Shown here: positions 1 to 64,000 of the stretch, piece by piece
Position numbering within the stretch: position 1 is the first letter of the stretch
How the letters are laid out: each line of letters opens with the position of its first letter
Origin: Candidatus Collierbacteria bacterium GW2011_GWB2_45_17
GTDB taxonomy: Bacteria; Patescibacteriota; Microgenomatia; UBA1400; MFAQ01
Assembly (NCBI GenBank): GCA_001001485.1
Contig: LCKO01000001.1
Coordinates: 9,381 to 73,380 of the forward strand
DNA length: 64,000 nucleotides
Direction of reading: 5' to 3'
Made by a program: the position numbers and the translations under genes
Notes under the pieces: model-generated
What the model was told of the DNA's origin: nothing
The model's database searches: none
What the model saw: only the letters and a program-made list of their open reading frames with translations

Positions 1-51
1 GAAGCGCGTAAGGAGTATAGGTCAGGCAAAATAAAATCTTGGCCCATTAAA
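1..51 (+). CDS. 3' end of an upstream ORF, probably the antitoxin partner of the RelE/ParE toxin (partial, runs off the window start)
   Basis: Frame 1 reads ...EARKEYRSGKIKSWPIK and stops with a TGA overlapping the ATG of the next ORF (ATGA overlap), the classic TA arrangement. Confidence 0.3.
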
Positions 52-320
52 TGAAAATTTTAGGCACTACTGCCCGATTTGCTAAGAATTTTGCCAAATT
101 ATGTAAATCTCGCGAAAAGAGGTTCAAAATAATTACCGAGAAGAAGATCGAGCTCTTGCAAGTAGATCCAAATCACAATAGTTTGCGTCTTCACAAAATA
201 AATCTGAAAGGAGATCAAGCTTGGAGCATTAGTATCGATATGAAAATACGGGTATTGTTTGTCTACGAAAAAGACGGCATCGTCTTGGTCAATATCGGCA
301 CCCACGACGAAGTCTACTAA
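51..320 (+). CDS. RelE/ParE-family type II toxin
   Basis: 89 aa; conserved LRLHKI...GDQAWSISI...RVLF...VLVNIGTHDEVY pattern of ParE/RelE toxins; 4-nt overlap with upstream partial ORF. Confidence 0.55.
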   Translation: MKILGTTARFAKNFAKLCKSREKRFKIITEKKIELLQVDPNHNSLRLHKINLKGDQAWSISIDMKIRVLFVYEKDGIVLVNIGTHDEVY

Positions 321-325
321 CTTAC

Positions 326-964
326 TCAACAAAATCTATTTTCCTTTCCGCGACCCATTTGTCCTTCGACACCTCTTTCTACAAGGTCTTTGGTTAGATT
401 TTCTGGATTTGTATACAGGATTGTTTCAATCCCTAAATCCTTTGCTGGAATTAAATTATTTTCTAAGTCATCAATAAATATTGATTCTTCAGCTAAGGAG
501 TCGCTAATTTTCAACGCATACTTATAAATTTCTGGATCAGGTTTATTGATTCCTACTTTTGACGAAATAATTAAGTGGTCGAAACTCCCTGAAATATTAT
601 ATTTACTGTCTAAATATGGCCACCACTCGTTCGTTTGATCTGACAAAAGAACTAATTTATAACCCCTTGTTCTTAGTTGAGAGTACAGGTGTGCCACACC
701 CTCGTTTGGAGCAAAAAGATCTAATAATTTTATTCTCAATTCCTTCCAGTCGGTTTTAAGATCGATATTACCTAGAAATTTATTCCAAAAATCTTCTTCC
801 TGAATCTTTCCTGAAAAGTATTCTTTATAGTAAGACAAGAAAGCCGTTTTGCCTTTCTCCACTGGAATGCCTAGTTCTCTATCTAGATAATCCCAAAACA
901 ACCAAATTCCTCTATTTAGATAAACACCACCCAAATCAGATATTATTGTTTTATATTTTGACAT
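326..964 (-). CDS. HAD-superfamily hydrolase
   Basis: N-terminal IISDLGGVYL motif I, SSKVGINKPDPEIY motif III region, FIDD motif IV. Confidence 0.65.
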   Translation of the reverse strand: MSKYKTIISDLGGVYLNRGIWLFWDYLDRELGIPVEKGKTAFLSYYKEYFSGKIQEEDFWNKFLGNIDLKTDWKELRIKLLDLFAPNEGVAHLYSQLRTRGYKLVLLSDQTNEWWPYLDSKYNISGSFDHLIISSKVGINKPDPEIYKYALKISDSLAEESIFIDDLENNLIPAKDLGIETILYTNPENLTKDLVERGVEGQMGRGKENRFC

Positions 965-1044
965 TGTAGATATTATACTTTAGACAATAACTTACCAGAT
1001 ATAAATCTAGTTCAACTTAGTAAAAGCATATATACTAAATCCAG

Positions 1045-2118
1045 ATGGATAATTCTGCCCCAACTTCAGACGCTAATTCAATTGCTCGTCGAGATCTTGA
1101 TATCCTCAATCAGAAACTCGAAGGCGTCGAGATGCCTCCTGAATTGAAGGATAAAGCCCTAGATATGGTCGCTCGTCTGGAACGCATGTTTACCCAAGGG
1201 TTCTACTCCGAAGAGTTTGAAAAAGTCTCACATTACATTGACTGGATCATCAAAATTCCTTGGAATAAAAGAGTCGATCGAGCGATAGACTTAACGGCCA
1301 TCAAAACATCGATGGATAAAAGCCATCACGGCATGGAGTCGGTCAAAGAAAGAATTATCGAGTACATGGCCGTTCTCAAACTTCGTGCTACCAGAAATTT
1401 AGGTGCCGCTCGCGCCCCCATTATCTGTCTCGTCGGTCTCGTCGGTACCGGAAAAACTACTTTTGCTTACGCCCTCTCCGAAGCTCTCGGCCGCCCCATT
1501 GCCCGCATTCCCTTCGGCGGTCTTGGCTCAGCCCGCGACCTTCGCGGTGAGTCTCGTCTCCATATCGAAGCCGAACCGGGCTACGTCGCCCGCGCTCTCT
1601 GTACCGCCGGCGTCAAAAACCCCATTATTCTTCTCGATGAAATTGACCGTGTCACCGAAGAAGCCCGTATGGATATCATGGGTGTACTGGTGGAACTTCT
1701 GGATCCGAGCCAGAACGATCGTTTCCTAGATCACTTTATCGATTATCCGGTCGATCTTTCGGAAGTCATGTTTATCGCCACCGCCAACAACACCGGCAAT
1801 CTGGCCACCGCCGTCATGGATCGTCTCGAACCGATTCAAATGCCCTCCTACACCGACGAAGAAAAAACTCATATTGCCCAAAATTACCTTCTCCCCAAAG
1901 CTCTCTCAGCCGCCGGAATGGATCCGTCTACTATATCTATCGATCCGGCTCTTTGGCCCACTCTCATCCGCCCCCTAGGTTACGACGCCGGTATTCGAAC
2001 TCTGAATCGTACCATCGAGGGTGTAGTACGCAAAGTAGCCACCATGGTGGTCACCGGTCAAGCCAAAACCGTCCAAGTCACCCCCGAAAATGTGAAAGGC
2101 TTCCTCCCCAAATGGTAG
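1045..2118 (+). CDS. Lon-like AAA+ ATPase module only (no N-terminal LON domain, no C-terminal S16 protease domain); possibly truncated lon
   Basis: Collinear with Lon from the helical linker (YIDWIIKIPWNK, HHGMESVKERIIEYMAVLKL) through Walker A GLVGTGKTTF, Walker B ILLDEIDRV, sensor TANN and LGYDAGIRTLNR. The ORF stops at 2118 exactly where a hairpin-repeat cluster begins. Confidence 0.6.
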   Translation: MDNSAPTSDANSIARRDLDILNQKLEGVEMPPELKDKALDMVARLERMFTQGFYSEEFEKVSHYIDWIIKIPWNKRVDRAIDLTAIKTSMDKSHHGMESVKERIIEYMAVLKLRATRNLGAARAPIICLVGLVGTGKTTFAYALSEALGRPIARIPFGGLGSARDLRGESRLHIEAEPGYVARALCTAGVKNPIILLDEIDRVTEEARMDIMGVLVELLDPSQNDRFLDHFIDYPVDLSEVMFIATANNTGNLATAVMDRLEPIQMPSYTDEEKTHIAQNYLLPKALSAAGMDPSTISIDPALWPTLIRPLGYDAGIRTLNRTIEGVVRKVATMVVTGQAKTVQVTPENVKGFLPKW

Positions 2119-2124
2119 TCCATC

Positions 2125-2257
2125 GTCATTGCGAGGAGCAGGGCGACGTGGCTCTCCTGGATACCCCTTGCGGGTAAATCTCACTCCACCAACAAGTCAT
2201 GCCGGACCAGATCCGGCATCCAGGCATTTCTGGATTCTGAATCAAGTTCAGAATGAC
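2125..2257. repeat. Cluster of GTCAT-initiated hairpin repeats (MITE-like): GTCATTGCGAGG..., ...ATCTCACTCCAC, GTCATGCCGGACCAGATCCGGCATCCAG and a TTCTGAATCAAGTTCAGAA hairpin
   Basis: Inverted-repeat stems are seen directly; the same motif families recur at about 10 other loci in the window. Confidence 0.6.
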
Positions 2258-2258
2258 A

Positions 2259-3635
2259 TTATTTTCCGGTCAATAGTTTTTTCATTTCAAATTCCAGTGC
2301 CTCGGCTCGCTTTTTATTTTTTCCGAAAATAATATAAGAGAGATATCCATCATGGAGCAGATTAGAAGAACAAATCACTAGTCCCTCCTTCGATTTTCTG
2401 GAGAAAAGTATTGGTTTCATTAGTTTGTAAAGTTTTCCAAAAGTAAATTTCTTCTTCAAAGGGAGGGTGAACATGTTATTTGATAAAACAAAACTTTTTT
2501 TGGTAAAGTTTCTCCCCACCAGTTCTTTCCCGGCTTCATAAACATGTGTTCCGCCGGTGACTCTCACATTTGACTCACTCAAAAAAACCTCTCCACCCTT
2601 CTCGGCAATAAAATCCACATCAAAATATCCTCGGTAACCATCTTTACTAAATTGTTCACCAATCAAATACCCAATATCCGTAATTCTGGAAGCCACCCTT
2701 TTTGGCAGGACACCCTCACCTATCTCCACCCCACAAAAAATCCCTTTTTCGTCTACCCTCATGCCACAGTAATACAAAAACTCTACCTCACCATCTTGCC
2801 GGATAAAAAATTCGGCGTTTGGAAAGCCTCCACCGATTCTAGGGTTTGGAATCACAAGCGACTCCACGACAATAGGAAATTTTTCCCAATAAGAGTCTCG
2901 ACTGAGTATTTTGATAATTTTTTTCTCACATTGTGCAAAGTTTTTTGGTAAATCTCCTTTACGGAATATCAACACTCCCGCGCCGGAGTGGCCCTTGTTG
3001 GTTTTGATCACCACCCCACCTTCCTTAATGTATTTATTGGCCGCCATTCCGGCTGTATCAATGATTCCCGAACTCACCACTCCGTTCGGCATCTTCAGAT
3101 CGGCTCGGATCGCTCCGTTTATTTGAGTTAGCTGTCGTATCCCGGACTTACTACCATAAAAATTTACCGTCCAGGCATTTGACTCTTCCGGCGCTTCCGA
3201 GGTTCGGACTTCCACCCCATTTTTTCTAAGCGTCTCAACTAGTCTCAAAAAGTATGGCGTAGTTGAATAACCCGTCAAATTTAATCTTTGATACTCTTTA
3301 CCCAATTGAAGTAGTCTTTCCATCACCGTCTTATCGTTCAAGATGTCTTCACAGAGTCTTCCCGAGTGGTTTTTGGGGACCAGAATTTCTAGATCCCGCA
3401 CCATACACAGTTTCTTGTAATACTCGACAAAAAGAGGATCAATGGATCTGGGTGTAATAAAGGTAAACTCGAACTCCTCAGCCATCGAAAAAAGGTCTTT
3501 GTCTGTCAGGTTGGCGTTTTCTTTTATTTCCCAGGCCTGCAATTTTTTGTCTCCGTAAGCCTCAATAAACGGCCAAACGTCTTCCGACAGGTTAAAAATC
3601 CTCACCACTCGCTCTTTATTTTTTCTCTTCTCCAT
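2259..3635 (-). CDS. Hypothetical protein, possibly ATP-grasp fold (carboxylate-amine ligase-like)
   Basis: 458 aa ORF; KGHSGAGVLIF and glycine-rich segments are reminiscent of ATP-grasp enzymes; no firm family assignment. Confidence 0.35.
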   Translation of the reverse strand: MEKRKNKERVVRIFNLSEDVWPFIEAYGDKKLQAWEIKENANLTDKDLFSMAEEFEFTFITPRSIDPLFVEYYKKLCMVRDLEILVPKNHSGRLCEDILNDKTVMERLLQLGKEYQRLNLTGYSTTPYFLRLVETLRKNGVEVRTSEAPEESNAWTVNFYGSKSGIRQLTQINGAIRADLKMPNGVVSSGIIDTAGMAANKYIKEGGVVIKTNKGHSGAGVLIFRKGDLPKNFAQCEKKIIKILSRDSYWEKFPIVVESLVIPNPRIGGGFPNAEFFIRQDGEVEFLYYCGMRVDEKGIFCGVEIGEGVLPKRVASRITDIGYLIGEQFSKDGYRGYFDVDFIAEKGGEVFLSESNVRVTGGTHVYEAGKELVGRNFTKKSFVLSNNMFTLPLKKKFTFGKLYKLMKPILFSRKSKEGLVICSSNLLHDGYLSYIIFGKNKKRAEALEFEMKKLLTGK

Positions 3636-3752
3636 TTCCTATACAGTTTACATGCTATACTATCCCCAGTCCACGGAAACGCTGTTGAGAGTGAATTGTC
3701 TGAGTTCCCCCCAAAACTAACCGTAAACTAGGATTATTAGTATAATAAAATT

Positions 3753-5405
3753 ATGTCTCAACTTAAGTTGATTCCTCTCGGCGGTGTTGGTTCGGTCACC
3801 AAAAATATGTACGTTTACGAATACGGTGATGACCAGTTGGTCATCGACTGCGGTATGGGCTTCCCCAAAGACAATGCTCTTGGTGTGGATTCAGTCATTC
3901 CCGACATTAGTTACTTGGAAAAACCGGGCAAAAGACTGCTCGGTATCGTTCTGACTCACCCTCACATGGATCACATCGGAGGCCTGCCTTACATTCTCCC
4001 TCGTCTCAAAGAGGTTGAGGTCTTTGGTGGCAAGCTAGCCATTGCCATGGCCGAAATTCGGGTTCGTGAGTTTGGCATTCCCAATCGTATGACTCCAGTC
4101 GAGGGAACACTGGATCTGGGACCTTTTCACATTCAGTTTATTCACTCGACTCACTCGGTCCCGAACTGTTTCCATTTATTAATCAAGACTCCGGCCGGAA
4201 CTGTCTATCACGGCGCCGATTACAAGTTTGATCTCACCCCTATCGACAATCTCCCTCCGGATCTAGGAGCCATGGCCGCCGCCGGCAATAACGGTGTCGA
4301 CCTTATGCTTACCGACTGCTTGGGTATCGAAAAGTCCGGTTTTTGTCCTTCGGAGAGAACTTTGATGGGAGCCATCGATAACGAAATCAGAAATACTCAG
4401 GGAAAACTTATCTTCACCACCATGTCTTCATCGATCTCACGATTTCAAATTGCTATCGACTCTTCGGTCAAGTACCATCGTCGCATCGCCATCATTGGTC
4501 GATCCGTCGAACAGAACATTGAGGCCGCCGCCAAAACCGGTTTTATCAAAATCCCGAATGGTGTTTTGATCAAACCTGCCCAGATTGCCGATCTGCCAGC
4601 CAATCAAGTCACCATTCTTATCTCCGGCTCCCAAGGCCAGTCCGGTTCAGCCATGCATCGGCTGGCTAACAACGAACATCGGCTGGCTAACTTGAAAAAA
4701 GGCGACAAGGTTATCATCAGCTCCAACGCTATCCCTGGTACCGGCAACGACGCCGACATTTTTGACCTTATGGACACCTTGTACAAAAACAGTATCGATG
4801 TTGTTTACTCCGGTACTTCGGAAAATCTTCACGTCTCTGGTCATGGCTACCGAGGTGACATGGCTCTACTGGCTCGTTTAATCCGACCCAGGAACATTAT
4901 CCCCATCGGTGGCGATCTCCGTCATATGATGCTTTATAAAAATCTTGCCAAAGATTTGAACATGGATGCAGAAAAGGTTTTTGTACTTTCCGAGGGTCAG
5001 TCCATCATTCTCGAAGACCATGTCGTTAAAGAAGGTCCCAAGTTCGAAACAAAAAATATCTATGTTGATGGTCTGGGTATCGGTGACGTTGGCACCGTGG
5101 TTCTACGTGACCGTCAGGTCATGTCTGAAGATGGCATTCTTCTCACGATTGTCCCCATTAGGCGCGACAACTCCCAGGTGGGCGGTGATATCGAGATTAT
5201 TTCTCGAGGCTTCGTCTATCAAAAGGAGTCTCAAGATCTCATTCGCGATGCCCGCAAGCAGGTGCAAAACTGTCTGAAAGATATCAAGGGACCGGCCACC
5301 GACTGGGGCTTCCTCCGAAAGAAGATCGAAAGCCAGCTGGAAAAATTTGCCTTCGACCATACCCAGCGCCGCCCCCTCGTCATCGCCATTTTGATCGAGG
5401 TTTAG
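3753..5405 (+). CDS. rnj: Ribonuclease J (beta-CASP metallo-beta-lactamase RNase)
   Basis: HPHMDHIGG motif, beta-CASP region, 550 aa, typical RNase J architecture. Confidence 0.8.
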   Translation: MSQLKLIPLGGVGSVTKNMYVYEYGDDQLVIDCGMGFPKDNALGVDSVIPDISYLEKPGKRLLGIVLTHPHMDHIGGLPYILPRLKEVEVFGGKLAIAMAEIRVREFGIPNRMTPVEGTLDLGPFHIQFIHSTHSVPNCFHLLIKTPAGTVYHGADYKFDLTPIDNLPPDLGAMAAAGNNGVDLMLTDCLGIEKSGFCPSERTLMGAIDNEIRNTQGKLIFTTMSSSISRFQIAIDSSVKYHRRIAIIGRSVEQNIEAAAKTGFIKIPNGVLIKPAQIADLPANQVTILISGSQGQSGSAMHRLANNEHRLANLKKGDKVIISSNAIPGTGNDADIFDLMDTLYKNSIDVVYSGTSENLHVSGHGYRGDMALLARLIRPRNIIPIGGDLRHMMLYKNLAKDLNMDAEKVFVLSEGQSIILEDHVVKEGPKFETKNIYVDGLGIGDVGTVVLRDRQVMSEDGILLTIVPIRRDNSQVGGDIEIISRGFVYQKESQDLIRDARKQVQNCLKDIKGPATDWGFLRKKIESQLEKFAFDHTQRRPLVIAILIEV

Positions 5406-5408
5406 CCA

Positions 5409-5440
5409 CTTGACTTCGGGTAATTTTTGGTAGTAAACTT
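5409..5440 (+). promoter_or_regulatory. Promoter-like element CTTGACTTCGGGTAATTTTTGGTAGTAAACT (-35 TTGACT, then a -10-like TAGTAAACT) immediately after the rnj stop, upstream of the HigBA-like cassette
   Basis: Sigma70-like hexamers; a near-identical copy lies at 6634-6664. Confidence 0.4.
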
Positions 5441-5483
5441 GTTGCAGATGTCAATTGACATTATGATAAATTTATCATAAAAT

Positions 5484-5780
5484 ATGAAACTAGAGATCGA
5501 CAAAAGAGTTCTTAATTTTCTCAAAAAAATCCCCCTCAAGGACTCCACGAAGGCTCTTAGTTACATCGAACTCTTCGAAAAATATCAGTTTAATCTGGAC
5601 GCCAGATATTTAAAAAAAGTGTCTGGTCCAGTCTGGGAACTAAGGCCAGGCAGAATAAGGCTTTACTTATTAGTCAAGTCACCCAGACAAATTGTTATTT
5701 ACGCTATTATCAAAAAATCACAAAAAATTACCAAAGCAGATCTAAAAACAATTCAGTCAAGGCTGAGCGAATATCTATGA
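5484..5780 (+). CDS. HigB-like toxin (RelE superfamily, phage Gp49-like/DUF891)
   Basis: 98 aa; VWELRPGRIRLYLLV...IVIYAIIKKSQKITKADL matches the Gp49-like toxin pattern; toxin-first order with a 4-nt overlap to an XRE HTH gene. Confidence 0.65.
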   Translation: MKLEIDKRVLNFLKKIPLKDSTKALSYIELFEKYQFNLDARYLKKVSGPVWELRPGRIRLYLLVKSPRQIVIYAIIKKSQKITKADLKTIQSRLSEYL

Positions 5781-6067
5781 AAACCAACCCAAAAACTATA
5801 TCTGTTTCAGAACTCAAAAAGGAGCTTCTAAAAAATAAAAACTTTAAACTTGAATACGAGTCCAAACTTCCTGAGTCTCAAATTGCCTGTCAAGTAATTG
5901 AGGCAAGGCTTAAACAAAACATGTCCCAGGTTGAGCTTGCAAACAAAATTCATTCCGGTCAGGCAGTTATCTCCCGCTTGGAAAGCTTGAACTCCAAACC
6001 ATCCCTCTCGCTTCTGATCAAAATCGCCAAAGCTCTCGACACAAAAATAAACCTATCGATCGGATAA
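5777..6067 (+). CDS. HTH XRE-family antitoxin (HigA-like)
   Basis: MSQVELANKIHSGQAVISRLE helix-turn-helix; ATGA overlap with the upstream toxin. Confidence 0.65.
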   Translation: MKTNPKTISVSELKKELLKNKNFKLEYESKLPESQIACQVIEARLKQNMSQVELANKIHSGQAVISRLESLNSKPSLSLLIKIAKALDTKINLSIG

Positions 6068-6116
6068 TCACACCCAGCGCCACCTCCTCGTCATCGCGAT
6101 TTTAATCGAGGTCTAA
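6068..6116 (+). repeat. Degenerate copy of the rnj 3' end, about 85% identical to 5357-5405; in frame it still encodes HTQRHLLVIAILIEV*
   Basis: Direct comparison with the rnj terminus CATACCCAGCGCCGCCCCCTCGTCATCGCCATTTTGATCGAGGTTTAG. Confidence 0.6.
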
Positions 6117-6122
6117 ATATTC

Positions 6123-6194
6123 GTCATTCCGAGTTTCGTACCCGAACCGAAGCAATCTCACTCTCTGTCATTCCGGGCTTGACCCGGAATCCAG
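6123..6194. repeat. Two adjacent hairpin repeats: GTCATTCCGAG...GAAGCAATCTCACTC, then GTCATTCCGGGCTTGACCCGGAATCCAG
   Basis: Inverted repeats TTCCGGG/CCCGGAA; the same families occur elsewhere in the window. Confidence 0.6.
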
Positions 6195-6223
6195 AAAATT
6201 AATTATTTTGATAAAATTCACGC

Positions 6224-6625
6224 ATGGTTAAAAATATTTCTATTGCTCTGTTTCACGATAAAGAATCGATTGTAATGCAAGATAGAAAATCTAGGTCAAA
6301 ATATGGTGAGAGGTATGGTTTTTGGGGTGGCGGTGTTGAAATAGGAGAAACTCCCCTAGAATCAATTAAAAGGGAATTAATTGAAGAGCTTGACTACAAA
6401 CCTCCCAAACTAATCTACTGGCGAGACTATAATTTTATTGTTGGCAACGACGACATTATTCTTCATCTGTTTTTATCGCCAATCACTCCAGAGTTACTTA
6501 AATCTCAAGTTTCCGAAGGTGACGGAGTGGTCAACTTTAGTTTTCAAGAAATACTTGCAAGTGAAAAATTTGACAAAATAGATAAAGCTATTATTTCTCT
6601 TTTAATTTCACATCTAAAAACATAA
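6224..6625 (+). CDS. NUDIX hydrolase
   Basis: Nudix box GGGVEIGETPLESIKRELIEELD. Confidence 0.6.
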   Translation: MVKNISIALFHDKESIVMQDRKSRSKYGERYGFWGGGVEIGETPLESIKRELIEELDYKPPKLIYWRDYNFIVGNDDIILHLFLSPITPELLKSQVSEGDGVVNFSFQEILASEKFDKIDKAIISLLISHLKT

Positions 6626-6633
6626 AGTAATCT

Positions 6634-6664
6634 CTTGACTTCGGGTAATATTTGGTGTTAAATT
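6634..6664 (+). promoter_or_regulatory. Second copy of the promoter-like element CTTGACTTCGGGTAATATTTGGTGTTAAATT, upstream of the Bro-N gene
   Basis: Identical to the 5409-5440 element apart from three substitutions. Confidence 0.4.
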
Positions 6665-6670
6665 GTAATT

Positions 6671-7498
6671 ATGGATACTTTAAACAGAATTGCAATTTTT
6701 CGGGGAAAGAAAATTAGAAAAGTTATTTTCCTCAACGAATGGTGGTTTTCTGTAGTAGATATTTGCGGAGCTCTTATCGATAGTCCAGATCCTGGTGCCT
6801 ATTGGAGAAAACTTAAACAAAGACTTATTTCAGAAGGAAGCCAAGTCGTGACATTTTGTCACGGGTTGAAATTACCAGCTCCTGATGGAAAAATGCGCGA
6901 AACAGATTGTGCTAACACCGAAGGCATCTTCCGTATCATCCAGTCCATTCCTTCTCCCAAAGCGGAGCCATTTAAAATGTGGTTAGCTAAAGTTGGTTAC
7001 GAAAGGGTTCAAGAGATAGAAGACCCAGAACTAGCCACCAAACGCACCAGAGCTCTCTACAAGGCCAAAGGCTATCCAGATTCCTGGATCGAAAAACGAA
7101 TGCGGGGTATTGTCATCCGCGAAGAATTAACCGAGGAGTGGCAACAAAGGGGAGTAAGGCAAAAAAAAGATTACGAAATTCTAACTTCCGAAATCTCCAA
7201 AGCCACTTTCGGCGTCACTCCCAAAGAATACAAAAATCTAAAAGGCTTAGAGCGCGAAAATCTAAGAGATCATATGGACGACTTTGAACTCATTTTTACC
7301 ATGTTGGGGGAGCGTTCTACTACCGAAATCCACCGCAATGAAAATTCCCAAGGCGTTCCAAAACTAAAAAAAGATGCCAACAGGGGAGGCAGAGTCGCAG
7401 GCGTTGCCAGAAAAGAGCTCGAAAAAGAAATCGGCAGATCAGTAGTAACAAAAACTAACTTCCTCTCAAAACCTAAAAAGAGATTGAAAGCCAGCTAG
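6671..7498 (+). CDS. Bro-N domain protein (phage antirepressor / DinD-like family)
   Basis: N-terminal FRGKKIRKV...EWWFSVVDICGALID...TEGIFRIIQSIPSPKAEPFKMWLAKV is the Bro-N signature; the C-terminal region is conserved as in Bro-N/DinD-like proteins. Confidence 0.6.
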   Translation: MDTLNRIAIFRGKKIRKVIFLNEWWFSVVDICGALIDSPDPGAYWRKLKQRLISEGSQVVTFCHGLKLPAPDGKMRETDCANTEGIFRIIQSIPSPKAEPFKMWLAKVGYERVQEIEDPELATKRTRALYKAKGYPDSWIEKRMRGIVIREELTEEWQQRGVRQKKDYEILTSEISKATFGVTPKEYKNLKGLERENLRDHMDDFELIFTMLGERSTTEIHRNENSQGVPKLKKDANRGGRVAGVARKELEKEIGRSVVTKTNFLSKPKKRLKAS

Positions 7499-7564
7499 AA
7501 AAATTTGCCTTCGACCACACCCAGCGCCGCCCCCCCAGTCATCGGCATCTTCATCGAGGTCTAG
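7477..7564 (+). repeat. Second, longer copy of the rnj 3' end (about 88% identical to 5318-5405), frameshifted; its first codons supply the stop of the Bro-N gene
   Basis: AAAGCCAGCTAGAAAAATTTGCCTTCGACCACACCCAGCGCCGCC... compared with the rnj terminus. Confidence 0.6.
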
Positions 7565-7580
7565 TTAACTCCTCCATCGT

Positions 7581-7603
7581 CCTGCAAGGACAGTCCTTGC
7601 AGG
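7581..7603. repeat. Perfect 10-bp stem hairpin CCTGCAAGGA-CAG-TCCTTGCAGG, no T-tract
   Basis: Inverted repeat seen directly. Confidence 0.4.
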
Positions 7604-7630
7604 CAAGAAAGCGACAAGGACTAAATAAGT

Positions 7631-8056
7631 TTAGATATCGGAGTTTGATCTGTAGATTACCCCTGAAAAGTAGTTATCAAGAGCATCCTTTGACGCTACA
7701 AATAGATTGTCGGGTAATTTACTTTCTGGGAACCATGTAAGTTCCGAGTGTATCTCCGGCTCCATGTTCTTAGGGGTTCCCTCATAAGACTCGGCTAGGA
7801 ATACAAAAACAATGTAGTGATTTCCCATTTTCATATTTGGGGTTACAGATACCAACTCACTAATTCTTACATTTATTCCGAGCTCCTCTTTACATTCTCG
7901 TGTCACACACTGTTCAAATGTCTCACCAAATTCAATGTGACCACCGGGTAATTCCCATTCTCCAAATCCAAACTCTTTCTTCCTTTTAGATAATAGAATT
8001 TCCCCCTTATCGTTTTTGATAATTATTTGCGTTCCCAAACCAATGTGTTTTTCCAT
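7631..8056 (-). CDS. NUDIX hydrolase
   Basis: Nudix box GGHIEFGETFEQCVTRECKEELG. Confidence 0.65.
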   Translation of the reverse strand: MEKHIGLGTQIIIKNDKGEILLSKRKKEFGFGEWELPGGHIEFGETFEQCVTRECKEELGINVRISELVSVTPNMKMGNHYIVFVFLAESYEGTPKNMEPEIHSELTWFPESKLPDNLFVASKDALDNYFSGVIYRSNSDI

Positions 8057-8058
8057 TT

Positions 8059-8673
8059 TTATATAATTTTTTCTAATTCTACAATGTTTCTTACTACATA
8101 ATCAGGGTTCTTATTTCTGAGTTTTTGCTCCATATTCAGACCCCATGTGACTGCAACAGATTTAACTCCTAGCTCTTTTCCCGCCATAATTTCATTGTAA
8201 CTATCTCCAACTATATAAGTATTATCGAAGTCAAGACTGTTTTTGTTGATTAGTTCCCGAAGGGCATCTGACTTTTCGTGAACCTTAGTCACAACATCGT
8301 CAAAAACACTATCAAGGTTAAATCTCTTTAGCTCAGGAAAAAACGAATCTGGCAAGTCAGACGTAATTACGGCCACATAATCACCCCGATTCTTAATTTT
8401 TTTAATCAGTGCTACTATTCCGGGGAATGCTCCAGCTTCAGGGTAGCCTTTGTCTGACACACCTTCCCTATATGCAGACTGTATTTCTTCAATATCAAGT
8501 TTTGGAAGATATTTTTTAAAAAAGATCATATAAGGCTCTTCCCAGCTCACTTTTAGCTCCTCAGCAGAAAGTTCTCTAATCTCATATTTTCTGAAAATTC
8601 TATTTACTACCCAGTGATGGCTATTAAAAGCATCTTTGATAACTCCAGATCAGTCAAAAATAATATTTTTCAT
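8059..8673 (-). pseudogene. HAD-family hydrolase interrupted by an in-frame TGA at codon 8 (MKNIIFD*SGVIKD...); paralog of the 326-964 HAD
   Basis: The reading frame is continuous from the ATG at 8673 through the ORF-track ORF 8059-8550 except for one TGA at about 8650-8652. The N-terminus matches IISDLGGV of the paralog. TGA is used as a true stop elsewhere in the window (alaS, sortase, rplX). Confidence 0.45.
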
Positions 8674-8729
8674 AGTTTCAATCGATTTTATCTAATAAGA
8701 GCATACATAGTTTATACTAGAAACTATCT

Positions 8730-10865
8730 ATGGCTCGTAAAAAAGGACGCCGTTCTAAACCCTACAAACTAAATCTTAAAAAGGACACCACAAACTCTGT
8801 CTTGGCCGTGATTCTCATGGGGATTGGCGGTCTCATTGCCATCTCATTTTCTCAACAGGGAGATTTGCTTACTAAAATCAACGAAATTGGTCAGCAATTT
8901 TTTGGTTGGCCTCTTCTTTTTCTCCCCTTTATTTTTATCGTCGGGGGTCTCATCATCACTCACGTCAAATTGGCCATTGCCTCCACCCACGTACTTCTTG
9001 GTAGTGTCGTCACCATGGTTTCACTTTCCGGCTTGTTCGGTACCGGTAGTCTGGGTCTCGGGATCAAAGAATCCGTGGTTTCACTTATTTCAGTCCCCGG
9101 GACCATCCTTTTTTATCTCGTAGGTACCGTGATCGGCATTTTTATTCTTTTTGAAACCTCCATCGAAGACCTTTTGGTCCTCGTTCGAAACATCGTCTCC
9201 GGATTGGACGTCGTTACTAGAAAGCTTAGAGGACTTGTCGGTATCAAAGGGAATACTCCTACTTTTTTAAATAAGAGTAACACCGTCAAAATTACCGGGG
9301 GTGATGAACCCGTTACGACTATTTCTCGCCAGACGGTTGAGCCGGTCAAAATTGTCAGCCGTGACCTTGGACATACTACGCAAGCCGTTCTTGAGACCAG
9401 GCGTTTACCGGACGGTGCCTCCGCCGGAGTCTGGCAGTATCCGCCGCTTACCTTGCTAAGTGATCAGAAGCTGGGTAAGGCTGACAGGGGTGACATCAAT
9501 AATAATATCGAAATCATCCAGAACACCTTGGCTTCTTTTGGTATCCAAGCTAAAGTTATGGAGGTTCACCAAGGTCCGGCTGTCTCCCAGTACGCTCTGG
9601 CGATCACCATGGGAACGAAGCTCAGCAAAATCAGTGCTCTTCAGTCCGATTTGGCTTTGGCCCTCTCCGCTCCCCAGGGGCAAATTCGTATCGAAGCCCC
9701 CATCCCTGGTCGCGATTTGGTTGGCATTGAGATTCCCAATCGGTCTCTAGAGTTTGTCTCACTTCGCGAGATGCTTTCCAAAAAAGTCATGCAAGAAAAT
9801 CGTTCCAAAACCGCTTTTTCACTCGGGCTAGATGTTTCCGGTCAAGAAGTTGTCGCCGATCTAGCCAAGATGCCTCACTTGCTCATTGCCGGCACTACCG
9901 GTTCCGGTAAATCTGTCCTAATCAACGCCATCATTTCCTCAATTCTTTTTCGAGCCTCTCCGGAGGAAGTTAAATTCATCATGGTCGACCCCAAACGGGT
10001 GGAACTTACTCCTTACAACGACATCCCCCACCTACTGACTCGAGTGATTACCGACGTTTCTAAAGTCAGTAACGCTCTCGGTTGGTTAGTGGTCGAAATG
10101 GAAAAACGCTACCGCCTTTTTGAAGAGCTGAAAGTCAAAAATATTGCCGGTTACAACGAAACGATCGGTTTTCAGACCATGCCCTTTATCATTGTCATCG
10201 TCGATGAAATGGCCGATATCATGATGTCCAAGAACGCCGGAGAAATTGAGGAAAAAATAGTCCGCCTGGCTCAGATGGCTCGGGCCGTCGGTATCCATCT
10301 GATTCTTTCTACCCAACGTCCCTCTGTCAACATTCTTACCGGTATCATTAAGGCCAATATCCCCGCCCGTATTGCTTTCCAGGTGACCTCCATGATTGAT
10401 TCCCGCGTCATCATCGACACCCCCGGTGCCGAAAAACTCCTTGGCAAAGGAGACATGCTTTACGTTCCGCCGGACATCGCCAAACCAAAACGTATCCAAG
10501 GCGCCTTTGTTTCCGATAAAGAAATTAAGACTCTTCTCGATTTTATTCGCCGCACCGGAGTTACTTCTCAGATGGACGACACCATCATTAAAGCCAAAGA
10601 ATCCCCCGGAACTCTTTCTGCTTCAGGCCAAAACCTAGGCGATGTTGACGACAAATTTGAGGAAGCGGCTCATTTGGTCATCGCTGAAGGTAAGGGTTCC
10701 GCCTCACTCCTTCAAAGACGTCTAGAAATCGGCTATGCCCGCGCCGCCCGCATTCTCGATCAATTGGAAATGGCTGGTGTCCTCGCTCACGCGGAAGGAA
10801 ACAAGCCCAGAGAAATCATTGTTAGTAGTCTGAGTGAAGTTTTTCCCGGTGAAGATAATTCATAA
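8730..10865 (+). CDS. ftsK: DNA translocase FtsK/SpoIIIE
   Basis: N-terminal TM helices, Walker A LLIAGTTGSGKSVLIN, C-terminal gamma domain LLQRRLEIGYARAARILDQLE. Confidence 0.8.
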   Translation: MARKKGRRSKPYKLNLKKDTTNSVLAVILMGIGGLIAISFSQQGDLLTKINEIGQQFFGWPLLFLPFIFIVGGLIITHVKLAIASTHVLLGSVVTMVSLSGLFGTGSLGLGIKESVVSLISVPGTILFYLVGTVIGIFILFETSIEDLLVLVRNIVSGLDVVTRKLRGLVGIKGNTPTFLNKSNTVKITGGDEPVTTISRQTVEPVKIVSRDLGHTTQAVLETRRLPDGASAGVWQYPPLTLLSDQKLGKADRGDINNNIEIIQNTLASFGIQAKVMEVHQGPAVSQYALAITMGTKLSKISALQSDLALALSAPQGQIRIEAPIPGRDLVGIEIPNRSLEFVSLREMLSKKVMQENRSKTAFSLGLDVSGQEVVADLAKMPHLLIAGTTGSGKSVLINAIISSILFRASPEEVKFIMVDPKRVELTPYNDIPHLLTRVITDVSKVSNALGWLVVEMEKRYRLFEELKVKNIAGYNETIGFQTMPFIIVIVDEMADIMMSKNAGEIEEKIVRLAQMARAVGIHLILSTQRPSVNILTGIIKANIPARIAFQVTSMIDSRVIIDTPGAEKLLGKGDMLYVPPDIAKPKRIQGAFVSDKEIKTLLDFIRRTGVTSQMDDTIIKAKESPGTLSASGQNLGDVDDKFEEAAHLVIAEGKGSASLLQRRLEIGYARAARILDQLEMAGVLAHAEGNKPREIIVSSLSEVFPGEDNS

Positions 10866-10867
10866 GT

Positions 10868-11488
10868 ATGAAGACCGTCGGTCAAATCATTTCTCAAGCG
10901 AGACAGAAGAGAGGTTTGTCTATTGACCAACTTTCCGGCCTCACTAAAATAGACTCTAGATACATCTCTGCCCTGGAACAAGATAGATATCAACTGCTTC
11001 CGTCAGAAACCTTTGCCAAGGGCTTTATCAGAAACCTTTGCCAAAGATTGGACTTAAATCCAAACGAATTAATTGCTATCTTCCGTCGGGACTTTCGCCA
11101 TCCGGAACAACCACCCGTCTCAAAACATCGCTCTCGGCTATTTTTGCCCGATAACGCTACCCAGTTTCTTCCTTTTATGGTTGGAGGCGTTGTCTTCCTG
11201 GTTTATCTTATTTTTCAGTTTCGAGCCATCGTTATTCCGCCAAAACTTTCAATTTCTAACCCGGAAAATAATGCCGTTTTAGTGTCTCCGGTAGAGATAG
11301 AGGGAAATACAGCCATCGACGCTACAATCTTCATCAACGAAGATATCAAAATCAAGCCGGACGCTTCCGGACACTTTATCGCTCGCCTTAATTTTCCTCA
11401 AGGCGAAATTGCTATTCAAATAAAAAGTGTCAATCGCTTCTCCCGCTCCGTCACCAAAAACCTTTCGGTCACCATCATCTCCAAATAG
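10868..11488 (+). CDS. RodZ-like cytoskeletal protein (N-terminal HTH, single TM)
   Basis: VGQIISQARQKRGLSIDQLSGLTKIDSRYISALEQDRYQLLP...FAKGFIRNLCQRLDLNPNEL HTH followed by a TM segment. Confidence 0.5.
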   Translation: MKTVGQIISQARQKRGLSIDQLSGLTKIDSRYISALEQDRYQLLPSETFAKGFIRNLCQRLDLNPNELIAIFRRDFRHPEQPPVSKHRSRLFLPDNATQFLPFMVGGVVFLVYLIFQFRAIVIPPKLSISNPENNAVLVSPVEIEGNTAIDATIFINEDIKIKPDASGHFIARLNFPQGEIAIQIKSVNRFSRSVTKNLSVTIISK

Positions 11489-11505
11489 ATCTGATATTAT
11501 TACTT

Positions 11506-11808
11506 ATGACCCTACCTCAAATAATTTCCATGGTTTCTGTAGTTTTACTCACCATCGTCGCCGTCGCAGTTGGAATCCAGCTAATTTACCTCCTCAAAGA
11601 ACTCCGTTACTCACTAGGCCGGATTAATCAGACCATAGACAACGTTTCTAATACTTTTGAGAAAATATCTCAACCGGCTCTCGGACTTTTTGCTATCCTG
11701 GAAGGATTCAAGGAGAGTGGCAAAATTATGGAGACTATCTCTCATCTGCTGGGTAGAGACAAGCCCAAACCTCCGGTAGACATCGACGCTTATGACAACT
11801 CTCTCTGA
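11506..11808 (+). CDS. Small membrane protein, function unknown
   Basis: 100 aa with one TM helix. Confidence 0.4.
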   Translation: MTLPQIISMVSVVLLTIVAVAVGIQLIYLLKELRYSLGRINQTIDNVSNTFEKISQPALGLFAILEGFKESGKIMETISHLLGRDKPKPPVDIDAYDNSL

Positions 11809-12052
11809 TAAACCGAGAGGTGGCCCACTGCCTTTTGCTTTTGGTATTCTCTTTGGCGTCGCCGCCACTTTTCTCTTTGGTACCGATGAGGGTCGCAAGT
11901 TAGTCAAGAAAGTCCTCGATCCATCGTTACCCCCAACTACTCCTCTGATCTTTCCCGAAGAAACCCAGCACCATTCCACTCTTGAATCCCCTCCACCTCC
12001 CTCTCCTTTGGTTCGCCCTGTTCGTCCCGAACCCTTCAAACCCACTCTCTAG
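11792..12052 (+). CDS. Small proline-rich membrane protein (uncertain)
   Basis: 86 aa with a TM helix then a Pro-rich tail; overlaps the previous ORF by 17 nt. Confidence 0.25.
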   Translation: MTTLSDKPRGGPLPFAFGILFGVAATFLFGTDEGRKLVKKVLDPSLPPTTPLIFPEETQHHSTLESPPPPSPLVRPVRPEPFKPTL

Positions 12053-12084
12053 CTGGTCACTCTTAGGCTATAATTTGTCTGAAC

Positions 12085-13917
12085 ATGACCATCAATGAAA
12101 TTCGTCAGAAATATCTGGACTTTATGCAACGGCGGGGGCATGCCTTGACACCTTCCGCTTCCTTGGTTCCCGAAGGCGATGCCACTACCCTTTTTACTTC
12201 AGCCGGCATGCAACCGATGATGCCTTATTTACTTGGAGAAAAACATCCTCTTGGCCCTCGCCTTGTCGACTCTCAAAAATGTTTCCGTTCTCAAGACATT
12301 GAATCGGTTGGAGACAATCGTCATAGTACTTTTTTTGAAATGCTAGGCAACTGGTCTCTCGGTGATTACTTTAAAAAAGAACAACTAAAATATTTTTTCG
12401 AGTTTCTCACCGACCCCAACAAAGGGCTTGGTTTGGATCCTTCCCGACTCTTTGTTACCGCTTTTGAAGGCGACGGTCAAATTAAAAAAGATACCGAAAC
12501 CATTGAAATTTGGCGCGATCTGTTTATCAGAGCCAATCTAAAAAATGTCGATGAGCATATCTTTACTTATCCTGCCAGCAAAAACTGGTGGTCTCGCGCC
12601 AGTGTACCGGAAAAAATGCCTGTGGGGGAGCCAGGCGGTCCGGACTCAGAGGTTTTTTATGACTTCGGTGTGAATCATAGATTTCATGAATCTTCTGCCT
12701 ATAAAAACGGCGAATGTCACCCCAACTGTGATTGCGGCCGCTTTCTGGAGATTGGTAACTCGGTTTTTATGCAGTACCAGAAAAACTCCGATGGCAGTCT
12801 CTCCGAGCTTCCCCAAAAAAATATAGATTTTGGCGGTGGTCTCGTTCGTTTAGCCGCCGCCGTCAACAATGATCCTGACATCTTCCACACTAGTATCTAC
12901 GATCCCATCGTTAAAGAAATCGAAAAATTATCCGGTAAGTCCTATGAAGACGAAGAAAACCAGCCTCCCATGCGGATCATCGCCGATCATCTCACCGCCG
13001 CCACCTTTCTCATCAAAGACGGTATTTTCCCCAGTAACAAAGCTCAGGGGTACGTTCTCCGCCGCCTTCTTCGTCGCGCGGCTGTTAAGCTTCACTTCTT
13101 AATGGGTGGTCGTGAAGGTATTATTCAGCTCGCCGGTATCACTTCGTCGATTATAGAAATTTACAAAAGCATTTACTTTGTCAAAGACGATTCGCTCTAT
13201 GTTCAAGGCGCTATTGCCAATGAGATTAGCCGGTTTGAAAAATCATTGGACAAAGGGATTAAAGAATTGGAAAAGAAAACCGATGTTTCCGGTAAAGACG
13301 CCTTTGACCTTTATCAAAACTACGGTTTTCCTCTGGAGATTACGACCGAGATTTTGGCTCAAATCGGTAAGTCGATAGACACGGAACAATTTCAGAAGGA
13401 ATTTGAAAAACACCAAGAACTCAGCCGAACCGCTTCAATGGGCATGTTCAAAGGCGGTCTGTCCGACCACTCCGCCATCGTGACCGCTTATCACACCGCC
13501 ACCCACTTGCTTCATTCTGCCTTAAGAATAATTTTGGGCACTCATGTAAGTCAAAAAGGCAGCAACATTACCGCCGAGCGTCTCCGATTCGATTTTTTTC
13601 AGCCTGAAAAAATATCCGACGATCAAATAAAATCTATTGAAGATTTAATCAATCAAAAAATATCGGAAAAATTACCAGTTACTCGGGCAGAAATGCCCAA
13701 AGAAAAAGCGATCGCCGAAGGCGCCATGGCTTTTTTTGGTCAAAAATATCCCGACATAGTGAGCGTATTCACCATTGGTGAAGAGCCGAACCATTTTTCC
13801 AAAGAGCTATGTGGAGGTCCGCATGTGGCAAGTCTGGCAGAACTTGCTAAGATAAAGGTAGTCAAACAAGAGTCTTTGGGCGCCGACACCCGACGTCTCT
13901 ATTTACAGTTTGTTTGA
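12085..13917 (+). CDS. alaS: Alanyl-tRNA synthetase, short form lacking the C-Ala domain
   Basis: Class II catalytic core, editing-domain HTATHLLHSALR and CGGPHV zinc motif; 610 aa. Confidence 0.8.
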   Translation: MTINEIRQKYLDFMQRRGHALTPSASLVPEGDATTLFTSAGMQPMMPYLLGEKHPLGPRLVDSQKCFRSQDIESVGDNRHSTFFEMLGNWSLGDYFKKEQLKYFFEFLTDPNKGLGLDPSRLFVTAFEGDGQIKKDTETIEIWRDLFIRANLKNVDEHIFTYPASKNWWSRASVPEKMPVGEPGGPDSEVFYDFGVNHRFHESSAYKNGECHPNCDCGRFLEIGNSVFMQYQKNSDGSLSELPQKNIDFGGGLVRLAAAVNNDPDIFHTSIYDPIVKEIEKLSGKSYEDEENQPPMRIIADHLTAATFLIKDGIFPSNKAQGYVLRRLLRRAAVKLHFLMGGREGIIQLAGITSSIIEIYKSIYFVKDDSLYVQGAIANEISRFEKSLDKGIKELEKKTDVSGKDAFDLYQNYGFPLEITTEILAQIGKSIDTEQFQKEFEKHQELSRTASMGMFKGGLSDHSAIVTAYHTATHLLHSALRIILGTHVSQKGSNITAERLRFDFFQPEKISDDQIKSIEDLINQKISEKLPVTRAEMPKEKAIAEGAMAFFGQKYPDIVSVFTIGEEPNHFSKELCGGPHVASLAELAKIKVVKQESLGADTRRLYLQFV

Positions 13918-16051
13918 CAACCAAGAATCTGTGAATCTAGTTAACCTATTTGGCAATAAATCAAAGCTCCCAGAGCCGGAGTATTTTCTGGCTATCGAAA
14001 TTCACGAATCGCTCATCAAAACCGCCCTCTGGGAAGTTTTAGAAGGCCAACCTGAAGTGGTGAATGTCGGTTCATACGAATCCTGGGCCGATGAAGAGTC
14101 TCTTATCAACGGTGTTGATTCCTCTCTGGATCAGGCTATCAAAGTCATCAAAGGTCAACCCAAGAGAGTTGTTTTTGGTCTACCCGCTTCCTGGATGGAA
14201 GATGAAAAAATCCATTCTACCAAGACTAAACTAGTCACTCGTCTTTGCAAGGAGTTGGGGCTAGAACCCATTGGGGCGGTCACCACCAATCGGGCCATTG
14301 CCCACTTCCTCAAAAAAAGAGAAGGCATGCCCCCCACAGTCATTCTCTTGGAAGTCTATACCAGCAAGGTGGCCGTTTCCTACGTTTATCTTGGAGCCGT
14401 CAATAAAACGGAAGAGGTGGCTAGATCCGGAGATCTGGCTCACGACGTTGAGGAAGGACTTACCAGAATGGATCTTAATAACTATCCCGCTCGTTTCATC
14501 CTGACGAACGGTAACGGCTTGGAAGAAGAGTCGCAACAGATTACGGCTTTTCCTTGGACAGATAGGCTTCCCTTTAAACATATTCCGAAAGTAGAAATAC
14601 TTCCAATAGATTTTTCCATCAAAGCCATTGCCCTTACCGGGGGCATCGAAGCCGTCCAGTCGATTGGTTTCGAAATTAAAGAAGCGGTTGAAGAATCTAA
14701 TTTGGTGGTTCCTGAAAAAACACCTTCGTCAATGGAAGAGCTGGGTTTTTCCTACGAAGAAACCGCTCCTCCTCCCTCCATTTCATTGGCAGAACCGGTA
14801 GAACCCTCTGAAGAAGACCTAGAACCAAAATATGCCTTCTCTGGAGATGAGATCGGCTCGTCACCCCAGAAAAAATTTCACTTTAAAATTGCCCTACCCT
14901 CACTACCTAAAATAAATCTTCCCCACCCTCCTCGTCTGAGTTATCTATTATTCCTGGTCATCCCCGCCATCTTGTTTCTGGGGCTAATCGCTTACTTGTT
15001 TTTGGGCCAGGTCGAGATAGCTATTCACTTCAATCCTCAAAAAGTAAACAGGCAGTTGGGGATCGCTATCGCCGAGACTCTGCAGGAAAGTATACCGACC
15101 TTAATTGCTACCAAGAAAACTTTTTCCGGCTCCGCTCAAGAGTCAATCTCCACTACCGGAACGGCCACGGTCGGCGACAAGGCTACCGGCACCATTACCA
15201 TTGGCAACAAGTCCAGCGCCCCCCTTATCCTCAAGGCCGGGTCCACTGTCAGTAACGACACCGGAAAGTATTCATATATTTTACAAACCGCCGTTACTAT
15301 CGCCTCTGCCAGCGCTGACTCTCTGGACACGATTTCCGGAAAGGCAACCGGTGTCCAGGTCACTGCGACCAAAATTGGCGCCGAACACAATCTTCTCAAA
15401 GGAACCATTTTTAGCGTCGATAGTTTTTCCAAAGCCATTGCCGTAGCCGTTTCCGAATCTGACTTCGCCGGTGGAACTTCTCGCACCGTCAACGCTGTTT
15501 CCAAAGTCGACCAAGATAAATTGCTGGCTACCGGTACCGAAAAAATCAAGATCAAAGTTCAGTCCGACGCTCAAATGGAAAATCCCGAACTAAAAACCCT
15601 ACCTCTTTCCGACATTATTTTTACCAAGAAACAGTTTGACCACAACCTTTCCGAAGAAGCAACTACCGTCAGTCTCACACTGGAAGGCTCATTCGACGCT
15701 CTGGTTTACTCTCAAGGAAGTCTCAATGATTTAGCTACTAATGAATTAAAAAGCCAAATTCCGGCGGGCTCATATATCAAAAAGGAATCGACCACCGTTA
15801 GTTTGGAAAATCCCACTAAATCAGGTGGCATTTACCAATCAAAAGTCATGATTGAAGCCTCTCTTTATCCGGAAATAGACGAGCAAAAACTGGCGGAATT
15901 CATCAAAGGCAAGTCCGTTTCCGGCCTGCGTCATTTCTTTGAACCGATTCCTGGTTTTACCGGAGTCAATATCAAGATTTTCCCTTCCCTGCCGTTCATT
16001 ACCAAGATTCTCCCGCTCCGAAACATTAAGTTCGACCTCGTTAGCAACTGA
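13910..16051 (+). CDS. Membrane protein with an N-terminal actin-like ATPase (FtsA/PilM-family) domain, one TM helix and a large Thr/Ser-rich extracytoplasmic domain
   Basis: LAIEIHESLIKTALWEV start and RVVFGLPASW...LEPIGAVTTNRAIAHF resemble FtsA/PilM; TM at about residue 340. Confidence 0.4.
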   Translation: MFDNQESVNLVNLFGNKSKLPEPEYFLAIEIHESLIKTALWEVLEGQPEVVNVGSYESWADEESLINGVDSSLDQAIKVIKGQPKRVVFGLPASWMEDEKIHSTKTKLVTRLCKELGLEPIGAVTTNRAIAHFLKKREGMPPTVILLEVYTSKVAVSYVYLGAVNKTEEVARSGDLAHDVEEGLTRMDLNNYPARFILTNGNGLEEESQQITAFPWTDRLPFKHIPKVEILPIDFSIKAIALTGGIEAVQSIGFEIKEAVEESNLVVPEKTPSSMEELGFSYEETAPPPSISLAEPVEPSEEDLEPKYAFSGDEIGSSPQKKFHFKIALPSLPKINLPHPPRLSYLLFLVIPAILFLGLIAYLFLGQVEIAIHFNPQKVNRQLGIAIAETLQESIPTLIATKKTFSGSAQESISTTGTATVGDKATGTITIGNKSSAPLILKAGSTVSNDTGKYSYILQTAVTIASASADSLDTISGKATGVQVTATKIGAEHNLLKGTIFSVDSFSKAIAVAVSESDFAGGTSRTVNAVSKVDQDKLLATGTEKIKIKVQSDAQMENPELKTLPLSDIIFTKKQFDHNLSEEATTVSLTLEGSFDALVYSQGSLNDLATNELKSQIPAGSYIKKESTTVSLENPTKSGGIYQSKVMIEASLYPEIDEQKLAEFIKGKSVSGLRHFFEPIPGFTGVNIKIFPSLPFITKILPLRNIKFDLVSN

Positions 16052-16052
16052 C

Positions 16053-16805
16053 ATGTTATATAGCTACCGCAAGGCTACACAGGGTAATCCCCACCCCGGC
16101 CGCCGCATTCCTCTCTATCTCAAGACCATCCCCACTCTGGTTTCTGCCTTGGGGCTCGCCATTCTTGGTGGTGTGGCTTACCCTGTCGTCAGTTATCAAC
16201 TTAATAACTTCCGCTTATTTAATCTGGCTGACTCGGGTCTACTTTCTCCGGTCTATTATCAATCCCAAGCCCAGGATGAGGGTGAGCCTATCGTTGTTTC
16301 AGGGTTAGACTTTACCAAAGCCAGTAGTTGGTTCCCTGGTACCCCTCAAAACAATCTTTTCGCCTCCAAAAAAACTTTCGGAGAAAATGTTCCGGATTTT
16401 TACACTCTTTCTATACCCTCGCTAGGAATTTTTGATGCCACTGTGGCTCTTCGAGATGAAGACCTCACCCAACACTTGGTTCAGTATCCCCAAACAGCCT
16501 TGCCGGGACAGATAGGCTCTCCGGTTATTTTTGGTCATTCGACCTTACCTCAATTTTTTGATCCAAAAAAATACACCACTATTTTTTCAACTCTGCCTAA
16601 GATCAAGGTTGGCTCCGATATATTTGTGACCTACGATGGCGCCGAGTACACTTATCGCATAAGCAAAACCTTTGAGGTCAAGCCCAAAGAACTTTGGGTT
16701 CTGCGTCAAGAATACTCAGACAAAACCCTTAAACTGATTACCTGCGTTCCTCCGGGCACCACTCTGAGACGCCTAGTAGTTGAAGCCAACCTAATTCCAA
16801 ACTGA
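16053..16805 (+). CDS. Sortase-family transpeptidase
   Basis: N-terminal TM, His (VIFGHSTLP), catalytic TLKLITCVPPGTTLRR (TLxTC plus Arg). Confidence 0.65.
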   Translation: MLYSYRKATQGNPHPGRRIPLYLKTIPTLVSALGLAILGGVAYPVVSYQLNNFRLFNLADSGLLSPVYYQSQAQDEGEPIVVSGLDFTKASSWFPGTPQNNLFASKKTFGENVPDFYTLSIPSLGIFDATVALRDEDLTQHLVQYPQTALPGQIGSPVIFGHSTLPQFFDPKKYTTIFSTLPKIKVGSDIFVTYDGAEYTYRISKTFEVKPKELWVLRQEYSDKTLKLITCVPPGTTLRRLVVEANLIPN

Positions 16806-16812
16806 CGTACTC

Positions 16813-16925
16813 GTCATTGCGAGCGTAGCGCGGCAATCTAACTCTAATTATAGTGTCATCCCGGACCTGGATCCGGGATCCATCCCCTCCGTCATTGCGA
16901 GTCTCGTATTCGAGCCGAAGCAATC
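16813..16925. repeat. Three adjacent hairpin repeats: GTCATTGCGAGCGTAGCGCGGCAATC, GTCATCCCGGACCTGGATCCGGGATCCATCCCC and GTCATTGCGAGTCTCGTATTCGAGCCGAAGCAATC
   Basis: Members of the same GTCAT repeat families seen elsewhere in the window. Confidence 0.6.
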
Positions 16926-16956
16926 TAGCATTCGCTATCATTGGCTATCGCTCGCA

Positions 16957-17265
16957 TTGACAATGACAATACAATATAATATAATTACGCAAGTGAAACC
17001 AATTCAATGGGATTCAAACAAGAGTATTAAACTTAAAGAATCTCGAGGTGTTTCCTTTGAAGAGGTCTTCGAACTTGTTTTCAATCGCGAAGTGGTCGCG
17101 ATTGTTGATAATCCAAATCAAAAAAGATACCCGGGGCAGAAGATCATTCTGGTTATCTTCAATTCATATATGCACTGCATACCGTTTGTTGAGGATGAAG
17201 AAAAAATCTTTCTCAAAACAATTTTTGCTAGCCGTAAATATCATAAAAAATATTACAAAAAATGA
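16957..17265 (+). CDS. BrnT toxin (DUF497)
   Basis: IQWDSNKSIKLKESRGVSFEEVFELVF...IILVIFNSYMH...FLKTIFASRKYHKKY fits the BrnT pattern. Confidence 0.65.
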   Translation: MTMTIQYNIITQVKPIQWDSNKSIKLKESRGVSFEEVFELVFNREVVAIVDNPNQKRYPGQKIILVIFNSYMHCIPFVEDEEKIFLKTIFASRKYHKKYYKK

Positions 17266-17537
17266 AATATTACAAACTCACCAAAGAAGAAAAACAAATT
17301 GAAAAAGATCTTATAGCTGGTAAATATGTTCCAGTACCTAACATGGAACAAGAAATTGATCGCTTCCAAAAAATAGCCCAAGCTCAACTCAAAAATAAAA
17401 CTGTTAATTTCCGTATTGCAGGGTCAGAGCTAGAAATCTTTAAATCCAAATCTGGCAAAGTTGGCCTTCCTTATCAGTCTCTACTATCTCTCCTTATTTC
17501 TCAATACAATCGAGATAAATTTTCCATCAAGCTTTAA
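17262..17537 (+). CDS. BrnA antitoxin
   Basis: VNFRIAGSELEIFKSKSGKVGLPYQSLLSLLISQY; 4-nt overlap with BrnT. Confidence 0.65.
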   Translation: MKYYKLTKEEKQIEKDLIAGKYVPVPNMEQEIDRFQKIAQAQLKNKTVNFRIAGSELEIFKSKSGKVGLPYQSLLSLLISQYNRDKFSIKL

Positions 17538-17543
17538 CTTTCC

Positions 17544-17936
17544 ATGCCCATTATTCTTTGTCTTGACCCAGGTACCTCTCACACAGGCCTCGCTATTTCT
17601 GAGGAGGGGATTCTCGCCACACCGGTCGCCACTATTTATGAAAAAGAGTTAGATCAATTGGTCACCAAATTACTGCCCTTTCTAAATCGATATCATCCGG
17701 ACAAAATCGTCATTGGAGTCCCGGAGTATGGTCCAATCGTCAAATTTGCCACAGACTTAAGTGAAAAAATTTACACCGTTTTTCCCAAAGAAATAGTCTT
17801 TTTTCGTGAAGATCTCAGTTCTCACACCGCCAGGAATGTCATGAAAGAGCAAGGGAAAACTCTGACTAAACGAAAGAAAGAAGAGCACCAAACCGCCGCC
17901 GCCCTCATCCTCCAAGACTACCTCGATTCTTTCTAG
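17544..17936 (+). CDS. ruvX: Holliday junction resolvase-like YqgF/RuvX (pre-16S rRNA nuclease)
   Basis: ILCLDPGTSHTGLAISEE RNase H-like start. Confidence 0.7.
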   Translation: MPIILCLDPGTSHTGLAISEEGILATPVATIYEKELDQLVTKLLPFLNRYHPDKIVIGVPEYGPIVKFATDLSEKIYTVFPKEIVFFREDLSSHTARNVMKEQGKTLTKRKKEEHQTAAALILQDYLDSF

Positions 17937-17974
17937 TTTATTCGCAACTTTGATTATGCGATAGAATTGGGTAC

Positions 17975-19033
17975 ATGGAGGCAAAAGTATCAATAGATTC
18001 AGAAAAAACAATAGCTCCCGAAAAAGAATACGAAAAAATTTTAGCCCTTTTTTGCGATAATTCAGGGCTTGACGTAAAAGAAGTAGAAACCAGAATGAAG
18101 TCATCGGGTTTAGACAAAATCGTAACAGGTCCAAAAACTGGATTACTAAAAAAATTATTTCCGGACGAAAAAGATAGAGATCTAAGAGAAATTTTCCAAT
18201 GGATAGAACTGGATAGGGATCACATCATTAAGGGAGGCAAAATATTTCAATGGTTAGATCTAGTTGTTACTTGGACTCAAATTGGGTCTGGTAAAAACAA
18301 ATTTGAACTCTTATTTCCGGTAGTAGCAGACAATGCTTTAGTCCAATTAAAAAAAGAATTACACAATTGGGAAACAAACCTACAATCAATATCGAACGAA
18401 ATTAATAGAGATCCATATCTATTAGAACAAAAAGCTACCGTCACTAAGAGAGTTGGGAGGGTAGATGATACTTTAAGACGAATAAACACCATAGGTATAA
18501 AGGAAATAGCGAAAGGAAGAATTCCTGTTACGAGAGTACTGTCTTTTACCGCAAATGAAGAAAATAATAATCCAGAAATATCACAACTAGCCTTAGACGT
18601 TTTGGTTTCTGAATCGACCTTCGGTATTAACAATCAGTCTAGGTTGGTCAACATGACCCTAGCTGATCTAAATAGGCATAAAGCTTGGCCAGAAAAAGGT
18701 TCCCCCCTGACATCTTGGAGTTTCGCTTCACTAAACAACCATCCAGCCTTGCGAAATATTGCTGTTGAAAAGTCGATAATACAGGTGAGTAGCTTACCCA
18801 TTATGGAACTTTGTTGGTCCAGAGATGCAATTCAAGCCGCAAGTTTAAGAGACGATCTTTATCCTATCCGAAGATGGTACGTTGGTGATGATCTTCACGC
18901 GCCAGCGATGGATAATAAAATGAGGTTAGATGATTTGGGTGAAAGAAATATTCACGCTGGAATTTTTCAATCAGAAGACGAGGCTACAGTATGGGGAAAT
19001 ATCCCAAATCTAGGGGTATTCAACTTGCTTTAA
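17975..19033 (+). CDS. Hypothetical protein, no recognizable family
   Basis: 352 aa ORF; AT-richer than neighbouring genes. Confidence 0.4.
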   Translation: MEAKVSIDSEKTIAPEKEYEKILALFCDNSGLDVKEVETRMKSSGLDKIVTGPKTGLLKKLFPDEKDRDLREIFQWIELDRDHIIKGGKIFQWLDLVVTWTQIGSGKNKFELLFPVVADNALVQLKKELHNWETNLQSISNEINRDPYLLEQKATVTKRVGRVDDTLRRINTIGIKEIAKGRIPVTRVLSFTANEENNNPEISQLALDVLVSESTFGINNQSRLVNMTLADLNRHKAWPEKGSPLTSWSFASLNNHPALRNIAVEKSIIQVSSLPIMELCWSRDAIQAASLRDDLYPIRRWYVGDDLHAPAMDNKMRLDDLGERNIHAGIFQSEDEATVWGNIPNLGVFNLL

Positions 19034-19057
19034 GAATCCATAATATATAATCAATCT

Positions 19058-19264
19058 ATGTTCAAGAATATCATCGCTCCTGTTCAAGCTTGGCTTTTAT
19101 CGCGTGGTACTTGCGTCGGCTGTGGTACTTCGCTCACCGAAGGTCAAAGTAAGCCATCACCAAAGGTCAAAGACACGGATCAAATCACCTGCAAGTGCGG
19201 TCGAGTTTTTATCTACAATTCGAAGACGAATATCTATCGTCGGGCACTTCTAAGTGAGATCTAA
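19058..19264 (+). CDS. Small zinc-ribbon protein (CxxC...CxC)
   Basis: 68 aa; CVGCG and CKCG pairs. Confidence 0.3.
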   Translation: MFKNIIAPVQAWLLSRGTCVGCGTSLTEGQSKPSPKVKDTDQITCKCGRVFIYNSKTNIYRRALLSEI

Positions 19265-19267
19265 ACT

Positions 19268-20248
19268 ATGTTTAAGCGGCTATTTATCGCTACCACCATT
19301 TTGTCCGTTCTCGGATTTTCCTGGTATTTTCAAGCCATGCAACCGGTCACTCGGACAGCGACCTCTCTTTTGGACTTCGAAATCAAACCCGGCACTGGTA
19401 TCGACAAAATCGCCAATGATCTCAGCTCAGCTCAACTAATTAGATCCAGAATCGCTTTCAAACTCACCGTCATTCGTCTGGGTATAGCGAGCAAAATTCA
19501 AGCCGGTTATTTTAAGCTTTCTCCGAACATGGATGCTACCGAAATGGCTCAGGCTTTGCTTCACGCTTATTCTCGCCAGGTCCGTGTGACCATTCCGGAA
19601 GGCTTAAGAAGTGAAGAAATAAACTTTCTTTTTGACAAAGCCTTCAGCCAAATAAAAGAAAATAACTACAATCCATTACAATTTACTTCCCTGACCCGAG
19701 GCAAAGAGGGTCGTCTCTTTCCTGACACTTACGATTTTGCCCCGGAAGCTTCTGCTTCGGACATTGTGAAACGACTGACTAAGCAATTTGAAGAAGTCAC
19801 GGCCGATATTCCTTCGGATAAATTAAATGGCGTCACCACCCTGGCTTCATTACTGGAAAGAGAAGCGGCTTCGTCTGCCGAAATGCCCTTGATCGCCGGA
19901 GTTATCGCCAATCGTTTAAAAATCGGCATGGCTTTGCAAATAGACGCTTCGGTTCAATACGCTTTAGGATCAGCCCGCTGTAAGCAGATCAACTGCGATT
20001 GGTGGGAAAAAGACCTTACCCTTGAAGATCTCAAACTTAAATCTCCCTACAATACTTATCTCAATACCGGACTTCCGCCCACGCCAATAGCCAATCCCGG
20101 CAAAGATGCTCTCTCCGCCGCCTCCGATCCACAGGAAACTTCATCCATGTACTATCTCCATGACTTAAACGGCAAAATTCATTTCGCCGACACCTTCGCC
20201 GAGCACTCCAAAAACATCTGTACCTTCCTCAAAAAAGACTGCAACTAA
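19268..20248 (+). CDS. mltG: Endolytic murein transglycosylase MltG (YceG family)
   Basis: N-terminal TM plus YceG-like domain, YYLHDLNGKIHFADTFAEHSKN. Confidence 0.7.
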   Translation: MFKRLFIATTILSVLGFSWYFQAMQPVTRTATSLLDFEIKPGTGIDKIANDLSSAQLIRSRIAFKLTVIRLGIASKIQAGYFKLSPNMDATEMAQALLHAYSRQVRVTIPEGLRSEEINFLFDKAFSQIKENNYNPLQFTSLTRGKEGRLFPDTYDFAPEASASDIVKRLTKQFEEVTADIPSDKLNGVTTLASLLEREAASSAEMPLIAGVIANRLKIGMALQIDASVQYALGSARCKQINCDWWEKDLTLEDLKLKSPYNTYLNTGLPPTPIANPGKDALSAASDPQETSSMYYLHDLNGKIHFADTFAEHSKNICTFLKKDCN

Positions 20249-20252
20249 TCTC

Positions 20253-20287
20253 GTCATCCCGACCAAAGTGGAGGGATCTCACTCCAC
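20253..20287. repeat. Hairpin repeat GTCATCCCGACCAAAGTGGAGGGATCTCACTCCAC, followed by a bidirectional terminator-like hairpin CCGGCAACCTTTCGGCCACCGG
   Basis: Same ...GGGATCTCACTCCAC family as the copies at 41852, 46334 and 46988. Confidence 0.5.
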
Positions 20288-20322
20288 AAAAAACCGGCAA
20301 CCTTTCGGCCACCGGCAAATGA

Positions 20323-20739
20323 CTACAAATCTCCCCAATGCTCAATTTTTTCGGCCTCGATCTGGCCTCTGATCCTCTTTGTTTCTTCAAAGTCAGCCTT
20401 AAAGTTCACATCATATGCCACCCGGTTAAAATCCCACTTCAGTTTGTAAAGAGCAAAAATCACATCTTCAATGCCTACTCCCTGCCTCATAGCAATCCTC
20501 TCGAACATCCAAAGTGTTCCGAAGGTAGTTACTACGATTATTATCCCTGTGGACAGGACAATCCCGAGCGTGGCAATCAGTATTGCCGATGCTGTGCCTG
20601 CACCCGTTAAGATTGTCTCTTTTGAGAACCATAGGATGACAAAGGAGATTAATAGCAAAAACAAAGTTCGTTCCAGAACACTTAGCCAAAATATTTTCAA
20701 AGCAGCCTCCTTCAGAATTTCCTGTATTGTACCAAACAT
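20323..20739 (-). CDS. Hypothetical membrane protein
   Basis: 138 aa with 3 predicted TM helices. Confidence 0.4.
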   Translation of the reverse strand: MFGTIQEILKEAALKIFWLSVLERTLFLLLISFVILWFSKETILTGAGTASAILIATLGIVLSTGIIIVVTTFGTLWMFERIAMRQGVGIEDVIFALYKLKWDFNRVAYDVNFKADFEETKRIRGQIEAEKIEHWGDL

Positions 20740-20869
20740 CAGATTGACAGGCGCGCAATGTGCCTTTATACTTACGGCACTGTCCTAAACTTGGCTGATA
20801 TTTTTTCCAGTCAGGTTTTTGTATGTTGTCCATCGTTATTTACTCTGCCTAAAAAAACCCAAAATACGG

Positions 20870-23800
20870 ATGATAAAACAAACCAAACGCGAAGATTGGG
20901 GCAATATTGCCTCTAAGTTACCCGAGTCAAACCTAGCCCAAACTCAGCTAGACTCATACAAACAATTTCTCGAAGATGGTATCCGTGAATCACTACTAGA
21001 GCTAAATCCCATCAGGGACTTCACAGGCAAGGTCTTTGAGTTCGAATTTTTAAGTAACCGTGTTGGTCTGCCTAAGTTTTCTCCCAAGCAAGCTATCGAA
21101 AAGGGTGTCACCTTTGAAGCTCCTCTCTGGGCCACGGTCAAACTGACCAACCTCCACACCGCCGCTACTCAACAGCAAGAAATTTTCCTGGGAGACATTC
21201 CTATGATGACCTCCATTGGTACCTTTATCATCAATGGTGTCGAGCGCGTCGTGGTTAACCAGCTCGTCCGCTCTCCTGGTGCCTACTTTACCCGTGAAGT
21301 CGATCCGCACTCCGGTCGTGTCATTCACCAGGCCGAAGTTCGTCCTATGCGTGGATCCTGGCTCGAGTTTATAGTCAGTCGCAACGATCATATCTCCGTC
21401 CGAATCGACCGTCACCGCAAAGTTTCTGCCACTACTCTTATTCGTGCCCTAGGCTTTAGTACCAATGAAGAAATCTTGGCTCTCTTTACCGATGTCGATA
21501 CCGACAAGGAACACCGTTACATTTCTACCACCCTTCTCAAAGACTCCAGTACCAACACCGAAGAAGCTCTTCTCGAGTTCTATCAGAAAGTTCGCCCCGG
21601 TGAGCCGGCGGTGTTAGACAATGCCAAAGCCCTCCTCCACCAGATGTTCTTCGACGCTCGCCGCTACAATCTTGGCTTGGTCGGTCGCTACAAGATGAAT
21701 CGCAAGCTGGGTCTTAATACCCCCATCGACAAGCAACACATTACCTTGACGACTGAGGACTTTATAGGCTCTGTCAAATACTTAATTGGACTTCAAAATG
21801 GCACTGGTAAAACCGACGATATTGATCATCTGGCCAACCGTCGTCTTCGTTGCGTGGGAGAACTAGTCAATCAGACATCTTTCAAAGCTGGACTTCTCAG
21901 ATTGGAGCGATCTATCAAAGAAAAGATGTCTCTCGCCAAGCCCGACGAACTACCTACTCCCGCCGCTTTCGTCAATCCTCGTCCCATTATTTCCGCTATT
22001 ACCGAATTTTTCCGTCGCAACCGACTTTCGTCAATCCTCGATCAGGTCAATCCTCTTTCCGAGATTGATAACCTTCGCCGTATCTCCGTCATGGGACCTG
22101 GTGGCATCACTCGTGAACGCGCCAGTTTCTCCATGCGCGACATCCACTCTTCCCAGTACTCTCGTATCTGTCCGGTTAGGTCTCCCGAAGGACCAAATAT
22201 TGGTTTGGTCACCTATCTGGCTCTTTATGCTCGTATTAATGCTTATGGCTTTTTGGAGGCTCCATACTTACCGGTAAGCAAGATCGTCAAAGGCGGAAAA
22301 ACTACTTTTAAAATCGGCAATGAGGCTGTTTATCTCGCCGCCGATGATGAAGAAGATGCTTATATTACCCACGCCGGCATCGAGAGAGATGGAGACTCTA
22401 TCACTCAGAAATGGGTTCCGGTAAGATACGCCGGTAAGTTTATTGAAGCCGACATCGACAAAGTCCAATACATCGATGTTATTCCCCGCCAGGTGGTTGG
22501 CACCTCCGCCTCTCTGATTCCGTTTATTCAACAGGATGAAGGTACTCGCGCTCTTATGGGAACTCATCACCTTACGCAAGCTCTTCCCCTGGTGAAGCCT
22601 ACCGCTCCCATCGTCGGTACGGGCATGGAGGCCATCACCGCCGCCGGCATGGGTTGGGTGGTTTCATCTGACTTCAATGGTGTAGTTCTTTCTGTTGACG
22701 GCAATCATATTAGTGTCAAGATTTCCGAAAAAGACGCCGTTTCGGCCGCCTCCGGAATTTCCCCTTACGATTACGGCTTCATTGAGATCAAAAAGGATAT
22801 TGTTACTTATCATCTTCGTAAATATCACAACTCTTCTCAAGACACCTGTTACAACCAGCATCCTCTGGTCTCCCTCGGAGACAAACTTAAAAAGGGTGAT
22901 GTCATCATCAACGGTCCTGCTTCGGAAAATGGTGAACTGGCTCTTGGTCAGAATCTTTTGATAGCCTACGCCGCCTTTGAAGGTCTGGGTTACGAAGACG
23001 CTATCGTGGTTTCCGATCGTTGCGTCCGTCAAGATTTACTTTCTTCGGTTCACATCCACGAGCACACTTGCGATGTCATGGATACCAAGCTTGGTGCCGA
23101 AGAACTGACCCGAGATATTCCAAACGTCGCCGAAACCGATCTTCGAAACCTGGGTGAAGACGGCACTATTGCTATCGGTTCCACCGTCGGCCCAAACGAC
23201 ATCTTGGTTGGCAAAATTGCCCCAAAAGGGGAAACTGAGCTTACCGCCGAGGAACGACTCTTGAGGGCCATTTTTGGAGAAAAGGCCAGGGAAGTCAGAG
23301 ACACTTCTTTGCGTATGCCTCATGGTGAACAAGGCACCATTGTTTCGGTGAGAATCTTAAGTCGTGAAGCCGGGGACGAGTTGGACGCCGGTGTCATTCA
23401 ACAAATAAAAATCAAGGTGGCTCAGCTCAGAAAAATCACTGTTGGCGATAAGGTGGCCGGTAGACATGGAAACAAAGGTGTCATTTCCAAGATAGTTTCC
23501 GATGCCGACATGCCTCATCTGGCCGATGGCCGTCCGGTAGATGTCATCATTTCTCCTCTTTCGGTTCTGGCTCGTATGAATCTTGGTCAGCTACTGGAAG
23601 CTCAGCTGGCTTTTGCCGGAGAGAAACTTGGCAAAAGATACTCCGTTCCAGTTTTTGAAAACGTTTCTGAAGCCAAACTAAACAAGACATTGATCGAGGC
23701 CGGCTTACCCATCAATGGCAAAGCTCAGCTTTATGATGGCCGTACCGGTGAACCCTTTGGTCAGGAAACAGCCGTCGGAATAAGTTACATTCTCAAGCTC

Positions 23801-24313
23801 AATCACATGGTTGAGGACAAGACTCATGCGCGCTCCATTGGACCTTACTCTCTAGTCACCCAACAACCTCTTGGAGGCAAAGCTCAAATGGGTGGTCAGC
23901 GTTTAGGAGAAATGGAAGTTTGGGCTCTTGAAGCGCACAAAGCCGCTTACTCCCTGCAAGAAATGCTTACTCTCAAGTCCGATGATGTTGTTGGCCGTTC
24001 CAAAGCTTTTGAAGCTATTGTCAAAGGTGAAACTATCCCGATGTCTTCAATTCCCGAGTCCTTTAAGGTCTTGGTTAAGGAGCTAAACTCTCTTTGTCTC
24101 GCCGTTATTCCTACCGGTCAAGTAGTGGCTCATGTCGAAGAGCCCTTGCCTGTCAAGCCAGAGATTGCCGCCGAGATAGCCGAAGCCACCAGTATGTCCG
24201 ACGAGCTTAAAGTTTCCACCTTCGAGGAAGAAACCGATGAGTCCGGTGAAGACATCGTCGATCCAATAGATGAGGAAGCAGTATTAAACAAAACAACTAA
24301 CAATAATGAATAA
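20870..24313 (+). CDS. rpoB: DNA-directed RNA polymerase beta subunit
   Basis: Unambiguous RpoB similarity along its length; start placed at MIKQTKREDWGNI inside the ORF-track ORF 20819-24313. Confidence 0.9.
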   Translation: MIKQTKREDWGNIASKLPESNLAQTQLDSYKQFLEDGIRESLLELNPIRDFTGKVFEFEFLSNRVGLPKFSPKQAIEKGVTFEAPLWATVKLTNLHTAATQQQEIFLGDIPMMTSIGTFIINGVERVVVNQLVRSPGAYFTREVDPHSGRVIHQAEVRPMRGSWLEFIVSRNDHISVRIDRHRKVSATTLIRALGFSTNEEILALFTDVDTDKEHRYISTTLLKDSSTNTEEALLEFYQKVRPGEPAVLDNAKALLHQMFFDARRYNLGLVGRYKMNRKLGLNTPIDKQHITLTTEDFIGSVKYLIGLQNGTGKTDDIDHLANRRLRCVGELVNQTSFKAGLLRLERSIKEKMSLAKPDELPTPAAFVNPRPIISAITEFFRRNRLSSILDQVNPLSEIDNLRRISVMGPGGITRERASFSMRDIHSSQYSRICPVRSPEGPNIGLVTYLALYARINAYGFLEAPYLPVSKIVKGGKTTFKIGNEAVYLAADDEEDAYITHAGIERDGDSITQKWVPVRYAGKFIEADIDKVQYIDVIPRQVVGTSASLIPFIQQDEGTRALMGTHHLTQALPLVKPTAPIVGTGMEAITAAGMGWVVSSDFNGVVLSVDGNHISVKISEKDAVSAASGISPYDYGFIEIKKDIVTYHLRKYHNSSQDTCYNQHPLVSLGDKLKKGDVIINGPASENGELALGQNLLIAYAAFEGLGYEDAIVVSDRCVRQDLLSSVHIHEHTCDVMDTKLGAEELTRDIPNVAETDLRNLGEDGTIAIGSTVGPNDILVGKIAPKGETELTAEERLLRAIFGEKAREVRDTSLRMPHGEQGTIVSVRILSREAGDELDAGVIQQIKIKVAQLRKITVGDKVAGRHGNKGVISKIVSDADMPHLADGRPVDVIISPLSVLARMNLGQLLEAQLAFAGEKLGKRYSVPVFENVSEAKLNKTLIEAGLPINGKAQLYDGRTGEPFGQETAVGISYILKLNHMVEDKTHARSIGPYSLVTQQPLGGKAQMGGQRLGEMEVWALEAHKAAYSLQEMLTLKSDDVVGRSKAFEAIVKGETIPMSSIPESFKVLVKELNSLCLAVIPTGQVVAHVEEPLPVKPEIAAEIAEATSMSDELKVSTFEEETDESGEDIVDPIDEEAVLNKTTNNNE

Positions 24314-27300
24314 CATCATCGATTTTTCCGGATTACAGATTAGACTGGCGAGCCCCGAAGATATTAAGAGTTGGTCATATGGTTTGGTCACCAAACCGGA
24401 AACAATTAACTACCGAACTCAAAAACCGGAAAAGGACGGCCTTTTCTGTGAACGAATTTTTGGTCCTACTAAAGACTGGGAATGTTATTGTGGTAAGTAC
24501 AAACGAGTTCGTTTCAAAGGTATTGTCTGCGACAAATGCGGTGTTGAAGTTACTCTGAGCCGTGTCCGCCGCGAGCGTATGGGTCACCTTGAGCTGTCTG
24601 CTCCGGTCGCTCACGTTTGGTTTTTCAAAGGCGCTCCCAGCAAACTTTCTTTACTGCTTGATATTTCTCCCAAGGCCCTCACCTCCGTCATCTACTTCAG
24701 TAAATACCTCATCATGTCGGTCGATGAAGCCGGCCGAGAAGAGGCTCTGGCCAACATTGAAACTCAAAAAGAAACCAAGTTAAACGAGGTCCGCACCAAC
24801 TTTGATAAACAGATTGAAGACGTCAAAGATCTGGGAGAAAAGGAAATTAAAGAACTCAAGAAAAAAATAAGAGCTAAAGACGAACTGGAGCTAAAGTCCG
24901 AAGATCTAAAGGTCGATTACAAGCAGAAGGTAGCCAACCTCAGGGAGCAGATGGTCGTTGAACTGGCTTTCACCGAAGAAATCTACAGTAAATTAGGCTC
25001 GTTAATTGAAAGAATTCAAGCCAATTCTCTGGTATCCGATTCGGAGTTTGCCAAGCTAGAGGAATACCGTCTCGTCGATTGGATTGAAGCCGGTATGGGC
25101 TCGGAAGCCCTTCTTGAGGCTTTAAAGAAAATAAATCTCGAAGAACTGGGCTCCAAGTTAAAAGAGGATCTCAATAGCTCTTCGGAAGCCAAAAGACTTC
25201 GGGCCACCAAAAGACTTCAGGTGGTTCGTGGACTTTCCGACGCCAAAATTAAGCCGGAATGGATGATCGTTCAAACTCTTCCGGTTATCCCTCCGGACCT
25301 TCGTCCTATGGTCCAGCTTTCCGGTGGTCGCTTTGCCGCTTCAGACTTAAATGATTTATATCGCCGAGTTATCAATCGCAACAATCGTCTTAAACATCTG
25401 ATCGATCTTGGGGCTCCGGAAATCATTTTGAGAAATGAAAAACGTATGCTTCAGGAAGCCGTCGATTCTTTAATTGATTCTTCCCAAGCCCGTTCTACTC
25501 GCAGGTCACGCACCGGAAAAACCTTAAAGTCTCTTTCCGACATGCTTCGTGGTAAGCAAGGCCGTTTCCGTCAAAACCTTCTCGGTAAGCGCGTCGACTA
25601 TTCAGGTCGTAGTGTTATCGTCGTCGGACCGGAGCTAAAACTTAACCAATGTGGTTTGCCCAAGGACATGGCTCTGGAAATGTTTAAACCCTTTGTACTT
25701 CACGAGATCATCAAACAAGACTTGGCTCCGAATGTCAAAGCCGCCAAAGCTCTCATCGAAAAACGTCTACCGGAAGTTTTTGATATTCTCGAAAAAATTA
25801 CCAAAAAACACCCCGTGCTTCTTAACCGCGCTCCTACATTGCACAAGCTTTCGATTCAAGCTTTTTGGCCGGTACTGGTCGATGGCGCCGCTATTCGTCT
25901 TCATCCTGTCGTCTGTTCCGGTTTTAACGCCGACTTCGACGGAGACCAGATGGCTGTACACGTCCCCCTAACCAAAAAAGCCATTCAAGAAGCCAAGAAT
26001 CACATGCTTCCTCAATACAACCTGGTCAAGCCTTCTGCCGGTAACCCGGTTTCTATTCCTGACTCCAAGGAAATGGCCATCGGTGTTTACTATCTCACAT
26101 CCATAGATACCAAATTGGCCCCATACAGCATGCCGTTTTCCTCTCCCACCGAAGCCATCACTGCCACTCAGACAGGTGTGGTCAACGTCCGTCAGCTAAT
26201 ATTGGTGAGACTTCATCCGGAAGAAAGCAGTGAGCTTACCGAAACTACTGTTGGCCGTATTATTTTCAATAAAATTCTCCCCAAAGAGTGGAAATTCCTA
26301 AATCACAATCTACCTCGTAAAGAAATTTCCGCCATGTTCCATCGTGCGATTCGCGAGCTAGACATCAAGCGAGTTGTCAGATTAATTGATAATGTCAAAG
26401 ATATTGGTTTCCACTACTCAACCGTTTCCGGTCTTTCCTTTGCCATCACCGACAATGAAATGTACTCTGACAAAGCGGCCTTTATCGAAGGTGGAAACGT
26501 CAAGGCTAAAGAGATCGAAGAAAACTTTAACTCCGGTTTGATCACCAATGAAGAAAGACGAAAGCTTACTATTCAAATGTGGATGGATACTGCCGACGAT
26601 CTGGCCGAAAAAACCTGGCAGGAATTTTCTGAAGATAATCCGGTTCGCTTAATTATCGATACCGGCATGGGACGTATTACCAAAAATACCATCAAACAAC
26701 TCTCCGCTATGCGTGGTATCAACGTCGATCCTCTCGGCAATATGGTTGAGCTACCCACCAAGGGAAACTTCCGTGAAGGTCTTTCTATCTTTGAATACGT
26801 TACCTCCATTCGTGGTTCCCGAAAGGGTCTTACCGACACCGCTCTTCGTACTGCCGATGCCGGTTACTTGACTCGTCGCCTGGTCGATGTCAGCCATGAT
26901 GCTATTATTCGAGCAGAAGAATGCGGCACCGAAGAGTTTCTCACCATCTCTACCGATGGTACTCGTGGAAAAGTCTTCGAAAAGAGCATTACTTCCAGGT
27001 TTTCGGCCAAAAAAGTTGTTGCTCCCGAAACACGCAAAGTTCTTGTTTCTGCAGGTGAAATGATCACCGAAGATGTCGCCGCCGCTATCGTCAAGTCGGG
27101 TATCAAAGAGGTCGAAATCCGCTCTCCGCTCACTTGTAAGATGCGCTTCGGTCTTTGTGCCAAGTGTTACGGTAATAATTTAGCTAACAATGCTCCAGCG
27201 GTCATTGGAGATCCGGTTGGTGTCACTGCCGCCCAATCCATCGGTGAGCCTGGAACCCAGCTTACTATGCGTACCAAACACTCCGGAGGTGTCGCCGGTG

Positions 27301-28016
27301 TCGACGTTACCCAGGGTCTGCCTAGAGTTACCGAACTTTTTGAAGTCCGTATGCCCAAACTGGTTGCTCCTCTAGCCGAAGTCTCGGGCAAGGCCAAAAT
27401 TGTCGAAACCGACAACGGCAACCTAATTACTATTACCCCTACCGGCAAAAAAGAAGATCGCAAAGAGTATCTCATTCCTTTAGCCATGCATCTTAAGGTC
27501 GAAGATGGTGATCTTGTAGCCGTTGGAACTCAACTGGCCTCAGGAGGGGTGGACATTAGAGAACTTTTGAAGATCAAGGGTTTGAGAGCCGCTCAAAACT
27601 ACCTTATTGCCGAGATTCAATCAATTTATGAATCTCAAGGTATCAGCATTCACGACAAACACTTTGAAGTCATCACTAGAAAAATGTGCGACTATGTTCG
27701 AATTGACTCCGTTGGAGACTCAAGCCTCGTCGCCGGAGACGTTATCAGTCGAGGCAGTTACGAAATGGCCAATGAAGGCGTTATCGCTCAAGGAGGAGAG
27801 CCTGCCACCGCCACCAATCTTATTCTTGGTACCATTCGCGCCGCTCTACACACCGACAGTTGGCTTTCAGCCGCCTCTTTCCAAGACACCACCAGTGTCT
27901 TAACCGACGCCGCGGTTCAGGGAAAAGTTGACCATCTCGTGGGTATGAAGGAAAACGTTATTATTGGCCGCTTGGTTCCCACCAGCAAACTCCGTGCCAG
28001 GATCGAGAATATCTGA
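24306..28016 (+). CDS. rpoC: DNA-directed RNA polymerase beta' subunit
   Basis: NADFDGDQM catalytic motif, zinc-binding Cys clusters, 1236 aa. Confidence 0.9.
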
Positions 28017-28035
28017 TAAAATACACGAGCAAACA

Positions 28036-28458
28036 ATGCCTACCACGAATCAATTAATCAAGTCCGGCCGGGTGAGTAACGCCCGAAAAATAAAAACCAC
28101 CGCTCTTCGTAAGAGTTTTAACTCGGTCAAGCGTCGAATGGTTGTCACCCAAAGTCCTCAAAAGGCTGGGGTCTGTTTACAGGTCAAGACCATGACTCCC
28201 AAAAAACCAAACTCCGCATTACGGAAGATTGCCCGAGTGAGACTGTCAAACAAACAAGAAGTGACCGCTTACATCATGGGTGAAGGTCACAACTTAGCCG
28301 AGCACAGTATCGTCCTGATTCGCGGTGGTCGAGTTCGAGATCTTCCTGGTGTGAAGTTTCATATTATTAGAGGTAAGCTCGATACCGGTGGCATTGAAAA
28401 ACGCCGCACCTCCCGCAGTAAATACGGCACCAAACGCCCCTCAGTAGCAAAGAAATAA
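28036..28458 (+). CDS. rpsL: 30S ribosomal protein S12
   Basis: [12 protein letters not shown]...[10 protein letters not shown]. Confidence 0.9.
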
Positions 28459-28460
28459 AT

Positions 28461-28937
28461 ATGCGATCCAAAAAAACCCCACCTAAAAAAGTCCAATTTG
28501 ATCCGATTTACGGTAGTCCCTTAGTGGCCAAGTTAATCGCCTGTGTTATGGAAGACGGTCGAAAATCTGTCGCCGCCAAACAAGTTTACAAGGCTATTGA
28601 CATTGTCGCCGAGCAAACCAAGCAAGATGGAGTCGAGTATCTTCACACATCTCTGGACAACATCAAGCCGACTATCGAAGTCCGCTCCCGTCGTGTTGGA
28701 GGCGCTTCCTATCAAGTACCTACTCCTATCCGTCCGGAACGTCGTGACTCTCTGGCCATCCGCTGGCTCATCAATGCCGCCAAAGCTAGAGGCGCCAATC
28801 CTTACCGTACCCTTGCCGACAAACTCGCCGCCGAAATCGTGGAATCTCACGAAAATGCCGGCGCCGCCATCAAAAAGAAGCTCGACACTCACAAGCAAGC
28901 TGAGGCGAATAAGGCATTCGCTCACTTTAGATGGTAA
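28461..28937 (+). CDS. rpsG: 30S ribosomal protein S7
   Basis: S7 signature; 158 aa. Confidence 0.9.
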   Translation: MRSKKTPPKKVQFDPIYGSPLVAKLIACVMEDGRKSVAAKQVYKAIDIVAEQTKQDGVEYLHTSLDNIKPTIEVRSRRVGGASYQVPTPIRPERRDSLAIRWLINAAKARGANPYRTLADKLAAEIVESHENAGAAIKKKLDTHKQAEANKAFAHFRW

Positions 28938-29022
28938 TCCTATAGCATTATTACAGGACTACAATTTTTCATATTTGTGTTTCGGTATTGATTAGTTTTA
29001 ACTTTGGGTTTATTATGGATAT

Positions 29023-29871
29023 GTGATCACAAATTACTGCCCGATTTGTGGAGAATTGGTATTTAAAAAGCGAAAATTTTGTTCGGTTAAATGTAAGTCT
29101 GAAAGTCAAAATCAAAAGATTGAGTTAGAATGCACTGGTTGCGGTAACCATTTCAGGATATTGCCATATTTACAAAGGAAATCTAATTACTGCTCCGTCT
29201 CTTGCTATCACGACTCCACTAGGAAAAAAGAAATTAAAAATTGTCCGGTTTGCAGGAAGAATTTTTCAGTTATGGCGTGTTTAGTAAAGAAAGGTTTTGG
29301 AATTTATTGTTCTCAGAAATGTCGTTATAAAATTCACAGGAAGACTCAAGTTTGTTATCGATGCGGAAAGGAGTTTACTAGGGCATTATCATTATCTATT
29401 AAATATACAAAGTCATTTTGCAGTAAAAAGTGTTGCGACGACTCAACAAGGGAATATGTTTCGATATCGTGCCGCAATTGTCAGAAAATGATCTCAATTC
29501 CAAGAAGCACAATTAATCGAGGTAAGGGAGGATTCTGCTCCTGGTACTGTTATATCCACTATAAAGGCGAAACATCAATCGAAAAGATTGTGAGAATCCG
29601 ACTAAAAAAGGCCAAAATACCATTTGAACAAGAAGTTAAAATCGGTAAATACCATTCAGATTTTATGATCCAAAACACCAACATTCTGATTGAATGTGAT
29701 GGTGATTACTGGCACGGATTACCTTCAGCAATTGCCAAAGATAAGGTTCGAGATTTGATATTACGGACAAAAGGGTATGAAGTGCTTCGATTTACCGAGA
29801 CCGAGATAAAAAAGACAAAAGGAAACTGTGTTATTAATCAATTATCACAAAGGACAGACGTTAAGCAATGA
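29023..29871 (+). CDS. Zinc-ribbon-repeat protein with a C-terminal DUF559 (Vsr-like / restriction-endonuclease-fold) nuclease domain
   Basis: Five repeats of CxxC...x10-15...(F/Y)CSxxC, then IVRIRLKKAKIPFEQEV...SDFMIQNTNILIECDGDYWHG...DKVRDLILRTKGYEVLRFTETEI (DUF559 pattern). Confidence 0.55.
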   Translation: MITNYCPICGELVFKKRKFCSVKCKSESQNQKIELECTGCGNHFRILPYLQRKSNYCSVSCYHDSTRKKEIKNCPVCRKNFSVMACLVKKGFGIYCSQKCRYKIHRKTQVCYRCGKEFTRALSLSIKYTKSFCSKKCCDDSTREYVSISCRNCQKMISIPRSTINRGKGGFCSWYCYIHYKGETSIEKIVRIRLKKAKIPFEQEVKIGKYHSDFMIQNTNILIECDGDYWHGLPSAIAKDKVRDLILRTKGYEVLRFTETEIKKTKGNCVINQLSQRTDVKQ

Positions 29872-30811
29872 ATTCCCTCTCCAAAAAATACTGGGTCAAA
29901 CAAAAGCGGTATTCACTTTCCCGTTTAAATGGTTTCACCATTTTCTTTTGTTTCTGAGTCAGTTTTTCAAAATCTTTTTCGGTCAAGTGGGCCAGTATCA
30001 GGACATCACTTCGTCTCAGTTCTATACCCGTCTCTTTCTTTATTTGCTCTAGTATCTCTATCTGTACCGGCGCGTATTTTTGATAAACATAATCGGCGGT
30101 GAAAGTACTAAATACTTTATCGGCGATAATTAAGGACAAAATATTCTTAAACCACTTGGTGCCATAAAGAGTCTTTACCGGCTCCCGGGTGAAGGTAAAT
30201 CCAACTCGATAGTAAAACAATCCAAAAGGTTTGCTCATCGAGGTTAATACCGCCACGATATTTGGATGGGTATAGTCGAATTTATGTCTCTTGGTCAAAC
30301 CTAAATATGCCAAATCCACAATTACTTTATGTCCCAGATCCGCAATTTGATTAATTAAAGTGTCCACCAAAATATTTCCATCTCTACCGGATGGATTTGA
30401 GATAAACCAATACCCCGGTTTCAATTTCATTATCGTTTCGAAATCCTCCGGTATTTCTTGTACTTTTAGGCCAAGGCCTACGGCGCATTCCCGATAACCC
30501 TCATACTCTCCCTCCAGAGTATAAATTGGTGACTCCGGATGGTCTTTTTTGATTCTCGAAAGCAGGTGATATATTCCCTCACTCGAGCCACCGGTGGGGT
30601 AGCGGTATTCAAAGCTTTCCAAACCCTGAACGTCTTTTTTATAGAAATTAATCATCTTCTCAATGATTGGTTTCTCGTAGTCATCGAGTCCCGGCTTAAT
30701 CGATTTCAAAAATTCTCCATGTGGGAACTCTGCTGTAATCTCCGAAATCAGTTTCCTAATTTCCGGAAAGTAGTAAGAATAAACGGCTCGAATCGCTTTT
30801 AATTTCTTCAT
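29861..30811 (-). CDS. Class I/II PLP-dependent aminotransferase-fold enzyme (HisC/CobD-like, short)
   Basis: ISNPSGRDGNILV (NPxNPTG-like) and SMSKPFGLFYYRVGF (PLP-lysine motif). The probable start is the internal Met giving a 4-nt ATGA overlap with the upstream radical SAM gene; the ORF track extends to 30838. Confidence 0.55.
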   Translation of the reverse strand: MKKLKAIRAVYSYYFPEIRKLISEITAEFPHGEFLKSIKPGLDDYEKPIIEKMINFYKKDVQGLESFEYRYPTGGSSEGIYHLLSRIKKDHPESPIYTLEGEYEGYRECAVGLGLKVQEIPEDFETIMKLKPGYWFISNPSGRDGNILVDTLINQIADLGHKVIVDLAYLGLTKRHKFDYTHPNIVAVLTSMSKPFGLFYYRVGFTFTREPVKTLYGTKWFKNILSLIIADKVFSTFTADYVYQKYAPVQIEILEQIKKETGIELRRSDVLILAHLTEKDFEKLTQKQKKMVKPFKRESEYRFCLTQYFLEREFIA

Positions 30812-31683
30812 AGAATAATTGCCCCTTTGTATTGCCAATCAAATCGAATGTGTCCGTCGGGGAAGAAGATCATCTGTCGAATGTCATCCGTTCCGGGTTT
30901 TATCGTTAGAGCATCTGTCAAACAAACATTTTGTCCGGCGACATCATAGATTCTTGAGTTGTGTTCGTAAGAAAGAAGTAATCTCCCTTCCTTTTCCAGC
31001 CAGTCATTTATGTCCGCAATTTTCTTAGGAGTTAGCATCATCTTCACCGTATCTGTTTTATATTTCTCACTTTCCGAATTTTCCGGCGCAGCCACCGGTC
31101 TCAGAGACACTTGCTCCACTCCCCACTTGTTAGCCATCTCCACCATTTTTTTGGCCTCTTTGGGAGTGTCGATATGATCTTTGATCAGGACTACCGAAAA
31201 TCTTACGGAGTAGCCAATTTTATGCAGTTTGGCGATTATCTTTCCCAAATCCGGATATATTTTTTTACCGGGCACATAATTGGCTCTATTTTTCTCCGGA
31301 TCATAGTGCACCACCGATATCGAGATAATGGACAATCCAAGTTCAAACCACTCTTTTAAATATTTCTCATAACTTTTTTCTTGTTCGGAAAACAAAATAG
31401 CATTTGTCTGTAGTTCCAGAATAGGGAAGTCATATTTCTGAAGGTGTTTCAAATATTCGGTCAGCTGATCGGGGTATAAAGTCGGCTCACCCTTGCCGGT
31501 AAGCAGTACTGTCGTAATGTTATTTATCTGGGCAATCCTACAAGCTTTGTGAAAGTTGTGCCAGTTTATCAAGGTGGGTTTGGTGCCAATTCCCCTTATT
31601 CCCGTCATTTTCGAAACACAAAAGGGACAACTGGCATTACAAATGGCATTCCCCGACACTACCGTAAAAGTCTGTATCTTCAT
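30808..31683 (-). CDS. Radical SAM enzyme
   Basis: CNASCPFC (CxxxCxxC) near the N-terminus, TVLLTGKGEPTLYP glycine-rich SAM motif; 291 aa, no SPASM extension. Confidence 0.65.
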   Translation of the reverse strand: MKIQTFTVVSGNAICNASCPFCVSKMTGIRGIGTKPTLINWHNFHKACRIAQINNITTVLLTGKGEPTLYPDQLTEYLKHLQKYDFPILELQTNAILFSEQEKSYEKYLKEWFELGLSIISISVVHYDPEKNRANYVPGKKIYPDLGKIIAKLHKIGYSVRFSVVLIKDHIDTPKEAKKMVEMANKWGVEQVSLRPVAAPENSESEKYKTDTVKMMLTPKKIADINDWLEKEGRLLLSYEHNSRIYDVAGQNVCLTDALTIKPGTDDIRQMIFFPDGHIRFDWQYKGAIIL

Positions 31684-31801
31684 CTTAGTGTATATATTAC
31701 ACTAATAAAGAAGAATTGTCAAATATATCCAATTTAGCCACTATATACCTAGTGGAGTATAATCACCTTAGTACATTTCCAAACTCTTACGGAGGTAAAT
31801 C

Positions 31802-32233
31802 ATGTTTGAATGGTTATTTGGTTATAAAATTGATCCTCAAACCACGGTTGAGTGTTGGTTCCTTGAGTCCTATTCCATTACAGAAGAAAGTGCCAAGGGA
31901 AATCGTACTTTGGCCTACACCACCACTTGGAAAGAATACCAGTACAAGAGCCTTATCCATCCGAAGAACAAATTCGGTCCGAAAGATACCTTAGTGGTCA
32001 TAGGTCTTAACGTCAATCTAACCTCAGATTATAATTTTTTCACAAAGGAAGATTTCGAAAACCGAGCCAAGAATGTGCCAATCAGGAACGAAGAGGAGAG
32101 AGCTGCCTGGATCGATCGCATGCTTGAAACTCTTCCTTCAAAAAAAGAAAGTTTGGACAAATTAATTACGAAAATTGAGTCTTTGCGGGAAGGACTTTCC
32201 ACACTCGTCGATGAGCTACATTCACTTTCCTAG
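31802..32233 (+). CDS. Hypothetical protein with a canonical SD (GGAGG)
   Basis: 143 aa; SD 7 nt upstream of the ATG; its leader is duplicated upstream of the MttB gene. Confidence 0.4.
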   Translation: MFEWLFGYKIDPQTTVECWFLESYSITEESAKGNRTLAYTTTWKEYQYKSLIHPKNKFGPKDTLVVIGLNVNLTSDYNFFTKEDFENRAKNVPIRNEEERAAWIDRMLETLPSKKESLDKLITKIESLREGLSTLVDELHSLS

Positions 32234-32243
32234 AAGATAATTT

Positions 32244-32272
32244 AAAACCCCGATCAATTTTCGGGGTTTTTT
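32244..32272 (+). terminator. Intrinsic terminator AAAACCCCGATCAATTTTCGGGGTTTTTT
   Basis: GC stem then T-tract directly after the 32233 stop. Confidence 0.6.
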
Positions 32273-32338
32273 GTGCCTAATCATAAAGCGTATAATCACG
32301 CCAGTACATTTCCAATTTATTCTTCCAAAGGAGGCTCT

Positions 32339-33796
32339 ATGAAGCCAAAACTGACCTTGCTCGATGATGAATTGATTGCACGCGTCACTGACGAAGCTTT
32401 TCAATTATTGATGAGTCCGGGAATCAAAGTCCAAAATGTCGAAGCCCGTGAGCTACTTCGCTCCGCCGGAGCCGAAGTCGACGAGACCACTCTGGTTGCC
32501 CGGATTCCGAAATCTCTGGTCTTCACATCCCTCAAAACCGTGCCTCGTCATTTTCATCTTTATGATTATCAAGGCAACCAAAAAGTTCACTACGGCGGCG
32601 ACTCGGTTCACTTCGATCCAGGCTCCTCAGGCACCAATATTTTAGACACGGTGACTTTAGAGCATCGGCCAGCGCAAACTCAAGATCTTCTTCGGGTTAT
32701 CAAAGTGGTCGAAGGTCTTTCCGAGTACGACGCTCAGTCCACGGCTATTGTTTGTAGCGATGTGCCGAAAGAGATCCAAGATCTCTATCGCTTATATCTG
32801 GTTTTACTTTTCTCCGGGAAACCCATCGTCACCGGAGCCTTCTCCAATGAGAACGTCGAGCACATGATCGATATACTGGCCATCATTCCCGGTAGCCGCG
32901 AAAATCTGCGGCGTTTCCCCCGTGCCATATTCGATGTTTGCCCGTCGCCTCCACTCATTTGGTCCAATTTTGGCTCAGGCAATCTTATTGCTCTGGCGCG
33001 TGCCGGCGTTCCGGCCGAAATGGTTTCTATGCCCCTTGCTGGTGTGGCCGCCCCCGTGACCCTCATTGGCTCCGTCACTCAGCACGCGGCCGAGTGCCTC
33101 AGTGGGATCGTCATTCACCAATTAGCCGAAGCCGGCTCTCCCATTGTTTGGGGAGGTGCTCCGGCCATCTTCGACATGCGCAAAGGTGGCACTCCCATGG
33201 GTGCGATCGAGACCGCTATGATCGATAGCTCATATACCCAAGTCGGTAAATCCTTGGGACTTCCCACCCACGCCTATTTAGGCGGTTCCGATTCTAAGTT
33301 GGTCGACGGTCAAGCCGGCTTCGAAAGTGGCATGTCCATTCTTGTGGGCGCCCTCAGCGGTATCAATATGATCTCCGGTGCAGGTATGATCGACTCGCTT
33401 CTTTGTATGAGTCCGGAAAAACTGGTTATCGATGCCGAGTGCATTGCCATGGCTCGTCGAATGCTGAGGGGAATCGACACTCCGACCGAGACTCTAGCCT
33501 CAGGCTTTTATGAAGGTATAGACTTCAAAGGAAACTTTCTCAAGCAGAGAATTACCTCTGACCTATTCCGAAAGGAACAGCATCTCCCCAGCTCGGTAGT
33601 AGATCGGGATTCAGTTCGCGGCTGGAAAGCTTCAGGCAGTCTGGATACTTTTGCCCGAGCCAAGCTCGAGGTTGATAGACTTGTTGCCTCTTATCATCGT
33701 CCACAGCTAGACCCTTCTCAGGAAAAAGCCATTCGCGATCTTGTTGCCTCCTTCGCCCGCGAGGCCGGTATGCCCGCTCTCCCCCCTCTAGACTAA
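32339..33796 (+). CDS. MttB-superfamily (trimethylamine / glycine-betaine:corrinoid) methyltransferase, non-Pyl form
   Basis: Collinear similarity to MttB: AECLSGIVIHQL, GGAPAIFDMRKGGTPMG, LVIDAECIAMARRMLRGIDTPTETLA. The gene is visibly more GC-rich than its neighbours. SD AAAGGAGG upstream of the Met at 32339; the ORF-track ORF starts at 32273. Confidence 0.75.
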   Translation: MKPKLTLLDDELIARVTDEAFQLLMSPGIKVQNVEARELLRSAGAEVDETTLVARIPKSLVFTSLKTVPRHFHLYDYQGNQKVHYGGDSVHFDPGSSGTNILDTVTLEHRPAQTQDLLRVIKVVEGLSEYDAQSTAIVCSDVPKEIQDLYRLYLVLLFSGKPIVTGAFSNENVEHMIDILAIIPGSRENLRRFPRAIFDVCPSPPLIWSNFGSGNLIALARAGVPAEMVSMPLAGVAAPVTLIGSVTQHAAECLSGIVIHQLAEAGSPIVWGGAPAIFDMRKGGTPMGAIETAMIDSSYTQVGKSLGLPTHAYLGGSDSKLVDGQAGFESGMSILVGALSGINMISGAGMIDSLLCMSPEKLVIDAECIAMARRMLRGIDTPTETLASGFYEGIDFKGNFLKQRITSDLFRKEQHLPSSVVDRDSVRGWKASGSLDTFARAKLEVDRLVASYHRPQLDPSQEKAIRDLVASFAREAGMPALPPLD

Positions 33797-33839
33797 ATAC
33801 TTGCTAAACTACAAACAAATACCTTAAAAAAGGAGAAAA

Positions 33840-34328
33840 ATGTCTAAGTACTACGACATTGTAGTTATCAAAAGTTTCTCTATGGTTGCAGATGAATCGA
33901 CGGATGAAATTTTCAGAATGAACTTCGCTAAAGATGTCAGATCAAAACGCCTCGTTATAACTCATGCTCATCAATTAATAATTTTTAGCGTAGAGGCTAA
34001 AAGAATTGATCTCAATGCTGTCAAACGATTTGAAAATTTCCTCAGATCAAACGGTTTCACCAAGCTTTTTTCGGCAGTATACTCAGATAAAATGTCTGAT
34101 CTAGACGCCCGCTTCTTTACGATCAGATTGCATTCCAAGAATTTTTCCGATATGAAAGATCTGCTAATTTCCAAAATCGAAAAAGCCATCGGTGGAAAAC
34201 TCAAGGTTTACCACGACGAAATATACTATTTTCATTTGACCAAGTCCCAAATAAAGTCCAGACGTTTGGTTAGGCTAATAGACGATCTAGTCTTCTCTCC
34301 CGCAATCGAAATAGTCATCTGTATCTAA
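33840..34328 (+). CDS. Hypothetical protein (SD AGGAG upstream)
   Basis: 162 aa ORF with an SD. Confidence 0.4.
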   Translation: MSKYYDIVVIKSFSMVADESTDEIFRMNFAKDVRSKRLVITHAHQLIIFSVEAKRIDLNAVKRFENFLRSNGFTKLFSAVYSDKMSDLDARFFTIRLHSKNFSDMKDLLISKIEKAIGGKLKVYHDEIYYFHLTKSQIKSRRLVRLIDDLVFSPAIEIVICI

Positions 34329-34354
34329 CACTCCTCACAAGGGGGTGTTTTTTT
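34328..34354 (+). terminator. Intrinsic terminator ACACTCCTCACAAGGGGGTGTTTTTTT
   Basis: 7-bp stem with one G-U pair, plus T-tract. Confidence 0.45.
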
Positions 34355-34497
34355 GGCACAATAAAGTCTAGCTATTTGCCAGACTCCTTCTTGAAAAACT
34401 TCTTCACTCTCTGGTGGGCGCCTTTTGGGGCACGTTCGTAGGGGCGGGGTTTCCCCGTCCAACAACAACCCCAAAGAAAATTTGCTAACATAAATTC

Positions 34498-34827
34498 ATG
34501 TCCTCTGTCGATTTTTACCTCGACCATCGCAACAATAGTCCTGTCAGTGACTTTTTAGACAAAAACAAAGAGGTCAAAGTCAAAGCTTTAATTATCATCA
34601 AAAACATCATCGAGTTTGGCCTTTCCACCGCCATTCCCCACATCAAGAAACTCTCGGGTCTTCCTCTCTGGGAAATTCGTATCTTAGGCAAAAGCAACGC
34701 TCGCATTCTTTATGTCCACAAGGTTAAGAATCAAATAATTCTCCTCCACGCTTTCAAAAAGAAAACTAACAAAACTCCCACCAAAGAAACAAACATCGCT
34801 CTCAATCGCCTCAAAGATATCACTTGA
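34498..34827 (+). CDS. HigB-like toxin (Gp49-like/DUF891), second copy
   Basis: LWEIRILGKSNARILYVHKVKNQIILLHAFKKKTNKTPTKE. Confidence 0.65.
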   Translation: MSSVDFYLDHRNNSPVSDFLDKNKEVKVKALIIIKNIIEFGLSTAIPHIKKLSGLPLWEIRILGKSNARILYVHKVKNQIILLHAFKKKTNKTPTKETNIALNRLKDIT

Positions 34828-34860
34828 CATCTATATCCTATACGATATACAATTAGAACC

Positions 34861-35139
34861 ATGAACCTCCTCTCTTTTGACCAATATTTATCTGATAGCC
34901 TCAAAGATCCAGCATTCAAGAAACTCTGGGAAAAAGCCGACCCTGAATACCAGCTCTCCAGGCAAATAATCAAGGCCAGACTAGAGGCAAAAATGTCTCA
35001 AAAAGACCTCGCCAAAAAGGCTCACACCACTCAAGCCATCATTTCTCGTCTCGAAAACTCCAGCTTCAACCCCTCCCTCTCATTTCTCAAAAAAATCGCC
35101 ATTGCTCTCAACACCCCTCTCCATATCTCTCTTCCCTAA
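34861..35139 (+). CDS. HTH XRE-family antitoxin (HigA-like), second copy
   Basis: MSQKDLAKKAHTTQAIISRLE HTH; paralog of 5777-6067. Confidence 0.65.
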   Translation: MNLLSFDQYLSDSLKDPAFKKLWEKADPEYQLSRQIIKARLEAKMSQKDLAKKAHTTQAIISRLENSSFNPSLSFLKKIAIALNTPLHISLP

Positions 35140-35155
35140 CCTGTAAATCTCTCCC

Positions 35156-35180
35156 GCTCACCTCATTGGTGGGCTTTTTG
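35156..35180 (+). terminator. Terminator-like hairpin GCTCACCTCATTGGTGGGCTTTTT
   Basis: 7-bp stem plus T-tract between the antitoxin and fusA. Confidence 0.35.
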
Positions 35181-35196
35181 TGGTAAAATTAGCCTC

Positions 35197-37317
35197 GTGA
35201 ATATTGTCGGAAAAAAAGTTCCCCTTGATCGTGTTAGAAATACGGGTATTATCGCGCACATCGATGCCGGCAAGACCACCACTACCGAACGTATTCTTTT
35301 TTATACCGGTAAGTCATATAAAATTGGCGATATCGATGATGGTAATACCCAGATGGACTGGATGGACCAAGAAAAAGAGCGGGGTATAACGATCGTCTCC
35401 GCGGCCACCACCGCTTTTTGGACCCCTGTTTTGCCCCATGCCCGCTTCAAAGAAGAGCATCGCTTCAACATCATTGATACTCCGGGCCACGTCGATTTTA
35501 CGGCTGAGGTCGAGCGTTCTCTTCGTGTTCTCGATGGAGGCGTTATTGTTCTGGATGCCGGCTCCGGTGTCCAGTCTCAAACCGAAACCGTTTGGCGTCA
35601 AGCCGACAAATACCACGTTCCTCGCATTGCTTTTATCAACAAAATGGACGTTCTGGGAGCCGATTACATGGCTACCATCAAGGATGTGCATGAGAAACTC
35701 GGTGCCAAAACGGCCGTCATGGCTCTGCCTCTAGGTGTCGAAAACACTTTCCGCGGTATTGTTCTCCTTCTCGAGAGGGAAACTATTGTCTGGAAAGGCG
35801 ACGAAACCGGTGCTCTGTACGAAGTTACCGAAGGCTTCCCTGAGGAGATGAAAGACGAGTGTGAGCTCGAACGTGCCAAATTGATCGAATCCATTGTCGA
35901 ATTTGATGAAGTCCTCATGGGCGAGTATCTTGATGGTCAAGAACCGAGCCTGGACGCCCTCAAGACCGCTCTCCGGACAGCCACCTGTGCCAATCAGATC
36001 GTTCCTGTCTTTCCCGGTTCGTCCCTTCGCAACAAAGGCGTCCAGCCTCTTCTTGACGCCGTGGTTGATTTTTTACCTTCCCCACTAGACAAGCCCACCA
36101 TTACCGGTACCAATCCCGAAACCAACGAAGAGGAAACTCGTCTAGCCGACCCTGCCGAACCTTTCTCAGCCCTAGCTTTCAAGATTCAGGCCGATCCTCA
36201 TGTTGGTAAGCTGACTTATCTTAGAATATACTCCGGCAAAATTACCTCAGGTTCATTTGTTTATAATGCCTCCAAGCGCGAGCGCGAGAGACTTGGTCGT
36301 TTGATGCTCATGCACGCCAACACTCGTGAAGAAGTTAGCGAAGCCGGTGCCGGAGAAATTGTCGGCGTCGTCGGTCTCAAAGCCACCAAAACCGGCGACA
36401 CTCTTTGCGACGAATACAAGCCCTTGGTTCTGGAATCCATCAATTTTCCTGATCCGGTCATTTCTCTAGCCATTGAGCCCAAAACCAAAGCCGATCAAGA
36501 AAAGCTGGATGTGGCTCTGAGTCGTCTAGCCGAGGAAGATCCCACTTTCCGCATCAAAACCGATCACGAAACCGGCCAAACCGTTATCTCCGGCATGGGT
36601 GAACTTCATCTGGAAATATTGGTTGACCGTCTTCGCCGTGAGTTTAAGGTCGAGGCCTCTACCGGTGCTCCTCAAGTGGCTTACCGCGAAACTATCACCA
36701 AACCAGCTCGAGGAGAAGGTAAGTACATCCGCCAATCAGGTGGTCGAGGCCAATATGGTCACTGTATTCTCGTCATTACTCCCAAAACCAGAGGAGAGGG
36801 TTTTACTTTTACCAACAAGATCGTTGGCGGCACCATTCCCAAGGAATTTATCTCCCCAATCGAAAAAGGTGTTCGTGAAGCTCTCGACAACGGTGTTATT
36901 TCCGGTTTCCCTTTGGTTGATCTTGACGTCGCTGTTATAGACGGTTCCTTTCATGAGGTGGACTCTTCCGAAATGTCTTTCAAGATTGCCGGTTCCATGG
37001 CTCTTCAGGACGCCGTCAAAGCCGCCGGGCCGGTCATCCTCGAACCGATTATGAAGGTAGAAGTTACCACTCCCGAAGGTAACATGGGTGACATTATCGG
37101 GGACCTTTCCTCTCGCCGGGCCCAAATCGCCGGTTCCGCCCAACGGGGCAACGCTCGAGTTATCACCGCCACCGTGCCTCTTTCGGAGCTTTCCGCCTAC
37201 GCCACCGCCATTCGTTCTTTAACCGCCGGCCGAGCCAACTACTACATGGAACCCAGTCATTATCAGGAGCTTCCAAACAGTTTGGCGGCCAAGTTATTGA
37301 AAAACCCGACAAACTAG
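35197..37317 (+). CDS. fusA: Elongation factor G
   Basis: GTG start; [10 protein letters not shown]-domain motifs; 706 aa. Confidence 0.9.
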
Positions 37318-37384
37318 AGTAAAATCTGCTAAAATAAATAGGCTCGAAAAAAAGTAATTATAAAATATTAAACAATTAAACAAA

Positions 37385-38560
37385 ATGGCAACATATCAAA
37401 GAACCAAACCCCACGTTAATATTGGCACCATCGGTCACGTTGACCACGGCAAGACGACCCTTACTGCCGCCATTACCACTACTTTAGCCACCGCCGGCTT
37501 AGCCACAGCGCTTCCCTTTGATCAGATCGATAAATCTCCAGAGGAGAGAGAACGTGGAGTTACGATTCAGATTTCTCACGTCCCTTACGAAACCAAAAAA
37601 CGCCACTACGCCCACATCGATTGCCCGGGTCACCGAGACTACATCAAAAATATGATCACCGGTGCCGCTCAGATGGATGGTGCTATCTTGGTCGTCGCCG
37701 CTACCGATGGCCCTATGCCTCAAACCAACGAGCACTTGCTTTTGGCCAAACAAGTTAATGTTCCCAGATTAGTCGTCGCTCTCAACAAAATCGACGCTGT
37801 TTCCGATCCCGAACTCATCGAGCTGGTGGAGATGGAAATCCGCGAAAAACTAAAAAAATACGGTTTTGAAGAGGACACTCCCATTATCCGAGTTTCCGCT
37901 CTTAAAGCACTTGAAGGCGACAAAGATGCTCAAGCAGACATCATGAAACTCATGGACACGGTTGATGAATGGATCCCGGATCCGGTTCGTGAACTCGACA
38001 AACCCTTCCTCATGCCTGTTGAAGATGTTTTCTCAATCAAAGGTCGAGGTACTGTGGTTACCGGTCGTATCGAAACCGGTGTCGTTAAAGTTGGTGAAGA
38101 AATTGAAATCGTCGGTATCAAAGATACTCGTAAATCCGTTATTACCGGTGTGGAAATGTTCCACCAACAGCTTGAGCAAGGTCAAGCCGGTGACAACGTC
38201 GGTCTTTTGCTTCGCGGAATCGAAAAGGATGATGTCCAAAGAGGTCAAGTTCTATCCAAGCCTGGTTCGATCAAGCCTCACACCAAGTTCGAAGCCGAAG
38301 TTTATATCCTAGGCAAAGATGAAGGTGGCCGTCACACTCCTATGTTTACGGGCTACAAACCCCAGTTCTTCATCCGCACCACCGATGTTACCGGAGAAGT
38401 CAAACTGGCCGAAGGTGTCGAAATGATCATGCCTGGAGACTACGCCAAGATGTCTGTCGAGCTTATTCAACCCATCGCCATGACCGATGGCCAGCGCTTC
38501 GCCATTCGCGAAGGCGGTCTAACCGTCGGAGCCGGGGCTATTACCAAGGTGATTGCCTAA
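37385..38560 (+). CDS. tuf: Elongation factor Tu
   Basis: [19 protein letters not shown] motifs. Confidence 0.95.
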
Positions 38561-38594
38561 GACAAAAGTAACCGCACCTTTATTCTTCTAGATC

Positions 38595-38906
38595 ATGACA
38601 GACCAACCACGCATTCGCGTCAAACTCAAGTCATTTGACCATCGGGTTATTGATGAAGCCGCCAAAAAGATTATTCAGGCCGCTTTAGTTTCCGGTGCCC
38701 AAGTGGTTGGACCTGTGCCTCTGCCCACCAAGAAGAAAGTTATCGTCGTTACTGCTTCTCCTCATACGGACAAAGATAGTCGCGAGCAGTTTGCCATCCT
38801 GACTCACAAGCGGTTAATCGATATTGTCAATCCAACCAATAAAACTATCGACTCACTTCAACATTTGGATCTCCCTGCCGGTGTCGGCATCGAAATTAAA
38901 ATGTAA
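38595..38906 (+). CDS. rpsJ: 30S ribosomal protein S10
   Basis: S10 signature. Confidence 0.9.
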
Positions 38907-38938
38907 ATATATGTCGAAAACATTAAATAATTACAAAT

Positions 38939-39505
38939 ATGTTAAATCAAGTATACGCCACCAAAAAGGCCATGACTCAGGCCTTCTCGGAAGGAAAGCG
39001 GATCCCCTTGACCGTTCTGACGGTGGTTCCTCACGTAGTTATCGCCCATAAAACCGTTGAGAAAGATGGCTACTCTGCCGTCATTTTGAGTGTTCGCCCC
39101 AAAAAGATTAAAGAAGTTTTGTCTCACGACGTTCTTGAATCAAAAACCGAAATTAATCTTTCCGAAATTCTCATTCCAGGTTCCACTGTTAGTGTGATGG
39201 CCAGTTCCAAGGGCAAAGGCACTTCGGGAGTGATGAAACGTTGGGGCATGCATGGAGGCCCCAGAACTCATGGCCAGTCAGATCGGCAGCGAGCTCCCGG
39301 CTCCATCGGTCGTGGTACTACTCCGGGTCGAGTTCTTCCGGGTAAGCACATGGCCGGTCGAATGGGAAATACCAACACTTCAGTCAAAAATCTTAAAATC
39401 CATTCTTTTGATCCTGCCACCGGCATTCTTGAAATTACTGGCTGTATCTCCGGTGGTCGTGGAGCTCTGGCTTTGATTACCATCACCAAAAAATATGGCT
39501 ACTAA
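38939..39505 (+). CDS. rplC: 50S ribosomal protein L3
   Basis: L3 signature. Confidence 0.85.
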   Translation: MLNQVYATKKAMTQAFSEGKRIPLTVLTVVPHVVIAHKTVEKDGYSAVILSVRPKKIKEVLSHDVLESKTEINLSEILIPGSTVSVMASSKGKGTSGVMKRWGMHGGPRTHGQSDRQRAPGSIGRGTTPGRVLPGKHMAGRMGNTNTSVKNLKIHSFDPATGILEITGCISGGRGALALITITKKYGY

Positions 39506-40103
39506 AAAACCAACCACCACCATTTCGAACCAACCAGATCTTTCGGTGTTTGCTCAAGTAGAGGTCAAACCCTCCCTAATCACTCAAGCTTTACATGTTT
39601 ATCGCGAAAACAGTCATCGTGGTGTTTCTAAAACTAAAACCAGAGGCGAAATCAATGCCACCAAGAAAAAAGTTTATAAACAAAAAGGTACCGGTAACGC
39701 CCGTCACGGCGCCAAGTCTGCCCCTATTTTTGTTGGCGGTGGTGTCGTCTTTGGACCAACCGGTTTGAAGTCCGCTCCCAAGTCTCTCAATCAGAAAATG
39801 AAAGTCAAAGCTCTGGCAGGCATCCTCAGTCTTTATCAAAAGGAAAACCGTCTATCACTGGTCAGCGCCACCGAAATAAAAGAAACCTCTACCAAGTCGG
39901 CTCAAAAAGCTTTGGGTAGGGATGAGGCCGCTTTTGTGTTCTTCTCCGAAAAACCCGGCCTTCTGAAAGCCGTTTCCAACCTGGAAAATATTATTATTCT
40001 TTCGGCCAGACGCTTAAATGTTTACTCGGTCGCGAGCTCCCCCAAAATATTCTTGACTACCTCGGCCTACGAACACTTGATTACTCGATTAAAACTTATC
40101 TAA
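39495..40103 (+). CDS. rplD: 50S ribosomal protein L4
   Basis: L4 signature. Confidence 0.85.
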   Translation: MATKKPTTTISNQPDLSVFAQVEVKPSLITQALHVYRENSHRGVSKTKTRGEINATKKKVYKQKGTGNARHGAKSAPIFVGGGVVFGPTGLKSAPKSLNQKMKVKALAGILSLYQKENRLSLVSATEIKETSTKSAQKALGRDEAAFVFFSEKPGLLKAVSNLENIIILSARRLNVYSVASSPKIFLTTSAYEHLITRLKLI

Positions 40104-40104
40104 A

Positions 40105-40413
40105 ATGTCCACTCCCTTAATCCACCAAAATACCATTCTTAAGCCTGTCGTTACCGAGAAAAGCCACTCTTTAGCCATTCTGGACAAGTATGTTTTTCAG
40201 GTCGACCCGAGTGCCAGCAAGTATCAGATCAAAAAAGCGGTTGAGGATCTCTTTAAGGTCAATGTTGTCTCCATTAATACGATCAAACATGCCTCCCGCA
40301 AAATCAAATCACCCAAAACTGGCCGCCACCTTTCCGTGCCTTCAGACAAAAAAGCGGTTGTTCAGATCAAAAAAGGCCAAAAAATCGAGATTTTTAACTC
40401 TCTTAAGTCATAA
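40105..40413 (+). CDS. rplW: 50S ribosomal protein L23
   Basis: L23 signature. Confidence 0.85.
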   Translation: MSTPLIHQNTILKPVVTEKSHSLAILDKYVFQVDPSASKYQIKKAVEDLFKVNVVSINTIKHASRKIKSPKTGRHLSVPSDKKAVVQIKKGQKIEIFNSLKS

Positions 40414-40418
40414 TAAAC

Positions 40419-41174
40419 ATGAAAACCATACCTAAAAAACTTATCAAGCTAAATCCTAAATCTTCGGGACGCAATTCTTCTGGTAAAATAACCGTTCGAC
40501 ATCAGGGTGGTCGTGAAAAGCGTTTTCTCCGTCATATCGACTGGAAGAGGAACCTTGCACTCACCGCTCGAGTTGAATCTATCCAGTACGATCCCAATCG
40601 CACTTCCGATATCGCCCTTTTAGTTTATGTGAGCGGCATCAAAGACTACATTCTGGCCCCCCAAGGCCTCAAAGTCGGAGATACCGTTATTTCTTCCGAA
40701 GCCGCCGAAATTAAGGTTGGTAATTGTTTACCCCTAAAGAACATCCCCATTGGGATCGAGATTCACAATCTTGAAATTGTCCCCGGCAAAGGCGCTCAAA
40801 TGGTCAGAAGTGCCGGAAACACCGCTACCGTCCAAAGCAAGGAAGGCAATGTTGTCGTGGTCAAACTTCCTTCCGGGGAAATTCGTCAATTCGATGGCAC
40901 TTGTAAAGCCACCATTGGTGCTCTCAGCAATCCTCATCACAAAGAAGAAATCCTTGGTAAAGCTGGCCGCAAACGCCACATGGGTGTCAGGCCGACAGTC
41001 AGAGGTGTGGCTCAGGATCCCCGCTCTCATCCTCACGGTGGTGGAGAGGGACGTAGTGGCATCGGTATGAAGTCTCCTAAATCTCCTTGGGGCAAGAGAA
41101 CTTTAGGAAAACGCACTCGAGATCGCAAAAAATATAGCAATAAACTGATTATTAAACGTCGTTACGTCAAGTAA
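40419..41174 (+). CDS. rplB: 50S ribosomal protein L2
   Basis: L2 signature (GRNSSGKITVRHQGG, HPHGGGEG). Confidence 0.9.
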   Translation: MKTIPKKLIKLNPKSSGRNSSGKITVRHQGGREKRFLRHIDWKRNLALTARVESIQYDPNRTSDIALLVYVSGIKDYILAPQGLKVGDTVISSEAAEIKVGNCLPLKNIPIGIEIHNLEIVPGKGAQMVRSAGNTATVQSKEGNVVVVKLPSGEIRQFDGTCKATIGALSNPHHKEEILGKAGRKRHMGVRPTVRGVAQDPRSHPHGGGEGRSGIGMKSPKSPWGKRTLGKRTRDRKKYSNKLIIKRRYVK

Positions 41175-41191
41175 AATTAAATTAAATAAAC

Positions 41192-41476
41192 ATGTCTAGA
41201 AGTTCAATCAAAGGTCCATTCGTAGACGAAAAGCTCATTGTCAAAATTGAGCGACTTAAACTGGCCGGCAAGAAAGAACCCATCAAAACTTGGGCCAGAT
41301 CGTCTCAGATACCTCCGGAATTTGTCGGCTACACTTTCGCTGTTCACAACGGCAAAATTTTTAAAGAAGTTTTCATTACCGAGGACATGGTCGGTCACCG
41401 TCTAGGTGAGTTTTCTTTAACCAGAAATTTCCGAGGACATGGTCGGATCGTCAAAAGAACTCTATCCAAAACCTAA
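41192..41476 (+). CDS. rpsS: 30S ribosomal protein S19
   Basis: S19 signature. Confidence 0.9.
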
Positions 41477-41482
41477 AGCTCT

Positions 41483-41923
41483 ATGGCCACTAAAACAATT
41501 AAACAACTTGTCATCGCCAAAGCCAGTCACGCGCTTTCTTCTCCGCGTAAAACCAATCTGGTGCTTAAGGCCATTGTCGGTAGACCGGCACTTTTGGCAA
41601 TTAAACAATTGGCCGTCATTCCCAAGAGGGCCGGAGAACCTGTTGTTCAATTAATTAAACAGGCCATCGGTAATGCCGTTTCCAGATTTCAAGCCTCACC
41701 AGACAGTTTAATCATCGACTCCGCTTTCGCTACCAAAGGTCGTGTTCTAAAACGCGCTCACATCGGCGGTCGAGGTAAAACCAAGCCTTACGAACGCACC
41801 ACTTCACACTTGACTCTATATCTACGAGTTCTGACCCCCAAAGCCATCCCTGTCATCCCGAGCGCAGTCGAGGGATCTCACTCCACCAAGAAAGTCGTTA
41901 AATCTACCAAAAAAACAAAATAA
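41483..41923 (+). CDS. rplV: 50S ribosomal protein L22 with an extended C-terminus that contains an in-frame hairpin repeat
   Basis: L22 core; the tail ...PVIPSAVEGSHSTKKVVKSTKKTK is encoded by GTCATCCCGAGCGCAGTCGAGGGATCTCACTCCAC. Confidence 0.85.
   Translation: MATKTIKQLVIAKASHALSSPRKTNLVLKAIVGRPALLAIKQLAVIPKRAGEPVVQLIKQAIGNAVSRFQASPDSLIIDSAFATKGRVLKRAHIGGRGKTKPYERTTSHLTLYLRVLTPKAIPVIPSAVEGSHSTKKVVKSTKKTK
41852..41886. repeat. Hairpin repeat GTCATCCCGAGCGCAGTCGAGGGATCTCACTCCAC embedded in-frame in the rplV 3' end
   Basis: Same family as the copies at 20253, 46334 and 46988. Confidence 0.6.
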
Positions 41924-41925
41924 TC

Positions 41926-42579
41926 ATGGGAAAAAAAGTTAACCCAATCGCTTTTAGAACCGGCTACATCTTTCCCACCAAGTCGATCTGGTTTGCCAAT
42001 TTTAGAAACTACGCCAAGTATGTTTTGGAAGACAACAAGATCAGACGCTTTTTGGAAGCCAAGTTAAAGCTCGCCGGTATCACCAGTATCGAGATCAAAC
42101 GCTCGATCAATTCGGTTGATATTTTTATGAACGTTTCCCGCCCCGGCGTCGTTATTGGTCGTGGCGGTTCTTCTCTGGAAATTCTCAAAAAAGACATCGA
42201 AAAGCTCCTTAAAATTAATCCCAAGGCCAAAAACGCCGTCAAGATTAATCTTCACCCCCTAGAGATTAAAAATCCCGACATGAACTCAGCCATCATTGCC
42301 GATCGTCTAGCCAACCAATTGGAACACCGTTATCCTTTCCGTCGTGCCGCCAACCAAGCCATCGAAAAGGTTATGGCTTCCGGAGCCAAAGGTGTCAAAC
42401 TCGTTTTTGCCGGTCGTATCGATGGCGCCGAAATTGCCCGTGTCGAAAAGTTCAAACAAGGTCGAATTCCTACTCAAACCTTACGTGCCAACATTGATTA
42501 CATAGAGAAAAAAGCTCTTACCCGTTCCGGGTATGTTGGCATCAAAGTTTGGATTTATTCAGGCGACATCATCAGCTAA
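41926..42579 (+). CDS. rpsC: 30S ribosomal protein S3
   Basis: S3 signature. Confidence 0.9.
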   Translation: MGKKVNPIAFRTGYIFPTKSIWFANFRNYAKYVLEDNKIRRFLEAKLKLAGITSIEIKRSINSVDIFMNVSRPGVVIGRGGSSLEILKKDIEKLLKINPKAKNAVKINLHPLEIKNPDMNSAIIADRLANQLEHRYPFRRAANQAIEKVMASGAKGVKLVFAGRIDGAEIARVEKFKQGRIPTQTLRANIDYIEKKALTRSGYVGIKVWIYSGDIIS

Positions 42580-42615
42580 GTCCTATCAACCAACAACTAA
42601 TAACAAAGAACTAAC

Positions 42616-43029
42616 ATGTTACAACCAGGGAGACGCAAATATCGAAAAGAGTTTAGAGGTAGTATGGGAGGCGTTGCCACTCGTACCCATGAACTCTCTT
42701 ACGGAGACTTCGGGATCAAAGCCTTAGAATGTGGTTGGCTATCGGCCAACGAAATTGAATCTGCTCGCCGCACCATCACTCACCACACTAAACGGGTCGG
42801 TAAATTTTTCCTTCGTGTTTTTCCTCACAAACCTATCGGTCACAAGACTCCTGGTGCTCGTATGGGTTCCGGCAAGTCGGATGTGTCAGGCTACGTTGCC
42901 GTCGTCAAGCCCGGGCAGATACTGATGGAGCTTTCCGGAGTAACCAGAGAAATTGCCACCGAAGCCATCCGTCTCGCCGGCCACAAACTCTCCGTTAAAA
43001 CCAAATTAATTGAAAAAGAAAATGCCTAA
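42616..43029 (+). CDS. rplP: 50S ribosomal protein L16
   Basis: L16 signature. Confidence 0.9.
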   Translation: MLQPGRRKYRKEFRGSMGGVATRTHELSYGDFGIKALECGWLSANEIESARRTITHHTKRVGKFFLRVFPHKPIGHKTPGARMGSGKSDVSGYVAVVKPGQILMELSGVTREIATEAIRLAGHKLSVKTKLIEKENA

Positions 43030-43201
43030 AACAAAGACCGTTACCTCCACCACGACCCTTGAAGAGCTCAAAATTAAGTTAGCGAGCATCAAGCTTAATA
43101 TCCGTGCCGGTATCGAAAAAAATACCAACGCTCACAAGAAGACCAAAGTCCAAATTGCTCAGCTCTTGACTAAGAACAATCAACCAATAACTAATAACTA
43201 A
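43010..43201 (+). CDS. rpmC: 50S ribosomal protein L29; its C-terminal NQPITNN is encoded by an AACTAA-type tract
   Basis: L29 signature. Confidence 0.8.
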   Translation: MKKKMPKTKTVTSTTTLEELKIKLASIKLNIRAGIEKNTNAHKKTKVQIAQLLTKNNQPITNN

Positions 43202-43202
43202 A

Positions 43203-43430
43203 ATGAAACACCTACTCGGCACTGTTAAAAGCGACAAAAATATTAAAACCGCCATCGTTGATGTCGTCAGATTCAAAGTTCACCCCAAATACCTGAAACG
43301 TATCAAGGTCAATAAGTCTTACGCTGTCCAAAACGACCTCGGCGCCAAAGTCGGGAATCGTGTCCGTCTCGAAGAAACTCGTCCCATTAGTAAAACCAAA
43401 CGTTGGAAAATCTCTAAAATTATAAAATAA
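43203..43430 (+). CDS. rpsQ: 30S ribosomal protein S17
   Basis: S17 signature. Confidence 0.9.
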
Positions 43431-43431
43431 T

Positions 43432-43806
43432 ATGATTCAACTAAGATCCGTCCTTAACATTGCCGACAACTCCGGAGCCAAACAGATCAAGGTCATTTTG
43501 GTTCATGGAGGCTCTCACCGTCGCTTCGGTCGCATTGGTGACGTGGTTACCGCCGCTGTCGAAGGTGCCTCTGCCGATGGCACAGTCAAAGACAAGCAGG
43601 TGGTCAAAGCCGTGCTCGTCCGCACTCGCAAGGAAACCCGCCGGCCGGACGGTACCTACGTTCGCTTTGACGACAACGCCGCTGTTATTATTGACTCAAT
43701 TGCGAGTAAGCTCCCTTTGGGAACTCGTATCTTTGGCCCCATCGCCCGTGAGGTAAAAGATGCCGGTTTCTCCAAGATTGCCTCACTCGCCCCCGAAGTC
43801 GTCTAA
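43432..43806 (+). CDS. rplN: 50S ribosomal protein L14
   Basis: L14 signature. Confidence 0.9.
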
Positions 43807-43811
43807 CAATC

Positions 43812-43849
43812 GTCATTGCGAGTCTCGTATTCGAGCCGAAGCAATCCAG
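43812..43849. repeat. Hairpin repeat GTCATTGCGAGTCTCGTATTCGAGCCGAAGCAATCCAG between rplN and rplX
   Basis: Same family as the 16813 and 46920 elements. Confidence 0.6.
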
Positions 43850-43871
43850 AAAAAATAAAACTATAAAACAT

Positions 43872-44195
43872 ATGTTCAAATTCAAAATCAACGATACTGT
43901 TCAGATCACCGCCGGCAAAGACAAGGGGCGCAGTGGTAAAGTCCTAAAAGTCCTGCCAGTCGACCAAAAAGTCTTGGTGGAGGGGATTAATCTTTACAAA
44001 AAACACATCAAGCCCAAAGGTAACGAAGCCGGTACCATCCTGACACTTCCTCGTGCTCTATCCACTGCTTCCGTTGCTCTCATCTGCCCGAGCTGTGGCA
44101 AGCCCACCAGGGTCGGCTTTGATGCCTCCCAAACCCCCAAAGTCAGAATTTGTCACAAGTGTCGTCAGATAATTACCAGTGAAATCAAAAAATGA
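43872..44195 (+). CDS. rplX: 50S ribosomal protein L24 with a C-terminal C4 zinc-ribbon extension
   Basis: KOW domain, then CPSCGKPT...CHKCRQ. Confidence 0.85.
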   Translation: MFKFKINDTVQITAGKDKGRSGKVLKVLPVDQKVLVEGINLYKKHIKPKGNEAGTILTLPRALSTASVALICPSCGKPTRVGFDASQTPKVRICHKCRQIITSEIKK

Positions 44196-44740
44196 TTCAA
44201 AATTTAAAAGAAAAATATTTAAAAGAAATTCGTCCGGTCCTCCAAAAAGAGTTGGGTCTTTCCTCTGTTGAGGCCGTTCCCAAGATCACCAAGATCACGG
44301 TCAACACCAGCTCCAAGGACTTCAAAACCGACAAAGACTTGCTGGCCAAAACCAAGGACTGGATGAGCAAGATCACCGGCCAAGCTCCATTGGAGACCAA
44401 GTCGAGATCCAGTATCGCCGCCTTCAATTTGCGCGAAGGTGAGGTAGTTGGTTTAAAAACTACACTTCGAGGCACCAGAATGTATGACTTCCTGGAAAAG
44501 CTCATCTCCATCGTTCTCCCGCGTCTAAAAGATTTTCAAGGTATCTCCACTAAAGCCTTCGACAACAAAGGCAACTACACCATTGGTTTTCCCGAACAAA
44601 TAGTGTTTCCCGAGGTCGAATATGATAAAATCGGGAGGATTCAAGGGCTAGAAGTGACCGTCTCCACCAGTGCGAAAGACTCCAAAACCTCTTTGATGTT
44701 CTTAAGAGTCTTAGGCATGCCTTTTACCAAGGAGTCATAA
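44192..44740 (+). CDS. rplE: 50S ribosomal protein L5
   Basis: L5 signature. Confidence 0.9.
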
Positions 44741-44750
44741 AATATTTAAG

Positions 44751-44936
44751 ATGGCTAAAAAAAGCAAAATTGCTAAAACACTTAAACTTGCCGGTCACAG
44801 CACCCGTGATCACCGTCGTTGCCAGCTCTGCGGCCGACCTCGTGGTGTCATCCGTATCTTCGGTCTTTGCCGTCTCTGCTTCAGAGAAATGGCTCACCGA
44901 GGAGAGTTACCCGGTGTTTTCAAAATGTCAAAATAA
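44751..44936 (+). CDS. rpsN: 30S ribosomal protein S14, zinc-binding type Z
   Basis: 61 aa; CQLCGRP...CRLCFRE. Confidence 0.9.
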
Positions 44937-44937
44937 T

Positions 44938-45327
44938 ATGGATACTACCGCCGACTTTTTAACTATCATCCGCAATGGCTACCTCGCCAAAAAAGACACA
45001 GTGGTTGTCGAATTTTCCAAAGCCAGAGAGGAACTCACTAAGATTCTTAAGACAGAGGCTTTTATCGTCGATTACTCAGTCGAAAAAGCTAAACCCGTTA
45101 ACAAACTCATCATTAATCTTCGTTATTTCGACAAGGGCCTGCCTGCCGTTACCGGTATCAAGAAAATCACCAAACCTAGTGTCCGAATTTACTCTGGGTA
45201 CAATCAAATTCCACGAACTCTCTCCGGCGCCGGCACTACCATTCTGACTACCTCGGCTGGTTATATGACCGGCAAGACCGCTCGTGAAAAACATCTTGGC
45301 GGCGAAGTTATTTGTCAAATTTGGTAA
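44938..45327 (+). CDS. rpsH: 30S ribosomal protein S8
   Basis: S8 signature; start at MDTTADFLTIIRNG (the ORF-track ORF 44770-45327 has an over-extended 5' end). Confidence 0.85.
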   Translation: MDTTADFLTIIRNGYLAKKDTVVVEFSKAREELTKILKTEAFIVDYSVEKAKPVNKLIINLRYFDKGLPAVTGIKKITKPSVRIYSGYNQIPRTLSGAGTTILTTSAGYMTGKTAREKHLGGEVICQIW

Positions 45328-45330
45328 CAA

Positions 45331-45399
45331 ATACCAACTAAACTAACCATTAACCAATAACTAATAACCATTAACCAATAACTAAGCACTAATAACTAA
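45331..45399. repeat. AACTAA-rich low-complexity tract with two direct repeats of ACCATTAACCAATAACTAA
   Basis: Similar AACTAA(T/G)AAC tracts at 42581-42615, 43180-43202, 56971-57005 and 59385-59426. Confidence 0.45.
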
Positions 45400-45400
45400 C

Positions 45401-45952
45401 ATGAGCCGCATTGGACGAAAACCACTATATCTTCCCGAAACTGTCAAGCTTGAAACTTACGAGACCTCGTTGAAGTTCACCGGCCCGAAGGGTACTCTGG
45501 AATCAGTCGTTCCTAAAGGTATCAAGGTCGAAATCAAAGGTAGTGTTATAAACTTTACTAGAGACAACAACATACCGGCCACCCGTGCCCTACACGGCCT
45601 AGCTCGCCGATTAGCCCAGAACTGCGTTACTGGCGTCACCGACGGTTTTTCAAAAGACCTTCTGTTGGTCGGAACCGGTTATCGTGTTTCTCCTCACGCC
45701 GAAGGTCTTTCCTTCTCGGTCGGTTACTCTCATCCGGTTATTTTCAAAAAGGTTGAAGGTGTTACCATTACCACCGAAGGTCAAGATAAAATCAAGGTTA
45801 CCGGCATCGACAAACAACTGGTTGGCCAAGTCGCCGCCAATATCCGCGAGATTAGAAAACCCGAGCCTTACAAAGGCAAGGGGATTCGCTATGTCGACGA
45901 AGTCATCCTCAAGAAGCAAGGTAAAACAGCTACCAAAACCGCCGCCGTTTAA
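45401..45952 (+). CDS. rplF: 50S ribosomal protein L6
   Basis: L6 signature. Confidence 0.9.
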   Translation: MSRIGRKPLYLPETVKLETYETSLKFTGPKGTLESVVPKGIKVEIKGSVINFTRDNNIPATRALHGLARRLAQNCVTGVTDGFSKDLLLVGTGYRVSPHAEGLSFSVGYSHPVIFKKVEGVTITTEGQDKIKVTGIDKQLVGQVAANIREIRKPEPYKGKGIRYVDEVILKKQGKTATKTAAV

Positions 45953-45960
45953 AACCAAAA

Positions 45961-46332
45961 ATGAAAAAGCTAAACGATAAACAATCCAGAGCCGGCCGCA
46001 TCCGATCCAAATTGCTCGCCCGCACCACTCGTCCTCGTCTGACGGTCAGTCGTAGCAATCAAAATATTTTTGCCCAAATTATCGATCAAACCGGTAAGGT
46101 TCTGGCTGCCTTTGGTTCAGCGTCATTGCGAGGAGGTCGCCTCAGACGACCGACGAAGCAATCTATAAAAATGACCAAAACGGAAATGGCTACCGAAGTT
46201 GGTAAGAAACTTGGCGAAATAGCCAAAAACAAAAAAATTTCCACTGTCGTTTTTGATCGTGGTTCTTACCGTTTTCATGGCCGTGTCAAAACCCTCGCCG
46301 AAGCCGTCCGCGCCACCGGCATCAAATTCTAA
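45961..46332 (+). CDS. rplR: 50S ribosomal protein L18 carrying an in-frame hairpin-repeat insertion
   Basis: L18 core; the inserted segment SLRGGRLRRPTKQS is encoded by GTCATTGCGAGGAGGTCGCCTCAGACGACCGACGAAGCAATC. Confidence 0.85.
   Translation: MKKLNDKQSRAGRIRSKLLARTTRPRLTVSRSNQNIFAQIIDQTGKVLAAFGSASLRGGRLRRPTKQSIKMTKTEMATEVGKKLGEIAKNKKISTVVFDRGSYRFHGRVKTLAEAVRATGIKF
46122..46163. repeat. Hairpin repeat (GTCATTGCGAG...GAAGCAATC family) inside the rplR coding sequence, in frame
   Basis: Sequence identity to the intergenic copies. Confidence 0.6.
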
Positions 46333-46333
46333 C

Positions 46334-46368
46334 GTCATTCCGACCGAAGCGGAGGAATCTCACTCCAC
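46334..46368. repeat. Hairpin repeat GTCATTCCGACCGAAGCGGAGGAATCTCACTCCAC
   Basis: Same family as the 20253, 41852 and 46988 copies. Confidence 0.6.
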
Positions 46369-46396
46369 TAAATAAACAAATATAAAATAAAACAAA

Positions 46397-46915
46397 ATGG
46401 CCTACACAGGAAATACAAACAACAGCAATCGAGGCGGCGGTCGTCCGGCTCCAGAAGGCTTCGAACAAGTCCTTCAGATCCGTCGCGTCAGCAAGAAGAC
46501 TCAGGGTGGTACCAATGTCTCCTTCTCTGCGTTAGTGGTGACCGGGGACAAAAAAGGTAAAGTTGGTCTAGGTTTAGCCAAGGCTCCCAACGTCGCTGAT
46601 GCTATCAAAAAAGCCATTCGTCTCAGTAACCGAGACTTGGTTCAAGTTCCCCTGGTCGATGGTACTATCCCCTACGAAACCAACTCCAAGTACGGCGCCG
46701 CCAAAGTTCTTTTCCGCCCGGCTCCCAAGGGTACCGGTCTTATCGCCGGTTCATCCGTCCGCGCCGTGGTTGAAGCCGCCGGTATTACCGACATCGTTTG
46801 CAAGGTTTTGGGTACCAACAACAAGACCAGCAACGCCAGGGCTACTTTCAAAGCTCTCAAACAGATCGAAACTCTAGGTAAAAAATACCAATTGCTCAAA
46901 GCCCTGAGGGCGTAG
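46397..46915 (+). CDS. rpsE: 30S ribosomal protein S5
   Basis: S5 signature. Confidence 0.9.
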   Translation: MAYTGNTNNSNRGGGRPAPEGFEQVLQIRRVSKKTQGGTNVSFSALVVTGDKKGKVGLGLAKAPNVADAIKKAIRLSNRDLVQVPLVDGTIPYETNSKYGAAKVLFRPAPKGTGLIAGSSVRAVVEAAGITDIVCKVLGTNNKTSNARATFKALKQIETLGKKYQLLKALRA

Positions 46916-46919
46916 CCCC

Positions 46920-47022
46920 GTCATTGCGAGTTTCGGTACTCCGAACCGTGGCAATCCAGAACAATAAATATAATATACAAATTAATTGTCATCCCGAGCG
47001 AAGTCGAGGGATCTCACTCCAC
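46920..47022. repeat. Two hairpin repeats (GTCATTGCGAGTTTCGGTACTCCGAACCGTGGCAATCCAG and GTCATCCCGAGCGAAGTCGAGGGATCTCACTCCAC) occupying the position where rpmD (L30) would normally lie
   Basis: No L30-like ORF lies between rpsE and rplO. Confidence 0.6.
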
Positions 47023-47030
47023 AAAACAAT

Positions 47031-47483
47031 ATGAAAATGCTTTTATCCAATCTTCCCAAAATAATCGAAACTCCCAAAAAGCGCCTTGGACGAGGCTTTG
47101 GCTCTGGTGTCGGCGGTCACACCGTCGGACGTGGTCAAAAAGGTCAAAAAACCCGCGGTATTATCCCTCTTTGGTTTGAGGGCGGTCAGCTTCCCTTGGT
47201 CCGCCGGACTCCTTTCATCAAGGGTAAGCACCGTTTCCAGGTTATCAAGCCTCAGCCTATCACCGTCAACTTCGATCGCCTCGACAAGTTTGCCGAAAAC
47301 TCGGTCGTAGACGCCCTTTTCCTTGCCACTGCCCTCAAGGTGAGCGAGAAAGAAGCCAAGCGCGGCTTCAAGATTATCGCTACCGGTAAGCTCACCAAAC
47401 CCTTCCAAATCGCCGTCCCGGCCTCCGCGGGGGCCATCAAGGCTATTGAGAAGGCCGGCGGCAAGTTCCTCGCCTCCAAATAG
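47031..47483 (+). CDS. rplO: 50S ribosomal protein L15
   Basis: L15 signature; start at MKMLLSNL (the ORF-track 5' extension translates the repeat). Confidence 0.85.
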   Translation: MKMLLSNLPKIIETPKKRLGRGFGSGVGGHTVGRGQKGQKTRGIIPLWFEGGQLPLVRRTPFIKGKHRFQVIKPQPITVNFDRLDKFAENSVVDALFLATALKVSEKEAKRGFKIIATGKLTKPFQIAVPASAGAIKAIEKAGGKFLASK

Positions 47484-47566
47484 CGTCACCCCACTCTTGA
47501 CTTTAGACCTATAATTTGATATAGTTTCAGTATAGGTTCACACTAAAACTAACGTTGGAGGTAAAG

Positions 47567-47905
47567 ATGTACACTGTTGATGATTTTGCAAAGGATATGC
47601 ATGCGGATGTATGGGCGATTCGAGGCAGGCTCTTGGAAATAACTTCAAAATGTCTCCAATGGGGTGAATTAAGCGTCAAACACTTAAAGCTTAAGGATGC
47701 CAAAGTAGTTGGGAACGTGCTCTTTCTTCGCTTTGTTGCTAGCAACGATTATTTGGCGATTGATCCAGTTGAGAAAAGAATCTACCAGGCCAATTACGAT
47801 CTCAAGGAAGTTCCTGGAAAGCACGAGATAGATCTATCTATCATCAATAATATTTCCAAAGAGCTTAAAACTCGGTATTCAAAGGCTAGCCCTGTCAGCT
47901 TTTAA
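47567..47905 (+). CDS. Hypothetical protein A of the rplO|secY island (SD GGAGG)
   Basis: 113 aa from the Met at 47567 (the ORF-track ORF starts at 47555); SD then ATG; followed by a strong terminator. Confidence 0.45.
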   Translation: MYTVDDFAKDMHADVWAIRGRLLEITSKCLQWGELSVKHLKLKDAKVVGNVLFLRFVASNDYLAIDPVEKRIYQANYDLKEVPGKHEIDLSIINNISKELKTRYSKASPVSF

Positions 47906-47916
47906 ATATATGCAGA

Positions 47917-47946
47917 CAAAACCATTCCCCCCGGGAGTGGTTTTTT
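47917..47946 (+). terminator. Intrinsic terminator AAAACCATTCCCCCCGGGAGTGGTTTTTTG followed by a -10-like CTATAAT
   Basis: Long GC stem plus T-tract. Confidence 0.6.
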
Positions 47947-47988
47947 GCTATAATATCCCAGAACATTAAAATTCCAGGAGGTATACCC

Positions 47989-48417
47989 GTGTTTAACATT
48001 CGTTTTCAGAATCTACCCAAGCTTGTCTTTAACCCGCGCCTTTTCGCTTTTGAACCTGCCCATGTGGACACGCTCCGCCAAGTTATCGGCACACTCTTAA
48101 GATGCCCGCCGGAACTACCCCAACTCTTAATTGAAAGATCGGAGTGCTTTATTTTGGAAGACAAAAGCCTCGTAGCGGCCCCCGTACGGATTATCGTCGA
48201 GTGGTACTCTGAACGCCCTAGTTCCGACACTATTTTTGGCCTGGCTCTGGCCTTTTACAACTTTCTAAAAGCTTATGGCTTTGAAGCAGGTCTGACAGTC
48301 ATCTTTTCCGGTATTTCCGAAGGTGACGCCTTCATTGAGAAAGATGGTCGTTTGATTTCCGCTCCCCGTCTCCCCACTCCACATTTTAACTATCGTGGCT
48401 TTCAAGGCAAACGCTAA
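47989..48417 (+). CDS. Hypothetical protein B (GTG start, SD GGAGG)
   Basis: 142 aa ORF, no recognizable family. Confidence 0.45.
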   Translation: MFNIRFQNLPKLVFNPRLFAFEPAHVDTLRQVIGTLLRCPPELPQLLIERSECFILEDKSLVAAPVRIIVEWYSERPSSDTIFGLALAFYNFLKAYGFEAGLTVIFSGISEGDAFIEKDGRLISAPRLPTPHFNYRGFQGKR

Positions 48418-48426
48418 AGGAGATTT

Positions 48427-48801
48427 ATGAAATCTTTGCTCACCTTAAACAATCTCGGCTACGCCAGAGACGTTTCCGGGGGACCAGAATGTAATTGCGA
48501 CCTCGGGGTATTCATTTTCGCCTCCGAACAAAGCCTCAAAATACGCACCTATTTCTATCTGAAGAATCAGTCGGAAAAACAATTGGTCATCGGTAAGTTG
48601 GTGGATGGTGTCAATGATAGTGCGGATCTAGACCATGGCAAGCTAACCTTCAGGTTCGAAAGTAACGGACACGTTGAACTCTCCTGGGAAAACCAAGAAG
48701 GCCATCAAACTGCCACCTTCAATGAAATTGCTTTGGTCCAGCTTATGGAAGTCGAATGGGTCCGAACCCTCGTCAAAAACCGCACCGCCAGCTATCTCTA
48801 A
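48427..48801 (+). CDS. Hypothetical protein C (SD AGGAG)
   Basis: 124 aa ORF, no recognizable family. Confidence 0.45.
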   Translation: MKSLLTLNNLGYARDVSGGPECNCDLGVFIFASEQSLKIRTYFYLKNQSEKQLVIGKLVDGVNDSADLDHGKLTFRFESNGHVELSWENQEGHQTATFNEIALVQLMEVEWVRTLVKNRTASYL

Positions 48802-48807
48802 TCTTTA

Positions 48808-48833
48808 CGCCACCCTTCACTGGGTGGTTTTTG
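48808..48833 (+). terminator. Intrinsic terminator GCCACCCTTCACTGGGTGGTTTTTG followed by a -10-like TTACAAT
   Basis: GC stem plus T-tract. Confidence 0.55.
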
Positions 48834-48872
48834 TTACAATACTCGGGAACATTCAAATTTCAAGGAGGTCAA

Positions 48873-49469
48873 GTGGATAAAAATTCAATCCTTCATCAGA
48901 TCAACATCGATTTTTTTATACTTTCAGCCACTGTCGTTCAAGATCTCAAAATGATCGCTCTTTGCCGATCCCCTTACTACAAGCACCCTATTGGTTGTCC
49001 AAACTGGGATCACAAAGACGGTTGTCCGCCCCATACCAAACGTTTTTTATCAGTCTATGAGCCGACAGTTTACATCGCCATTGCTCGCTTGGATTTTGGT
49101 AAGTATCTGAAACTTAAAGAAAAAATTCATCCGGGGTGGACAGAGAAAGCTTTAAAAAACCCTCGTCACTGGCAAGGTCACCTAAGAGCCGCTCTCAGAA
49201 ATTTTCTAACTCCGGACAAAATCCACACCGGCTTCGAAATAGTTAAAAATGCGGAAGCCATGGGCATCAATTTGTTCGAAACCTGTGCCAATGCCGGCTT
49301 CGTTCTCGAAAGAGATCCGAAAAATTATGTTTGCCACCTTAATCTCTTGGCTAAACCCACCACCCCTCACCGGGTGGTTTTTTGTTTCGTGGCACCGTGT
49401 CACAGTGTTACCGTGCCACACACCTTATCATTCTCGACCGACTATAATTTAACAAATGGATCTTATTAG
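48873..49469 (+). CDS. Hypothetical Cys-rich protein D (GTG start after AGGAGG); its 3' end reads through a terminator hairpin
   Basis: CRSPYYKHPIGCPNWDHKDGCPP Cys/Pro motif. The upstream part of the ORF-track ORF 48756-49469 was rejected because it spans the preceding terminator and promoter. Confidence 0.4.
   Translation: MDKNSILHQINIDFFILSATVVQDLKMIALCRSPYYKHPIGCPNWDHKDGCPPHTKRFLSVYEPTVYIAIARLDFGKYLKLKEKIHPGWTEKALKNPRHWQGHLRAALRNFLTPDKIHTGFEIVKNAEAMGINLFETCANAGFVLERDPKNYVCHLNLLAKPTTPHRVVFCFVAPCHSVTVPHTLSFSTDYNLTNGSY
49353..49384 (+). terminator. Intrinsic terminator AAACCCACCACCCCTCACCGGGTGGTTTTTTG; followed by a second hairpin GTGGCACCG...CGTGCCAC and a -10-like TATAAT about 9 nt before the ATG at 49456
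   Basis: GC stem plus T-tract. Confidence 0.55.
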
Positions 49470-50343
49470 AAAAATTATTATGGATCTCTGCAAATTCTCT
49501 CCTCGTCAAGGAGAGAACGAGGTCAGAACTGCCCAGTATTTGGAGAACTTTTTGACTCAGAGAAAAATCAACTTCACTTCTCAGTATTTCAAAACCGAAA
49601 TCCCCAATGTTATTCACGCGGAACTCTATCTAGATGGCCAAAGGATACCATGTCTCGGAAAATCATTCGTCGGTGGCATGATTACTTCCAAGGATCAAAT
49701 CGATTTTAGTCCGTATTCAGACTATATCGAAACTATCACTTTTCGGCCCATTCCCACAGTTGCCATTTCCAGGACAAACGCTAAATTCCTAGAGAAAGCC
49801 AACCACGTCCGCGGGGAAGTTGTAGTTGAGAAATATTTATTCCAATCAAGAAACATATTAGTTGGCGATACCATTAATCCCAAAAAAATTATTTTTGCTC
49901 ACTACGATGGTCTTGGTGGGGGAGCAGTGGACAACGCTGGCAGTGTCGCCATTTGTCTCGAACTCTTAATTGAAAACCCTGAACTGTTATCCGAGAACTT
50001 ATTTGTTTTTGCTGGCAACGAAGAACTCAGTTACGACTCTGGAGACTACTGGGGCAAGGGCTACCGTGAATTTGAAAATGAATATCTCACCCTACTAAAA
50101 TCCGCTCTGGAGATTGTGGTTGTCGATGGCGTCGGGGTCAGCCCTCCTGTTATTGTTTCCGAAGACCGAGAAGATGTCTTTCCAATCAATCATTTCGACG
50201 AGTTCTCATCAAAAATTACCTGGCTTTCCAGCATCCAATCAGAAGTCCTCAAATGCTATCACTGTTTGGAAGATACACTTGACAAGTTAAATTTCGGCCA
50301 TTTCGAAGAAACCAGAAAAATGTTAGAAAAGATGTTAGGATAA
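49456..50343 (+). CDS. M28-family zinc peptidase-like protein
   Basis: IIFAHYDGLGGGAVDNAGSVAICLELL resembles the M28/M20 metal-binding segment; N-terminal region SPRQGENEVRTAQYLENFL as in aminopeptidases. Confidence 0.5.
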   Translation: MDLIRKIIMDLCKFSPRQGENEVRTAQYLENFLTQRKINFTSQYFKTEIPNVIHAELYLDGQRIPCLGKSFVGGMITSKDQIDFSPYSDYIETITFRPIPTVAISRTNAKFLEKANHVRGEVVVEKYLFQSRNILVGDTINPKKIIFAHYDGLGGGAVDNAGSVAICLELLIENPELLSENLFVFAGNEELSYDSGDYWGKGYREFENEYLTLLKSALEIVVVDGVGVSPPVIVSEDREDVFPINHFDEFSSKITWLSSIQSEVLKCYHCLEDTLDKLNFGHFEETRKMLEKMLG

Positions 50344-50346
50344 ATT

Positions 50347-50544
50347 ATGACCAATAAATTTAAAAACCTGAAGCCGTATATAGTCAGGACATCAGAAAAT
50401 AATGCATATACTATCCCGAAACTGGTAAGGGGGGAAAAACGCGATAAAATGATTTCCGAAATGGTTGAACTAATCAAAGAAAATAAGAAAATTATTGACG
50501 ATCTCAAATCATCCTCGAAACCAGATGGGTATCTTTTTGGATGA
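50347..50544 (+). CDS. AbrB/MazE-type (swapped-hairpin) antitoxin-like protein
   Basis: 65 aa; IVRTSENNAYTIPKLVRGE resembles SpoVT/AbrB DNA-binding antitoxins; immediately precedes and overlaps a PIN gene. Confidence 0.45.
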   Translation: MTNKFKNLKPYIVRTSENNAYTIPKLVRGEKRDKMISEMVELIKENKKIIDDLKSSSKPDGYLFG

Positions 50545-51094
50545 AAATTTCAAAGAATCAGTAAGAGGTAAATATTGCCTGTTGGATAATGATTTTCTTG
50601 GTGCCTTATTCAATGACAATTCTCTATTCCTTGCGATGAAGGACCTTTTAAATGACTATCCCTTTGTATACGATAATCTGACAAGTTTTGAATTCTTAAG
50701 AGATATCTATGTTCCTAGTCAGATAGTACTCAGGGAAAAATTTTTATCGAAGGATTTATTGTTTCCTCTCTCTGATCATCAAGAAATATATACAAAGACT
50801 CAAACCAATGCTCTCATCCTTTCCAAGATTTATGCCCAAAATAATTCAAAGTTAAATCAGAAGGGTTCAGCAAGTTTTACCGATATTTTTTTAGCTTCTA
50901 GATTAATGTCTTTGGGGAGTAAATACTTACTTATTACCGGAAATAAAAAAGACTTTCCCAATTATATCTTTGATACAAAAGGCATCATTACAAACGAGGA
51001 GGCAAGCGGAGCTCTAAGAAGCTACTCACTTCTATCATTTGATCCGGATAAATTTGATAAGTGTTTCAAGGAATTAGGCGGGGTGGGCAATTAA
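50525..51094 (+). CDS. PIN-domain nuclease-like toxin (VapC-like)
   Basis: CLLDNDFLGALFND near the N-terminus and LLITGNKKDF near the C-terminus fit the PIN acidic motifs. The ORF-track ORF starts at 50495; Met at 50525 chosen. Confidence 0.45.
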   Translation: MGIFLDENFKESVRGKYCLLDNDFLGALFNDNSLFLAMKDLLNDYPFVYDNLTSFEFLRDIYVPSQIVLREKFLSKDLLFPLSDHQEIYTKTQTNALILSKIYAQNNSKLNQKGSASFTDIFLASRLMSLGSKYLLITGNKKDFPNYIFDTKGIITNEEASGALRSYSLLSFDPDKFDKCFKELGGVGN

Positions 51095-51124
51095 ACCTAG
51101 AGCTGGTAGAATAAGAATCACGAC

Positions 51125-52405
51125 ATGAATACTTTATTAGCCCCCTTGCGCGCCTTATTCAAGATTAAAGATCTCAGGAATCGCCTTATTTTTACCGCGA
51201 TTATTATTGCTATTTTTCGTTTAGTGGCTCACATTCCGGCTCCCGGAATCAATTTAGCCGCTCTGAAACAGCTTTTTGATGGTTCTGCCTTCCTCTCCCT
51301 TCTTGATATTTTTTCTGGCGGTACGCTGACTAATTTTTCCGTCATGGCTCTTGGTCTTAATCCCTACATCAACGCCTCTATCATTATGCAGATGATGGGT
51401 ATGGTCGTTCCCAAGTTGGAAGAGCTGCAAAAAGAAGGGGACTATGGTCGCCAGAAAATTAATCAATACACTCGCCTTTTAACTATCCCTCTTTGTTTCT
51501 TTCAAGGGATCGCTTTAATATTTCTTCTTCGGGGTCAAGGACTTACCACCACCACCGATCCTCTAAAACTCGCCGCCATTGTCTTTACCCTCGCCGCCGG
51601 CACTTCATTTCTCATCTGGCTCGGTGAACAGCTCAACGACTATGGTGTGGGCAACGGTATTAGTTTGATTATCTTTGTCGGTATCGTTACCCGTTTGCCG
51701 GTCGCCGCCGCTCAAATGTTAGCCACTATTGACCCCACCAAAATATTTACTTACTTAATTTTTGCTTTTTTTGCTATCGCCTCGGTCTATGCCATTGTCC
51801 GCGTCGGCGAAGCCGTTCGCGAAGTTCCCATCCAATCGGCGAGACGCGGCGCCTCTTTTACCTCGACATTGGGCAATCACCTGCCTCTCCGTCTAAATCA
51901 AGCCGGCGTGATCCCGATTATCTTCGCTGTTTCTTTTATGTTGATTCCGAATCTTCTTGGTCGGGTCTTCGCCGGTTCTGGTCAAGCCTGGTTAGCCGGA
52001 GTCTCCCGAAACATTACTCTCTATTTGGCGCCGGAATCCATTCTTTATAATGCCCTCTACTTTGGTTTAGTAGTTGCCTTTTGTTATTTCTATACTGCCG
52101 TGGTTTTTAATCCCGAAAAAATCGCCAAGGATCTTCGTCAGTCCGGCTCTTTTATTCCCGGTATCCGTCCCGGTCCCAACACGGTTGATTACCTAAATTT
52201 TGTTCTAAATAGAATTACTTTGGTAGGAGCCTCATTTTTGGGTCTGGTGGCCGTCTTTCCCTCCATTATTTCCGGGATGACCGGCATTACCGGGTTGGCC
52301 ATCGGCGGCACCGGTATCTTAATCGTCGTCTCCGTCGTTCTGGAAATTCTTAAATCCATCAACTCTCAGCTCTACATGTACAGTTACGATAAATTTCTCG
52401 ACTAA
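51125..52405 (+). CDS. secY: Preprotein translocase SecY
   Basis: 10 TM helices, SecY signature. Confidence 0.9.
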
Positions 52406-52460
52406 AATGAAAATAATTTCAGCAAGACTAGTCTCTGGCTAGCAAGTGACAAATCAATAA

Positions 52461-53294
52461 ATGGTCAAGAAAAGATACAATCTCAAAGTTAAAGGCCTTG
52501 AAATAAGTATTTTTCAAATAGACAACTCTGATTACGTTTCCCTTACCGATATGGCCAAGTACAAAGATATTTTTAGAAGCGATTATATTTTGCAAAATTG
52601 GATTAGAGGCAAGCATGTCATAGAGTTTCTCGGACTATGGGAAAAACTTTACAACAAAAACTTTAAACCCATCGAATTCGATGGGTTTATGTCAGAGTCA
52701 GGGTCAAACAGTTTTGTCCTGACACCAAAAAAGTGGATCGAGAAAACAAATGCCATCGGTATTATTTCCAGAGTTGGTCGGGGGGGAGGAACCTATGCCC
52801 ACAAAGATATTGCCTTTGAGTTTGCTTCATGGATAAGTGTTGAATTTAAACTATATCTTATTAAAGAATTTCAAAGACTCAAAGAAGAAGAGGGTCTTCG
52901 GTTAGAACAAGGTTGGGATACCAAGCGCACTCTTGCCAAAATAAATTACAAAATTCACACCGATTCTATCAAAGAACATATCATTCCCACAGTTATACCA
53001 AAAACCAAGTCGAGTACAATTTACGCCAACGAAGCAGACGTATTAAACGTAGCTTTATTTGGTCAAACAGCCAAAGATTGGCGAGTAAAAAATCCAAACA
53101 AAGATGGCAATATTCGAGACTACGCTAATGTAATGCAACTAATCATCTTGGTCAATCTGGAAAGTTTTAATGCTGAACTAATTAGGCGAGGTATTTCACA
53201 ATCTGTAAGGTTAGTTGAATTAAACAAAGTTGCAATCTTTCAAGCAAGATCGTTAATAGGTAACAGCCAAATTAATAAAATAGGTAAAATATAA
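52461..53294 (+). CDS. KilA-N domain protein
   Basis: GGTYAHKDIAFEFASWISVEFKLYLIKEF is the conserved KilA-N core. Confidence 0.6.
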   Translation: MVKKRYNLKVKGLEISIFQIDNSDYVSLTDMAKYKDIFRSDYILQNWIRGKHVIEFLGLWEKLYNKNFKPIEFDGFMSESGSNSFVLTPKKWIEKTNAIGIISRVGRGGGTYAHKDIAFEFASWISVEFKLYLIKEFQRLKEEEGLRLEQGWDTKRTLAKINYKIHTDSIKEHIIPTVIPKTKSSTIYANEADVLNVALFGQTAKDWRVKNPNKDGNIRDYANVMQLIILVNLESFNAELIRRGISQSVRLVELNKVAIFQARSLIGNSQINKIGKI

Positions 53295-53296
53295 AT

Positions 53297-53857
53297 ATGA
53301 ACATCATTATTCTCGGTCCACAAGGATCCGGCAAGGGCACTCAAGCCCAGTTACTGGCCGAAAAATTTGGTTTAACCAATATTTCTTCCGGAAAACTTCT
53401 TCGTGAGGAAGCCAAAAATGATACCGAAAAAGGCAGATTGGTTGCCGACCTTCTCACTACCGGCGCTCTTCTTCCCTTCGACACCGTCCTTGAAGTCACC
53501 GAGCCAGTACTACTTCAGGCAAAATCCGGATTTATTATCGATGGCACCCCGCGAGACTTAATGCAAGCTGAGTATCTTGATTGGTATCTATTAGAGCGTC
53601 AGATAAATATCGACAAGGTGATCCTTCTGAACATTCCTAGAGAAGTTAGTCTGGATAGACTGTCCAAAAGAGCCAAAATTGAAAACCGCTCCGATGATAC
53701 TCCGGAAGCCATTCACGAAAGACTGGATATTTACGAGAGAGAAACCCTTCCCGTTGTCGAGTATTATCGAAAACAAGGAAAACTTATCGAAATCGATGGT
53801 ACCCCCGATATTCAAAGTATCTTCCTAGACATTGTCACCAAACTATCCACCAAATGA
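53297..53857 (+). CDS. adk: Adenylate kinase
   Basis: GPQGSGKGTQ P-loop; 186 aa. Confidence 0.9.
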   Translation: MNIIILGPQGSGKGTQAQLLAEKFGLTNISSGKLLREEAKNDTEKGRLVADLLTTGALLPFDTVLEVTEPVLLQAKSGFIIDGTPRDLMQAEYLDWYLLERQINIDKVILLNIPREVSLDRLSKRAKIENRSDDTPEAIHERLDIYERETLPVVEYYRKQGKLIEIDGTPDIQSIFLDIVTKLSTK

Positions 53858-54588
53858 CCAAACTTCAAGTTATGACCGAAGGCGGCAAGCGTCTGGGTCG
53901 GATCAAAAGTCAGTTGGCTGATATGGTCAAAGAAGGTGTTACTCCTCTGGAAATTGATAATTTTGCCGAGAAACTCATTAGTGAAGGAGGAGATAAACCT
54001 TCATTCAAGATGGTTCAGGGCTACAAGTACTCTACCTGTATCAATATCAACGCCGGCATGGTTCATGGAATCCCCGGGAAAACCCCTTTTAGACCAGGTG
54101 ATGTAGTCAAAGTAGATATGGGACTTTTTCATGAAGGTTATCATCTTGATACCTCCACCACCATTCAAATTCCTCCTTATACCCCTGAAGTCAGCAAATT
54201 CCTTAAGGTCAGCCAAGAGTCTCTCAAAGCCGCTATCTTTGCCGCCACTCCCGGTAACACTGTTTACGACCTTGGAGTGGCCATGCAGACCGTGGCGGAA
54301 AGCGCGGGCTACAACGTCATTCGTGACCTCACCGGCCATGGGATCGGCCGTCAGCTTCACATGGAGCCTTTTATTCCTTGCTTCGCCGACAAGAGAAACA
54401 AGAAGTTTGTTCTGGCCGTAGACCAGACCGTGGCTATCGAGGCTATGGTAACTATGGGGGACTGGCATCTGGTCGAAGATCCGGACGGCTGGACTCTGTC
54501 TACCCAAGACGGCTCTCTCACGGCCATGTTCGAAGAAACCGTCTACCTCACCCCCAACGGTCCCCTCATCCTCACCGCCGTGTGTTAA
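53854..54588 (+). CDS. map: Methionine aminopeptidase type I
   Basis: Pita-bread fold motifs. Confidence 0.85.
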   Translation: MTKLQVMTEGGKRLGRIKSQLADMVKEGVTPLEIDNFAEKLISEGGDKPSFKMVQGYKYSTCININAGMVHGIPGKTPFRPGDVVKVDMGLFHEGYHLDTSTTIQIPPYTPEVSKFLKVSQESLKAAIFAATPGNTVYDLGVAMQTVAESAGYNVIRDLTGHGIGRQLHMEPFIPCFADKRNKKFVLAVDQTVAIEAMVTMGDWHLVEDPDGWTLSTQDGSLTAMFEETVYLTPNGPLILTAVC

Positions 54589-54630
54589 AATACCCATCTT
54601 CTCGCAACTTAAAATTATAGGAGGCTTCCC

Positions 54631-55008
54631 GTGTCCAAAAACAAAGTTCTTGTCCTTCATTCCGCAGACAGTTCTGCTCGAGCCGAAACTTTCAAAAAAT
54701 GGCTGGAAAACCTGGATTTTAGTGTTTCAACCATGAACGACTTAAACAAATCAGAATCCGAGTCCGCCTACCGTCTTTTACAAAAAGCGATCGAAGGAAA
54801 CGATCGTGTTGTTATCTTGGTTTCCACCGGGATTTTTAACAGTTGTGTTCTGAGGTTTGGTATAGGCTACGCCCTCGGTGCCGGCAAGAAGATAGTCTCA
54901 GTCGTCAAGGACACCGATAGGGTTATTATGCCCTCTTGGTACGCCAATCTATTTGTACCGTTAAATAGCTACGACGAGGGCGAAATCTGGTCCAAACTGA
55001 AAAAATAA
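54631..55008 (+). CDS. Small TIR-like / SLOG (nucleoside 2-deoxyribosyltransferase-like) fold protein
   Basis: KVLVLHSADSS (TIR beta-A-like), then DRVVILVSTGIFNSCVLRFGIGYALGAGKKIV; SD AGGAGG with GTG start; own terminator. Confidence 0.4.
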   Translation: MSKNKVLVLHSADSSARAETFKKWLENLDFSVSTMNDLNKSESESAYRLLQKAIEGNDRVVILVSTGIFNSCVLRFGIGYALGAGKKIVSVVKDTDRVIMPSWYANLFVPLNSYDEGEIWSKLKK

Positions 55009-55012
55009 CTTC

Positions 55013-55037
55013 CCAGCCCCCGAAAGGGGGCTTTTTC
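55013..55037 (+). terminator. Intrinsic terminator AGCCCCCGAAAGGGGGCTTTTT
   Basis: 7-bp GC stem, GAAA loop, T-tract. Confidence 0.65.
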
Positions 55038-55105
55038 TAGCCAAGATTAGCCACTAGCCTAAGCAATATTTGACATTCCGTACACATCGTCATAATATAT
55101 AAGTA

Positions 55106-55402
55106 GTGAAATTTGACTGGAATCCAGACAAAAACAAGCTTTTAAAATTAACCAGAGGGATTGATTTTCAATCAATTGTGCGGGCCATAAAGAAAAAGAA
55201 GGTCTTGTTAGATACGCCACACTTTGATCAAATCAGGTATCCAAAACAAAGAATATTAATTATTTCTATCAAAAGTTACGCCTATATTGTCCCATATGTT
55301 CAAAATGGACCAACACGATTTTTAAAAACTATTTATCCAAGTCGCCGATATTATAAAAAATATTTAAAAAATGCCCAAAAAGCCAAAATTCGATCCCTTT
55401 AA
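55106..55402 (+). CDS. BrnT toxin (DUF497), second copy
   Basis: MKFDWNPDKNKLLKLTRGIDFQSIV...RILIISIKSYAY...FLKTIYPSRRYYKKY. Confidence 0.65.
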   Translation: MKFDWNPDKNKLLKLTRGIDFQSIVRAIKKKKVLLDTPHFDQIRYPKQRILIISIKSYAYIVPYVQNGPTRFLKTIYPSRRYYKKYLKNAQKAKIRSL

Positions 55403-55673
55403 AAACCTAGTTCTGGACGAGTACGAACAAGAATTGGAAGATAGTATCCCAGACGACATTGTATTAACTCCACCCTCACCAGCTAGGCTTGCTATACTCA
55501 AGAAAGCCGCCGAAAATACTCTCAGAGACTTAGAACTTCAAAAAAAGAGCAAAAACATCAATTTGAGAGTCACCGAGGCCACCTTTCGCAACCTAAAATC
55601 AAAGGCCACCAGGCTCGGTTTGCCATATCAAACTCTAGCCTCTAGTATTCTTCACCAATACTCCAGTAAATAG
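55371..55673 (+). CDS. BrnA antitoxin, second copy
   Basis: INLRVTEATFRNLKSKATRLGLPYQTLASSILHQY. Confidence 0.65.
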   Translation: MPKKPKFDPFKNLVLDEYEQELEDSIPDDIVLTPPSPARLAILKKAAENTLRDLELQKKSKNINLRVTEATFRNLKSKATRLGLPYQTLASSILHQYSSK

Positions 55674-55738
55674 TACCCAAATTAGCCACTAGTCAAATGT
55701 GGCTAACTTTGGTACAATACCGTTTGCACAACTAAAAT

Positions 55739-55957
55739 ATGGCTAAAAACCAGATGACTGAGGTAAACGGAGTCGTCTCCGAGTCGCTACCCAATATGCA
55801 GTTTCGGGTAACTCTCGAAGATGGCAGAGAAATCTTGGCTCATCTTGCTGGCAGAATGCGGCTTCATCGCATTCGCGTCATGCCCGGGGACAAAGTAAAG
55901 CTCGAAATGAGCGAATACGACCTGGACAAAGGCAGGATAGTTTACAGATCAAGCTAG
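55739..55957 (+). CDS. infA: Translation initiation factor IF-1
   Basis: S1-like OB fold; 72 aa. Confidence 0.9.
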
Positions 55958-56003
55958 ATTCCGTTTCACTCACCAATAATTATTTAAATAAACTAAAACG
56001 CGC

Positions 56004-56117
56004 ATGCGGGTTCAATCGTCCGTCAGACCTCGTTGCAAGAATTGCAAAATTATTAAACGCCATGGTAAGGTGTTGGTCATTTGTACCAATCCCCGCCATA
56101 AACAACGCCAAGGATAA
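56004..56117 (+). CDS. rpmJ: 50S ribosomal protein L36 (not in the ORF track; found by manual translation)
   Basis: ATGCGGGTTCAATCG... translates to [37 protein letters not shown]. Confidence 0.8.
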
Positions 56118-56120
56118 CCC

Positions 56121-56546
56121 ATGCCCAGACTTTCCGGTATCGATATTCCCAACGAAAAAAGAATTGATATCTCTCTAACCTATATCTATGGTGTCGGTGA
56201 TATGGTCGCCAAAGATATCCTCAAAAAATCCAAGGTGGCTCCTCATATTCGTACCAAAGATCTCTCCGGAGAAGAGTTAAAAAGTATTCAAACTGTCTTA
56301 GACACTCTCCCCACCGAAGGAGAACTTCGTAAAATGGTGCGCGATAATATCGAAACTCTCAAAAGAATTCAAGCCTACCGAGGGACAAGACACTCTATGG
56401 GTCTTCCGGTTAGAGGCCAACGGACCAAAACCAACGCCCGTACCAGAAAAGGCAAGCGAAAGACCATTGGTGCTATCTCCAAAGAAGCCTCTACCGCTAT
56501 CTCCCCCGCTCCGGCCGCCAAGGCTCCTGTAGCCAAAAAGAAATAA
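56121..56546 (+). CDS. rpsM: 30S ribosomal protein S13
   Basis: S13 signature. Confidence 0.9.
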   Translation: MPRLSGIDIPNEKRIDISLTYIYGVGDMVAKDILKKSKVAPHIRTKDLSGEELKSIQTVLDTLPTEGELRKMVRDNIETLKRIQAYRGTRHSMGLPVRGQRTKTNARTRKGKRKTIGAISKEASTAISPAPAAKAPVAKKK

Positions 56547-56556
56547 CTAAAACCAC

Positions 56557-56970
56557 ATGCCAGAAGAAAAACCCATCATCAAACCGGTCTTAAAAAACAA
56601 AAAAGCCTCCGCCATTCATTTTAAAAGCGGTCAGGGTAAAATGTATGTCAAGTCTACCTTCAATACAACCTATGTTACTTTTACCGACACCACGGGCAAC
56701 ACTGTTTGTTGGAGTAGCGCCGGCACTTGTGGTTTCAAAGGGGCCAAGAGATCCACTCCGTTTGCGGCTACCACCATTATTGAAGAAGGTCTTCGAAAAG
56801 CCAAAACTCTAGGCCTAACTAACATCGATGTCTATCTCAAAGGCCCCGGACCAGGGAAAGACGCCGCTCTTCGTGTTCTAAAGACCTCCGGTGCCGAAAT
56901 CAATATGCTGGCCGACACCACTCCCATTCCCCACAACGGCTGTCGCCCCAGAAAACATCGCCGAGTCTAA
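56557..56970 (+). CDS. rpsK: 30S ribosomal protein S11
   Basis: S11 signature. Confidence 0.9.
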   Translation: MPEEKPIIKPVLKNKKASAIHFKSGQGKMYVKSTFNTTYVTFTDTTGNTVCWSSAGTCGFKGAKRSTPFAATTIIEEGLRKAKTLGLTNIDVYLKGPGPGKDAALRVLKTSGAEINMLADTTPIPHNGCRPRKHRRV

Positions 56971-57005
56971 ACCAAGAACTAATAACCAATAACTAAAAAT
57001 AAAAC

Positions 57006-57629
57006 ATGGCCAAATACATCGATCCCAAATGCAGACTTTGTCGCCGAGAAGGTGAAAAGCTTTATTTGAAAGGTGCCCGTTGTTTCACCCCCAAATGTCC
57101 CATTGAAAAAAGAGGCGGTCAAATCCCCGGTCAGCACGGCAAAAAAAGAACCCGTGGTCGTATTTCCGGCTATGGCATTCAGCTTCGTGAAAAACAAAAG
57201 GCCAAACGCCTTTATGGTGTTCTCGAAGGCCAGTTCCATCGCTACTACGAGCTCGCTATCAAATCAAAAGACAACACCGCCGAAATGTTGGTCCAGCTCT
57301 TGGAATCCCGTTTAGACAATATCTGTTACCGCCTAGGTTTTACTCTTTCCAGATCACTTGCTCGTCAATTAGTTACTCATGGCAACGTTCTGGTCGATGG
57401 TAAAAAGGTCGATGTACCCTCATTTCAAACCAAACCCGGTATGATTATCTCTCTTCCTGCCCATGCCGCTAAGTTCGACTTTGTCGCTCCTAATCTGATC
57501 GAAAAAAATGCCCCCGCCAAGTGGCTTTCTCGTGTGGGCACACAGGGTAAAATCGACCGTCTACCAGGAAGAGACGAAGTTGGCACGGACATGAAGACCA
57601 ATCTCATTATTGAGTTCTACTCAAGATAA
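57006..57629 (+). CDS. rpsD: 30S ribosomal protein S4
   Basis: S4 signature. Confidence 0.9.
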   Translation: MAKYIDPKCRLCRREGEKLYLKGARCFTPKCPIEKRGGQIPGQHGKKRTRGRISGYGIQLREKQKAKRLYGVLEGQFHRYYELAIKSKDNTAEMLVQLLESRLDNICYRLGFTLSRSLARQLVTHGNVLVDGKKVDVPSFQTKPGMIISLPAHAAKFDFVAPNLIEKNAPAKWLSRVGTQGKIDRLPGRDEVGTDMKTNLIIEFYSR

Positions 57630-58557
57630 TTTATTAACAATTAGTCACAAAAAAATGTTAGAACCAAACTTCAAAATCACCCTTAAGGACAAAGAGATAA
57701 ACTCTGCCGAGGTCATTATCGAACCGCTTCCCCAAAACTTTGGTCACACCATGGGCAATGCTCTTCGTCGTGTTTTATTAACCTCTCTTGAAGGCGGTGC
57801 CGCCGTGAGAGTCAAAATTGACGGCGTTTCTCACCAGTTTTCTACCCTCACAGGTCTCAAAGAAGATATCCTCGAGTTTGTTCTCAATCTTAAGACTTTA
57901 AACTTTTTTGTCGATTCCGACGAACCGGTCGACATCAAGCTCAAAGCCACCGGAATCAAAGTCGTTAAAGCCTCCGATCTTGATTTGCCCTCAAACGTCA
58001 CCATTGCTAACTCCGGTACCGTTCTGGCGAACCTTACCTCTCCAAAATCAAAACTGTCTGCCGTGATTACCGTTTCTAGAGGCATGGGCTATGTCGGTTC
58101 CGAGGACAACGCCACCAACGAAATAGGTGTAATCCCCTTGGATGCCTCTTTTTCTCCGGTTATCAAAGCCAACTACACCGTCGAAGCCGCCCGTGTCGGG
58201 CGTTCCAGTAACTACGATAAAGTTCGCTTGAGTCTCACGACCGATGGTACCATTACCCCTGAAGAAGCAGTCAGAAGCGCCGCTCGAATCCTCACCGGTT
58301 TCTATGACTACGTTAACTCAGCCGAGGCTTATGTGATCGAGAAGAAGTCTTCTCACGAAGCCACTACCGCCGGCTTCGTCGACGACCTCGACCTTCCCAC
58401 TCGTGTTTTAAACGCCCTAAAAAAGGCTGGCTTTAACAAACTAGCCGATCTCAAAACTCTCACTCTCGCCGACTTAAGGAAAGTTAAAAATCTAGGCGAA
58501 AAATCAGCCATACAAGTGGTTGAAAAAGCCGGGGAAAAAGGTATCGACATTATCTAA
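57610..58557 (+). CDS. rpoA: DNA-directed RNA polymerase alpha subunit
   Basis: Alpha N-terminal domain and C-terminal domain; 315 aa. Confidence 0.9.
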   Translation: MSSTQDNLLTISHKKMLEPNFKITLKDKEINSAEVIIEPLPQNFGHTMGNALRRVLLTSLEGGAAVRVKIDGVSHQFSTLTGLKEDILEFVLNLKTLNFFVDSDEPVDIKLKATGIKVVKASDLDLPSNVTIANSGTVLANLTSPKSKLSAVITVSRGMGYVGSEDNATNEIGVIPLDASFSPVIKANYTVEAARVGRSSNYDKVRLSLTTDGTITPEEAVRSAARILTGFYDYVNSAEAYVIEKKSSHEATTAGFVDDLDLPTRVLNALKKAGFNKLADLKTLTLADLRKVKNLGEKSAIQVVEKAGEKGIDII

Positions 58558-58563
58558 CACAAC

Positions 58564-58977
58564 ATGGGACGCCGACATCACTCAAAACTAGCCAAACTCA
58601 ACCGCAGTACCAAGGAGAGAAAGTCTCTCTTCAAGATACAGCTCCGTCAGCTCATCGAACTTGGCAAAATCACTACTACTGTGGCAAAAGCCAAAGTGAT
58701 CAAACGTCTTTTTGACAAGTTGGCGGCCAAAGCCACCGACGGTACCCTGGCCGTGAGACGCAATATCGCGGCCCAGCTCAGTAGCCCCAAGACTGCCAAC
58801 AGACTGGTTGATTTCATTATTCCCATCATGGGTGGCCGACGTAGTGGCTTCACCAGTATCCAAAAGGTGGGTATCCGCAAAGGCGACTCCACTCTGACTG
58901 CCTCCTTAACTCTAGTGGTTCCTCTTCCCCCAGAGCCGGAAAAGATTAAGAAAGTCATTAAAGCAAAAACCAAATGA
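58564..58977 (+). CDS. rplQ: 50S ribosomal protein L17
   Basis: L17 signature. Confidence 0.85.
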   Translation: MGRRHHSKLAKLNRSTKERKSLFKIQLRQLIELGKITTTVAKAKVIKRLFDKLAAKATDGTLAVRRNIAAQLSSPKTANRLVDFIIPIMGGRRSGFTSIQKVGIRKGDSTLTASLTLVVPLPPEPEKIKKVIKAKTK

Positions 58978-59423
58978 ACACTACTACCCTCAAATTCTCT
59001 GACGTGAAACACAATTGGCACTTAGTTGATATAGATGGTCAAATTCTCGGCCGGGTAGCCGTTCAAATTGCTAAACTTCTCACCGGCAAAGGTAAGGCTC
59101 TGACCGGCGATCATCTCGATAACGGTGATTTTGTCGTCGCCATTAATGCAGCCAAGTTCAAAGTCACCGGCAAAAAGATGGCCGATAAAATGTATTATTC
59201 TCACTCCGGCTTCCCAGGTGGTTTCAAAGAGATCACTCTGGCCCAGCTCGCTGAAAAGGACGCTCGAAGGGTCATCGAAAAGGCCGTTAAGGGAATGCTC
59301 CCGAAGAACAAACTCCAGCAAACTCGCCTCAGGCGCCTTAAACTTTATCTCGACGACAAACATCCCTATGCTGTCGAACTAGGACTCAAAACTAAGAACC
59401 AAGAACTAACAACTAAGAACTAA
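58974..59423 (+). CDS. rplM: 50S ribosomal protein L13; its C-terminal KTKNQELTTKN is encoded by an AACTAAGAAC tract
   Basis: L13 signature. Confidence 0.85.
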   Translation: MNTTTLKFSDVKHNWHLVDIDGQILGRVAVQIAKLLTGKGKALTGDHLDNGDFVVAINAAKFKVTGKKMADKMYYSHSGFPGGFKEITLAQLAEKDARRVIEKAVKGMLPKNKLQQTRLRRLKLYLDDKHPYAVELGLKTKNQELTTKN

Positions 59424-59426
59424 TAT

Positions 59427-59903
59427 ATGGCTCAAAAACTATCCAAAAAATCCAAAATCGCTATCAAACCGGTAAAAACAGTTCCCGTTAAAAAAGGTAC
59501 TCTCACCATGCCCAAAGAATTCTTTTCCGCCGTCGGTCGTCGCAAAACCGCCATCGCTCGTGTTCGTCTCTGGTCCGGTAAGCAAGAATTAACTGTCAAC
59601 GGCAAACCCATCTCCGAGTATTTCAAAGGAGAGTCTTTCAAAAGAATCTATCAATCACCATTCTTGGTGACCGACACTCTTAGTCAATTCACCGGTAGTA
59701 TCAAAGTAGTGGGCAGCGGGCTTATGGGTCAAGTAGGTGCTTTGGTACACGGTTTGTCCCGCACTCTGGTCAAGATTGACGAAGCCCACAAATTACCTCT
59801 CCGGGAAAAAGGTTTCATCACTCGAGATCCCCGTATGAAAGAGACTCGAAAAGCCGGTCAGGGTGGCCGAGCTCGCGCCAAGAAGCAATCCCCCAAACGT
59901 TAA
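59427..59903 (+). CDS. rpsI: 30S ribosomal protein S9
   Basis: S9 signature, C-terminal ...KKQSPKR. Confidence 0.9.
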   Translation: MAQKLSKKSKIAIKPVKTVPVKKGTLTMPKEFFSAVGRRKTAIARVRLWSGKQELTVNGKPISEYFKGESFKRIYQSPFLVTDTLSQFTGSIKVVGSGLMGQVGALVHGLSRTLVKIDEAHKLPLREKGFITRDPRMKETRKAGQGGRARAKKQSPKR

Positions 59904-59911
59904 ATTATCCT

Positions 59912-60020
59912 GTAGGGGCTGGGTTCACCCTGCCCGTACGTGTGTCATTGCGAATCTCGTACTCGAGCTGTGGCAATCTCACCCCACTGTCATCCCGGAC
60001 TTGATCCGGGATCCATCCCC
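59912..60020. repeat. Hairpin repeat cluster: GTAGGGGC...GCCCGTAC, GTCATTGCGAATCTCGTACTCGAGCTGTGGCAATC and GTCATCCCGGACTTGATCCGGGATCCATCCCC
   Basis: Same families as the 16813 cluster. Confidence 0.6.
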
Positions 60021-60057
60021 TGTTACAATACCCCATAACCCATTTAGGAGGCGCACC

Positions 60058-60462
60058 TTGGACATCGTAATTGAAGTAAAAAATGTCGGCCAAAATTTTA
60101 AACCAGAACAGGTTTCTCTTAAGTATTTGTTGACTGACGTTCTCAAGTTCTTTGAGCAGGCAGTCTATCCGATAAAACTTGACGGTAAGGTACGCGCAAT
60201 CTTTATTCCCGCCAAGAAACTTGAGTTCAATCCAGAAACCGGAACAATGATTCCCGCCGAACGGGTTGAGGTCATTATCAAATATGAATACGTCAAGGGT
60301 GGTGCCCAGCCACCAATGATCAGTGATTTTCATGACAGTGCCATAGAGATTGTCAAAGACGTAATGTTATTTTTAGATCACACCAACAACAGTGACCTGT
60401 TTCTTCCAGCCATCCATATCGTCGTGAGTTTGTCCAGCCCTCAGTACTTTGTTCGAATATAA
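60058..60462 (+). CDS. Hypothetical protein (TTG start 7 nt after AGGAGG)
   Basis: 135 aa from the TTG; the upstream part of the ORF-track ORF 59863-60462 translates the repeat cluster. Confidence 0.4.
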   Translation: MDIVIEVKNVGQNFKPEQVSLKYLLTDVLKFFEQAVYPIKLDGKVRAIFIPAKKLEFNPETGTMIPAERVEVIIKYEYVKGGAQPPMISDFHDSAIEIVKDVMLFLDHTNNSDLFLPAIHIVVSLSSPQYFVRI

Positions 60463-60465
60463 CCA

Positions 60466-60490
60466 CCACCCCTCGCAAGAGGGGCTTTTA
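60466..60490 (+). terminator. Intrinsic terminator CACCCCTCGCAAGAGGGGCTTTT
   Basis: 6-bp GC stem, GCAA loop, T-tract. Confidence 0.6.
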
Positions 60491-60510
60491 GTATAAAATG
60501 GGTGTAAATT

Positions 60511-61329
60511 ATGACAAACGAATCGATAGTTATTTTTGAAAGTATAAAAAGGGTTAACGATGACAACAACGAGTTTTGGACGGCTCGAGCAATGGCTCGC
60601 GAGCTTGGTTATTCTGAATACCGTCATTTTTTACCAGTCATAGAAAAGGCGAAGCTTTCATGTAAAAATAGCGGTCAATCAATCAAAGATCATTTCGAGG
60701 ACTTCCTCGACATGATCGAACTTGGTAAAACAGCATCAAGAGAAATGTTAGACATTAAACTTTCCAGATATGCTTGTTATCTCATCATGCAAAATGCTGA
60801 TCCCTCAAAAGAGATCGTTGCCCTAGGGCAAACCTATTTTGCTATCCAAGCCAGAAAACAAGAGGTCCAAGAGCAGATTGTAGAAGACATAAAGAGAGTC
60901 GATCTCAGGGGAGAAATATCAATTCACAACAAACATCTCGCCGAAGCGGCCAGTATGGCCGGAGTGAGAAACTACGGATTGTTTACCAATTATGGCTATA
61001 GGGGTTTGTATGGTGGTAGGACGATGCAGGATATACAAAGGGTTAAAGGACTAAAGAAATCTCAGCAAATTCTTGACCATATGGGCAGTGAAGAACTAGC
61101 GGCAAATTTATTTAGAGCCACTCAAACAGATGCCAAAATCCGGCGTGAGAACATCCAAGGAGAAGCAAGGGCAAACGAAGCTCATCTTCAGGTAGGAAAA
61201 AAAGTCAGACAGACAATAAAAGATATTGGTGGTACCATGCCGGAAATCCTACCAGTCTCAGATGCAATAAATAAAGCCAAGACCAGAATAAAAAGAGGAG
61301 GAATCTCGTTGATAGAGGTAAAACCATGA
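60511..61329 (+). CDS. DNA-damage-inducible protein D (DinD)-like protein
   Basis: LSRYACYLIMQNADP, LGQTYFAIQARKQE, GYRGLYGG, KGLKKSQQILDHMGSEELAANLFRATQTDAKI match the DinD family. Confidence 0.6.
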   Translation: MTNESIVIFESIKRVNDDNNEFWTARAMARELGYSEYRHFLPVIEKAKLSCKNSGQSIKDHFEDFLDMIELGKTASREMLDIKLSRYACYLIMQNADPSKEIVALGQTYFAIQARKQEVQEQIVEDIKRVDLRGEISIHNKHLAEAASMAGVRNYGLFTNYGYRGLYGGRTMQDIQRVKGLKKSQQILDHMGSEELAANLFRATQTDAKIRRENIQGEARANEAHLQVGKKVRQTIKDIGGTMPEILPVSDAINKAKTRIKRGGISLIEVKP

Positions 61330-62279
61330 AAATTTCCTGGCTCATTTTTTTATTCCTCATTATATTTTTGTCTCCCCTCCTCTTTAGTCAAAAAAATCCT
61401 TCTTCTGTCATCTCCGAAGGTGTTCTTGAGCAACCATCTGTCATCCGAGATCTAAAATCTGAGAACTCTGTTTTTACCCTCCTCTTCGGAGGAGATGTCA
61501 TGCTCGGCCGTTCGGTCAATACGAGAATTATCAAGTATGCCGATTTTTCCTGGCCTTTCCGAAAAATAACCTCTCTGTTTTCGGAGGCGGATTTAACTAT
61601 GGTCAATCTCGAATCTCCCTTTCAAACCGGATGCAAGCCGACTGATAAAGGTATGATTTTTTGCGCCGATCCCCGCTCGGTTGAGGGCTTAACCACTGCC
61701 GGCATTGATATCGTCAATCTGGCCAACAATCACATCAATAATCAGGGCCAGGAGGGGATCGACGAAACGATCAATATTTTAAATAAGAATAATATTGCTT
61801 ATGTAGGGGCGAGGCGTGACTCGTCCGTCGTTTTCAACATCAAAAATACCAAAATTGCCTTCCTGGGATTCACCGATATCGCTTCCGGTTCCAAAGATGT
61901 TTCTACTGCCTCACCGGACAGCATTAAGTCCCAAATTTCTGAGGCCAAAAAATCAGCCGACCTAGTCATTACCACTTTTCACTGGGGCAATGAGTATAGT
62001 CAGCGTTCTCTTCATCAGGTAGAGTTGGCTCACTTGGCGATCAATTCCGGCGCCGATGTGGTGATCGGACATCATCCTCATTGGGTGCAGGAAACCGAAG
62101 AATATAAAGGTAAACCCATCTACTACTCCTTAGGAAATTTAGTCTTCGATCAGATGTGGTCCGAAGAAACCCGAAAGGGCTTGGTTGTTAGCCTTATCTT
62201 CTCAGGTAATCAATTGGTAAATAAAGAAGAAATCCCCATAAAGATTTTTGATTACGGTCAGCCAAACTTGGTAAATTAA
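61326..62279 (+). CDS. CapA/PgsA-family metallophosphatase (poly-gamma-glutamate-synthesis-like)
   Basis: Signal/TM start, FGGDVMLGR, NLE, GHHPHW motifs. Confidence 0.65.
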   Translation: MKISWLIFLFLIIFLSPLLFSQKNPSSVISEGVLEQPSVIRDLKSENSVFTLLFGGDVMLGRSVNTRIIKYADFSWPFRKITSLFSEADLTMVNLESPFQTGCKPTDKGMIFCADPRSVEGLTTAGIDIVNLANNHINNQGQEGIDETINILNKNNIAYVGARRDSSVVFNIKNTKIAFLGFTDIASGSKDVSTASPDSIKSQISEAKKSADLVITTFHWGNEYSQRSLHQVELAHLAINSGADVVIGHHPHWVQETEEYKGKPIYYSLGNLVFDQMWSEETRKGLVVSLIFSGNQLVNKEEIPIKIFDYGQPNLVN

Positions 62280-62350
62280 ATTAAAATAAATCCAAACAAT
62301 ATAGATAGAACTAGACGTACGGATAAAAATTGATATATCAACCTATATTG

Positions 62351-62422
62351 TCGGGGCACCCGGAATTGAACCGAGATCATGTCGACCCCATCGACACATA
62401 CTAGCCGTTATACTATGCCCCG
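62351..62422 (-). tRNA. tRNA-Pro (anticodon GGG)
   Basis: Manual fold of the reverse complement: acceptor CGGGGCA/TGCCCCG with discriminator A (C1-G72 and A73 are typical of bacterial tRNA-Pro); D-loop AACGGCTA; anticodon stem TGTCG/CGACA with loop ATGGGGT (U33, anticodon GGG, G37); T-arm CTCGG-TTCAATT-CCGGG; no encoded CCA. Confidence 0.7.
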
Positions 62423-62479
62423 AAGAATATATTCTACCATGTACTTGACATTTCGGGTTATATTTGTATAAATTAATAT

Positions 62480-63343
62480 ATGTATGAGATCGAAGTAATC
62501 TGTGACCACTGTAAAAAAGAATTTGAGAGACCATTAGGGAGATTCAACGAAGCCGTGAAGTTTGGCTGGAAACAATTTTGTTCGGCAGAATGCCAATCAA
62601 AATCAAAGTCTAAAAAGATATCAAAAATCTGTGATAATCCAGTGTGCCATAAATCAATATTGGCTAAGAAAACAACCAGCTATACATACTGTTCGAGAAA
62701 TTGTAGCGCAACTCACAACAATTTATTGAGGTTAAAACCATTTGTTTTGGAAAAGTGTGCCAATAAAAACTGTAACAATTTTCTCAGAAATCACGAATGT
62801 AAGTATTGTTCTAGAGATTGTGTCAATAAGTCCAAAAAAGGTCTGTCTTCGTATTCAAAAGAAAAACTAATACAAATTATTCAAAAGTTTCAACTAGATA
62901 ATGGAAGAATTCCTACCAAAGCAGAACTAGGATATCTCAATAGACCTGCAAGAAACATTTTTGGTTCTTGGAACAAAGCTGTTAAAGCTGCCGGCTTCAT
63001 ACCCAACAAAGTCATTTTTTCTAAAAAGTTTACAGCCAACGATGGTCATATCTGTGATTCTTTGTCAGAAAAAATCGTCGACGATTGGTTATCCGCTAGA
63101 AGCATAAAGCATGAAGTTCACATTAGGTATCCCTGGAAAAACGGTATGTCCGCAGACTTCAAGATTGGTAAATATTGGGTAGAGTTATTTGGTCTTACAG
63201 GTCAACTTAAAAAGTACGATAGCTTAATGAGAACAAAGTTAGAATTAATCAAACAATATAATCTCAAGCTAATCAGTTTGTACTTATCAGACATTTTTCC
63301 CGTTAACCATCTTGATAAAAAATTATCCCTATTGCGAAAATAA
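62480..63343 (+). CDS. Zinc-ribbon-repeat protein with a homing-endonuclease-associated-repeat-like segment and a C-terminal DUF559-like nuclease domain; paralog of 29023-29871
   Basis: Three CxxC...(F/Y)CSxxC repeats as in 29023-29871; GRIPTKAELGYLNRPARNIFGSWNKAVKAAGF; the C-terminal ADFKIGKYWVELFGL...QYNLKLISLYLSDI aligns with the DUF559 block of the paralog. Confidence 0.5.
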   Translation: MYEIEVICDHCKKEFERPLGRFNEAVKFGWKQFCSAECQSKSKSKKISKICDNPVCHKSILAKKTTSYTYCSRNCSATHNNLLRLKPFVLEKCANKNCNNFLRNHECKYCSRDCVNKSKKGLSSYSKEKLIQIIQKFQLDNGRIPTKAELGYLNRPARNIFGSWNKAVKAAGFIPNKVIFSKKFTANDGHICDSLSEKIVDDWLSARSIKHEVHIRYPWKNGMSADFKIGKYWVELFGLTGQLKKYDSLMRTKLELIKQYNLKLISLYLSDIFPVNHLDKKLSLLRK

Positions 63344-63367
63344 CCCCAATAGTTATAATGATTTTAA

Positions 63368-64000
63368 ATGCTAAAGAAAATCAAAAAAACCAAAGAGGAG
63401 AAAATCGTTGCTAAACCGGTAGATAACAGCGCTCGTCTCACCGCCGTCAAGATCGCCATGCAACAAATCACTAAACAGTTCGGTGAAGGAGCCATCATGC
63501 ACATGGGCTCGGATCGTGTCGGCGAAAAAATTCCGGTCATTTCTTCCGGTTCAATTGGTTTGGACATTGCTCTGGGGGTAGGTGGTTTTCCCAAGGGGAG
63601 AATTGTCGAAATCTACGGCCCGGAGGCTTCCGGTAAGACTACCGTTGCTCTCCACGCTATTGCCGAAGCTCAAAAAGCCGGTGGTATAGCCGCCTTTATA
63701 GACGCAGAGCACGCTGTTGATCCTTCCCGCGCCAAATCCATCGGAGTTGATCTGGACAGCTTACTTCTTTCTCAGCCGGACAACGGTGAACAGGCCTTAG
63801 AAATTGCCGAAACTCTCATCCGCTCCGGCGGTGTGGATGTTGTGGTTATCGATTCGGTCGCCGCCTTGGTTCCCAAGTCCGAGATCGAAGGTGAAATGGG
63901 GGACGCGTCTATGGGTATGCAAGCCAGGTTAATGAGCCAGGCTCTACGTAAGATTACCGGCGCCATCTCCAAGAGCAAGTGTATTGTCATCTTTACCAAT
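63368..64000 (+). CDS. recA: Recombinase RecA (5' part; runs off the window end)
   Basis: GPEASGKTT Walker [16 protein letters not shown] motifs. Confidence 0.9.

Follow-up and report, generated by a model that had tools for sequence, protein, structure and literature searches.

The rplO–secY interval of a Collierbacteria genome as the probable local state of a lineage-specific hypervariable gene array

The window analyzed is a stretch of 64,000 nucleotides from a groundwater Candidatus Collierbacteria (CPR) genome. Between the end of rplO (47483) and the start of secY (51125), it contains 3.64 kb with seven co-oriented open reading frames, A to G (Table 1). This separation of the two ribosomal-cluster genes had been predicted from the DNA and is borne out by the TIGR01071 and TIGR00967 matches of the anchors. 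A compositional check, proposed at the same time, singles out F and G, whose GC content (0.34) is clearly off the host range (0.45–0.55), and not clearly the other genes. None of the seven proteins has a significant match in PADLOC (the best being A, weak, E 0.025) or PHROG (where F weakly matches families of unknown function, E 0.016), and integrase or phage matches pointing to a mobile element were not seen. In the same genome, neighboring junctions carry defense-like genes, namely a KilA-N protein matching PDC-S22 and a TIR-like protein.

Table 1. Features of the rplO–secY interval, in window coordinates; promoters and terminators are predictions.
Feature	Position	Strand	Details
rplO (L15), anchor 5' of the variable site	46986..47483	+	TIGR01071 1.5e-26; gene callers place the start at 47031
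P_A, promoter-like	47497..47525	+	TTGACT-17-TATAGT with TG; divergent version of the arrays' second conserved promoter module (CCTATAT..GTATAAT)
Gene A, orphan protein, family F2	47567..47905	+	112 aa; GGAGG Shine–Dalgarno site 5 nt upstream
T1, weak terminator hairpin	47917..47949	+	diverged relative of the array hairpin; R1 13.3 bits, E 0.21
P_B	47946..47988	+	extended -10 (TGCTATAAT), conserved leader (ATCCCAGAACATTAAAATT), AGGAGG
Gene B, orphan protein, family F6	47989..48417	+	142 aa; 5 clusters among sequence representatives
Gene C, orphan protein, family F5	48427..48801	+	124 aa; AGGAG Shine–Dalgarno site; starts 9 nt past B
T2, array hairpin	48805..48836	+	GCCACCCTTCACTGGGTGGT then T-run; R1 36.7 bits
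P_D	48832..48872	+	extended -10 (TGTTACAAT), leader (GAACATTCAAATTTCA), AGGAGG
Gene D, DUF2284 metal-binding protein	48873..49469	+	198 aa; GTG start; conserved residues 1–162 (to 49358)
T3, array hairpin	49355..49386	+	ACCACCCCTCACCGGGTGGT then T-run; R1 43.7 bits
TATAAT box	49443..49448	+	7 nt ahead of the E ATG; no Shine–Dalgarno site
Gene E, short M28-family metallo-aminopeptidase	49456..50343	+	295 aa; PF04389 22.4 bits
Gene F, putative antitoxin, new family	50347..50544	+	65 aa; small homologs directly 5' of G homologs in L118, L119 and L122
Gene G, PIN-fold (VapC-like) putative toxin	50525..51094	+	189 aa; 20-nt overlap with F
secY own promoter	51084..51112	+	TGGGCA-17-TAGAAT with TG; motif GAGCTGGTAGAATA kept in relatives
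secY, downstream anchor	51125..52405	+	TIGR00967 3.6e-115

The three small proteins A, B and C were expected to lack a recognizable family, and no family was found for them in Pfam, NCBIfam, PHROG or PADLOC. Gene A is represented by 2 clusters only among 1.84e9 representatives; its F2 relatives occur in seven other loci, with an identity uncorrelated with that of SecY (rho 0.05), and the unit that carries it (47484–47942) is missing entirely from the related locus L010. This locus keeps B adjoining C, which suggests that some array genes may cooperate. Between the two B copies (54% identity), conservation is 0.38 at codon position 3 vs. 0.69 and 0.71 at positions 1 and 2. Since position 3 is conserved far less than the other two throughout A–E, these are real genes. 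As judged from sequence comparison, A, B and C are tiny, lineage-restricted and fast-evolving orphan families under purifying selection.

Gene D was described as Cys-rich, which holds: C31, C42, C51 and C138 are invariant among the Collierbacteria copies (alignment A3), and the first three still are in the wider family (alignment A4). Among its 203 homologs, many carry PF10050 (DUF2284), a family of predicted metal-binding proteins widespread in CPR; the Cys/His motif C-x3-Y-x2-H-x2-GCPNW-x5-GCPP is invariant. D thus belongs to a known CPR family, an outcome that, for all of A–D, would have spoken against a novel system, while A–C stay orphan; it is probably a metal or Fe-S protein. Model confidence (pLDDT) is ~95 for residues 1–162 and ~55 for the tail, the loss of the stop codon having led to read-through across T3 and to the addition of 36 low-confidence residues. 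The M28-like zinc peptidase of the original prediction likewise proved to be a real M28-type enzyme. Gene E scores just above the Peptidase_M28 gathering threshold (21.3 bits), and its H-x-D, D-N-A-G, N-E-E, D and Y-H-x-x-E-D-T motifs provide all the metal ligands and the catalytic Glu of the Aneurinibacillus (2ek8) and B. subtilis (YwaD) aminopeptidases, with H149, D151, D159, E189, E190, D224 and H269 invariant. A PDB profile search matched 2ek8 (1.8e-4) over three colinear segments. In contrast to these enzymes, E is only 295 aa long, without PA domain or signal peptide, and beyond the motifs the similarity is very weak. A leaderless start, about 9 nt after a TATAAT box, had been suggested for E; the spacing is 7 nt and is kept in four relatives (TATACT in L011, L013, L014 and L016), which makes a leaderless mRNA probable. 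Protein identity tracks SecY identity for both E (rho 0.92) and D (rho 0.59). By these correlations, D and E are lineage accessory genes with mostly vertical inheritance. They are found together in only 2 of 33 loci, the window and L108, a short metagenome contig; a further 11 loci have D without E, and a further 7 have E without D.

The last two genes were predicted to form a VapBC-like pair, with an AbrB/MazE-type antitoxin. A toxin–antitoxin-like pair with a PIN-fold toxin is indeed present. As in VapBC, a small upstream gene overlaps that of a PIN-fold protein, and the pair is dispersed over unrelated genomic contexts; G has a 'T-x-N-x-x-D-F' C-terminal motif and five invariant acidic residues (D21, D23, E56, D120 and D143), of which all but D23 are shared with VapC. 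However, F shows no AbrB, RHH, MazE or Phd signature, and no relative was found for it in Pfam or among the solved structures of the PDB. No Pfam or NCBIfam PIN model matched G (the best being VapC, E 0.099), and none of its homologs, at least 141 across Patescibacteria, has a Pfam domain. The AF2 model of G (pLDDT 92.7) retrieved VapC toxins as nearly all top Foldseek matches (probability 1.0, TM 0.65–0.70); at the level of this model, the fold of G is that of a VapC-type PIN domain, and relative to classical VapC the protein has ~50 additional residues, with an extra C-terminal beta-hairpin and helix. Collectively, these data suggest that F–G represents a new PIN toxin–antitoxin family in which G is the predicted toxin. 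The pair stands alone in three unrelated contexts in other CPR and is found in no other Collierbacteria array examined; with a GC content of 0.34 vs. ~0.46, it lies at the conserved E/F4 junction, in a slot held in relatives by another gene, F4. The window genome may therefore have acquired it recently.

As anticipated, A–D have canonical Shine–Dalgarno sites (GGAGG or AGGAG), unlike host genes: from S10 to L15, the only ribosomal-protein gene preceded by such a site is S14 (AGGAG), and the site is also missing from secY, adk and map. Three near-identical units were also proposed. The repeats are real, with 91% identity over 23 nt between T2 (48809–48828) and T3 (49359–49378) and 77% over 35 nt between the promoter/leader segments 47942–47976 and 48828–48862, but T1 is a weak relative and the third unit has no Shine–Dalgarno site. 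The second promoter motif, to which P_A is related, has 11 copies in rplO–secY gaps and 2 in flanks, and modules related to P_A stand ahead of unrelated genes in L012, L013, L014, L016, L018 and L022. Hairpins number 30 in the gaps vs. 0 in 377 kb of flanks, which as a control are tightly packed ribosomal-protein genes with few terminators and not genome-wide. With the covariance model R1, 34 of 35 matches lie within gaps, always on the + strand (the single outsider being L038:15820); there was no match in 48 other CPR loci, and the only strong scores within the window are the two island copies. Homology blocks between arrays begin at hairpins or promoters, that shared with L010 at 47943, inside T1, and that shared with L015 exactly at T2. 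T3 is 92–97% identical to hairpins at non-orthologous junctions of L010, L012 and L015, and hairpin identity at such junctions reaches 92–100%, vs. 68–79% for the adjoining genes. Three unrelated viral contigs also contain the hairpin sequence, there as a terminator. Since the promoter–leader module is also present ahead of two unrelated window genes (31758 and 32291) and one pilus-region gene (L107), it reflects a lineage promoter style and not a cassette-specific site. Promoter and terminator activities are here predictions from consensus sequences.

The rplO–secY gap is occupied in all 32 Collierbacteria loci (0.56–6.3 kb, 1–9 genes), and in the 25 with both anchors it spans 556–6340 bp with almost exclusively co-oriented ORFs; in other CPR, it measures 0–283 bp in 47 of 48 loci, with one exception. 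The Collierbacteria ORFs fall into 15 families plus many singletons, and array content differs even at 96% SecY identity. Family order is partly colinear (A .. B C .. D or E .. F4 .. secY), with inversions (A–F11 in L018 vs. F11–A in L041; D first in L022) and tandem paralogs (F2, F5, F7, F8 and F9).

These data largely refute the proposal that the seven genes form one operon and a single system for defense or addiction, with sensing or regulation by the small proteins and the peptidase and with the PIN nuclease as effector. Tight packing in one orientation, the lack of a terminator between the contiguous E, F and G and the defense-like genes at neighboring junctions would suit such a system. 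Nevertheless, the block is present in no other genome, its parts recurring in many different combinations; the expected co-occurrence of A–D with peptidase and PIN genes fails, as F–G elsewhere never accompanies A–E and D rarely meets E; the PADLOC search was negative; and predicted internal terminators and promoters divide the block. Nor was co-variation with defense genes seen, and only 1 of 104 array proteins of relatives matches a PADLOC defense model. This reading is thus very improbable. Even less credence can be given to a prophage remnant, a moron insertion or an assembly chimera. Like phage morons, the units are autonomous promoter–Shine–Dalgarno–ORF–terminator packages set between genes of a larger cluster, and F–G is low in GC, but the host here is a bacterial chromosome, no PHROG match was significant, G is unmatched in phage and plasmid collections, and scans of viral contigs for the module and the hairpin gave chance-like matches only. 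Because 12 independent contigs from several samples share the identical arrangement, an assembly artefact is excluded.

Two further explanations address the array as a whole. Chromosomal integrons are arrays of co-oriented, small, mostly orphan gene cassettes, including toxin–antitoxin cassettes, with hairpin-forming repeats at their 3' ends, an IntI integrase, an attI site and attC R/L boxes. By analogy, the hairpin and promoter modules could be dedicated recombination sites for a trans-acting recombinase or a Y1 (IS200/RAYT-type) transposase, which would insert promoter-carrying cassettes at a fixed chromosomal position and remove them from it. The gene content and its fast turnover between close relatives recall, e.g., the Vibrio superintegron, the hairpins are array-enriched in a single orientation at cassette 3' ends, synteny breaks where these better-conserved hairpins lie, and array L029 has an IS200-like Y1 transposase adjoining hairpins. 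Against this, L029 is the sole case of an integrase or recombinase in 32 arrays and their 8-kb flanks, IntI, attI and attC-like R/L boxes are absent, each cassette has its own predicted promoter and Shine–Dalgarno site, and the array has a constant position flanked by two essential genes. With its 7-bp GC stem and T-run, the hairpin amounts to an ordinary intrinsic terminator, shared with unrelated viral contigs, and the partial colinearity and vertical signal of D and E fit slow gain and loss. Such a mechanism is therefore unlikely. Partial colinearity also implies that the pattern could largely stem from differential loss of an older, larger cluster and not from cassette gain, a point that weighs against the reading favored below. 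In the strict form of this view, the arrays would be remnants of a long, fixed ancestral rplO–secY operon and their junction similarity mere orthology. The roughly kept family order, the correlation of D, E and F4 identity with SecY identity and the conserved secY promoter and E/F4 junction speak for such decay. We consider it quite improbable, as 15 families and many singletons would require an ancestor far larger than any present array, and order inversions, tandem paralogs, the uncorrelated A family, near-identical hairpins at non-orthologous junctions and the foreign composition of F–G argue against it.

The reading that we favor, with a probability of roughly 0.65, is that the rplO–secY stretch represents, in this genome, a hypervariable gene array specific to Collierbacteria, made of separate small transcription units and not of one system. 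The array would fill a point at which the ribosomal-protein gene cluster tolerates interruption, with P_A–A–T1, P_B–B–C–T2 and P_D–D–(T3) as successive units, followed by a leaderless P_E–E and then F–G, secY being driven by its own conserved promoter. F–G would be a mobile type-II-like toxin–antitoxin module that entered recently just 5' of secY, G acting as a VapC-like PIN RNase that depends on Mg2+ and is neutralized by F. A comparable case is that of the 'minimal mobile elements' of Neisseria, cassettes between two conserved flanking genes that are exchanged by transformation and homologous recombination. Both systems place varied whole-gene units at one site bounded by core genes, with no dedicated recombinase; the Collierbacteria locus differs by its multi-gene arrays, its repeated internal junction modules and its position within a ribosomal-protein cluster, and by an exchange route that we infer. 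In these bacteria, whole units may be gained, lost and duplicated at hairpin/promoter junctions, most likely with the repeated junction modules, as well as the conserved flanks at rplO and secY, as substrates of homologous recombination.

The genes rplO and secY form one of the most stable adjacencies in bacteria and belong to a block routinely used as a phylogenetic marker. In the window, the 3.64 kb separating them are filled by seven ORFs (A to G, listed in the table) which the original prediction regarded as a candidate novel system. Comparison of the window proteins with 80 SecY-anchored loci by tblastn, followed by clustering of the ORFs of each gap, revealed that every Collierbacteria-like locus holding both anchors has a gap of 556-6340 bp with 1-9 ORFs, nearly all on the + strand. 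Other CPR loci have a gap of 0-283 bp, with L062 as sole exception. In this locus from a distant member of the Patescibacteria (SecY 47% identical), a 6.1-kb insert carries six co-oriented ORFs, mostly orphans, together with one M23 peptidase; the insert is unrelated, and no relative of the window island proteins was detectable in it by tblastn.

Positions of the genes and elements discussed (window coordinates unless a compared locus or contig is named)
Feature	Sequence	Position	Strand	Remark
HigBA-type module	window	5484-6067	+	likely; overlapping small-ORF pair, coordinates inferred from size and adjacency
HigBA-type module	window	16957-17537	+	likely; as above
Orphan ORF and MttB-family gene	window	31758-33796	+	143-aa ORF, then methyltransferase
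SD-less genes	window	38645-47031		r-protein genes S10 to L15
rplO end	window	47483		left anchor
A	window	47567-47905	+	orphan
B	window	47989-48417	+	orphan
C	window	48427-48801	+	orphan
D	window	48873-49469	+	DUF2284; start codon GTG
D read-through	window	49359-49469	+	through hairpin T3 into start of E
E	window	49456-50343	+	M28 peptidase
F	window	50347-50544	+	putative antitoxin
G	window	50525-51094	+	PIN-fold, VapC-like
secY start	window	51125	+	right anchor
SD-less genes	window	51125-57655		secY, adk, map, infA, rpoA
KilA-N gene	window	52461-53294	+	secY-adk gap, 277 aa
Three extra genes	window	54631-55673	+	map-infA gap
Insert	L062	1900-8000		rplO-secY gap
IS200-like Y1 transposase	L029	6602-7249		inside array
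84-aa membrane ORF	L107	1105-1437	-	promoter-leader copy

The gap ORFs group into 15 small families (F1-F15) plus many singletons. The most widespread families are those of D (F1, 12 loci), A (F2, 8 loci) and E (F3, 8 loci), followed by F4, which occupies the slot just upstream of secY in relatives (6 loci), and by those of C (F5) and B (F6), with 4 loci each. The proposal that the seven genes act as one system did not survive this comparison: none of the compared SecY-anchored loci contains the block, genes F and G are found in no other array among them, and co-occurrence of the Cys-rich protein and the peptidase was restricted to the window and a short metagenome contig (L108), the only arrays containing both D and E. 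A SecY scan of genome contigs assigned the window to Candidatus Collierbacteria (CPR, Microgenomates group); its closest relatives share 88-92% SecY identity, and arrays differ even between loci with 96% identical SecY (e.g., L016/L014/L018/L011 and L019/L020). A protein identical to B was found on 12 contigs, which stem from several groundwater metagenomes, include DPQI01000022.1 (GCA_003539025.1) and all have the same neighbourhood. Family order across arrays is roughly colinear, with exceptions and tandem paralogues, and pairwise identity tracks SecY identity for E (rho 0.92), D (0.59) and F4 (0.52) but not for the A family (0.05). The locus is best read as a lineage-wide, hypervariable, cassette-like gene array situated where the r-protein cluster has a permissive break. 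A literature search for an rplO-secY hotspot in CPR returned nothing relevant.

About nine-tenths of the relatives' array proteins are devoid of hydrophobic segments. Pfam matches among the 104 array proteins of relatives are led by DUF2284 (8) and M28 (7), with single cases of IS200 transposase, Rieske, cupredoxin, glyoxalase, Rnf/NQR, methyltransferase and zinc-ribbon proteins. When the 15 families were compared profile to profile, F9-F15 were linked (81% probability), with faint hints for F2/F8/F9 and nothing further; a common origin of all cassettes as diverged paralogues is unsupported, as the families were not united by this comparison. Among 1.84 billion representative proteins, A has 2 clusters, B 5, C 5 and F 4; all four are tiny families restricted to the lineage. 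Within homologue pairs of A-E, conservation at codon position 3 is far below that at positions 1 and 2, which marks A-E as genuine coding genes subject to purifying selection.

Two recurrent occupants could be assigned to known families. The M28 peptidase predicted at E was confirmed, the window protein scoring 22.4 bits against PF04389 (gathering score 21.3) and 7 of its 7 relatives matching the same model (best 2.8e-9). E is colinear with the aminopeptidase 2ek8, and all M28 metal ligands (the co-catalytic zinc ligands H149, D159, E190, D224 and H269) as well as the catalytic Glu (E189) are invariant in 8 sequences. D, as judged from sequence, probably belongs to DUF2284 (PF10050): while the window protein reaches only 20 bits for a cut-off of 25, 8 array copies match the model and PF10050 is precomputed on most of the D homologues retrieved by a family-profile search. 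Of these homologues there are 203 across Patescibacteria, and in WWE3 and other CPR they lie elsewhere in the genome; 40 sequences share invariant C31, C42, C51, Y35 and H38, a Cys-rich motif predicted to bind metal; C138 is also invariant among the Collierbacteria copies. The structure model of D is confident and weakly resembles solved structures of nitroreductase/MMACHC-like fold, and a PDB sequence profile gave nothing useful. Two papers name DUF2284 only as an uncharacterised family, and a literature search for its function returned nothing relevant. The first 26 residues of D are kept in relatives, whose copies end 2-8 codons past a conserved LLAKP. The window copy is without its stop codon and reads through T3, the predicted terminator hairpin within its 3' end, acquiring a 36-aa tail with a pLDDT of about 55.

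The last two genes, F and G, are best read as the latest addition to the array in the window, forming a putative VapBC-like toxin-antitoxin module. Their GC content is 0.34 vs. ~0.46 in the neighbours, and the pair extends from a conserved junction after E, where F4 starts in L016 and L023, to the conserved secY promoter. The PIN (Rossmann-like alpha/beta/alpha) fold expected for G was borne out by an AF2 model (pLDDT 92.7) for which 12 of the first 13 Foldseek matches in the PDB are VapC/PIN chains (probability 1.00, TM (target) 0.65-0.70, E ~3e-3). In 37 diverse homologues, the acidic residues D21, D23, E56, D120 and D143 are invariant, as is N140. By position and motif only, D21 (and D23), E56, D120 and D143 would correspond to the Mg2+-binding acidic residues D7, E42, D98 and E119 of VapC. 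Sequence comparison with curated PIN/VapC models gave no Pfam match at E<=1 and an E of 0.099 for the NCBIfam VapC model, a PDB sequence profile gave nothing, and G has no match in phage and plasmid collections. Its homologues (at least 141 clusters at 90% identity, 180-210 aa) are distributed across CPR and are all unannotated. As in type II toxin-antitoxin systems, F lies directly upstream of G, with an overlap of 20 nt, and each of three unrelated neighbourhoods has an F homologue of 53-62 aa encoded immediately before a G homologue. The assignment of F as an AbrB/MazE-type antitoxin is not supported, as neither this nor any other known domain was found in Pfam or the PDB: unlike type II antitoxins with an AbrB, RHH, HTH or Phd domain, F matches nothing in Pfam at an E below 0.03, and its PDB sequence profile yields no relative. 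Pfam, NCBIfam and PADLOC do not yet include the F-G family.

Many genomes carry the same module upstream of unrelated cassettes, composed of a hairpin (consensus ACCACCCCTCACCGGGTGGT), a T-run, an extended -10 (TGnTAtAAT), a leader (A(T/C)CCCAGAACATTCAAATT), GGAGG and the start codon. The three near-identical units initially described in the island are only in part alike: the hairpins T2 (after C) and T3 are 91% identical and the leader stretches of the predicted promoters of B and D are 77% identical, but T1, the hairpin after A, is a weak relative, so that there are not three copies. Similarly, a TATAAT box does precede the ATG of E, at 7 nt and not at ~9 nt. The contrast in Shine-Dalgarno (SD) usage was verified, GGAGG or AGGAG being present at A-D and absent from the surrounding r-protein genes, secY, adk and map. 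The r-protein genes S10 to L15 and the genes secY, adk, map, infA and rpoA have A-rich leaders without SD, an AGGAG upstream of S14 being the sole exception among the former. Accessory genes that stand alone under a promoter of their own have strong GGAGG sites, unlike the SD-less r-protein set, and the genome seems to use two styles of translation initiation side by side.

The promoter-leader part of the module occurs in 17 copies in 67 kb of arrays vs. 2 in 377 kb. In the window, TATAAT, 8 nt, TACATTTCCAA and GGAGG also precede both an orphan ORF and an MttB-family methyltransferase gene (PF06253, 5e-85), the latter from a family unexpected in a CPR genome. On the metagenome contig L107, an exact copy precedes an ORF adjoining pilB/pilC-like genes; therefore, the promoter-leader module is not confined to the rplO-secY site. 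Its interpretation as a cassette-specific site was dropped, as it is present before the MttB gene, another window ORF and this pilus-region ORF, and these copies show it to be the lineage's usual lead-in to SD-led genes that stand alone. Array specificity is higher for the hairpin, with 30 regex matches in gaps and 0 in flanks, these flanks being r-protein genes with few terminators. A covariance model of the hairpin (R1) gave 35 matches in 1.16 Mb of loci, all in Collierbacteria, all on the + strand and 34 of them in gaps; its strong matches in the 64-kb window are T2 and T3 only. A Rfam search over the island gave no match. Homology blocks between arrays start at hairpins or promoters, and at non-orthologous junctions identity is 92-100% between hairpins but 68-79% between the adjacent genes. 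In viral contigs, the hairpin scan returned 3 matches of the same sequence, all plain terminators in unrelated contigs, and the promoter-leader scan 11 matches without hairpin or SD context, which is roughly the number estimated, not computed, for chance.

On a more ambitious reading, to which we give a probability of only about one in five, Collierbacteria would maintain an integrase-less array of gene cassettes inside the most conserved bacterial gene cluster, with units reshuffled, duplicated and passed from cell to cell at hairpin/promoter junctions. Each self-contained unit would comprise a hairpin terminator, an extended -10 promoter, a conserved leader, an SD and an orphan ORF, and exchange might rely on natural transformation with recombination, or on an enzyme acting in trans that recognises the hairpins. 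Such an array differs from integrons, as IntI and attI are absent here and the arrays are bounded by rplO and secY. At cassette 3' ends, where integrons have attC sites (imperfect palindromes with R''/L''-L'/R' boxes), it has a conserved 7-bp hairpin which is short, followed by a terminator-like T-run and without R/L boxes; and while integron cassettes are promoterless and expressed from Pc, array cassettes carry their own predicted extended -10 boxes and SD sites. No integrase was found among the 104 array proteins or the leading Pfam families of the other window ORFs, and the sole recombinase found in arrays is one IS200. This IS200-like Y1 transposase of L029 (phmmer 6e-16 vs. IS200 TnpA; Pfam Y1_Tnp 6.5e-26) is flanked by two array hairpins.

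The suggestion that the seven genes form one defence system was largely refuted by the lack of a shared block, of component co-occurrence and of any significant PADLOC match. For A-G, the best PADLOC match is a weak one of A to a CARF model (E 0.025), 1 of the 104 array proteins of relatives matched (mad2), and array components do not co-occur across loci. As for a prophage, A-G have no significant PHROG match (F weak, E 0.016) and flanking direct repeats were not found.

Neighbouring junctions of the window also carry additional genes. The secY-adk gap, another normally tight junction, contains a KilA-N protein gene (GC 0.35) whose product matches the PADLOC candidate defence model PDC-S22 (2.8e-125) and phrog_2657; this gap is likewise occupied in some relatives (L011, L021, L022, L025 and L031). 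In the map-infA gap, the first extra gene encodes a 125-aa TIR-like protein (TIR_2 24 bits, ThsB_TIR 20.3 bits, both just under cut-off) and has a leader of the same GGAGG style as array genes. It is followed by a 98-aa ORF (GC 0.31) overlapping a CopG-type antitoxin gene (PF12441, 30.3 vs. 28 bits), which together look, from their sequences, like another toxin-antitoxin pair within the r-protein cluster. Other window ORFs include two Gp49 (HigB-like toxin) and two HTH_3 matches, likely corresponding to the two HigBA-type modules of the table, and two Bro-N domain proteins are also encoded in the window.

The array calls for caution, as colinearity of r-protein scaffolds cannot always be taken for granted in CPR MAGs. 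It provides a compact natural kit of predicted promoter, leader and terminator parts for unculturable organisms, and supplies two unannotated families, the putative PIN toxin and its small partner. The recurrence of DUF2284 and a minimal M28 peptidase at this site offers a lead to their role. The array shows where new genes gather in very small genomes and, if cassettes are indeed exchanged, the site would serve a reduced genome as a nursery of new genes and as a point for their exchange.

What the first reader, a model, noticed from the sequence alone, without database searches (positions are those of the whole stretch)
47555..55008. Two classes of genes: host genes lack Shine-Dalgarno sites, acquired genes have canonical GGAGG
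None of the ribosomal-protein, rpoB/rpoC, secY, adk, tuf or fusA starts has an SD. In contrast 31802, 32339 (MttB), 33840, 47567, 47989, 48427, 48873, 54631 and 60058 all have AGGAGG/GGAGG at 6-9 nt. Most are also followed by long-GC-stem intrinsic terminators. The TA genes (HigBA, BrnTA), KilA-N, Bro-N and DinD-like genes lack SDs like the host. SD presence is therefore a practical marker separating a recently imported gene class, from an SD-using donor, from older accessory genes. It also raises the question of how efficiently these genes are translated in an SD-independent host.
Basis: seen in the sequence. Interest (0 to 1): 0.6.

Follow-up and report, generated by a model that had tools for sequence, protein, structure and literature searches.

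The report
Shine-Dalgarno-led accessory genes in Collierbacteria
In this tiny-genome groundwater bacterium (Candidatus Collierbacteria) almost all genes start translation without the classical ribosome-binding site. A small set of fast-evolving accessory genes wedged between the ribosomal-protein genes keeps a perfect one, and this looks like a long-standing habit of the lineage, not a leftover of recent gene import.

Summary
Nine of 84 genes in the window have a strong SD (AGGAGG, GGAGG or AAGGAG, 4-8 nt before the start; duplex energy -8.8 or lower). The other 75 are above -7.5, and all 38 core genes are above -6 (background 1.9%, P=4e-5).

The window is a Candidatus Collierbacteria (Microgenomates, CPR) contig. 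The nine genes form seven self-contained units: sigma-70 -10 box, 25-40 nt unstructured leader, SD, one or two ORFs, intrinsic terminator. They sit in variable gaps of the rpoBC/str/S10/spc/alpha ribosomal gene block.

"Recently imported from an SD-using donor" is mostly not supported.
- Orthologues in other Collierbacteria species (42-87% protein identity) occupy the same gaps and keep both SD and leader.
- Non-homologous genes share one promoter/leader module, TAnAAT-N5-6-AG(A/T)ACATT...GGAGG.
- Pooled codon usage tracks the core, and the low-GC outliers are the SD-less toxin-antitoxin (TA), KilA-N and Bro-N genes.
- One family is SD-led in one clade and leaderless in another.
- Only MttB shows foreign (Chloroflexota-like) ancestry, and that predates the species splits.

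Host genes use leaderless starts or A-rich, G-poor upstream regions.

The 16S anti-SD could not be read. I rate this a new variant of known mixed initiation regimes, of moderate interest.

The parts
31758..32272 (+). Unit 1. -10 box TATAAT at 31758-31763; leader starting AGTACATTTCCAA at 31770; SD GGAGG at 31791-31795; ORF 31802-32233 (143 aa, no Pfam match); terminator at 32244-32272.
32291..34354 (+). Unit 2. -10 box TATAAT at 32291; leader AGTACATTTCCAA at 32303; SD AAGGAGG at 32328-32334; MttB-family gene 32339-33796; second SD AAGGAG at 33830-33835; ORF 33840-34328 (162 aa); terminator at 34327-34354.
47497..47946 (+). Unit 3. Promoter TTGACT-17-TATAGT at 47497-47525; SD GGAGG at 47557-47561; ORF 47567-47905 (112 aa); terminator at 47918-47946.
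47949..48832 (+). Unit 4. -10 box TATAAT at 47949; leader AGAACATTAAAA at 47960; SD AGGAGG at 47976-47981; GTG-start ORF 47989-48417 (142 aa); SD AAGGAG at 48417-48422; ORF 48427-48801 (124 aa); terminator at 48809-48832.
48835..49469 (+). Unit 5. -10 box TACAAT at 48835; leader GGAACATTCAAA at 48846; SD AAGGAGG at 48862-48868; GTG-start ORF 48873-49469 (weak DUF2284 match, Cys-rich). The ancestral terminator at 49360-49383 now lies inside the ORF; orthologues stop at about codon 164.
54586..55036 (+). Unit 6. -10 box TAAAAT at 54586, overlapping the end of map; SD AGGAGG at 54619-54624; GTG-start ORF 54631-55008 (125 aa, weak TIR-like match); terminator at 55015-55036.
60024..60489 (+). Unit 7. 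-10 box TACAAT at 60024, followed by the conserved ACCCCATAACCCA; SD AGGAGG at 60046-60051; TTG-start ORF 60058-60462 (134 aa). The non-ATG start (TTG, or GTG in one) is kept in four other species. Terminator at 60469-60489.
20870..59903 (+). Host block rpoB-rpoC-S12-S7 | fusA-tuf-S10...L15 | secY | adk-map | infA-L36-S13-S11-S4-rpoA-L17-L13-S9. It holds 38 core genes, none with an SD. Their upstream 30 nt are 49% A and 9% G, with AATAA and ACTAA enriched about 10-fold.
49443..50343 (+). Example of the leaderless class: TATAAT, then 7 nt, then ATG of the 295-aa M28-like gene. The same signature is seen at 964(-), 1045, 3753, 6224, 17975, 19058, 29023, 34861, 35197 and 63368.

Best explanation
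The window comes from a Candidatus Collierbacteria genome that uses three ways of starting translation.

1. First genes of many transcription units are leaderless. A TAnAAT -10 box ends 6-8 nt before the ATG.
2. Operon-internal housekeeping genes, including all ribosomal-protein genes, have no SD. They rely on A-rich, G-poor, unstructured upstream sequence.
3. About 10% of genes are classical leadered mRNAs. These are small, fast-evolving, mostly orphan accessory genes. Each unit has an extended -10 promoter, a C-rich discriminator, an unstructured 25-40 nt leader that often begins AG(A/T)ACATT, a strong SD with consensus AAGGAGGT placed 4-8 nt before the start, one or two ORFs, and its own intrinsic terminator.

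The class 3 units sit co-directionally in variable gaps between highly conserved translation genes: S7|fusA, L15|secY, map|infA, after S9, after pnp and, in a relative, beside the 5S rRNA gene.

The SDs most likely work in the ordinary way, by pairing with a canonical, accessible anti-SD tail of the host 16S rRNA. This would also explain why GTG and TTG starts are tolerated in this class. The SD is therefore a maintained, lineage-resident expression signal of one gene class and not a donor relic.

Shown here: the motifs, their spacing, their conservation, the shared module and the terminators. Inferred: the pairing with 16S rRNA, the transcription start points and actual expression.
For: -
- SD energies fall into a strong group (nine genes at -8.8 or lower) and a weak group, with only two genes in between at -7.1 and -7.2, and the enrichment is significant.
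- Orthologues in other species keep the SD while neighbouring bases diverge.
- The SD flanks are enriched for A at -1 and -2 and T at +1 compared with 785 other GGAGG sites. That gives AAGGAGGT, the exact complement of ACCUCCUU.
- The promoter/leader module recurs before at least 10 non-homologous ORFs in at least 9 species. Thirteen of 29 exact metagenome hits carry the full module with SD and ORF.
- All seven units end in a terminator.
- Leaders are no more structured than shuffled sequences, with z from -0.06 to +1.04.
- TAnAAT boxes show a positional peak 6-8 nt before starts in 69 of 956 genes.
- Core upstream regions are A-rich and G-poor.
- Non-ATG starts make up 4 of 9 SD-led genes against 5 of 75 others (P=0.006), and 23 of 62 SD-led starts across the Collierbacteria loci.
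- Pooled codon usage is close to the core.
- Published work reports that the anti-SD motif is missing only in a Parcubacteria subgroup among CPR, and that bS21 is often absent in Collierbacteria (PMC9297842).
Against: - The 16S rRNA 3' end of this organism was never seen. There is no rRNA in the window and no 16S signature in any of the 130 loci fetched by then. In a related genome the rRNA operon is tRNA-23S-5S without a 16S gene.
- No transcription-start, ribosome-profiling or proteomic data were available.
- Gene starts rest on ORF heuristics and orthologue alignment.
- The related loci are homologous regions, so counts across them are not independent.
- Per-gene codon scores of the SD genes are intermediate between the core and the low-GC accessory genes, not core-like.
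- MttB really is of foreign origin.
- Only about 84 kb of this genome was scanned, so 'about 10% of genes' and the preference for ribosomal-operon gaps may not hold genome-wide.
Confidence: 0.68

Rival explanations
1. The SD-led genes were recently imported from SD-using donors and still carry the donors' ribosome-binding sites. The SD is a decaying relic that marks recent arrivals.
For: - MttB is 70-72% identical to many Chloroflexota/Anaerolineales proteins, and those genes carry SDs.
- The SD-led genes lie in variable gaps whose content differs between species.
- Their per-gene codon scores are not fully core-like.
Against: - SD and leader are conserved in orthologues at the same sites down to 42% protein identity.
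- MttB is at the same S7|fusA site with the same leader in three further Collierbacteria contigs, and that leader is unlike the donor-type upstream regions.
- The same promoter/leader module precedes non-homologous genes.
- The 47989 family and P0121 have essentially no relatives elsewhere.
- The SD-less accessory genes are compositionally more foreign.
Confidence: 0.1
2. The host ribosome is largely blind to SD sequences, as in Bacteroidia. The conserved SDs then define a small regulon that is translated only by a special ribosome population or state in which the anti-SD is exposed. The shared AGAACATT leader would add a second, common control point.
For: - Core genes lack SDs and have A-rich upstream regions, as in Bacteroidia (PMC6028130).
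- In Flavobacterium the few SD genes are read by bS21-less ribosomes (PMC9976891 and PMC13000453, abstracts seen).
- The leader's 5' end is conserved beyond what a promoter plus SD requires.
Against: - bS21, a key part of the Bacteroidia sequestering pocket, is reported as usually absent in Collierbacteria (PMC9297842).
- About 10% of genes are SD-led, far more than the one or two in Flavobacterium.
- The SD-led genes have no common function that would suggest a regulon.
- Nothing here bears directly on ribosome states.
Confidence: 0.12
3. The SD-like motifs are chance matches, or artefacts of wrongly chosen starts or of assembly.
For: - Starts were chosen partly by looking for the best SD, which can inflate counts. 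Several internal matches are of this kind.
Against: - The background rate is 1.9% against 10.7% observed (P=3.7e-5).
- All nine starts agree with the N-termini of orthologues.
- The nine are intergenic, each following a promoter, with a terminator at the end of each unit.
- The same arrangement is present on 24 or more independently assembled contigs.
Confidence: 0.02

Closest known systems
Bacteroidia-type SD-independent initiation (GeneMarkS-2 group B; anti-SD sequestered by bS21/bS18/bS6, with rare SD genes such as rpsU and prfB)
   Same: Nearly all housekeeping genes lack an SD and have A-rich, G-poor upstream regions. A small minority of genes has strong SDs, even though the lineage is thought to keep the canonical anti-SD.
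   Different: - The SD minority here is about 10% of the genes scanned and consists of orphan accessory genes with their own promoters and terminators, not an autoregulated ribosomal protein.
- bS21 is reported as mostly absent in Collierbacteria, so the same sequestration pocket is unlikely.
- Leaderless starts are also common.
- The organism is a CPR bacterium, not a member of the FCB group.
Leaderless-rich bacteria (GeneMarkS-2 group C: Actinobacteria, Deinococcus)
   Same: The Pribnow box lies 6-8 nt from the start codon of first genes in operons.
   Different: In group C the remaining genes use SD sites. Here the operon-internal genes use no SD, and SDs are confined to a special accessory class.
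Accessory-gene hot spots between conserved core genes (genomic islets, recombination-driven insertion hot spots)
   Same: The gaps L15|secY (564-6339 nt, 1-9 ORFs) and map|infA (63 nt to several kb) vary strongly between species, while the flanking genes are 75-97% identical.
   Different: - The hot spots lie inside the ribosomal-protein gene block.
- No integrase, tRNA target or flanking direct repeat was noticed. They were not searched for systematically.
- Many inserts carry a common lineage-specific promoter/leader/SD module.
Integron gene cassettes
   Same: Arrays of short, unrelated, co-directional ORFs are separated by similar hairpin-containing spacers.
   Different: Each ORF has its own promoter. 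The hairpins are ordinary intrinsic terminators with T-runs, not attC sites. No integrase or attI is present in the window.

Membership tests
Shine-Dalgarno-led initiation sites | Purine-rich motif with a GGAG or GAGG core, 4-10 nt upstream of the start codon | tested here: met
   All nine sites match, with spacers of 4-8 nt. Across the Collierbacteria loci, 62 sites have spacers peaking at 4-6 nt.
Shine-Dalgarno-led initiation sites | Positional enrichment over background | tested here: met
   Nine of 84 genes against 1.9% at internal start codons (P=3.7e-5). The SD core shows a peak 4-7 nt upstream of starts in 956 genes.
Shine-Dalgarno-led initiation sites | Complementarity to the 3' tail of the organism's own 16S rRNA | not testable with these tools
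   No 16S gene is in the window or in any locus checked. Indirect support comes from the flank consensus AAGGAGGT, the complement of ACCUCCUU, and from the literature on CPR anti-SD.
Shine-Dalgarno-led initiation sites | Evolutionary conservation of the motif in orthologues | tested here: met
   A GGAG or GAGG core is kept in 5 of 5 genes of the 60058 family, 9 of 9 genes at the map|infA site, 4 of 4 MttB loci and all SD-clade members of the 48873 family.
Leaderless mRNAs | -10 box ending about 6-8 nt before the start codon, with no room for a ribosome-binding site | tested here: met
   TAnAAT has a sharp positional peak at spacers of 6-8 nt in 69 of 956 genes. Individual genes are listed.
Leaderless mRNAs | Mapped transcription start at or within a few nt of the start codon | not testable with these tools
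   No transcriptome data are available.
Bacteroidia-like SD-blind translation | A-rich upstream region in place of an SD for most genes | tested here: met
   The upstream 30 nt of 37 core genes are 49% A and 9% G, against 29% and 20% for the window.
Bacteroidia-like SD-blind translation | Anti-SD sequestered by bS21, bS18 and bS6 | not testable with these tools
   The literature reports bS21 as often absent in Collierbacteria. rpsU could not be looked for outside the 84 kb read.
Recently horizontally acquired genes | Composition and codon usage deviate from the host core | tested here: inconclusive
   Pooled codon usage (RSCU) correlates with the core at 0.86-0.92 and GC3 is 0.47 against 0.50 for the core. 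Per-gene log-ratios are intermediate, from -0.14 to +0.12, against a core mean of +0.15 and a low-GC accessory mean of -0.13.
Recently horizontally acquired genes | Closest relatives lie in another phylum | tested here: not met
   This is met only for MttB (70-72% identity to Chloroflexota proteins), whose closer relatives (80-87%) are syntenic Collierbacteria genes. The 47989 family has 6 representatives in 1.84e9 proteins. P0121 has none beyond its own cluster.
Recently horizontally acquired genes | Absent from sister species at the same locus | tested here: not met
   Seven of the nine genes have syntenic orthologues in at least one other species. Presence is patchy, however.
Integron cassettes | Promoterless ORFs with attC sites next to an integrase and attI | tested here: not met
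   Every unit has its own -10 box. The hairpins are terminators with T-runs. No gene in the window or its flanks carries an integrase or recombinase Pfam domain in the annotations seen.

The most novel reading that the evidence does not exclude
Collierbacteria may keep a dedicated expression channel for a pool of fast-evolving orphan genes. It would consist of a common promoter and leader (TGnTAnAAT-AyCCy-AGAACATTyMMA) plus a strong SD. The genes are parked in recombination hot spots flanked by ultra-conserved translation genes. The conserved 5' end of the leader, together with SD-dependence in an otherwise SD-free genome, would let the cell switch this whole set on or off together. The switch could be a leader-binding factor or a change in anti-SD accessibility.
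Probability: 0.15. Interest if true: 0.7.

Novelty: new variant of a known kind. Interest (0 to 1): 0.45.

Why it matters
Translation initiation in the Candidate Phyla Radiation has hardly been studied. Four full-text searches found no paper on SD usage or leaderless initiation in Microgenomates or Patescibacteria.

Three practical and conceptual points follow from this window.
- One CPR lineage combines leaderless, A-rich non-SD and SD-led initiation, and the SD is reserved for lineage-specific accessory genes. This bears on gene calling in CPR genomes assembled from metagenomes. Several public gene calls for these very loci mis-start or miss the SD-led ORFs. For example, 47989 and 54631 are uncalled in L001, and 48873 is called from an upstream ATG.
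- It is a warning against reading an SD as a signature of horizontal transfer.
- It gives an easily testable set of native promoter/leader/SD/terminator parts for a group that has no genetic tools.

The ribosomal-operon hot spots, with their orphan genes diverging far faster than the flanks (SecY 92% against 54-59% identity for 47989 and 48427 in L004), may point to genes involved in host interaction or defence.

Tried and rejected
- **16S anti-SD.** Rfam found no RNA family in the window. Searches for universal 16S signatures in all 130 loci found nothing. A metagenome hit beside an rRNA operon was followed up, but that operon is tRNA-23S(with LAGLIDADG intron)-5S without a 16S gene. A search with the intron endonuclease gave only same-type homologues with no usable taxonomy and was not pursued. 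The supplement of PMC9297842 is not held.
- **Phage or defence origin of the SD-led genes.** There were no PHROGs hits. PADLOC gave a weak TIR-like (ThsB) hit for 54631 and a marginal LmuA hit for 33840. No close relatives of three of the proteins were found in IMG/VR. All six viral matches to the leader pattern lack an SD and ORF and look like chance.
- **Riboswitch-like structure in the leaders.** Rejected: folding z-scores run from -0.06 to +1.04.
- **Integron-like cassette array.** Rejected: each unit has its own promoter and ordinary terminator, and there is no integrase.
- **SD depletion on the coding strand as evidence for a working anti-SD.** Rejected: by my own rough estimate, not a tool result, the strand asymmetry of GGAG (179 against 335) is about what the GC skew of the window would produce.
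- **Structure prediction of the orphan proteins.** Not attempted. Only single sequences would have been accepted, and that usually gives poor models.

Full report
**Origin of the window.** The SecY protein encoded at 51125-52405 is found unchanged on at least 24 independently assembled contigs. One of them is DPQI01000022.1 of assembly GCA_003539025.1. Its nearest relatives in a species-level genome collection are almost all labelled Candidatus Collierbacteria (Microgenomates, Candidate Phyla Radiation), with SecY identity of 73-92%. The window carries the gene block rpoB-rpoC-S12-S7 / fusA-tuf-S10...L15 / secY / adk-map / infA...S9. This block is interrupted by accessory genes. Housekeeping genes lie on both sides.

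**Check of the observation.** I enumerated every GGAGG, AAGGAG and AGGAG on both strands, together with any start codon and ORF that follows. I also scored the 17 nt upstream of every candidate start against ACCUCCUUU.
- Of the other 75 curated genes, two are weakly SD-like (-7.1 and -7.2) and 73 are above -6.
- No core gene has an SD.
- At internal in-frame start codons the same threshold is reached in 1.9% of cases, so 9 of 84 gives P=3.7e-5.
- Within the rpoB-to-S9 block, 9 of 20 accessory genes are SD-led against 0 of 38 core genes (P=1.6e-5).
- Reading 10 kb beyond each end of the window added 22 genes. One more is SD-led, a 146-aa ORF without a Pfam match just after pnp. nusA, infB, S15, pnp, recA, recX, rny, HU, miaA and miaB all lack an SD.

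**Anatomy of the SD-led genes.** The nine genes form seven units. Each begins with a sigma-70 -10 box, often in the extended TGn form, followed by a C-rich stretch of 5-6 nt. A leader of 25-40 nt comes next, then the SD, then one or two ORFs. Each unit ends in a G+C-rich hairpin of -10.9 to -16.0 kcal/mol followed by a T-run. All units point the same way as the ribosomal genes. Four of the nine starts are GTG or TTG, against 5 of 75 for the other genes (P=0.006). The products are 112-198 aa, apart from MttB at 485 aa. The 112-198 aa products have no significant family match. The weak exceptions are DUF2284 for 48873, TIR-like for 54631 and a marginal tail-sheath-domain hit for 60058.

**Evidence from related genomes.** I compared the window proteins with 32 related Collierbacteria loci.
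- The 48873 family lies in the L15|secY gap in 14 of those loci, and in further metagenome contigs.
- The 47989-48427 pair is present in a species whose SecY is 92% identical, yet the pair itself is only 54-59% identical.
- The 54631 family recurs after map, and the 60058 family after S9.
- In every close-clade orthologue a GGAG or GAGG core is kept at the same distance from the start, while the neighbouring bases differ.
- The 60058 family keeps a non-ATG start (TTG, or GTG in one species) and the upstream box TAnAAT-ACCCCATAACCCA in five species, at only 42% protein identity.
- In the more distant clade (SecY 75-80% identical) the 48873 family sits at the same place without an SD. There a TAAAAT box ends 7-12 nt (mostly 7-9) before the ATG, which is the leaderless signature.

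The mode of initiation is thus a property of the local promoter and leader. It changes within one gene family.

**A shared promoter/leader module.** The upstream regions of non-homologous SD-led genes align with one another. The order is a terminator hairpin, TG-n-TAnAAT, A/T-y-C-C-y, AG(A/T)ACATT(y)(m)(m)A, 4-25 variable nt, GGAGG, then 4-8 nt to the start. The module occurs twice in the S7|fusA island (31802 and MttB) and twice in the L15|secY gap of the window. It occurs up to three times in a row in other species.

An exact search for TATAATAYCCYAGAACATT in public metagenome contigs gave 29 stretches. Thirteen matches carry the full module with an SD and an ORF of 53-323 aa. Most of these are in the L15|secY gap of Collierbacteria contigs. 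One gene, present on two contigs, lies beside the 5S rRNA gene of a roughly 1.09-Mb Collierbacteria contig. The remaining hits, and all six viral hits, lack an SD and ORF and look like chance matches. The leaders fold no better than shuffled sequences, which fits an exposed SD. Why the first dozen transcribed bases are conserved remains unexplained.

**How the host genes start.** Across 956 ORFs from the window and the Collierbacteria loci, TAnAAT boxes pile up with their end 6-8 nt before the start codon (69 genes). In the window this applies to RNase J, recA, the HigA-like and BrnT-like genes, the M28-like gene at 49456 and others. The 30 nt upstream of 37 core genes are 49% A and 9% G, with AATAA and ACTAA about tenfold enriched. 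These two patterns correspond to the leaderless (group C) and non-SD (group B) categories of GeneMarkS-2 (PMC6028130). Here they occur combined in one genome.

**Test of the 'recent import' reading.** MttB is the one clear case of foreign ancestry. It is 70-72% identical to many proteins labelled Chloroflexota or Anaerolineales, and one such homologue (P0013, 71%) sits in a typical multi-MttB/corrinoid-protein cluster. Its closest relatives (80-87%), however, are on other Collierbacteria contigs. There they lie at exactly the same S7|fusA position with the same radical-SAM and aminotransferase neighbours. They also have the same leader...ATAATcacgccAG(C/T)ACATTTCCAATTTATTCTTCCAAAGGAGGCT. That leader is shared with the unrelated neighbour 31802 and is unlike the upstream regions of the Chloroflexota-type genes. 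The transfer therefore predates the species splits, and the expression signals are of the resident type.

For the orphan genes no donor pool is visible. The 47989 family has 6 representatives among 1.84 billion clustered proteins. The SD-led gene beside the 5S rRNA gene has none outside its own cluster.

On composition, the pooled SD genes have GC3 of 0.47 (core 0.50), and their pooled codon usage (RSCU) correlates with the core at 0.92, or 0.86 without MttB. The SD-less accessory genes (TA pairs, KilA-N, Bro-N, HNH and others) have GC3 of 0.38 and a correlation of 0.41. Gene by gene, the SD genes are intermediate, not fully core-like. Composition therefore does not prove that they are native, but it gives no support for ranking them as the most recent arrivals.

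**Is the SD functional?** I could not read the 16S 3' end. Indirect evidence points to a canonical, usable anti-SD.
- The SDs are conserved in orthologues.
- Their flanks are biased to A at -1 (56% against 20% at 785 other GGAGG sites), A at -2 (48% against 28%) and T at +1 (46% against 27%). This gives AAGGAGGT, the complement of ACCUCCUU.
- Non-ATG starts are concentrated in this class.
- A survey of CPR ribosomes found the anti-SD motif lacking only in a Parcubacteria subgroup, and bS21 frequently absent in Collierbacteria (PMC9297842). bS21 is part of the pocket that hides the anti-SD in Bacteroidia (PMC7797042 and PMC9976891, abstracts seen).

Probably they are translated perfectly well, but this is an inference.

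**The gaps as hot spots.** The L15|secY gap ranges from 564 to 6339 nt and holds 1-9 ORFs across the Collierbacteria loci. The map|infA gap ranges from 63 nt to several kb. Roughly 40% of the ORFs in the L15|secY gaps are SD-led. In the 84 kb of this genome that I read, 9 of 10 SD-led genes lie inside the ribosomal block (P=0.02 against the rest). This is a small and biased sample.

**Verdict.** The two-class observation is correct and statistically solid. The class boundary is real, with core genes on one side and a subset of accessory genes on the other. The best-supported picture is a resident, conserved, SD-led expression format for fast-evolving accessory genes, in a genome that otherwise starts translation without an SD. 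Mixed regimes of this sort are known in Bacteroidia, Actinobacteria and elsewhere. I therefore rate this a new variant of a known kind, of moderate interest. The shared leader module and the ribosomal-operon hot spots are the parts most worth following up.

Noticed in passing
window 20253-20287, 41852-41886, 46334-46368, 46988-47022 (weaker copy near 2176): A dispersed repeat of about 35 nt, gTCATcCCGAgCGaAGtcGAG-GGATCTCACTCCAC. The pattern gives 5 matches against 0.46 expected by chance. Copies lie before rpoB, inside the 3' end of the L22 gene, in the L18|S5 gap and in the S5|L15 gap, where the missing L30 gene would normally be. In two of the copies (20274 and 46355) an SD-like arm (GGAG) is predicted to pair with an anti-SD-like arm (CUCC). 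The repeat was found only in this genome's own contigs among the loci held.
   Followed up: partly
window 48873-49469: The ORF reads through its own ancestral terminator (49360-49383) and overlaps the next gene. It is 198 aa, against 164-175 aa in orthologues, so the original stop codon has apparently been lost.
   Followed up: partly
window 32339-33796, with 29861-31683 on the minus strand: An MttB-family methyltransferase of Chloroflexota-like ancestry sits between S7 and fusA. No Pfam-recognisable corrinoid-binding gene lies beside it; the downstream ORF at 33840 has no family match. It is conserved together with a divergently oriented radical-SAM/aminotransferase pair in several Collierbacteria. 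This is an odd metabolic addition for a CPR genome.
   Followed up: partly
window 5484-6067, 34498-35139, 55106-55673; also 6671-7498, 52461-53294, 60511-61329: There are two Gp49(HigB-like)/HTH pairs, a BrnT/BrnA-like pair, and three KilA-N or Bro-N proteins. All have low GC (GC3 about 0.38), lack an SD, and mostly carry a leaderless-type -10 box. Compositionally they are the most foreign genes of the window.
   Followed up: partly
L129 11596-16040 (related Collierbacteria genome, contig of about 1.08 Mb): The rRNA operon is tRNA-23S-5S without a linked 16S gene, and the 23S gene carries a LAGLIDADG homing-endonuclease intron. Two SD-led orphan genes and an S1-domain protein lie next to it.
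   Followed up: partly
window, upstream of rpoC, L16, S17, L6, S4 and S9; also nusA in L089 around 2000: The upstream regions of ribosomal and other core genes contain tandem AAyAACTAA units, for example ccaataactaataactaaaATG. They are G-free and provide stop codons in several frames. This may be a specific non-SD ribosome-loading motif and not merely A-richness.
   Followed up: partly
L001 and L003 gene calls compared with the window at 47989, 48873, 54631 and 60058: Public gene calls for identical DNA disagree. The GTG- or TTG-start SD-led ORFs are missed, extended from an upstream ATG, or replaced by an antisense ORF in some assemblies. Gene finders tuned to the SD-less majority appear to mishandle this class.
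   Followed up: no
L004 compared with the window (L15|secY gap): Accessory proteins diverge much faster than their flanks. SecY is 92% and L15 88% identical, while 47989 is 54%, 48427 is 59% and 54631 is 55% identical. This suggests rapid evolution, or exchange of divergent alleles by recombination in the conserved flanks.
   Followed up: no

Follow-up and report, generated by a model that had tools for sequence, protein, structure and literature searches.

A free-standing TIR-fold protein without the catalytic glutamate, encoded before infA in a Collierbacteria genome

In the 64,000-nucleotide stretch of Candidatus Collierbacteria bacterium GW2011_GWB2_45_17 analysed here (the window), a gene lying between map and infA encodes a 125-residue TIR-like protein (ORF125) in which glycine takes the place of the glutamate that is invariant in TIR NADases. 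Sequence comparison indicates that this gene is genuine and under selection, and we infer that its product is not an NAD+-cleaving effector. The reading that we favour, with somewhat better than even confidence, is of a lineage-specific, cytoplasmic, single-domain, vertically inherited and non-enzymatic TIR protein which acts by protein contacts. It is the glutamate-less variant that is new; the TIR superfamily to which it belongs is known. The features of the TIR-like unit and its downstream neighbour are as follows.

54631-55008, plus strand: TIR-like gene (ORF125), 125 aa, GTG start; stand-alone TIR-fold protein of subfamily A
54583..54591, plus strand: putative extended -10 element (TGTTAAAAT) of the TIR-like gene, its TAAAAT hexamer overlapping the map stop codon
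54619-54624, plus strand: Shine-Dalgarno AGGAGG, 6 bases 5' of the TIR-like start codon, identified by direct reading
55015..55037, plus strand: intrinsic terminator of the TIR-like unit, with a 7-bp GC stem, a GAAA loop and a T-run
55739..55957, plus strand: infA (IF-1), Pfam eIF-1a E 1.7e-25; has its own promoter; conserved downstream neighbour

The elements described in the initial annotation were all found where it had placed them: the open reading frame with its GTG start and AGGAGG, the peptides KVLVLHSADSS (residues 5-15 of ORF125) and VVILVSTGIFNSCVLRFGIGYALGAGKKIV (residues 60-89), the terminator, and the flanking genes map (53854-54588; Peptidase_M24, E 3.6e-35) and infA. The terminator hairpin AGCCCCCGAAAGGGGGCT occupies 55015-55032 and is followed by TTTTT. 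Of the nine loci examined in relatives, eight (L001, L002, L009, L012 and L014-L016 among them) have an equivalent hairpin and T-run behind the last TIR-like gene; at locus L013 the hairpin lies 3' of a divergent 138-aa paralogue, and a further non-TIR open reading frame precedes infA. The promoter of infA itself, TAGTCA-17-TACAAT with a TG before it, lies at 55690-55718. Upstream of the TIR-like gene, the window shares with L001 and L002 the block TG[CT]TAAAAT..CCCATCTTCTCGCAACTTAAAA, 5' of which the sequence is no longer conserved, and we read this block as a probable extended -10 promoter; the element is absent from the output of a simple promoter scan, which demands a -35 match. The Shine-Dalgarno sequence is likewise kept in L001 and L002, with a similar one (GGAGG) in L009.

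The composition of the TIR-like gene is that of the host genes (GC 0.44, GC3 0.50), and its dN/dS is 0.23-0.40 as compared with 0.01-0.09 for neighbouring genes. Identity between the TIR-like proteins falls as low as 33-35% where that of SecY is 79%, and the full-length open reading frames of subfamily A are intact, at 111-133 aa, across lineages with saturated synonymous sites. The existence of orthologues at 98-28% identity, the dN/dS below 1 and the host-like composition together argue that this is a real gene and not a chance open reading frame. The isoelectric point ranges from 4.7 to 9.1 within the family; this spread and the fast divergence argue against a ribosomal or RNA-binding protein, an idea that was rejected on these grounds.

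The best Pfam matches of ORF125 are TIR_2 and ThsB_TIR, both below threshold: PF13676 (TIR_2) scores 24.0 bits against a gathering cut-off of 28 (E 5.8e-5), and PF08937 (ThsB-type TIR) 20.3 bits against 21.2. For one orthologue, P0002, there is a weak PF13676 match among precomputed annotations. Canonical TIR_2 proteins are reached from the family by a profile search among 1.8 billion proteins, and hhalign of the family against nine TIR_2-passing proteins gave a probability of 98.6% (E 1.2e-15) over 106 columns. The AF2 monomer model built on a 24-sequence alignment (pLDDT 88.3, pTM 0.84) has the parallel beta-sheet A-E and helices A-E of a TIR fold; on a 5-sequence alignment the pLDDT was only 56, and the Foldseek matches of that model were uninformative. 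The TIR-like character first suggested for the protein is thus borne out, both by the hhalign result and by the predicted fold. The closest structural matches of the model are Hydra TRR-2 and MyD88, which are non-enzymatic signalling TIRs. Neither NCBIfam nor PHROGs returned a match to ORF125, a single-sequence search of the PDB gave only noise (synaptotagmin, MJ1251; E > 0.3), and the best PADLOC matches were weak ones to ThsB models (E 1e-3 to 3e-3). We do not take GAGKK for a Walker-A motif, as its spacing is unlike G-x4-GK[ST]. Assignment to a housekeeping deoxyribosyltransferase, raised in the initial annotation as the competing identity, finds no confirmation in the PF05014 score, which is 14.3 bits (E 0.045) where the threshold is 28.8.

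The alignment with the TIR_2 set locates the WxxxE motif, its invariant glutamate column being anchored on AbTir (...DWTNYELDG...) and TIR-STING (...SEWSKFEM...). In these columns ORF125 has Val73 for the tryptophan and Gly77 for the catalytic glutamate. To our knowledge, all characterised TIR NADases depend on both of these residues. Across all subfamily A members the glutamate column is occupied by G, A, V, P or T, and by D or E in none; the expected catalytic glutamate is therefore missing from a column that is never acidic within the subfamily. The NADase activity of AbTir, for example, needs W204 and E208 of WxxxE (PMC10641520). Furthermore, the Pro-Gly of the BB-loop (box 2) is not conserved in the ORF125 family, where the stretch from beta-B to alpha-B is variable in length and has no conserved residues, as against a consensus of D-I-x-P-G in the canonical TIR_2 set. 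In TIR NADases this loop has a part both in assembly and in forming the composite active site.

With the TIR_2 NADases of the AbTir/PdTIR type ORF125 thus shares homology and the flavodoxin-like TIR fold, and with TIR_2 proteins a hydrophobic beta-A strand with His/Ser, an Asp capping alpha-A and the beta-D motif G-x-GK-x-I. It differs from these NADases in its sub-threshold score, its Val73/Gly77 pair and its unconserved BB-loop, and also in consisting of only 125 aa without a fused sensor or effector domain; the F69 and P-x-W-Y motifs are specific to its family. Animal signalling TIRs (Hydra TRR-2, MyD88, MAL/TIRAP) are assembly scaffolds and not NADases. ORF125 has 12-14% identity to these and no detectable close sequence relationship, and they sit in receptor/adaptor chains with death domains or ectodomains. 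The ThsB proteins of Thoeris (PF08937, formerly DUF1863) are also small, mostly single-domain TIRs, and commonly occur as sets of fast-evolving paralogues in tandem; in contrast to Thoeris, the ORF125 loci examined have no ThsA-type effector, the catalytic glutamate is missing, and the gene occupies a fixed slot in a ribosomal cluster instead of a mobile defence island.

With a few dozen metagenomic sequences, all from a single narrow clade, the family is very small; it is confined to close relatives (SecY identity 79-99%), one of which is a Candidatus Woesebacteria MAG. A locus search with a narrower alignment yielded one locus in a genome and two in metagenomes. In nearly every locus the family slot is directly 5' of infA, inside the ribosomal super-operon, with a single exception in which one extra small open reading frame intervenes. 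At L012 and L016 map is replaced by a divergently oriented pseudouridine synthase gene, and the adjacency to infA is kept. The slot holds 1-3 paralogues, which are of the A kind without the glutamate, of a B kind with a conserved glutamate one column away, or more divergent (C); the B-type copies sit in the same slot, and there are loci without A as well as loci without B. This distribution indicates that the TIR-like gene is vertically inherited at a fixed spot before infA, and no relatives of the family were found on viral contigs or plasmids. Since all the loci come from a narrow clade, the conserved position may tell little about function in either direction. Around the TIR gene, in the window and in relatives, are map, infA, TIR-like paralogues, the toxin-antitoxin (TA) pair described below and small open reading frames without matches; no ThsA-type effector (SIR2/SLOG, Macro or TM type) lies beside it in the window or the related loci examined, and neither Pfam nor PADLOC revealed an effector domain in the additional small reading frames of the slot in relatives. 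Rfam gave nothing credible around the locus, its lone sub-threshold match being to a group I intron in a KilA-N gene (E 0.15). Searches of the literature on TIR domains of Woesebacteria and on non-catalytic bacterial TIRs yielded nothing directly relevant. A PDC-S22 candidate defence gene was also observed at the nearby secY-adk slot.

Between the terminator of the TIR-like unit and infA lies the pair of genes that the initial annotation had named BrnT/BrnA, with the following features.

55106..55402, plus strand: BrnT-like toxin candidate, 98 aa, pI 10.5, GC 0.31
55371..55673, plus strand: CopG/BrnA-type ribbon-helix-helix antitoxin candidate, 100 aa; PF12441 E 7.5e-7
55070..55098, plus strand: promoter of the TA cassette, sigma-70-like TTGACA-17-TAATAT, 10/12 matches; kept in L002
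55047..55059, plus strand: 13-bp direct repeat TTAGCCACTAGCC, left copy, bounding the inserted TA cassette
55682-55694, plus strand: right copy of the 13-bp direct repeat, forming the left arm of a palindrome at 55682..55706

Of this identification the antitoxin half stands: the candidate passes CopG_antitoxin (PF12441) at 30.3 bits against a threshold of 28, and NCBIfam BrnA_antitoxin_add matches it weakly (E 0.0015). The toxin is only weakly BrnT-like, at 14 bits, far under the BrnT_toxin (PF04365) threshold of 34.5 (E 0.065; E 0.0056 for the L002 orthologue). Its N-terminus, KFDWNPDKN...GIDF, fits the BrnT signature weakly; it matches PHROG 38250 (E 4e-6), and a PDB sequence search returned no solved structure for it. 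As in BrnT/BrnA type II systems, the toxin gene comes first and the ribbon-helix-helix antitoxin gene overlaps it, here by 32 nt (55371-55402).

It is clear that the pair has a history of its own. At L001 the TIR gene is intact and the TA site is empty. The pair adjoins the TIR gene in the window and in L002-L007, and is found in none of L009, L012, L013, L014, L015 and L016. The 13-bp repeat occurs twice in the 64-kb window, where 0.06 copies would be expected, and once in TA-less loci, and the palindrome formed at its right copy, TTAGCCAC-N9-GTGGCTAA, shares bases with the -35 region of the promoter of infA. The cassette, of about 635 bp, is low in GC (0.31 for the BrnT-like gene as compared with 0.44-0.50 for host genes). 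The empty site, the bounding repeats, the terminator and separate promoter between the two units, the GC difference and the TA-less lineages all argue that the cassette is independent of the TIR gene. Judged by these sequence features, the TA pair is a separate mobile cassette that later inserted into the promoter region of infA and duplicated 13 bp there. The co-occurrence with BrnTA that would be looked for among homologues of ORF125 is accordingly contradicted, by the empty site and by the six other TA-less lineages.

Several other readings have to be set beside that of a non-enzymatic TIR acting by protein contacts. It is conceivable, if unlikely, that the map-infA slot is the fixed site of a birth-and-death mini-TIR family (A, B and C/divergent) making up a TIR-only conflict module, for immunity or for the host-cell interaction of episymbionts, in which A would serve as sensor, inhibitor or decoy by analogy with plant RRS1/RPS4; such a module would be anchored beside essential translation genes and not in a mobile island.

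A lineage-specific accessory factor for translation or protein maturation (for IF1, the ribosome or methionine aminopeptidase) seems slightly more doubtful. Such a role would explain retention between map and infA, and it is consistent with the position of nearly all family members directly before infA in the ribosomal super-operon, with an adjacency to infA that outlasts the change from map to pseudouridine synthase, and with a 5' leader of the TIR gene that, read by eye, is like that of infA. However, a strong terminator follows the last TIR-like gene and infA has a promoter of its own; the gene evolves 3-30 times faster than the surrounding translation genes, its copy number varies from 1 to 3 with A or B absent from some loci, and its pI is not conserved. 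All the loci are moreover from close relatives, so that a shared position can be simple inheritance.

The missing canonical glutamate does not formally exclude other chemistry. ORF125 could be an enzyme of the TIR/nucleoside-2-deoxyribosyltransferase assemblage that acts on a nucleotide, nucleoside or NAD-related substrate through residues other than the canonical ones, such as His10, Asp13, Ser65 and Cys72, which lie where the sheet has its C-terminal edge; we consider this rather improbable. Subfamilies A and B have H10, D13, S65, F69, K86, P101 and W103 as invariant or almost invariant residues, and the conserved H10, D13, S65, S90, P101 and W103 may line a pocket. The nucleoside 2-deoxyribosyltransferase group has the motif G-E-x-G-Y-A...GK, in which the Glu is the nucleophile, and GYALGAGKK of ORF125 resembles it; the G-Y-A-x-x-x-GK portion is similar throughout the PF05014 group, which includes DNPH1 and the BcmB-MilB N-glycosidases. 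By comparison of the motifs (FGIGYALGAGK), we take the nucleophile position to be that of Gly77, the same column as the TIR glutamate. On that comparison the nucleophile or acid position would be a glycine, and no other acidic residue is conserved in its stead; H10, D13 and the GK motif are kept in ordinary TIR_2 proteins too, where they are structural; TIR domains consistently score higher than PF05014; and the nearest structures are the non-enzymatic TRR-2 and MyD88.

It is very unlikely that the gene is merely what decay has left of a formerly active TIR gene, functionless today. The lost catalytic motif, a dN/dS above that of the neighbours and the very narrow distribution would fit such decay, but the full-length subfamily A members retain intact reading frames of consistent size, dN/dS stays clearly under 1, conservation extends to the leader, the Shine-Dalgarno sequence and the terminator, and the conserved sequence core leads to a confident fold prediction. 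Least probable of all, and already largely refuted, is the proposal of the initial annotation that the protein is an NAD+- or nucleotide-degrading effector forming a minimal defence system with BrnTA: the TIR fold, the weak ThsB matches in PADLOC, the adjacent TA pair in the window and L002-L007 and the PDC-S22 gene near by speak for it, but the catalytic glutamate and tryptophan are missing throughout the subfamily, the TA cassette is a separate insertion of foreign composition with its own promoter behind a terminator, and in no other lineage is a TA module or a ThsA, SIR2, SLOG or Macro effector paired with the gene.

If ORF125 is instead a non-enzymatic TIR protein, as we favour, it would most probably do its work by TIR-type contacts between proteins and not by catalysis. 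It could associate with itself, or with another protein such as the B-type paralogue where a genome has one, and would then be an adaptor or regulator. The fast evolution of the gene and the turnover of its paralogues suggest an accessory role, possibly related to genetic conflict, and not one in core translation. There is no B-type paralogue in the window's own 64 kb, so any heterotypic partner would be encoded elsewhere or be non-existent.

The locus also carries a caution, in that a small TIR-like open reading frame beside a TA pair should not by default be taken for a defence effector; here that call was overturned by the comparison with an empty site and by a single alignment column. As the family comprises few sequences from a narrow clade, the wider impact is limited. 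If the favoured reading is true, this would be a bacterial TIR protein without NAD+ chemistry that is still selected as a free-standing protein of 125 residues, and it would offer a compact model for the study of TIR domains as scaffolds or regulators beyond animals and plants. On the same condition, it would exemplify how a fast-evolving accessory gene family can be fixed in the ribosomal cluster of reduced CPR genomes.

ORF125, the gene for the 125-aa TIR-like protein, lies in the final part of the ribosomal spc/alpha cluster, arranged as follows:

51125-52405: secY
52461-53294 (+): gene for a 277-aa KilA-N domain protein
53297-53857: adk
53854-54588: map
54619-24: Shine-Dalgarno sequence of ORF125, AGGAGG, six bases before the GTG start
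54631-55008 (+): ORF125
55015-55037: ORF125 terminator (7-bp GC stem, GAAA loop, T-run)
55106-55402: BrnT-like toxin candidate, the first of two overlapping small ORFs (the TA pair)
55371-55673: CopG/BrnA-like antitoxin candidate, the second
55739-55957: infA, then rpmJ, rpsM, rpsK, rpsD and rpoA

The start codon, Shine-Dalgarno sequence and terminator described in the initial annotation were all found, as were the two peptides it quotes (residues 5-15 and 60-89). The map-ORF125 spacer (54570-54630) is ~30-60 bp shorter than in the related loci L001 and L002, and the C-terminus of map therefore differs (...LTAVC-stop in the window, ...LTATN-stop in the other two); the window's map stop codon falls inside TGnTAAAAT, an element conserved ahead of the TIR gene. 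A CAACT(T)AAAAT motif occurs both in the TIR-like gene's 5' leader (GCAACTTAAAATTATAGGAGG; 54600-54630) and in that of infA (GCACAACTAAAATATG; 55720-55741), and the ORF125-type gene of L009 has a leader similar to these.

None of the models in Pfam, NCBIfam, PHROG or PADLOC describes ORF125. Library scans gave sub-threshold matches (TIR_2, E 5.8e-5; ThsB_TIR, 7.6e-4; PADLOC ThsB models, about 1e-3; Nuc_deoxyrib_tr, 0.045), all of which indicate a single superfamily. A single-sequence search of 5.8 billion proteins returned four clusters and a profile search of 1.8 billion representatives 27 hits; about 15 of these are small proteins (81-149 aa) that form the ORF125 family, the remainder being mostly ordinary TIR_2 proteins. 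Profile-profile alignment (hhalign) of the family with nine bona fide TIR_2 proteins gave 98.6% probability (E 1.2e-15, 106 columns). AlphaFold performed poorly with five sequences (pLDDT 56) and gave pLDDT 88.3 and pTM 0.84 with 24; the figure given beside this model for response regulators is about 10.5. Foldseek was concordant with a TIR fold. Taken together, homology, model and Foldseek bear out the fold originally assigned: ORF125 is a member of the TIR superfamily, and the structures it matches best are signalling TIRs without enzymatic activity. For TIR domains in Woesebacteria and for bacterial TIRs that are both free-standing and non-catalytic, literature searches returned nothing.

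ORF125 has no WxxxE motif. In the hhalign alignment Gly77 (...SCVLRFGIG...) occupies the column of the canonical TIR_2 invariant Glu (...SPWLSFEVG...), and Val73 that of the canonical Trp four residues before it; the Glu column is the one found in DWTNYELDG (AbTir) and SEWSKFEM (a TIR-STING protein). In AbTir, W204 and E208 are the WxxxE residues required for NAD+ hydrolysis (PMC10641520). Across all members of subfamily A (the ORF125 type; B and C are paralogous mini-TIR types) the residue in this column is G, A, V, P or T and never acidic, and so the search for a conserved catalytic Glu came up empty. Conservation of the canonical BB-loop Pro-Gly is likewise absent from the family. What is kept is structural, namely a beta-A strand with His10, Asp13, Ser65 and a G-x-GK-x-I beta-D motif, alongside the family-specific F69 and P101-x-W103-Y. 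It is therefore very improbable that ORF125 is a canonical TIR NADase. It differs from enzymatic TIRs in their defining Glu and BB loop and from Thoeris in having no ThsA and a score below the PF08937 threshold, and it does not qualify as a PF05014 deoxyribosyltransferase.

The neighbouring pair had been called BrnT/BrnA. The antitoxin candidate exceeds the Pfam threshold for CopG_antitoxin PF12441 (30.3 bits vs 28) and matches BrnA models weakly; the toxin candidate reaches only E 0.065 against BrnT_toxin (0.0056 for its L002 orthologue) and matched no solved structure by sequence, so that the pair is BrnTA only in a loose sense. This pair is not a partner of ORF125. L001, from a 790-kb contig of a close relative (ORF125 82-83% identical), has map, ORF125 and infA without it, and a three-way DNA alignment shows the cassette to be a clean presence/absence polymorphism; it is also absent from the more divergent loci L009 and L012-L016, and co-occurrence with BrnTA, the check originally proposed, does not hold. 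The ~635-bp cassette is flanked by a 13-bp direct repeat, TTAGCCACTAG[CT]C (55047-55059 and 55682-55694), of which these are the only copies in 64 kb (0.06 expected); loci lacking the cassette have the repeat once, immediately ahead of the infA promoter. The repeat resembles a target-site duplication, or else the scar of a recombination, in the infA promoter region. Placed behind the terminator of the TIR gene, the cassette has its own promoter (TTGACA-17-TAATAT) and is AT-rich (toxin gene GC 0.31, GC3 0.28; ORF125, 0.44 and 0.50; housekeeping genes, 0.44-0.50).

Two further features were seen in this region. Within 55682-55718 a palindrome, TTAGCCAC-N9-GTGGCTAA, extends into the -35 region of the infA promoter (TAGTCA-17-TACAAT, TG before). 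It is conserved in the closer relatives L001, L002, L009 and L014, whereas L012 and L015 keep the left arm alone. The palindrome may serve as an operator for a regulator of infA. The infA and rpsM DNA (55739-56546) is identical to that of L002 (dS = 0; flanking genes 0.15-0.53), as is the 3' half of the TA cassette, which indicates a recent recombination tract and mosaic population structure.

Wherever flanking sequence sufficed to judge position, ORF125-family genes are found in the slot that precedes infA, and with one exception they directly adjoin that gene:

L001-L007, L009, L014, L015: directly upstream of infA
L012, L016: directly upstream of infA; upstream neighbour a divergently oriented pseudouridine synthase gene, not map
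L013: one extra non-TIR ORF between paralogues and infA
L008: directly downstream of map; sequence ends short of infA

The MAG L009 is named Candidatus Woesebacteria. The SecY proteins of family-bearing loci are 79-99% identical to that of the window; since all are therefore close relatives, vertical inheritance in a narrow clade is the best reading of the shared slot. In most loci a GC hairpin and T-run come after the last TIR-like gene (in L013 the hairpin is 3' of a divergent 138-aa copy, with another ORF, carrying a hairpin of its own, before infA), and infA has its own promoter, TGnTACAAT, in every case; the adjacency thus does not reflect co-transcription. Relatives of ORF125 were absent from the viral contigs and plasmids searched, and no effector-like domain was found in the slot in any locus examined.

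Scanning every ORF of the loci with HMMs recovered the paralogues, most of them in the map-infA slot as well (that of L016 is one gene further upstream):

B type: 141-158 aa, invariant Glu in FL[TI]E[MW]
C type: 139 aa, in L017-L019
More divergent copies: L013, L016
Coordinates: L009 3503-3952; L013 4171-4587; L014 5400-5825; L016 302-679; L017 3484-3903 and 4001-4438; L021 2029-2469
A alone: window, L001, L002, L015
A alone beside infA, plus a divergent copy on the far side of the pseudouridine synthase gene upstream: L016, perhaps L012
B alone: L021
A+B, either order: L009, L014
C+B: L017-L019
A + divergent copy: L013

The B-type Glu is one column off the canonical position, and the type matches TIR profiles more weakly (72%). 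In A-B pairs the two genes are separated by 27-40 nt, and this gap contains no terminator.

The secY-adk interval also varies. The KilA-N protein matches the PADLOC candidate defence model PDC-S22 (E 2.8e-125) and PHROG 2657, 'transcriptional regulator' (E 1e-55); its gene (GC 0.35 vs 0.45 for the window) is found in L002-L004 and absent from L001, L009 and L014, and is therefore an accessory insertion in a second variable slot of the ribosomal cluster. A group I intron match (Rfam) within its coding region (52561-52721, +; 18.7 bits vs a gathering score of 50, E 0.15) is probably due to chance. A 127-aa ORF without family match lies directly 3' of secY in L001 (4115-4498), L002 (2370-2753) and L013 (1084-1467), and is missing from the window between 52405 and 52461; elsewhere the slot holds a DUF1749 hydrolase (L017) or a 148-aa ORF (L021).

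ORF125 diverges much faster than its neighbours: identities of 82-85%, 49-52% and 33-35% accompany SecY identities of 98-99%, 89-90% and 79%, the last measured in L013, as L015 and L016 have no secY. Its dN/dS (Nei-Gojobori) is 0.40 vs L001 and 0.23 vs L002, compared with 0.01-0.09 for secY, adk, map, rpsK, rpsD and rpoA. It is therefore under purifying selection and not a pseudogene; either it is far less constrained than its neighbours or the selection on it is partly diversifying. The family pI ranges from 4.7 to 9.1, a poor fit for a ribosomal or RNA-binding protein.

ORF125 is a real, independently expressed, cytoplasmic single-domain TIR-fold protein, unlinked to the TA cassette, whose family combines a fixed chromosomal slot in a narrow clade with fast evolution and paralogue turnover. 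It would be a non-catalytic adaptor or regulator that works by TIR-type contacts between proteins, possibly together with the B-type paralogue where present; its role would be accessory, and not a core part of translation. Of the rival readings, ranked by weight, a translation-linked factor comes first; the slot beside infA speaks for it and the separate infA promoter against it, and we consider it unlikely. Slightly less likely again is a non-canonical enzyme, which sits poorly with structural matches to non-enzymatic TIRs. A functionless remnant would suit the rapid divergence, and is highly improbable given the purifying selection. Least probable of all is the NADase acting with BrnTA in a defence system that was originally proposed, for which the TIR fold stands and the catalytic Glu and the TA linkage do not.

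As a putative non-catalytic adaptor or regulator, ORF125 belongs to a very small family, and a Glu-less mini-TIR in a fixed slot beside infA would be mildly surprising to a TIR specialist.
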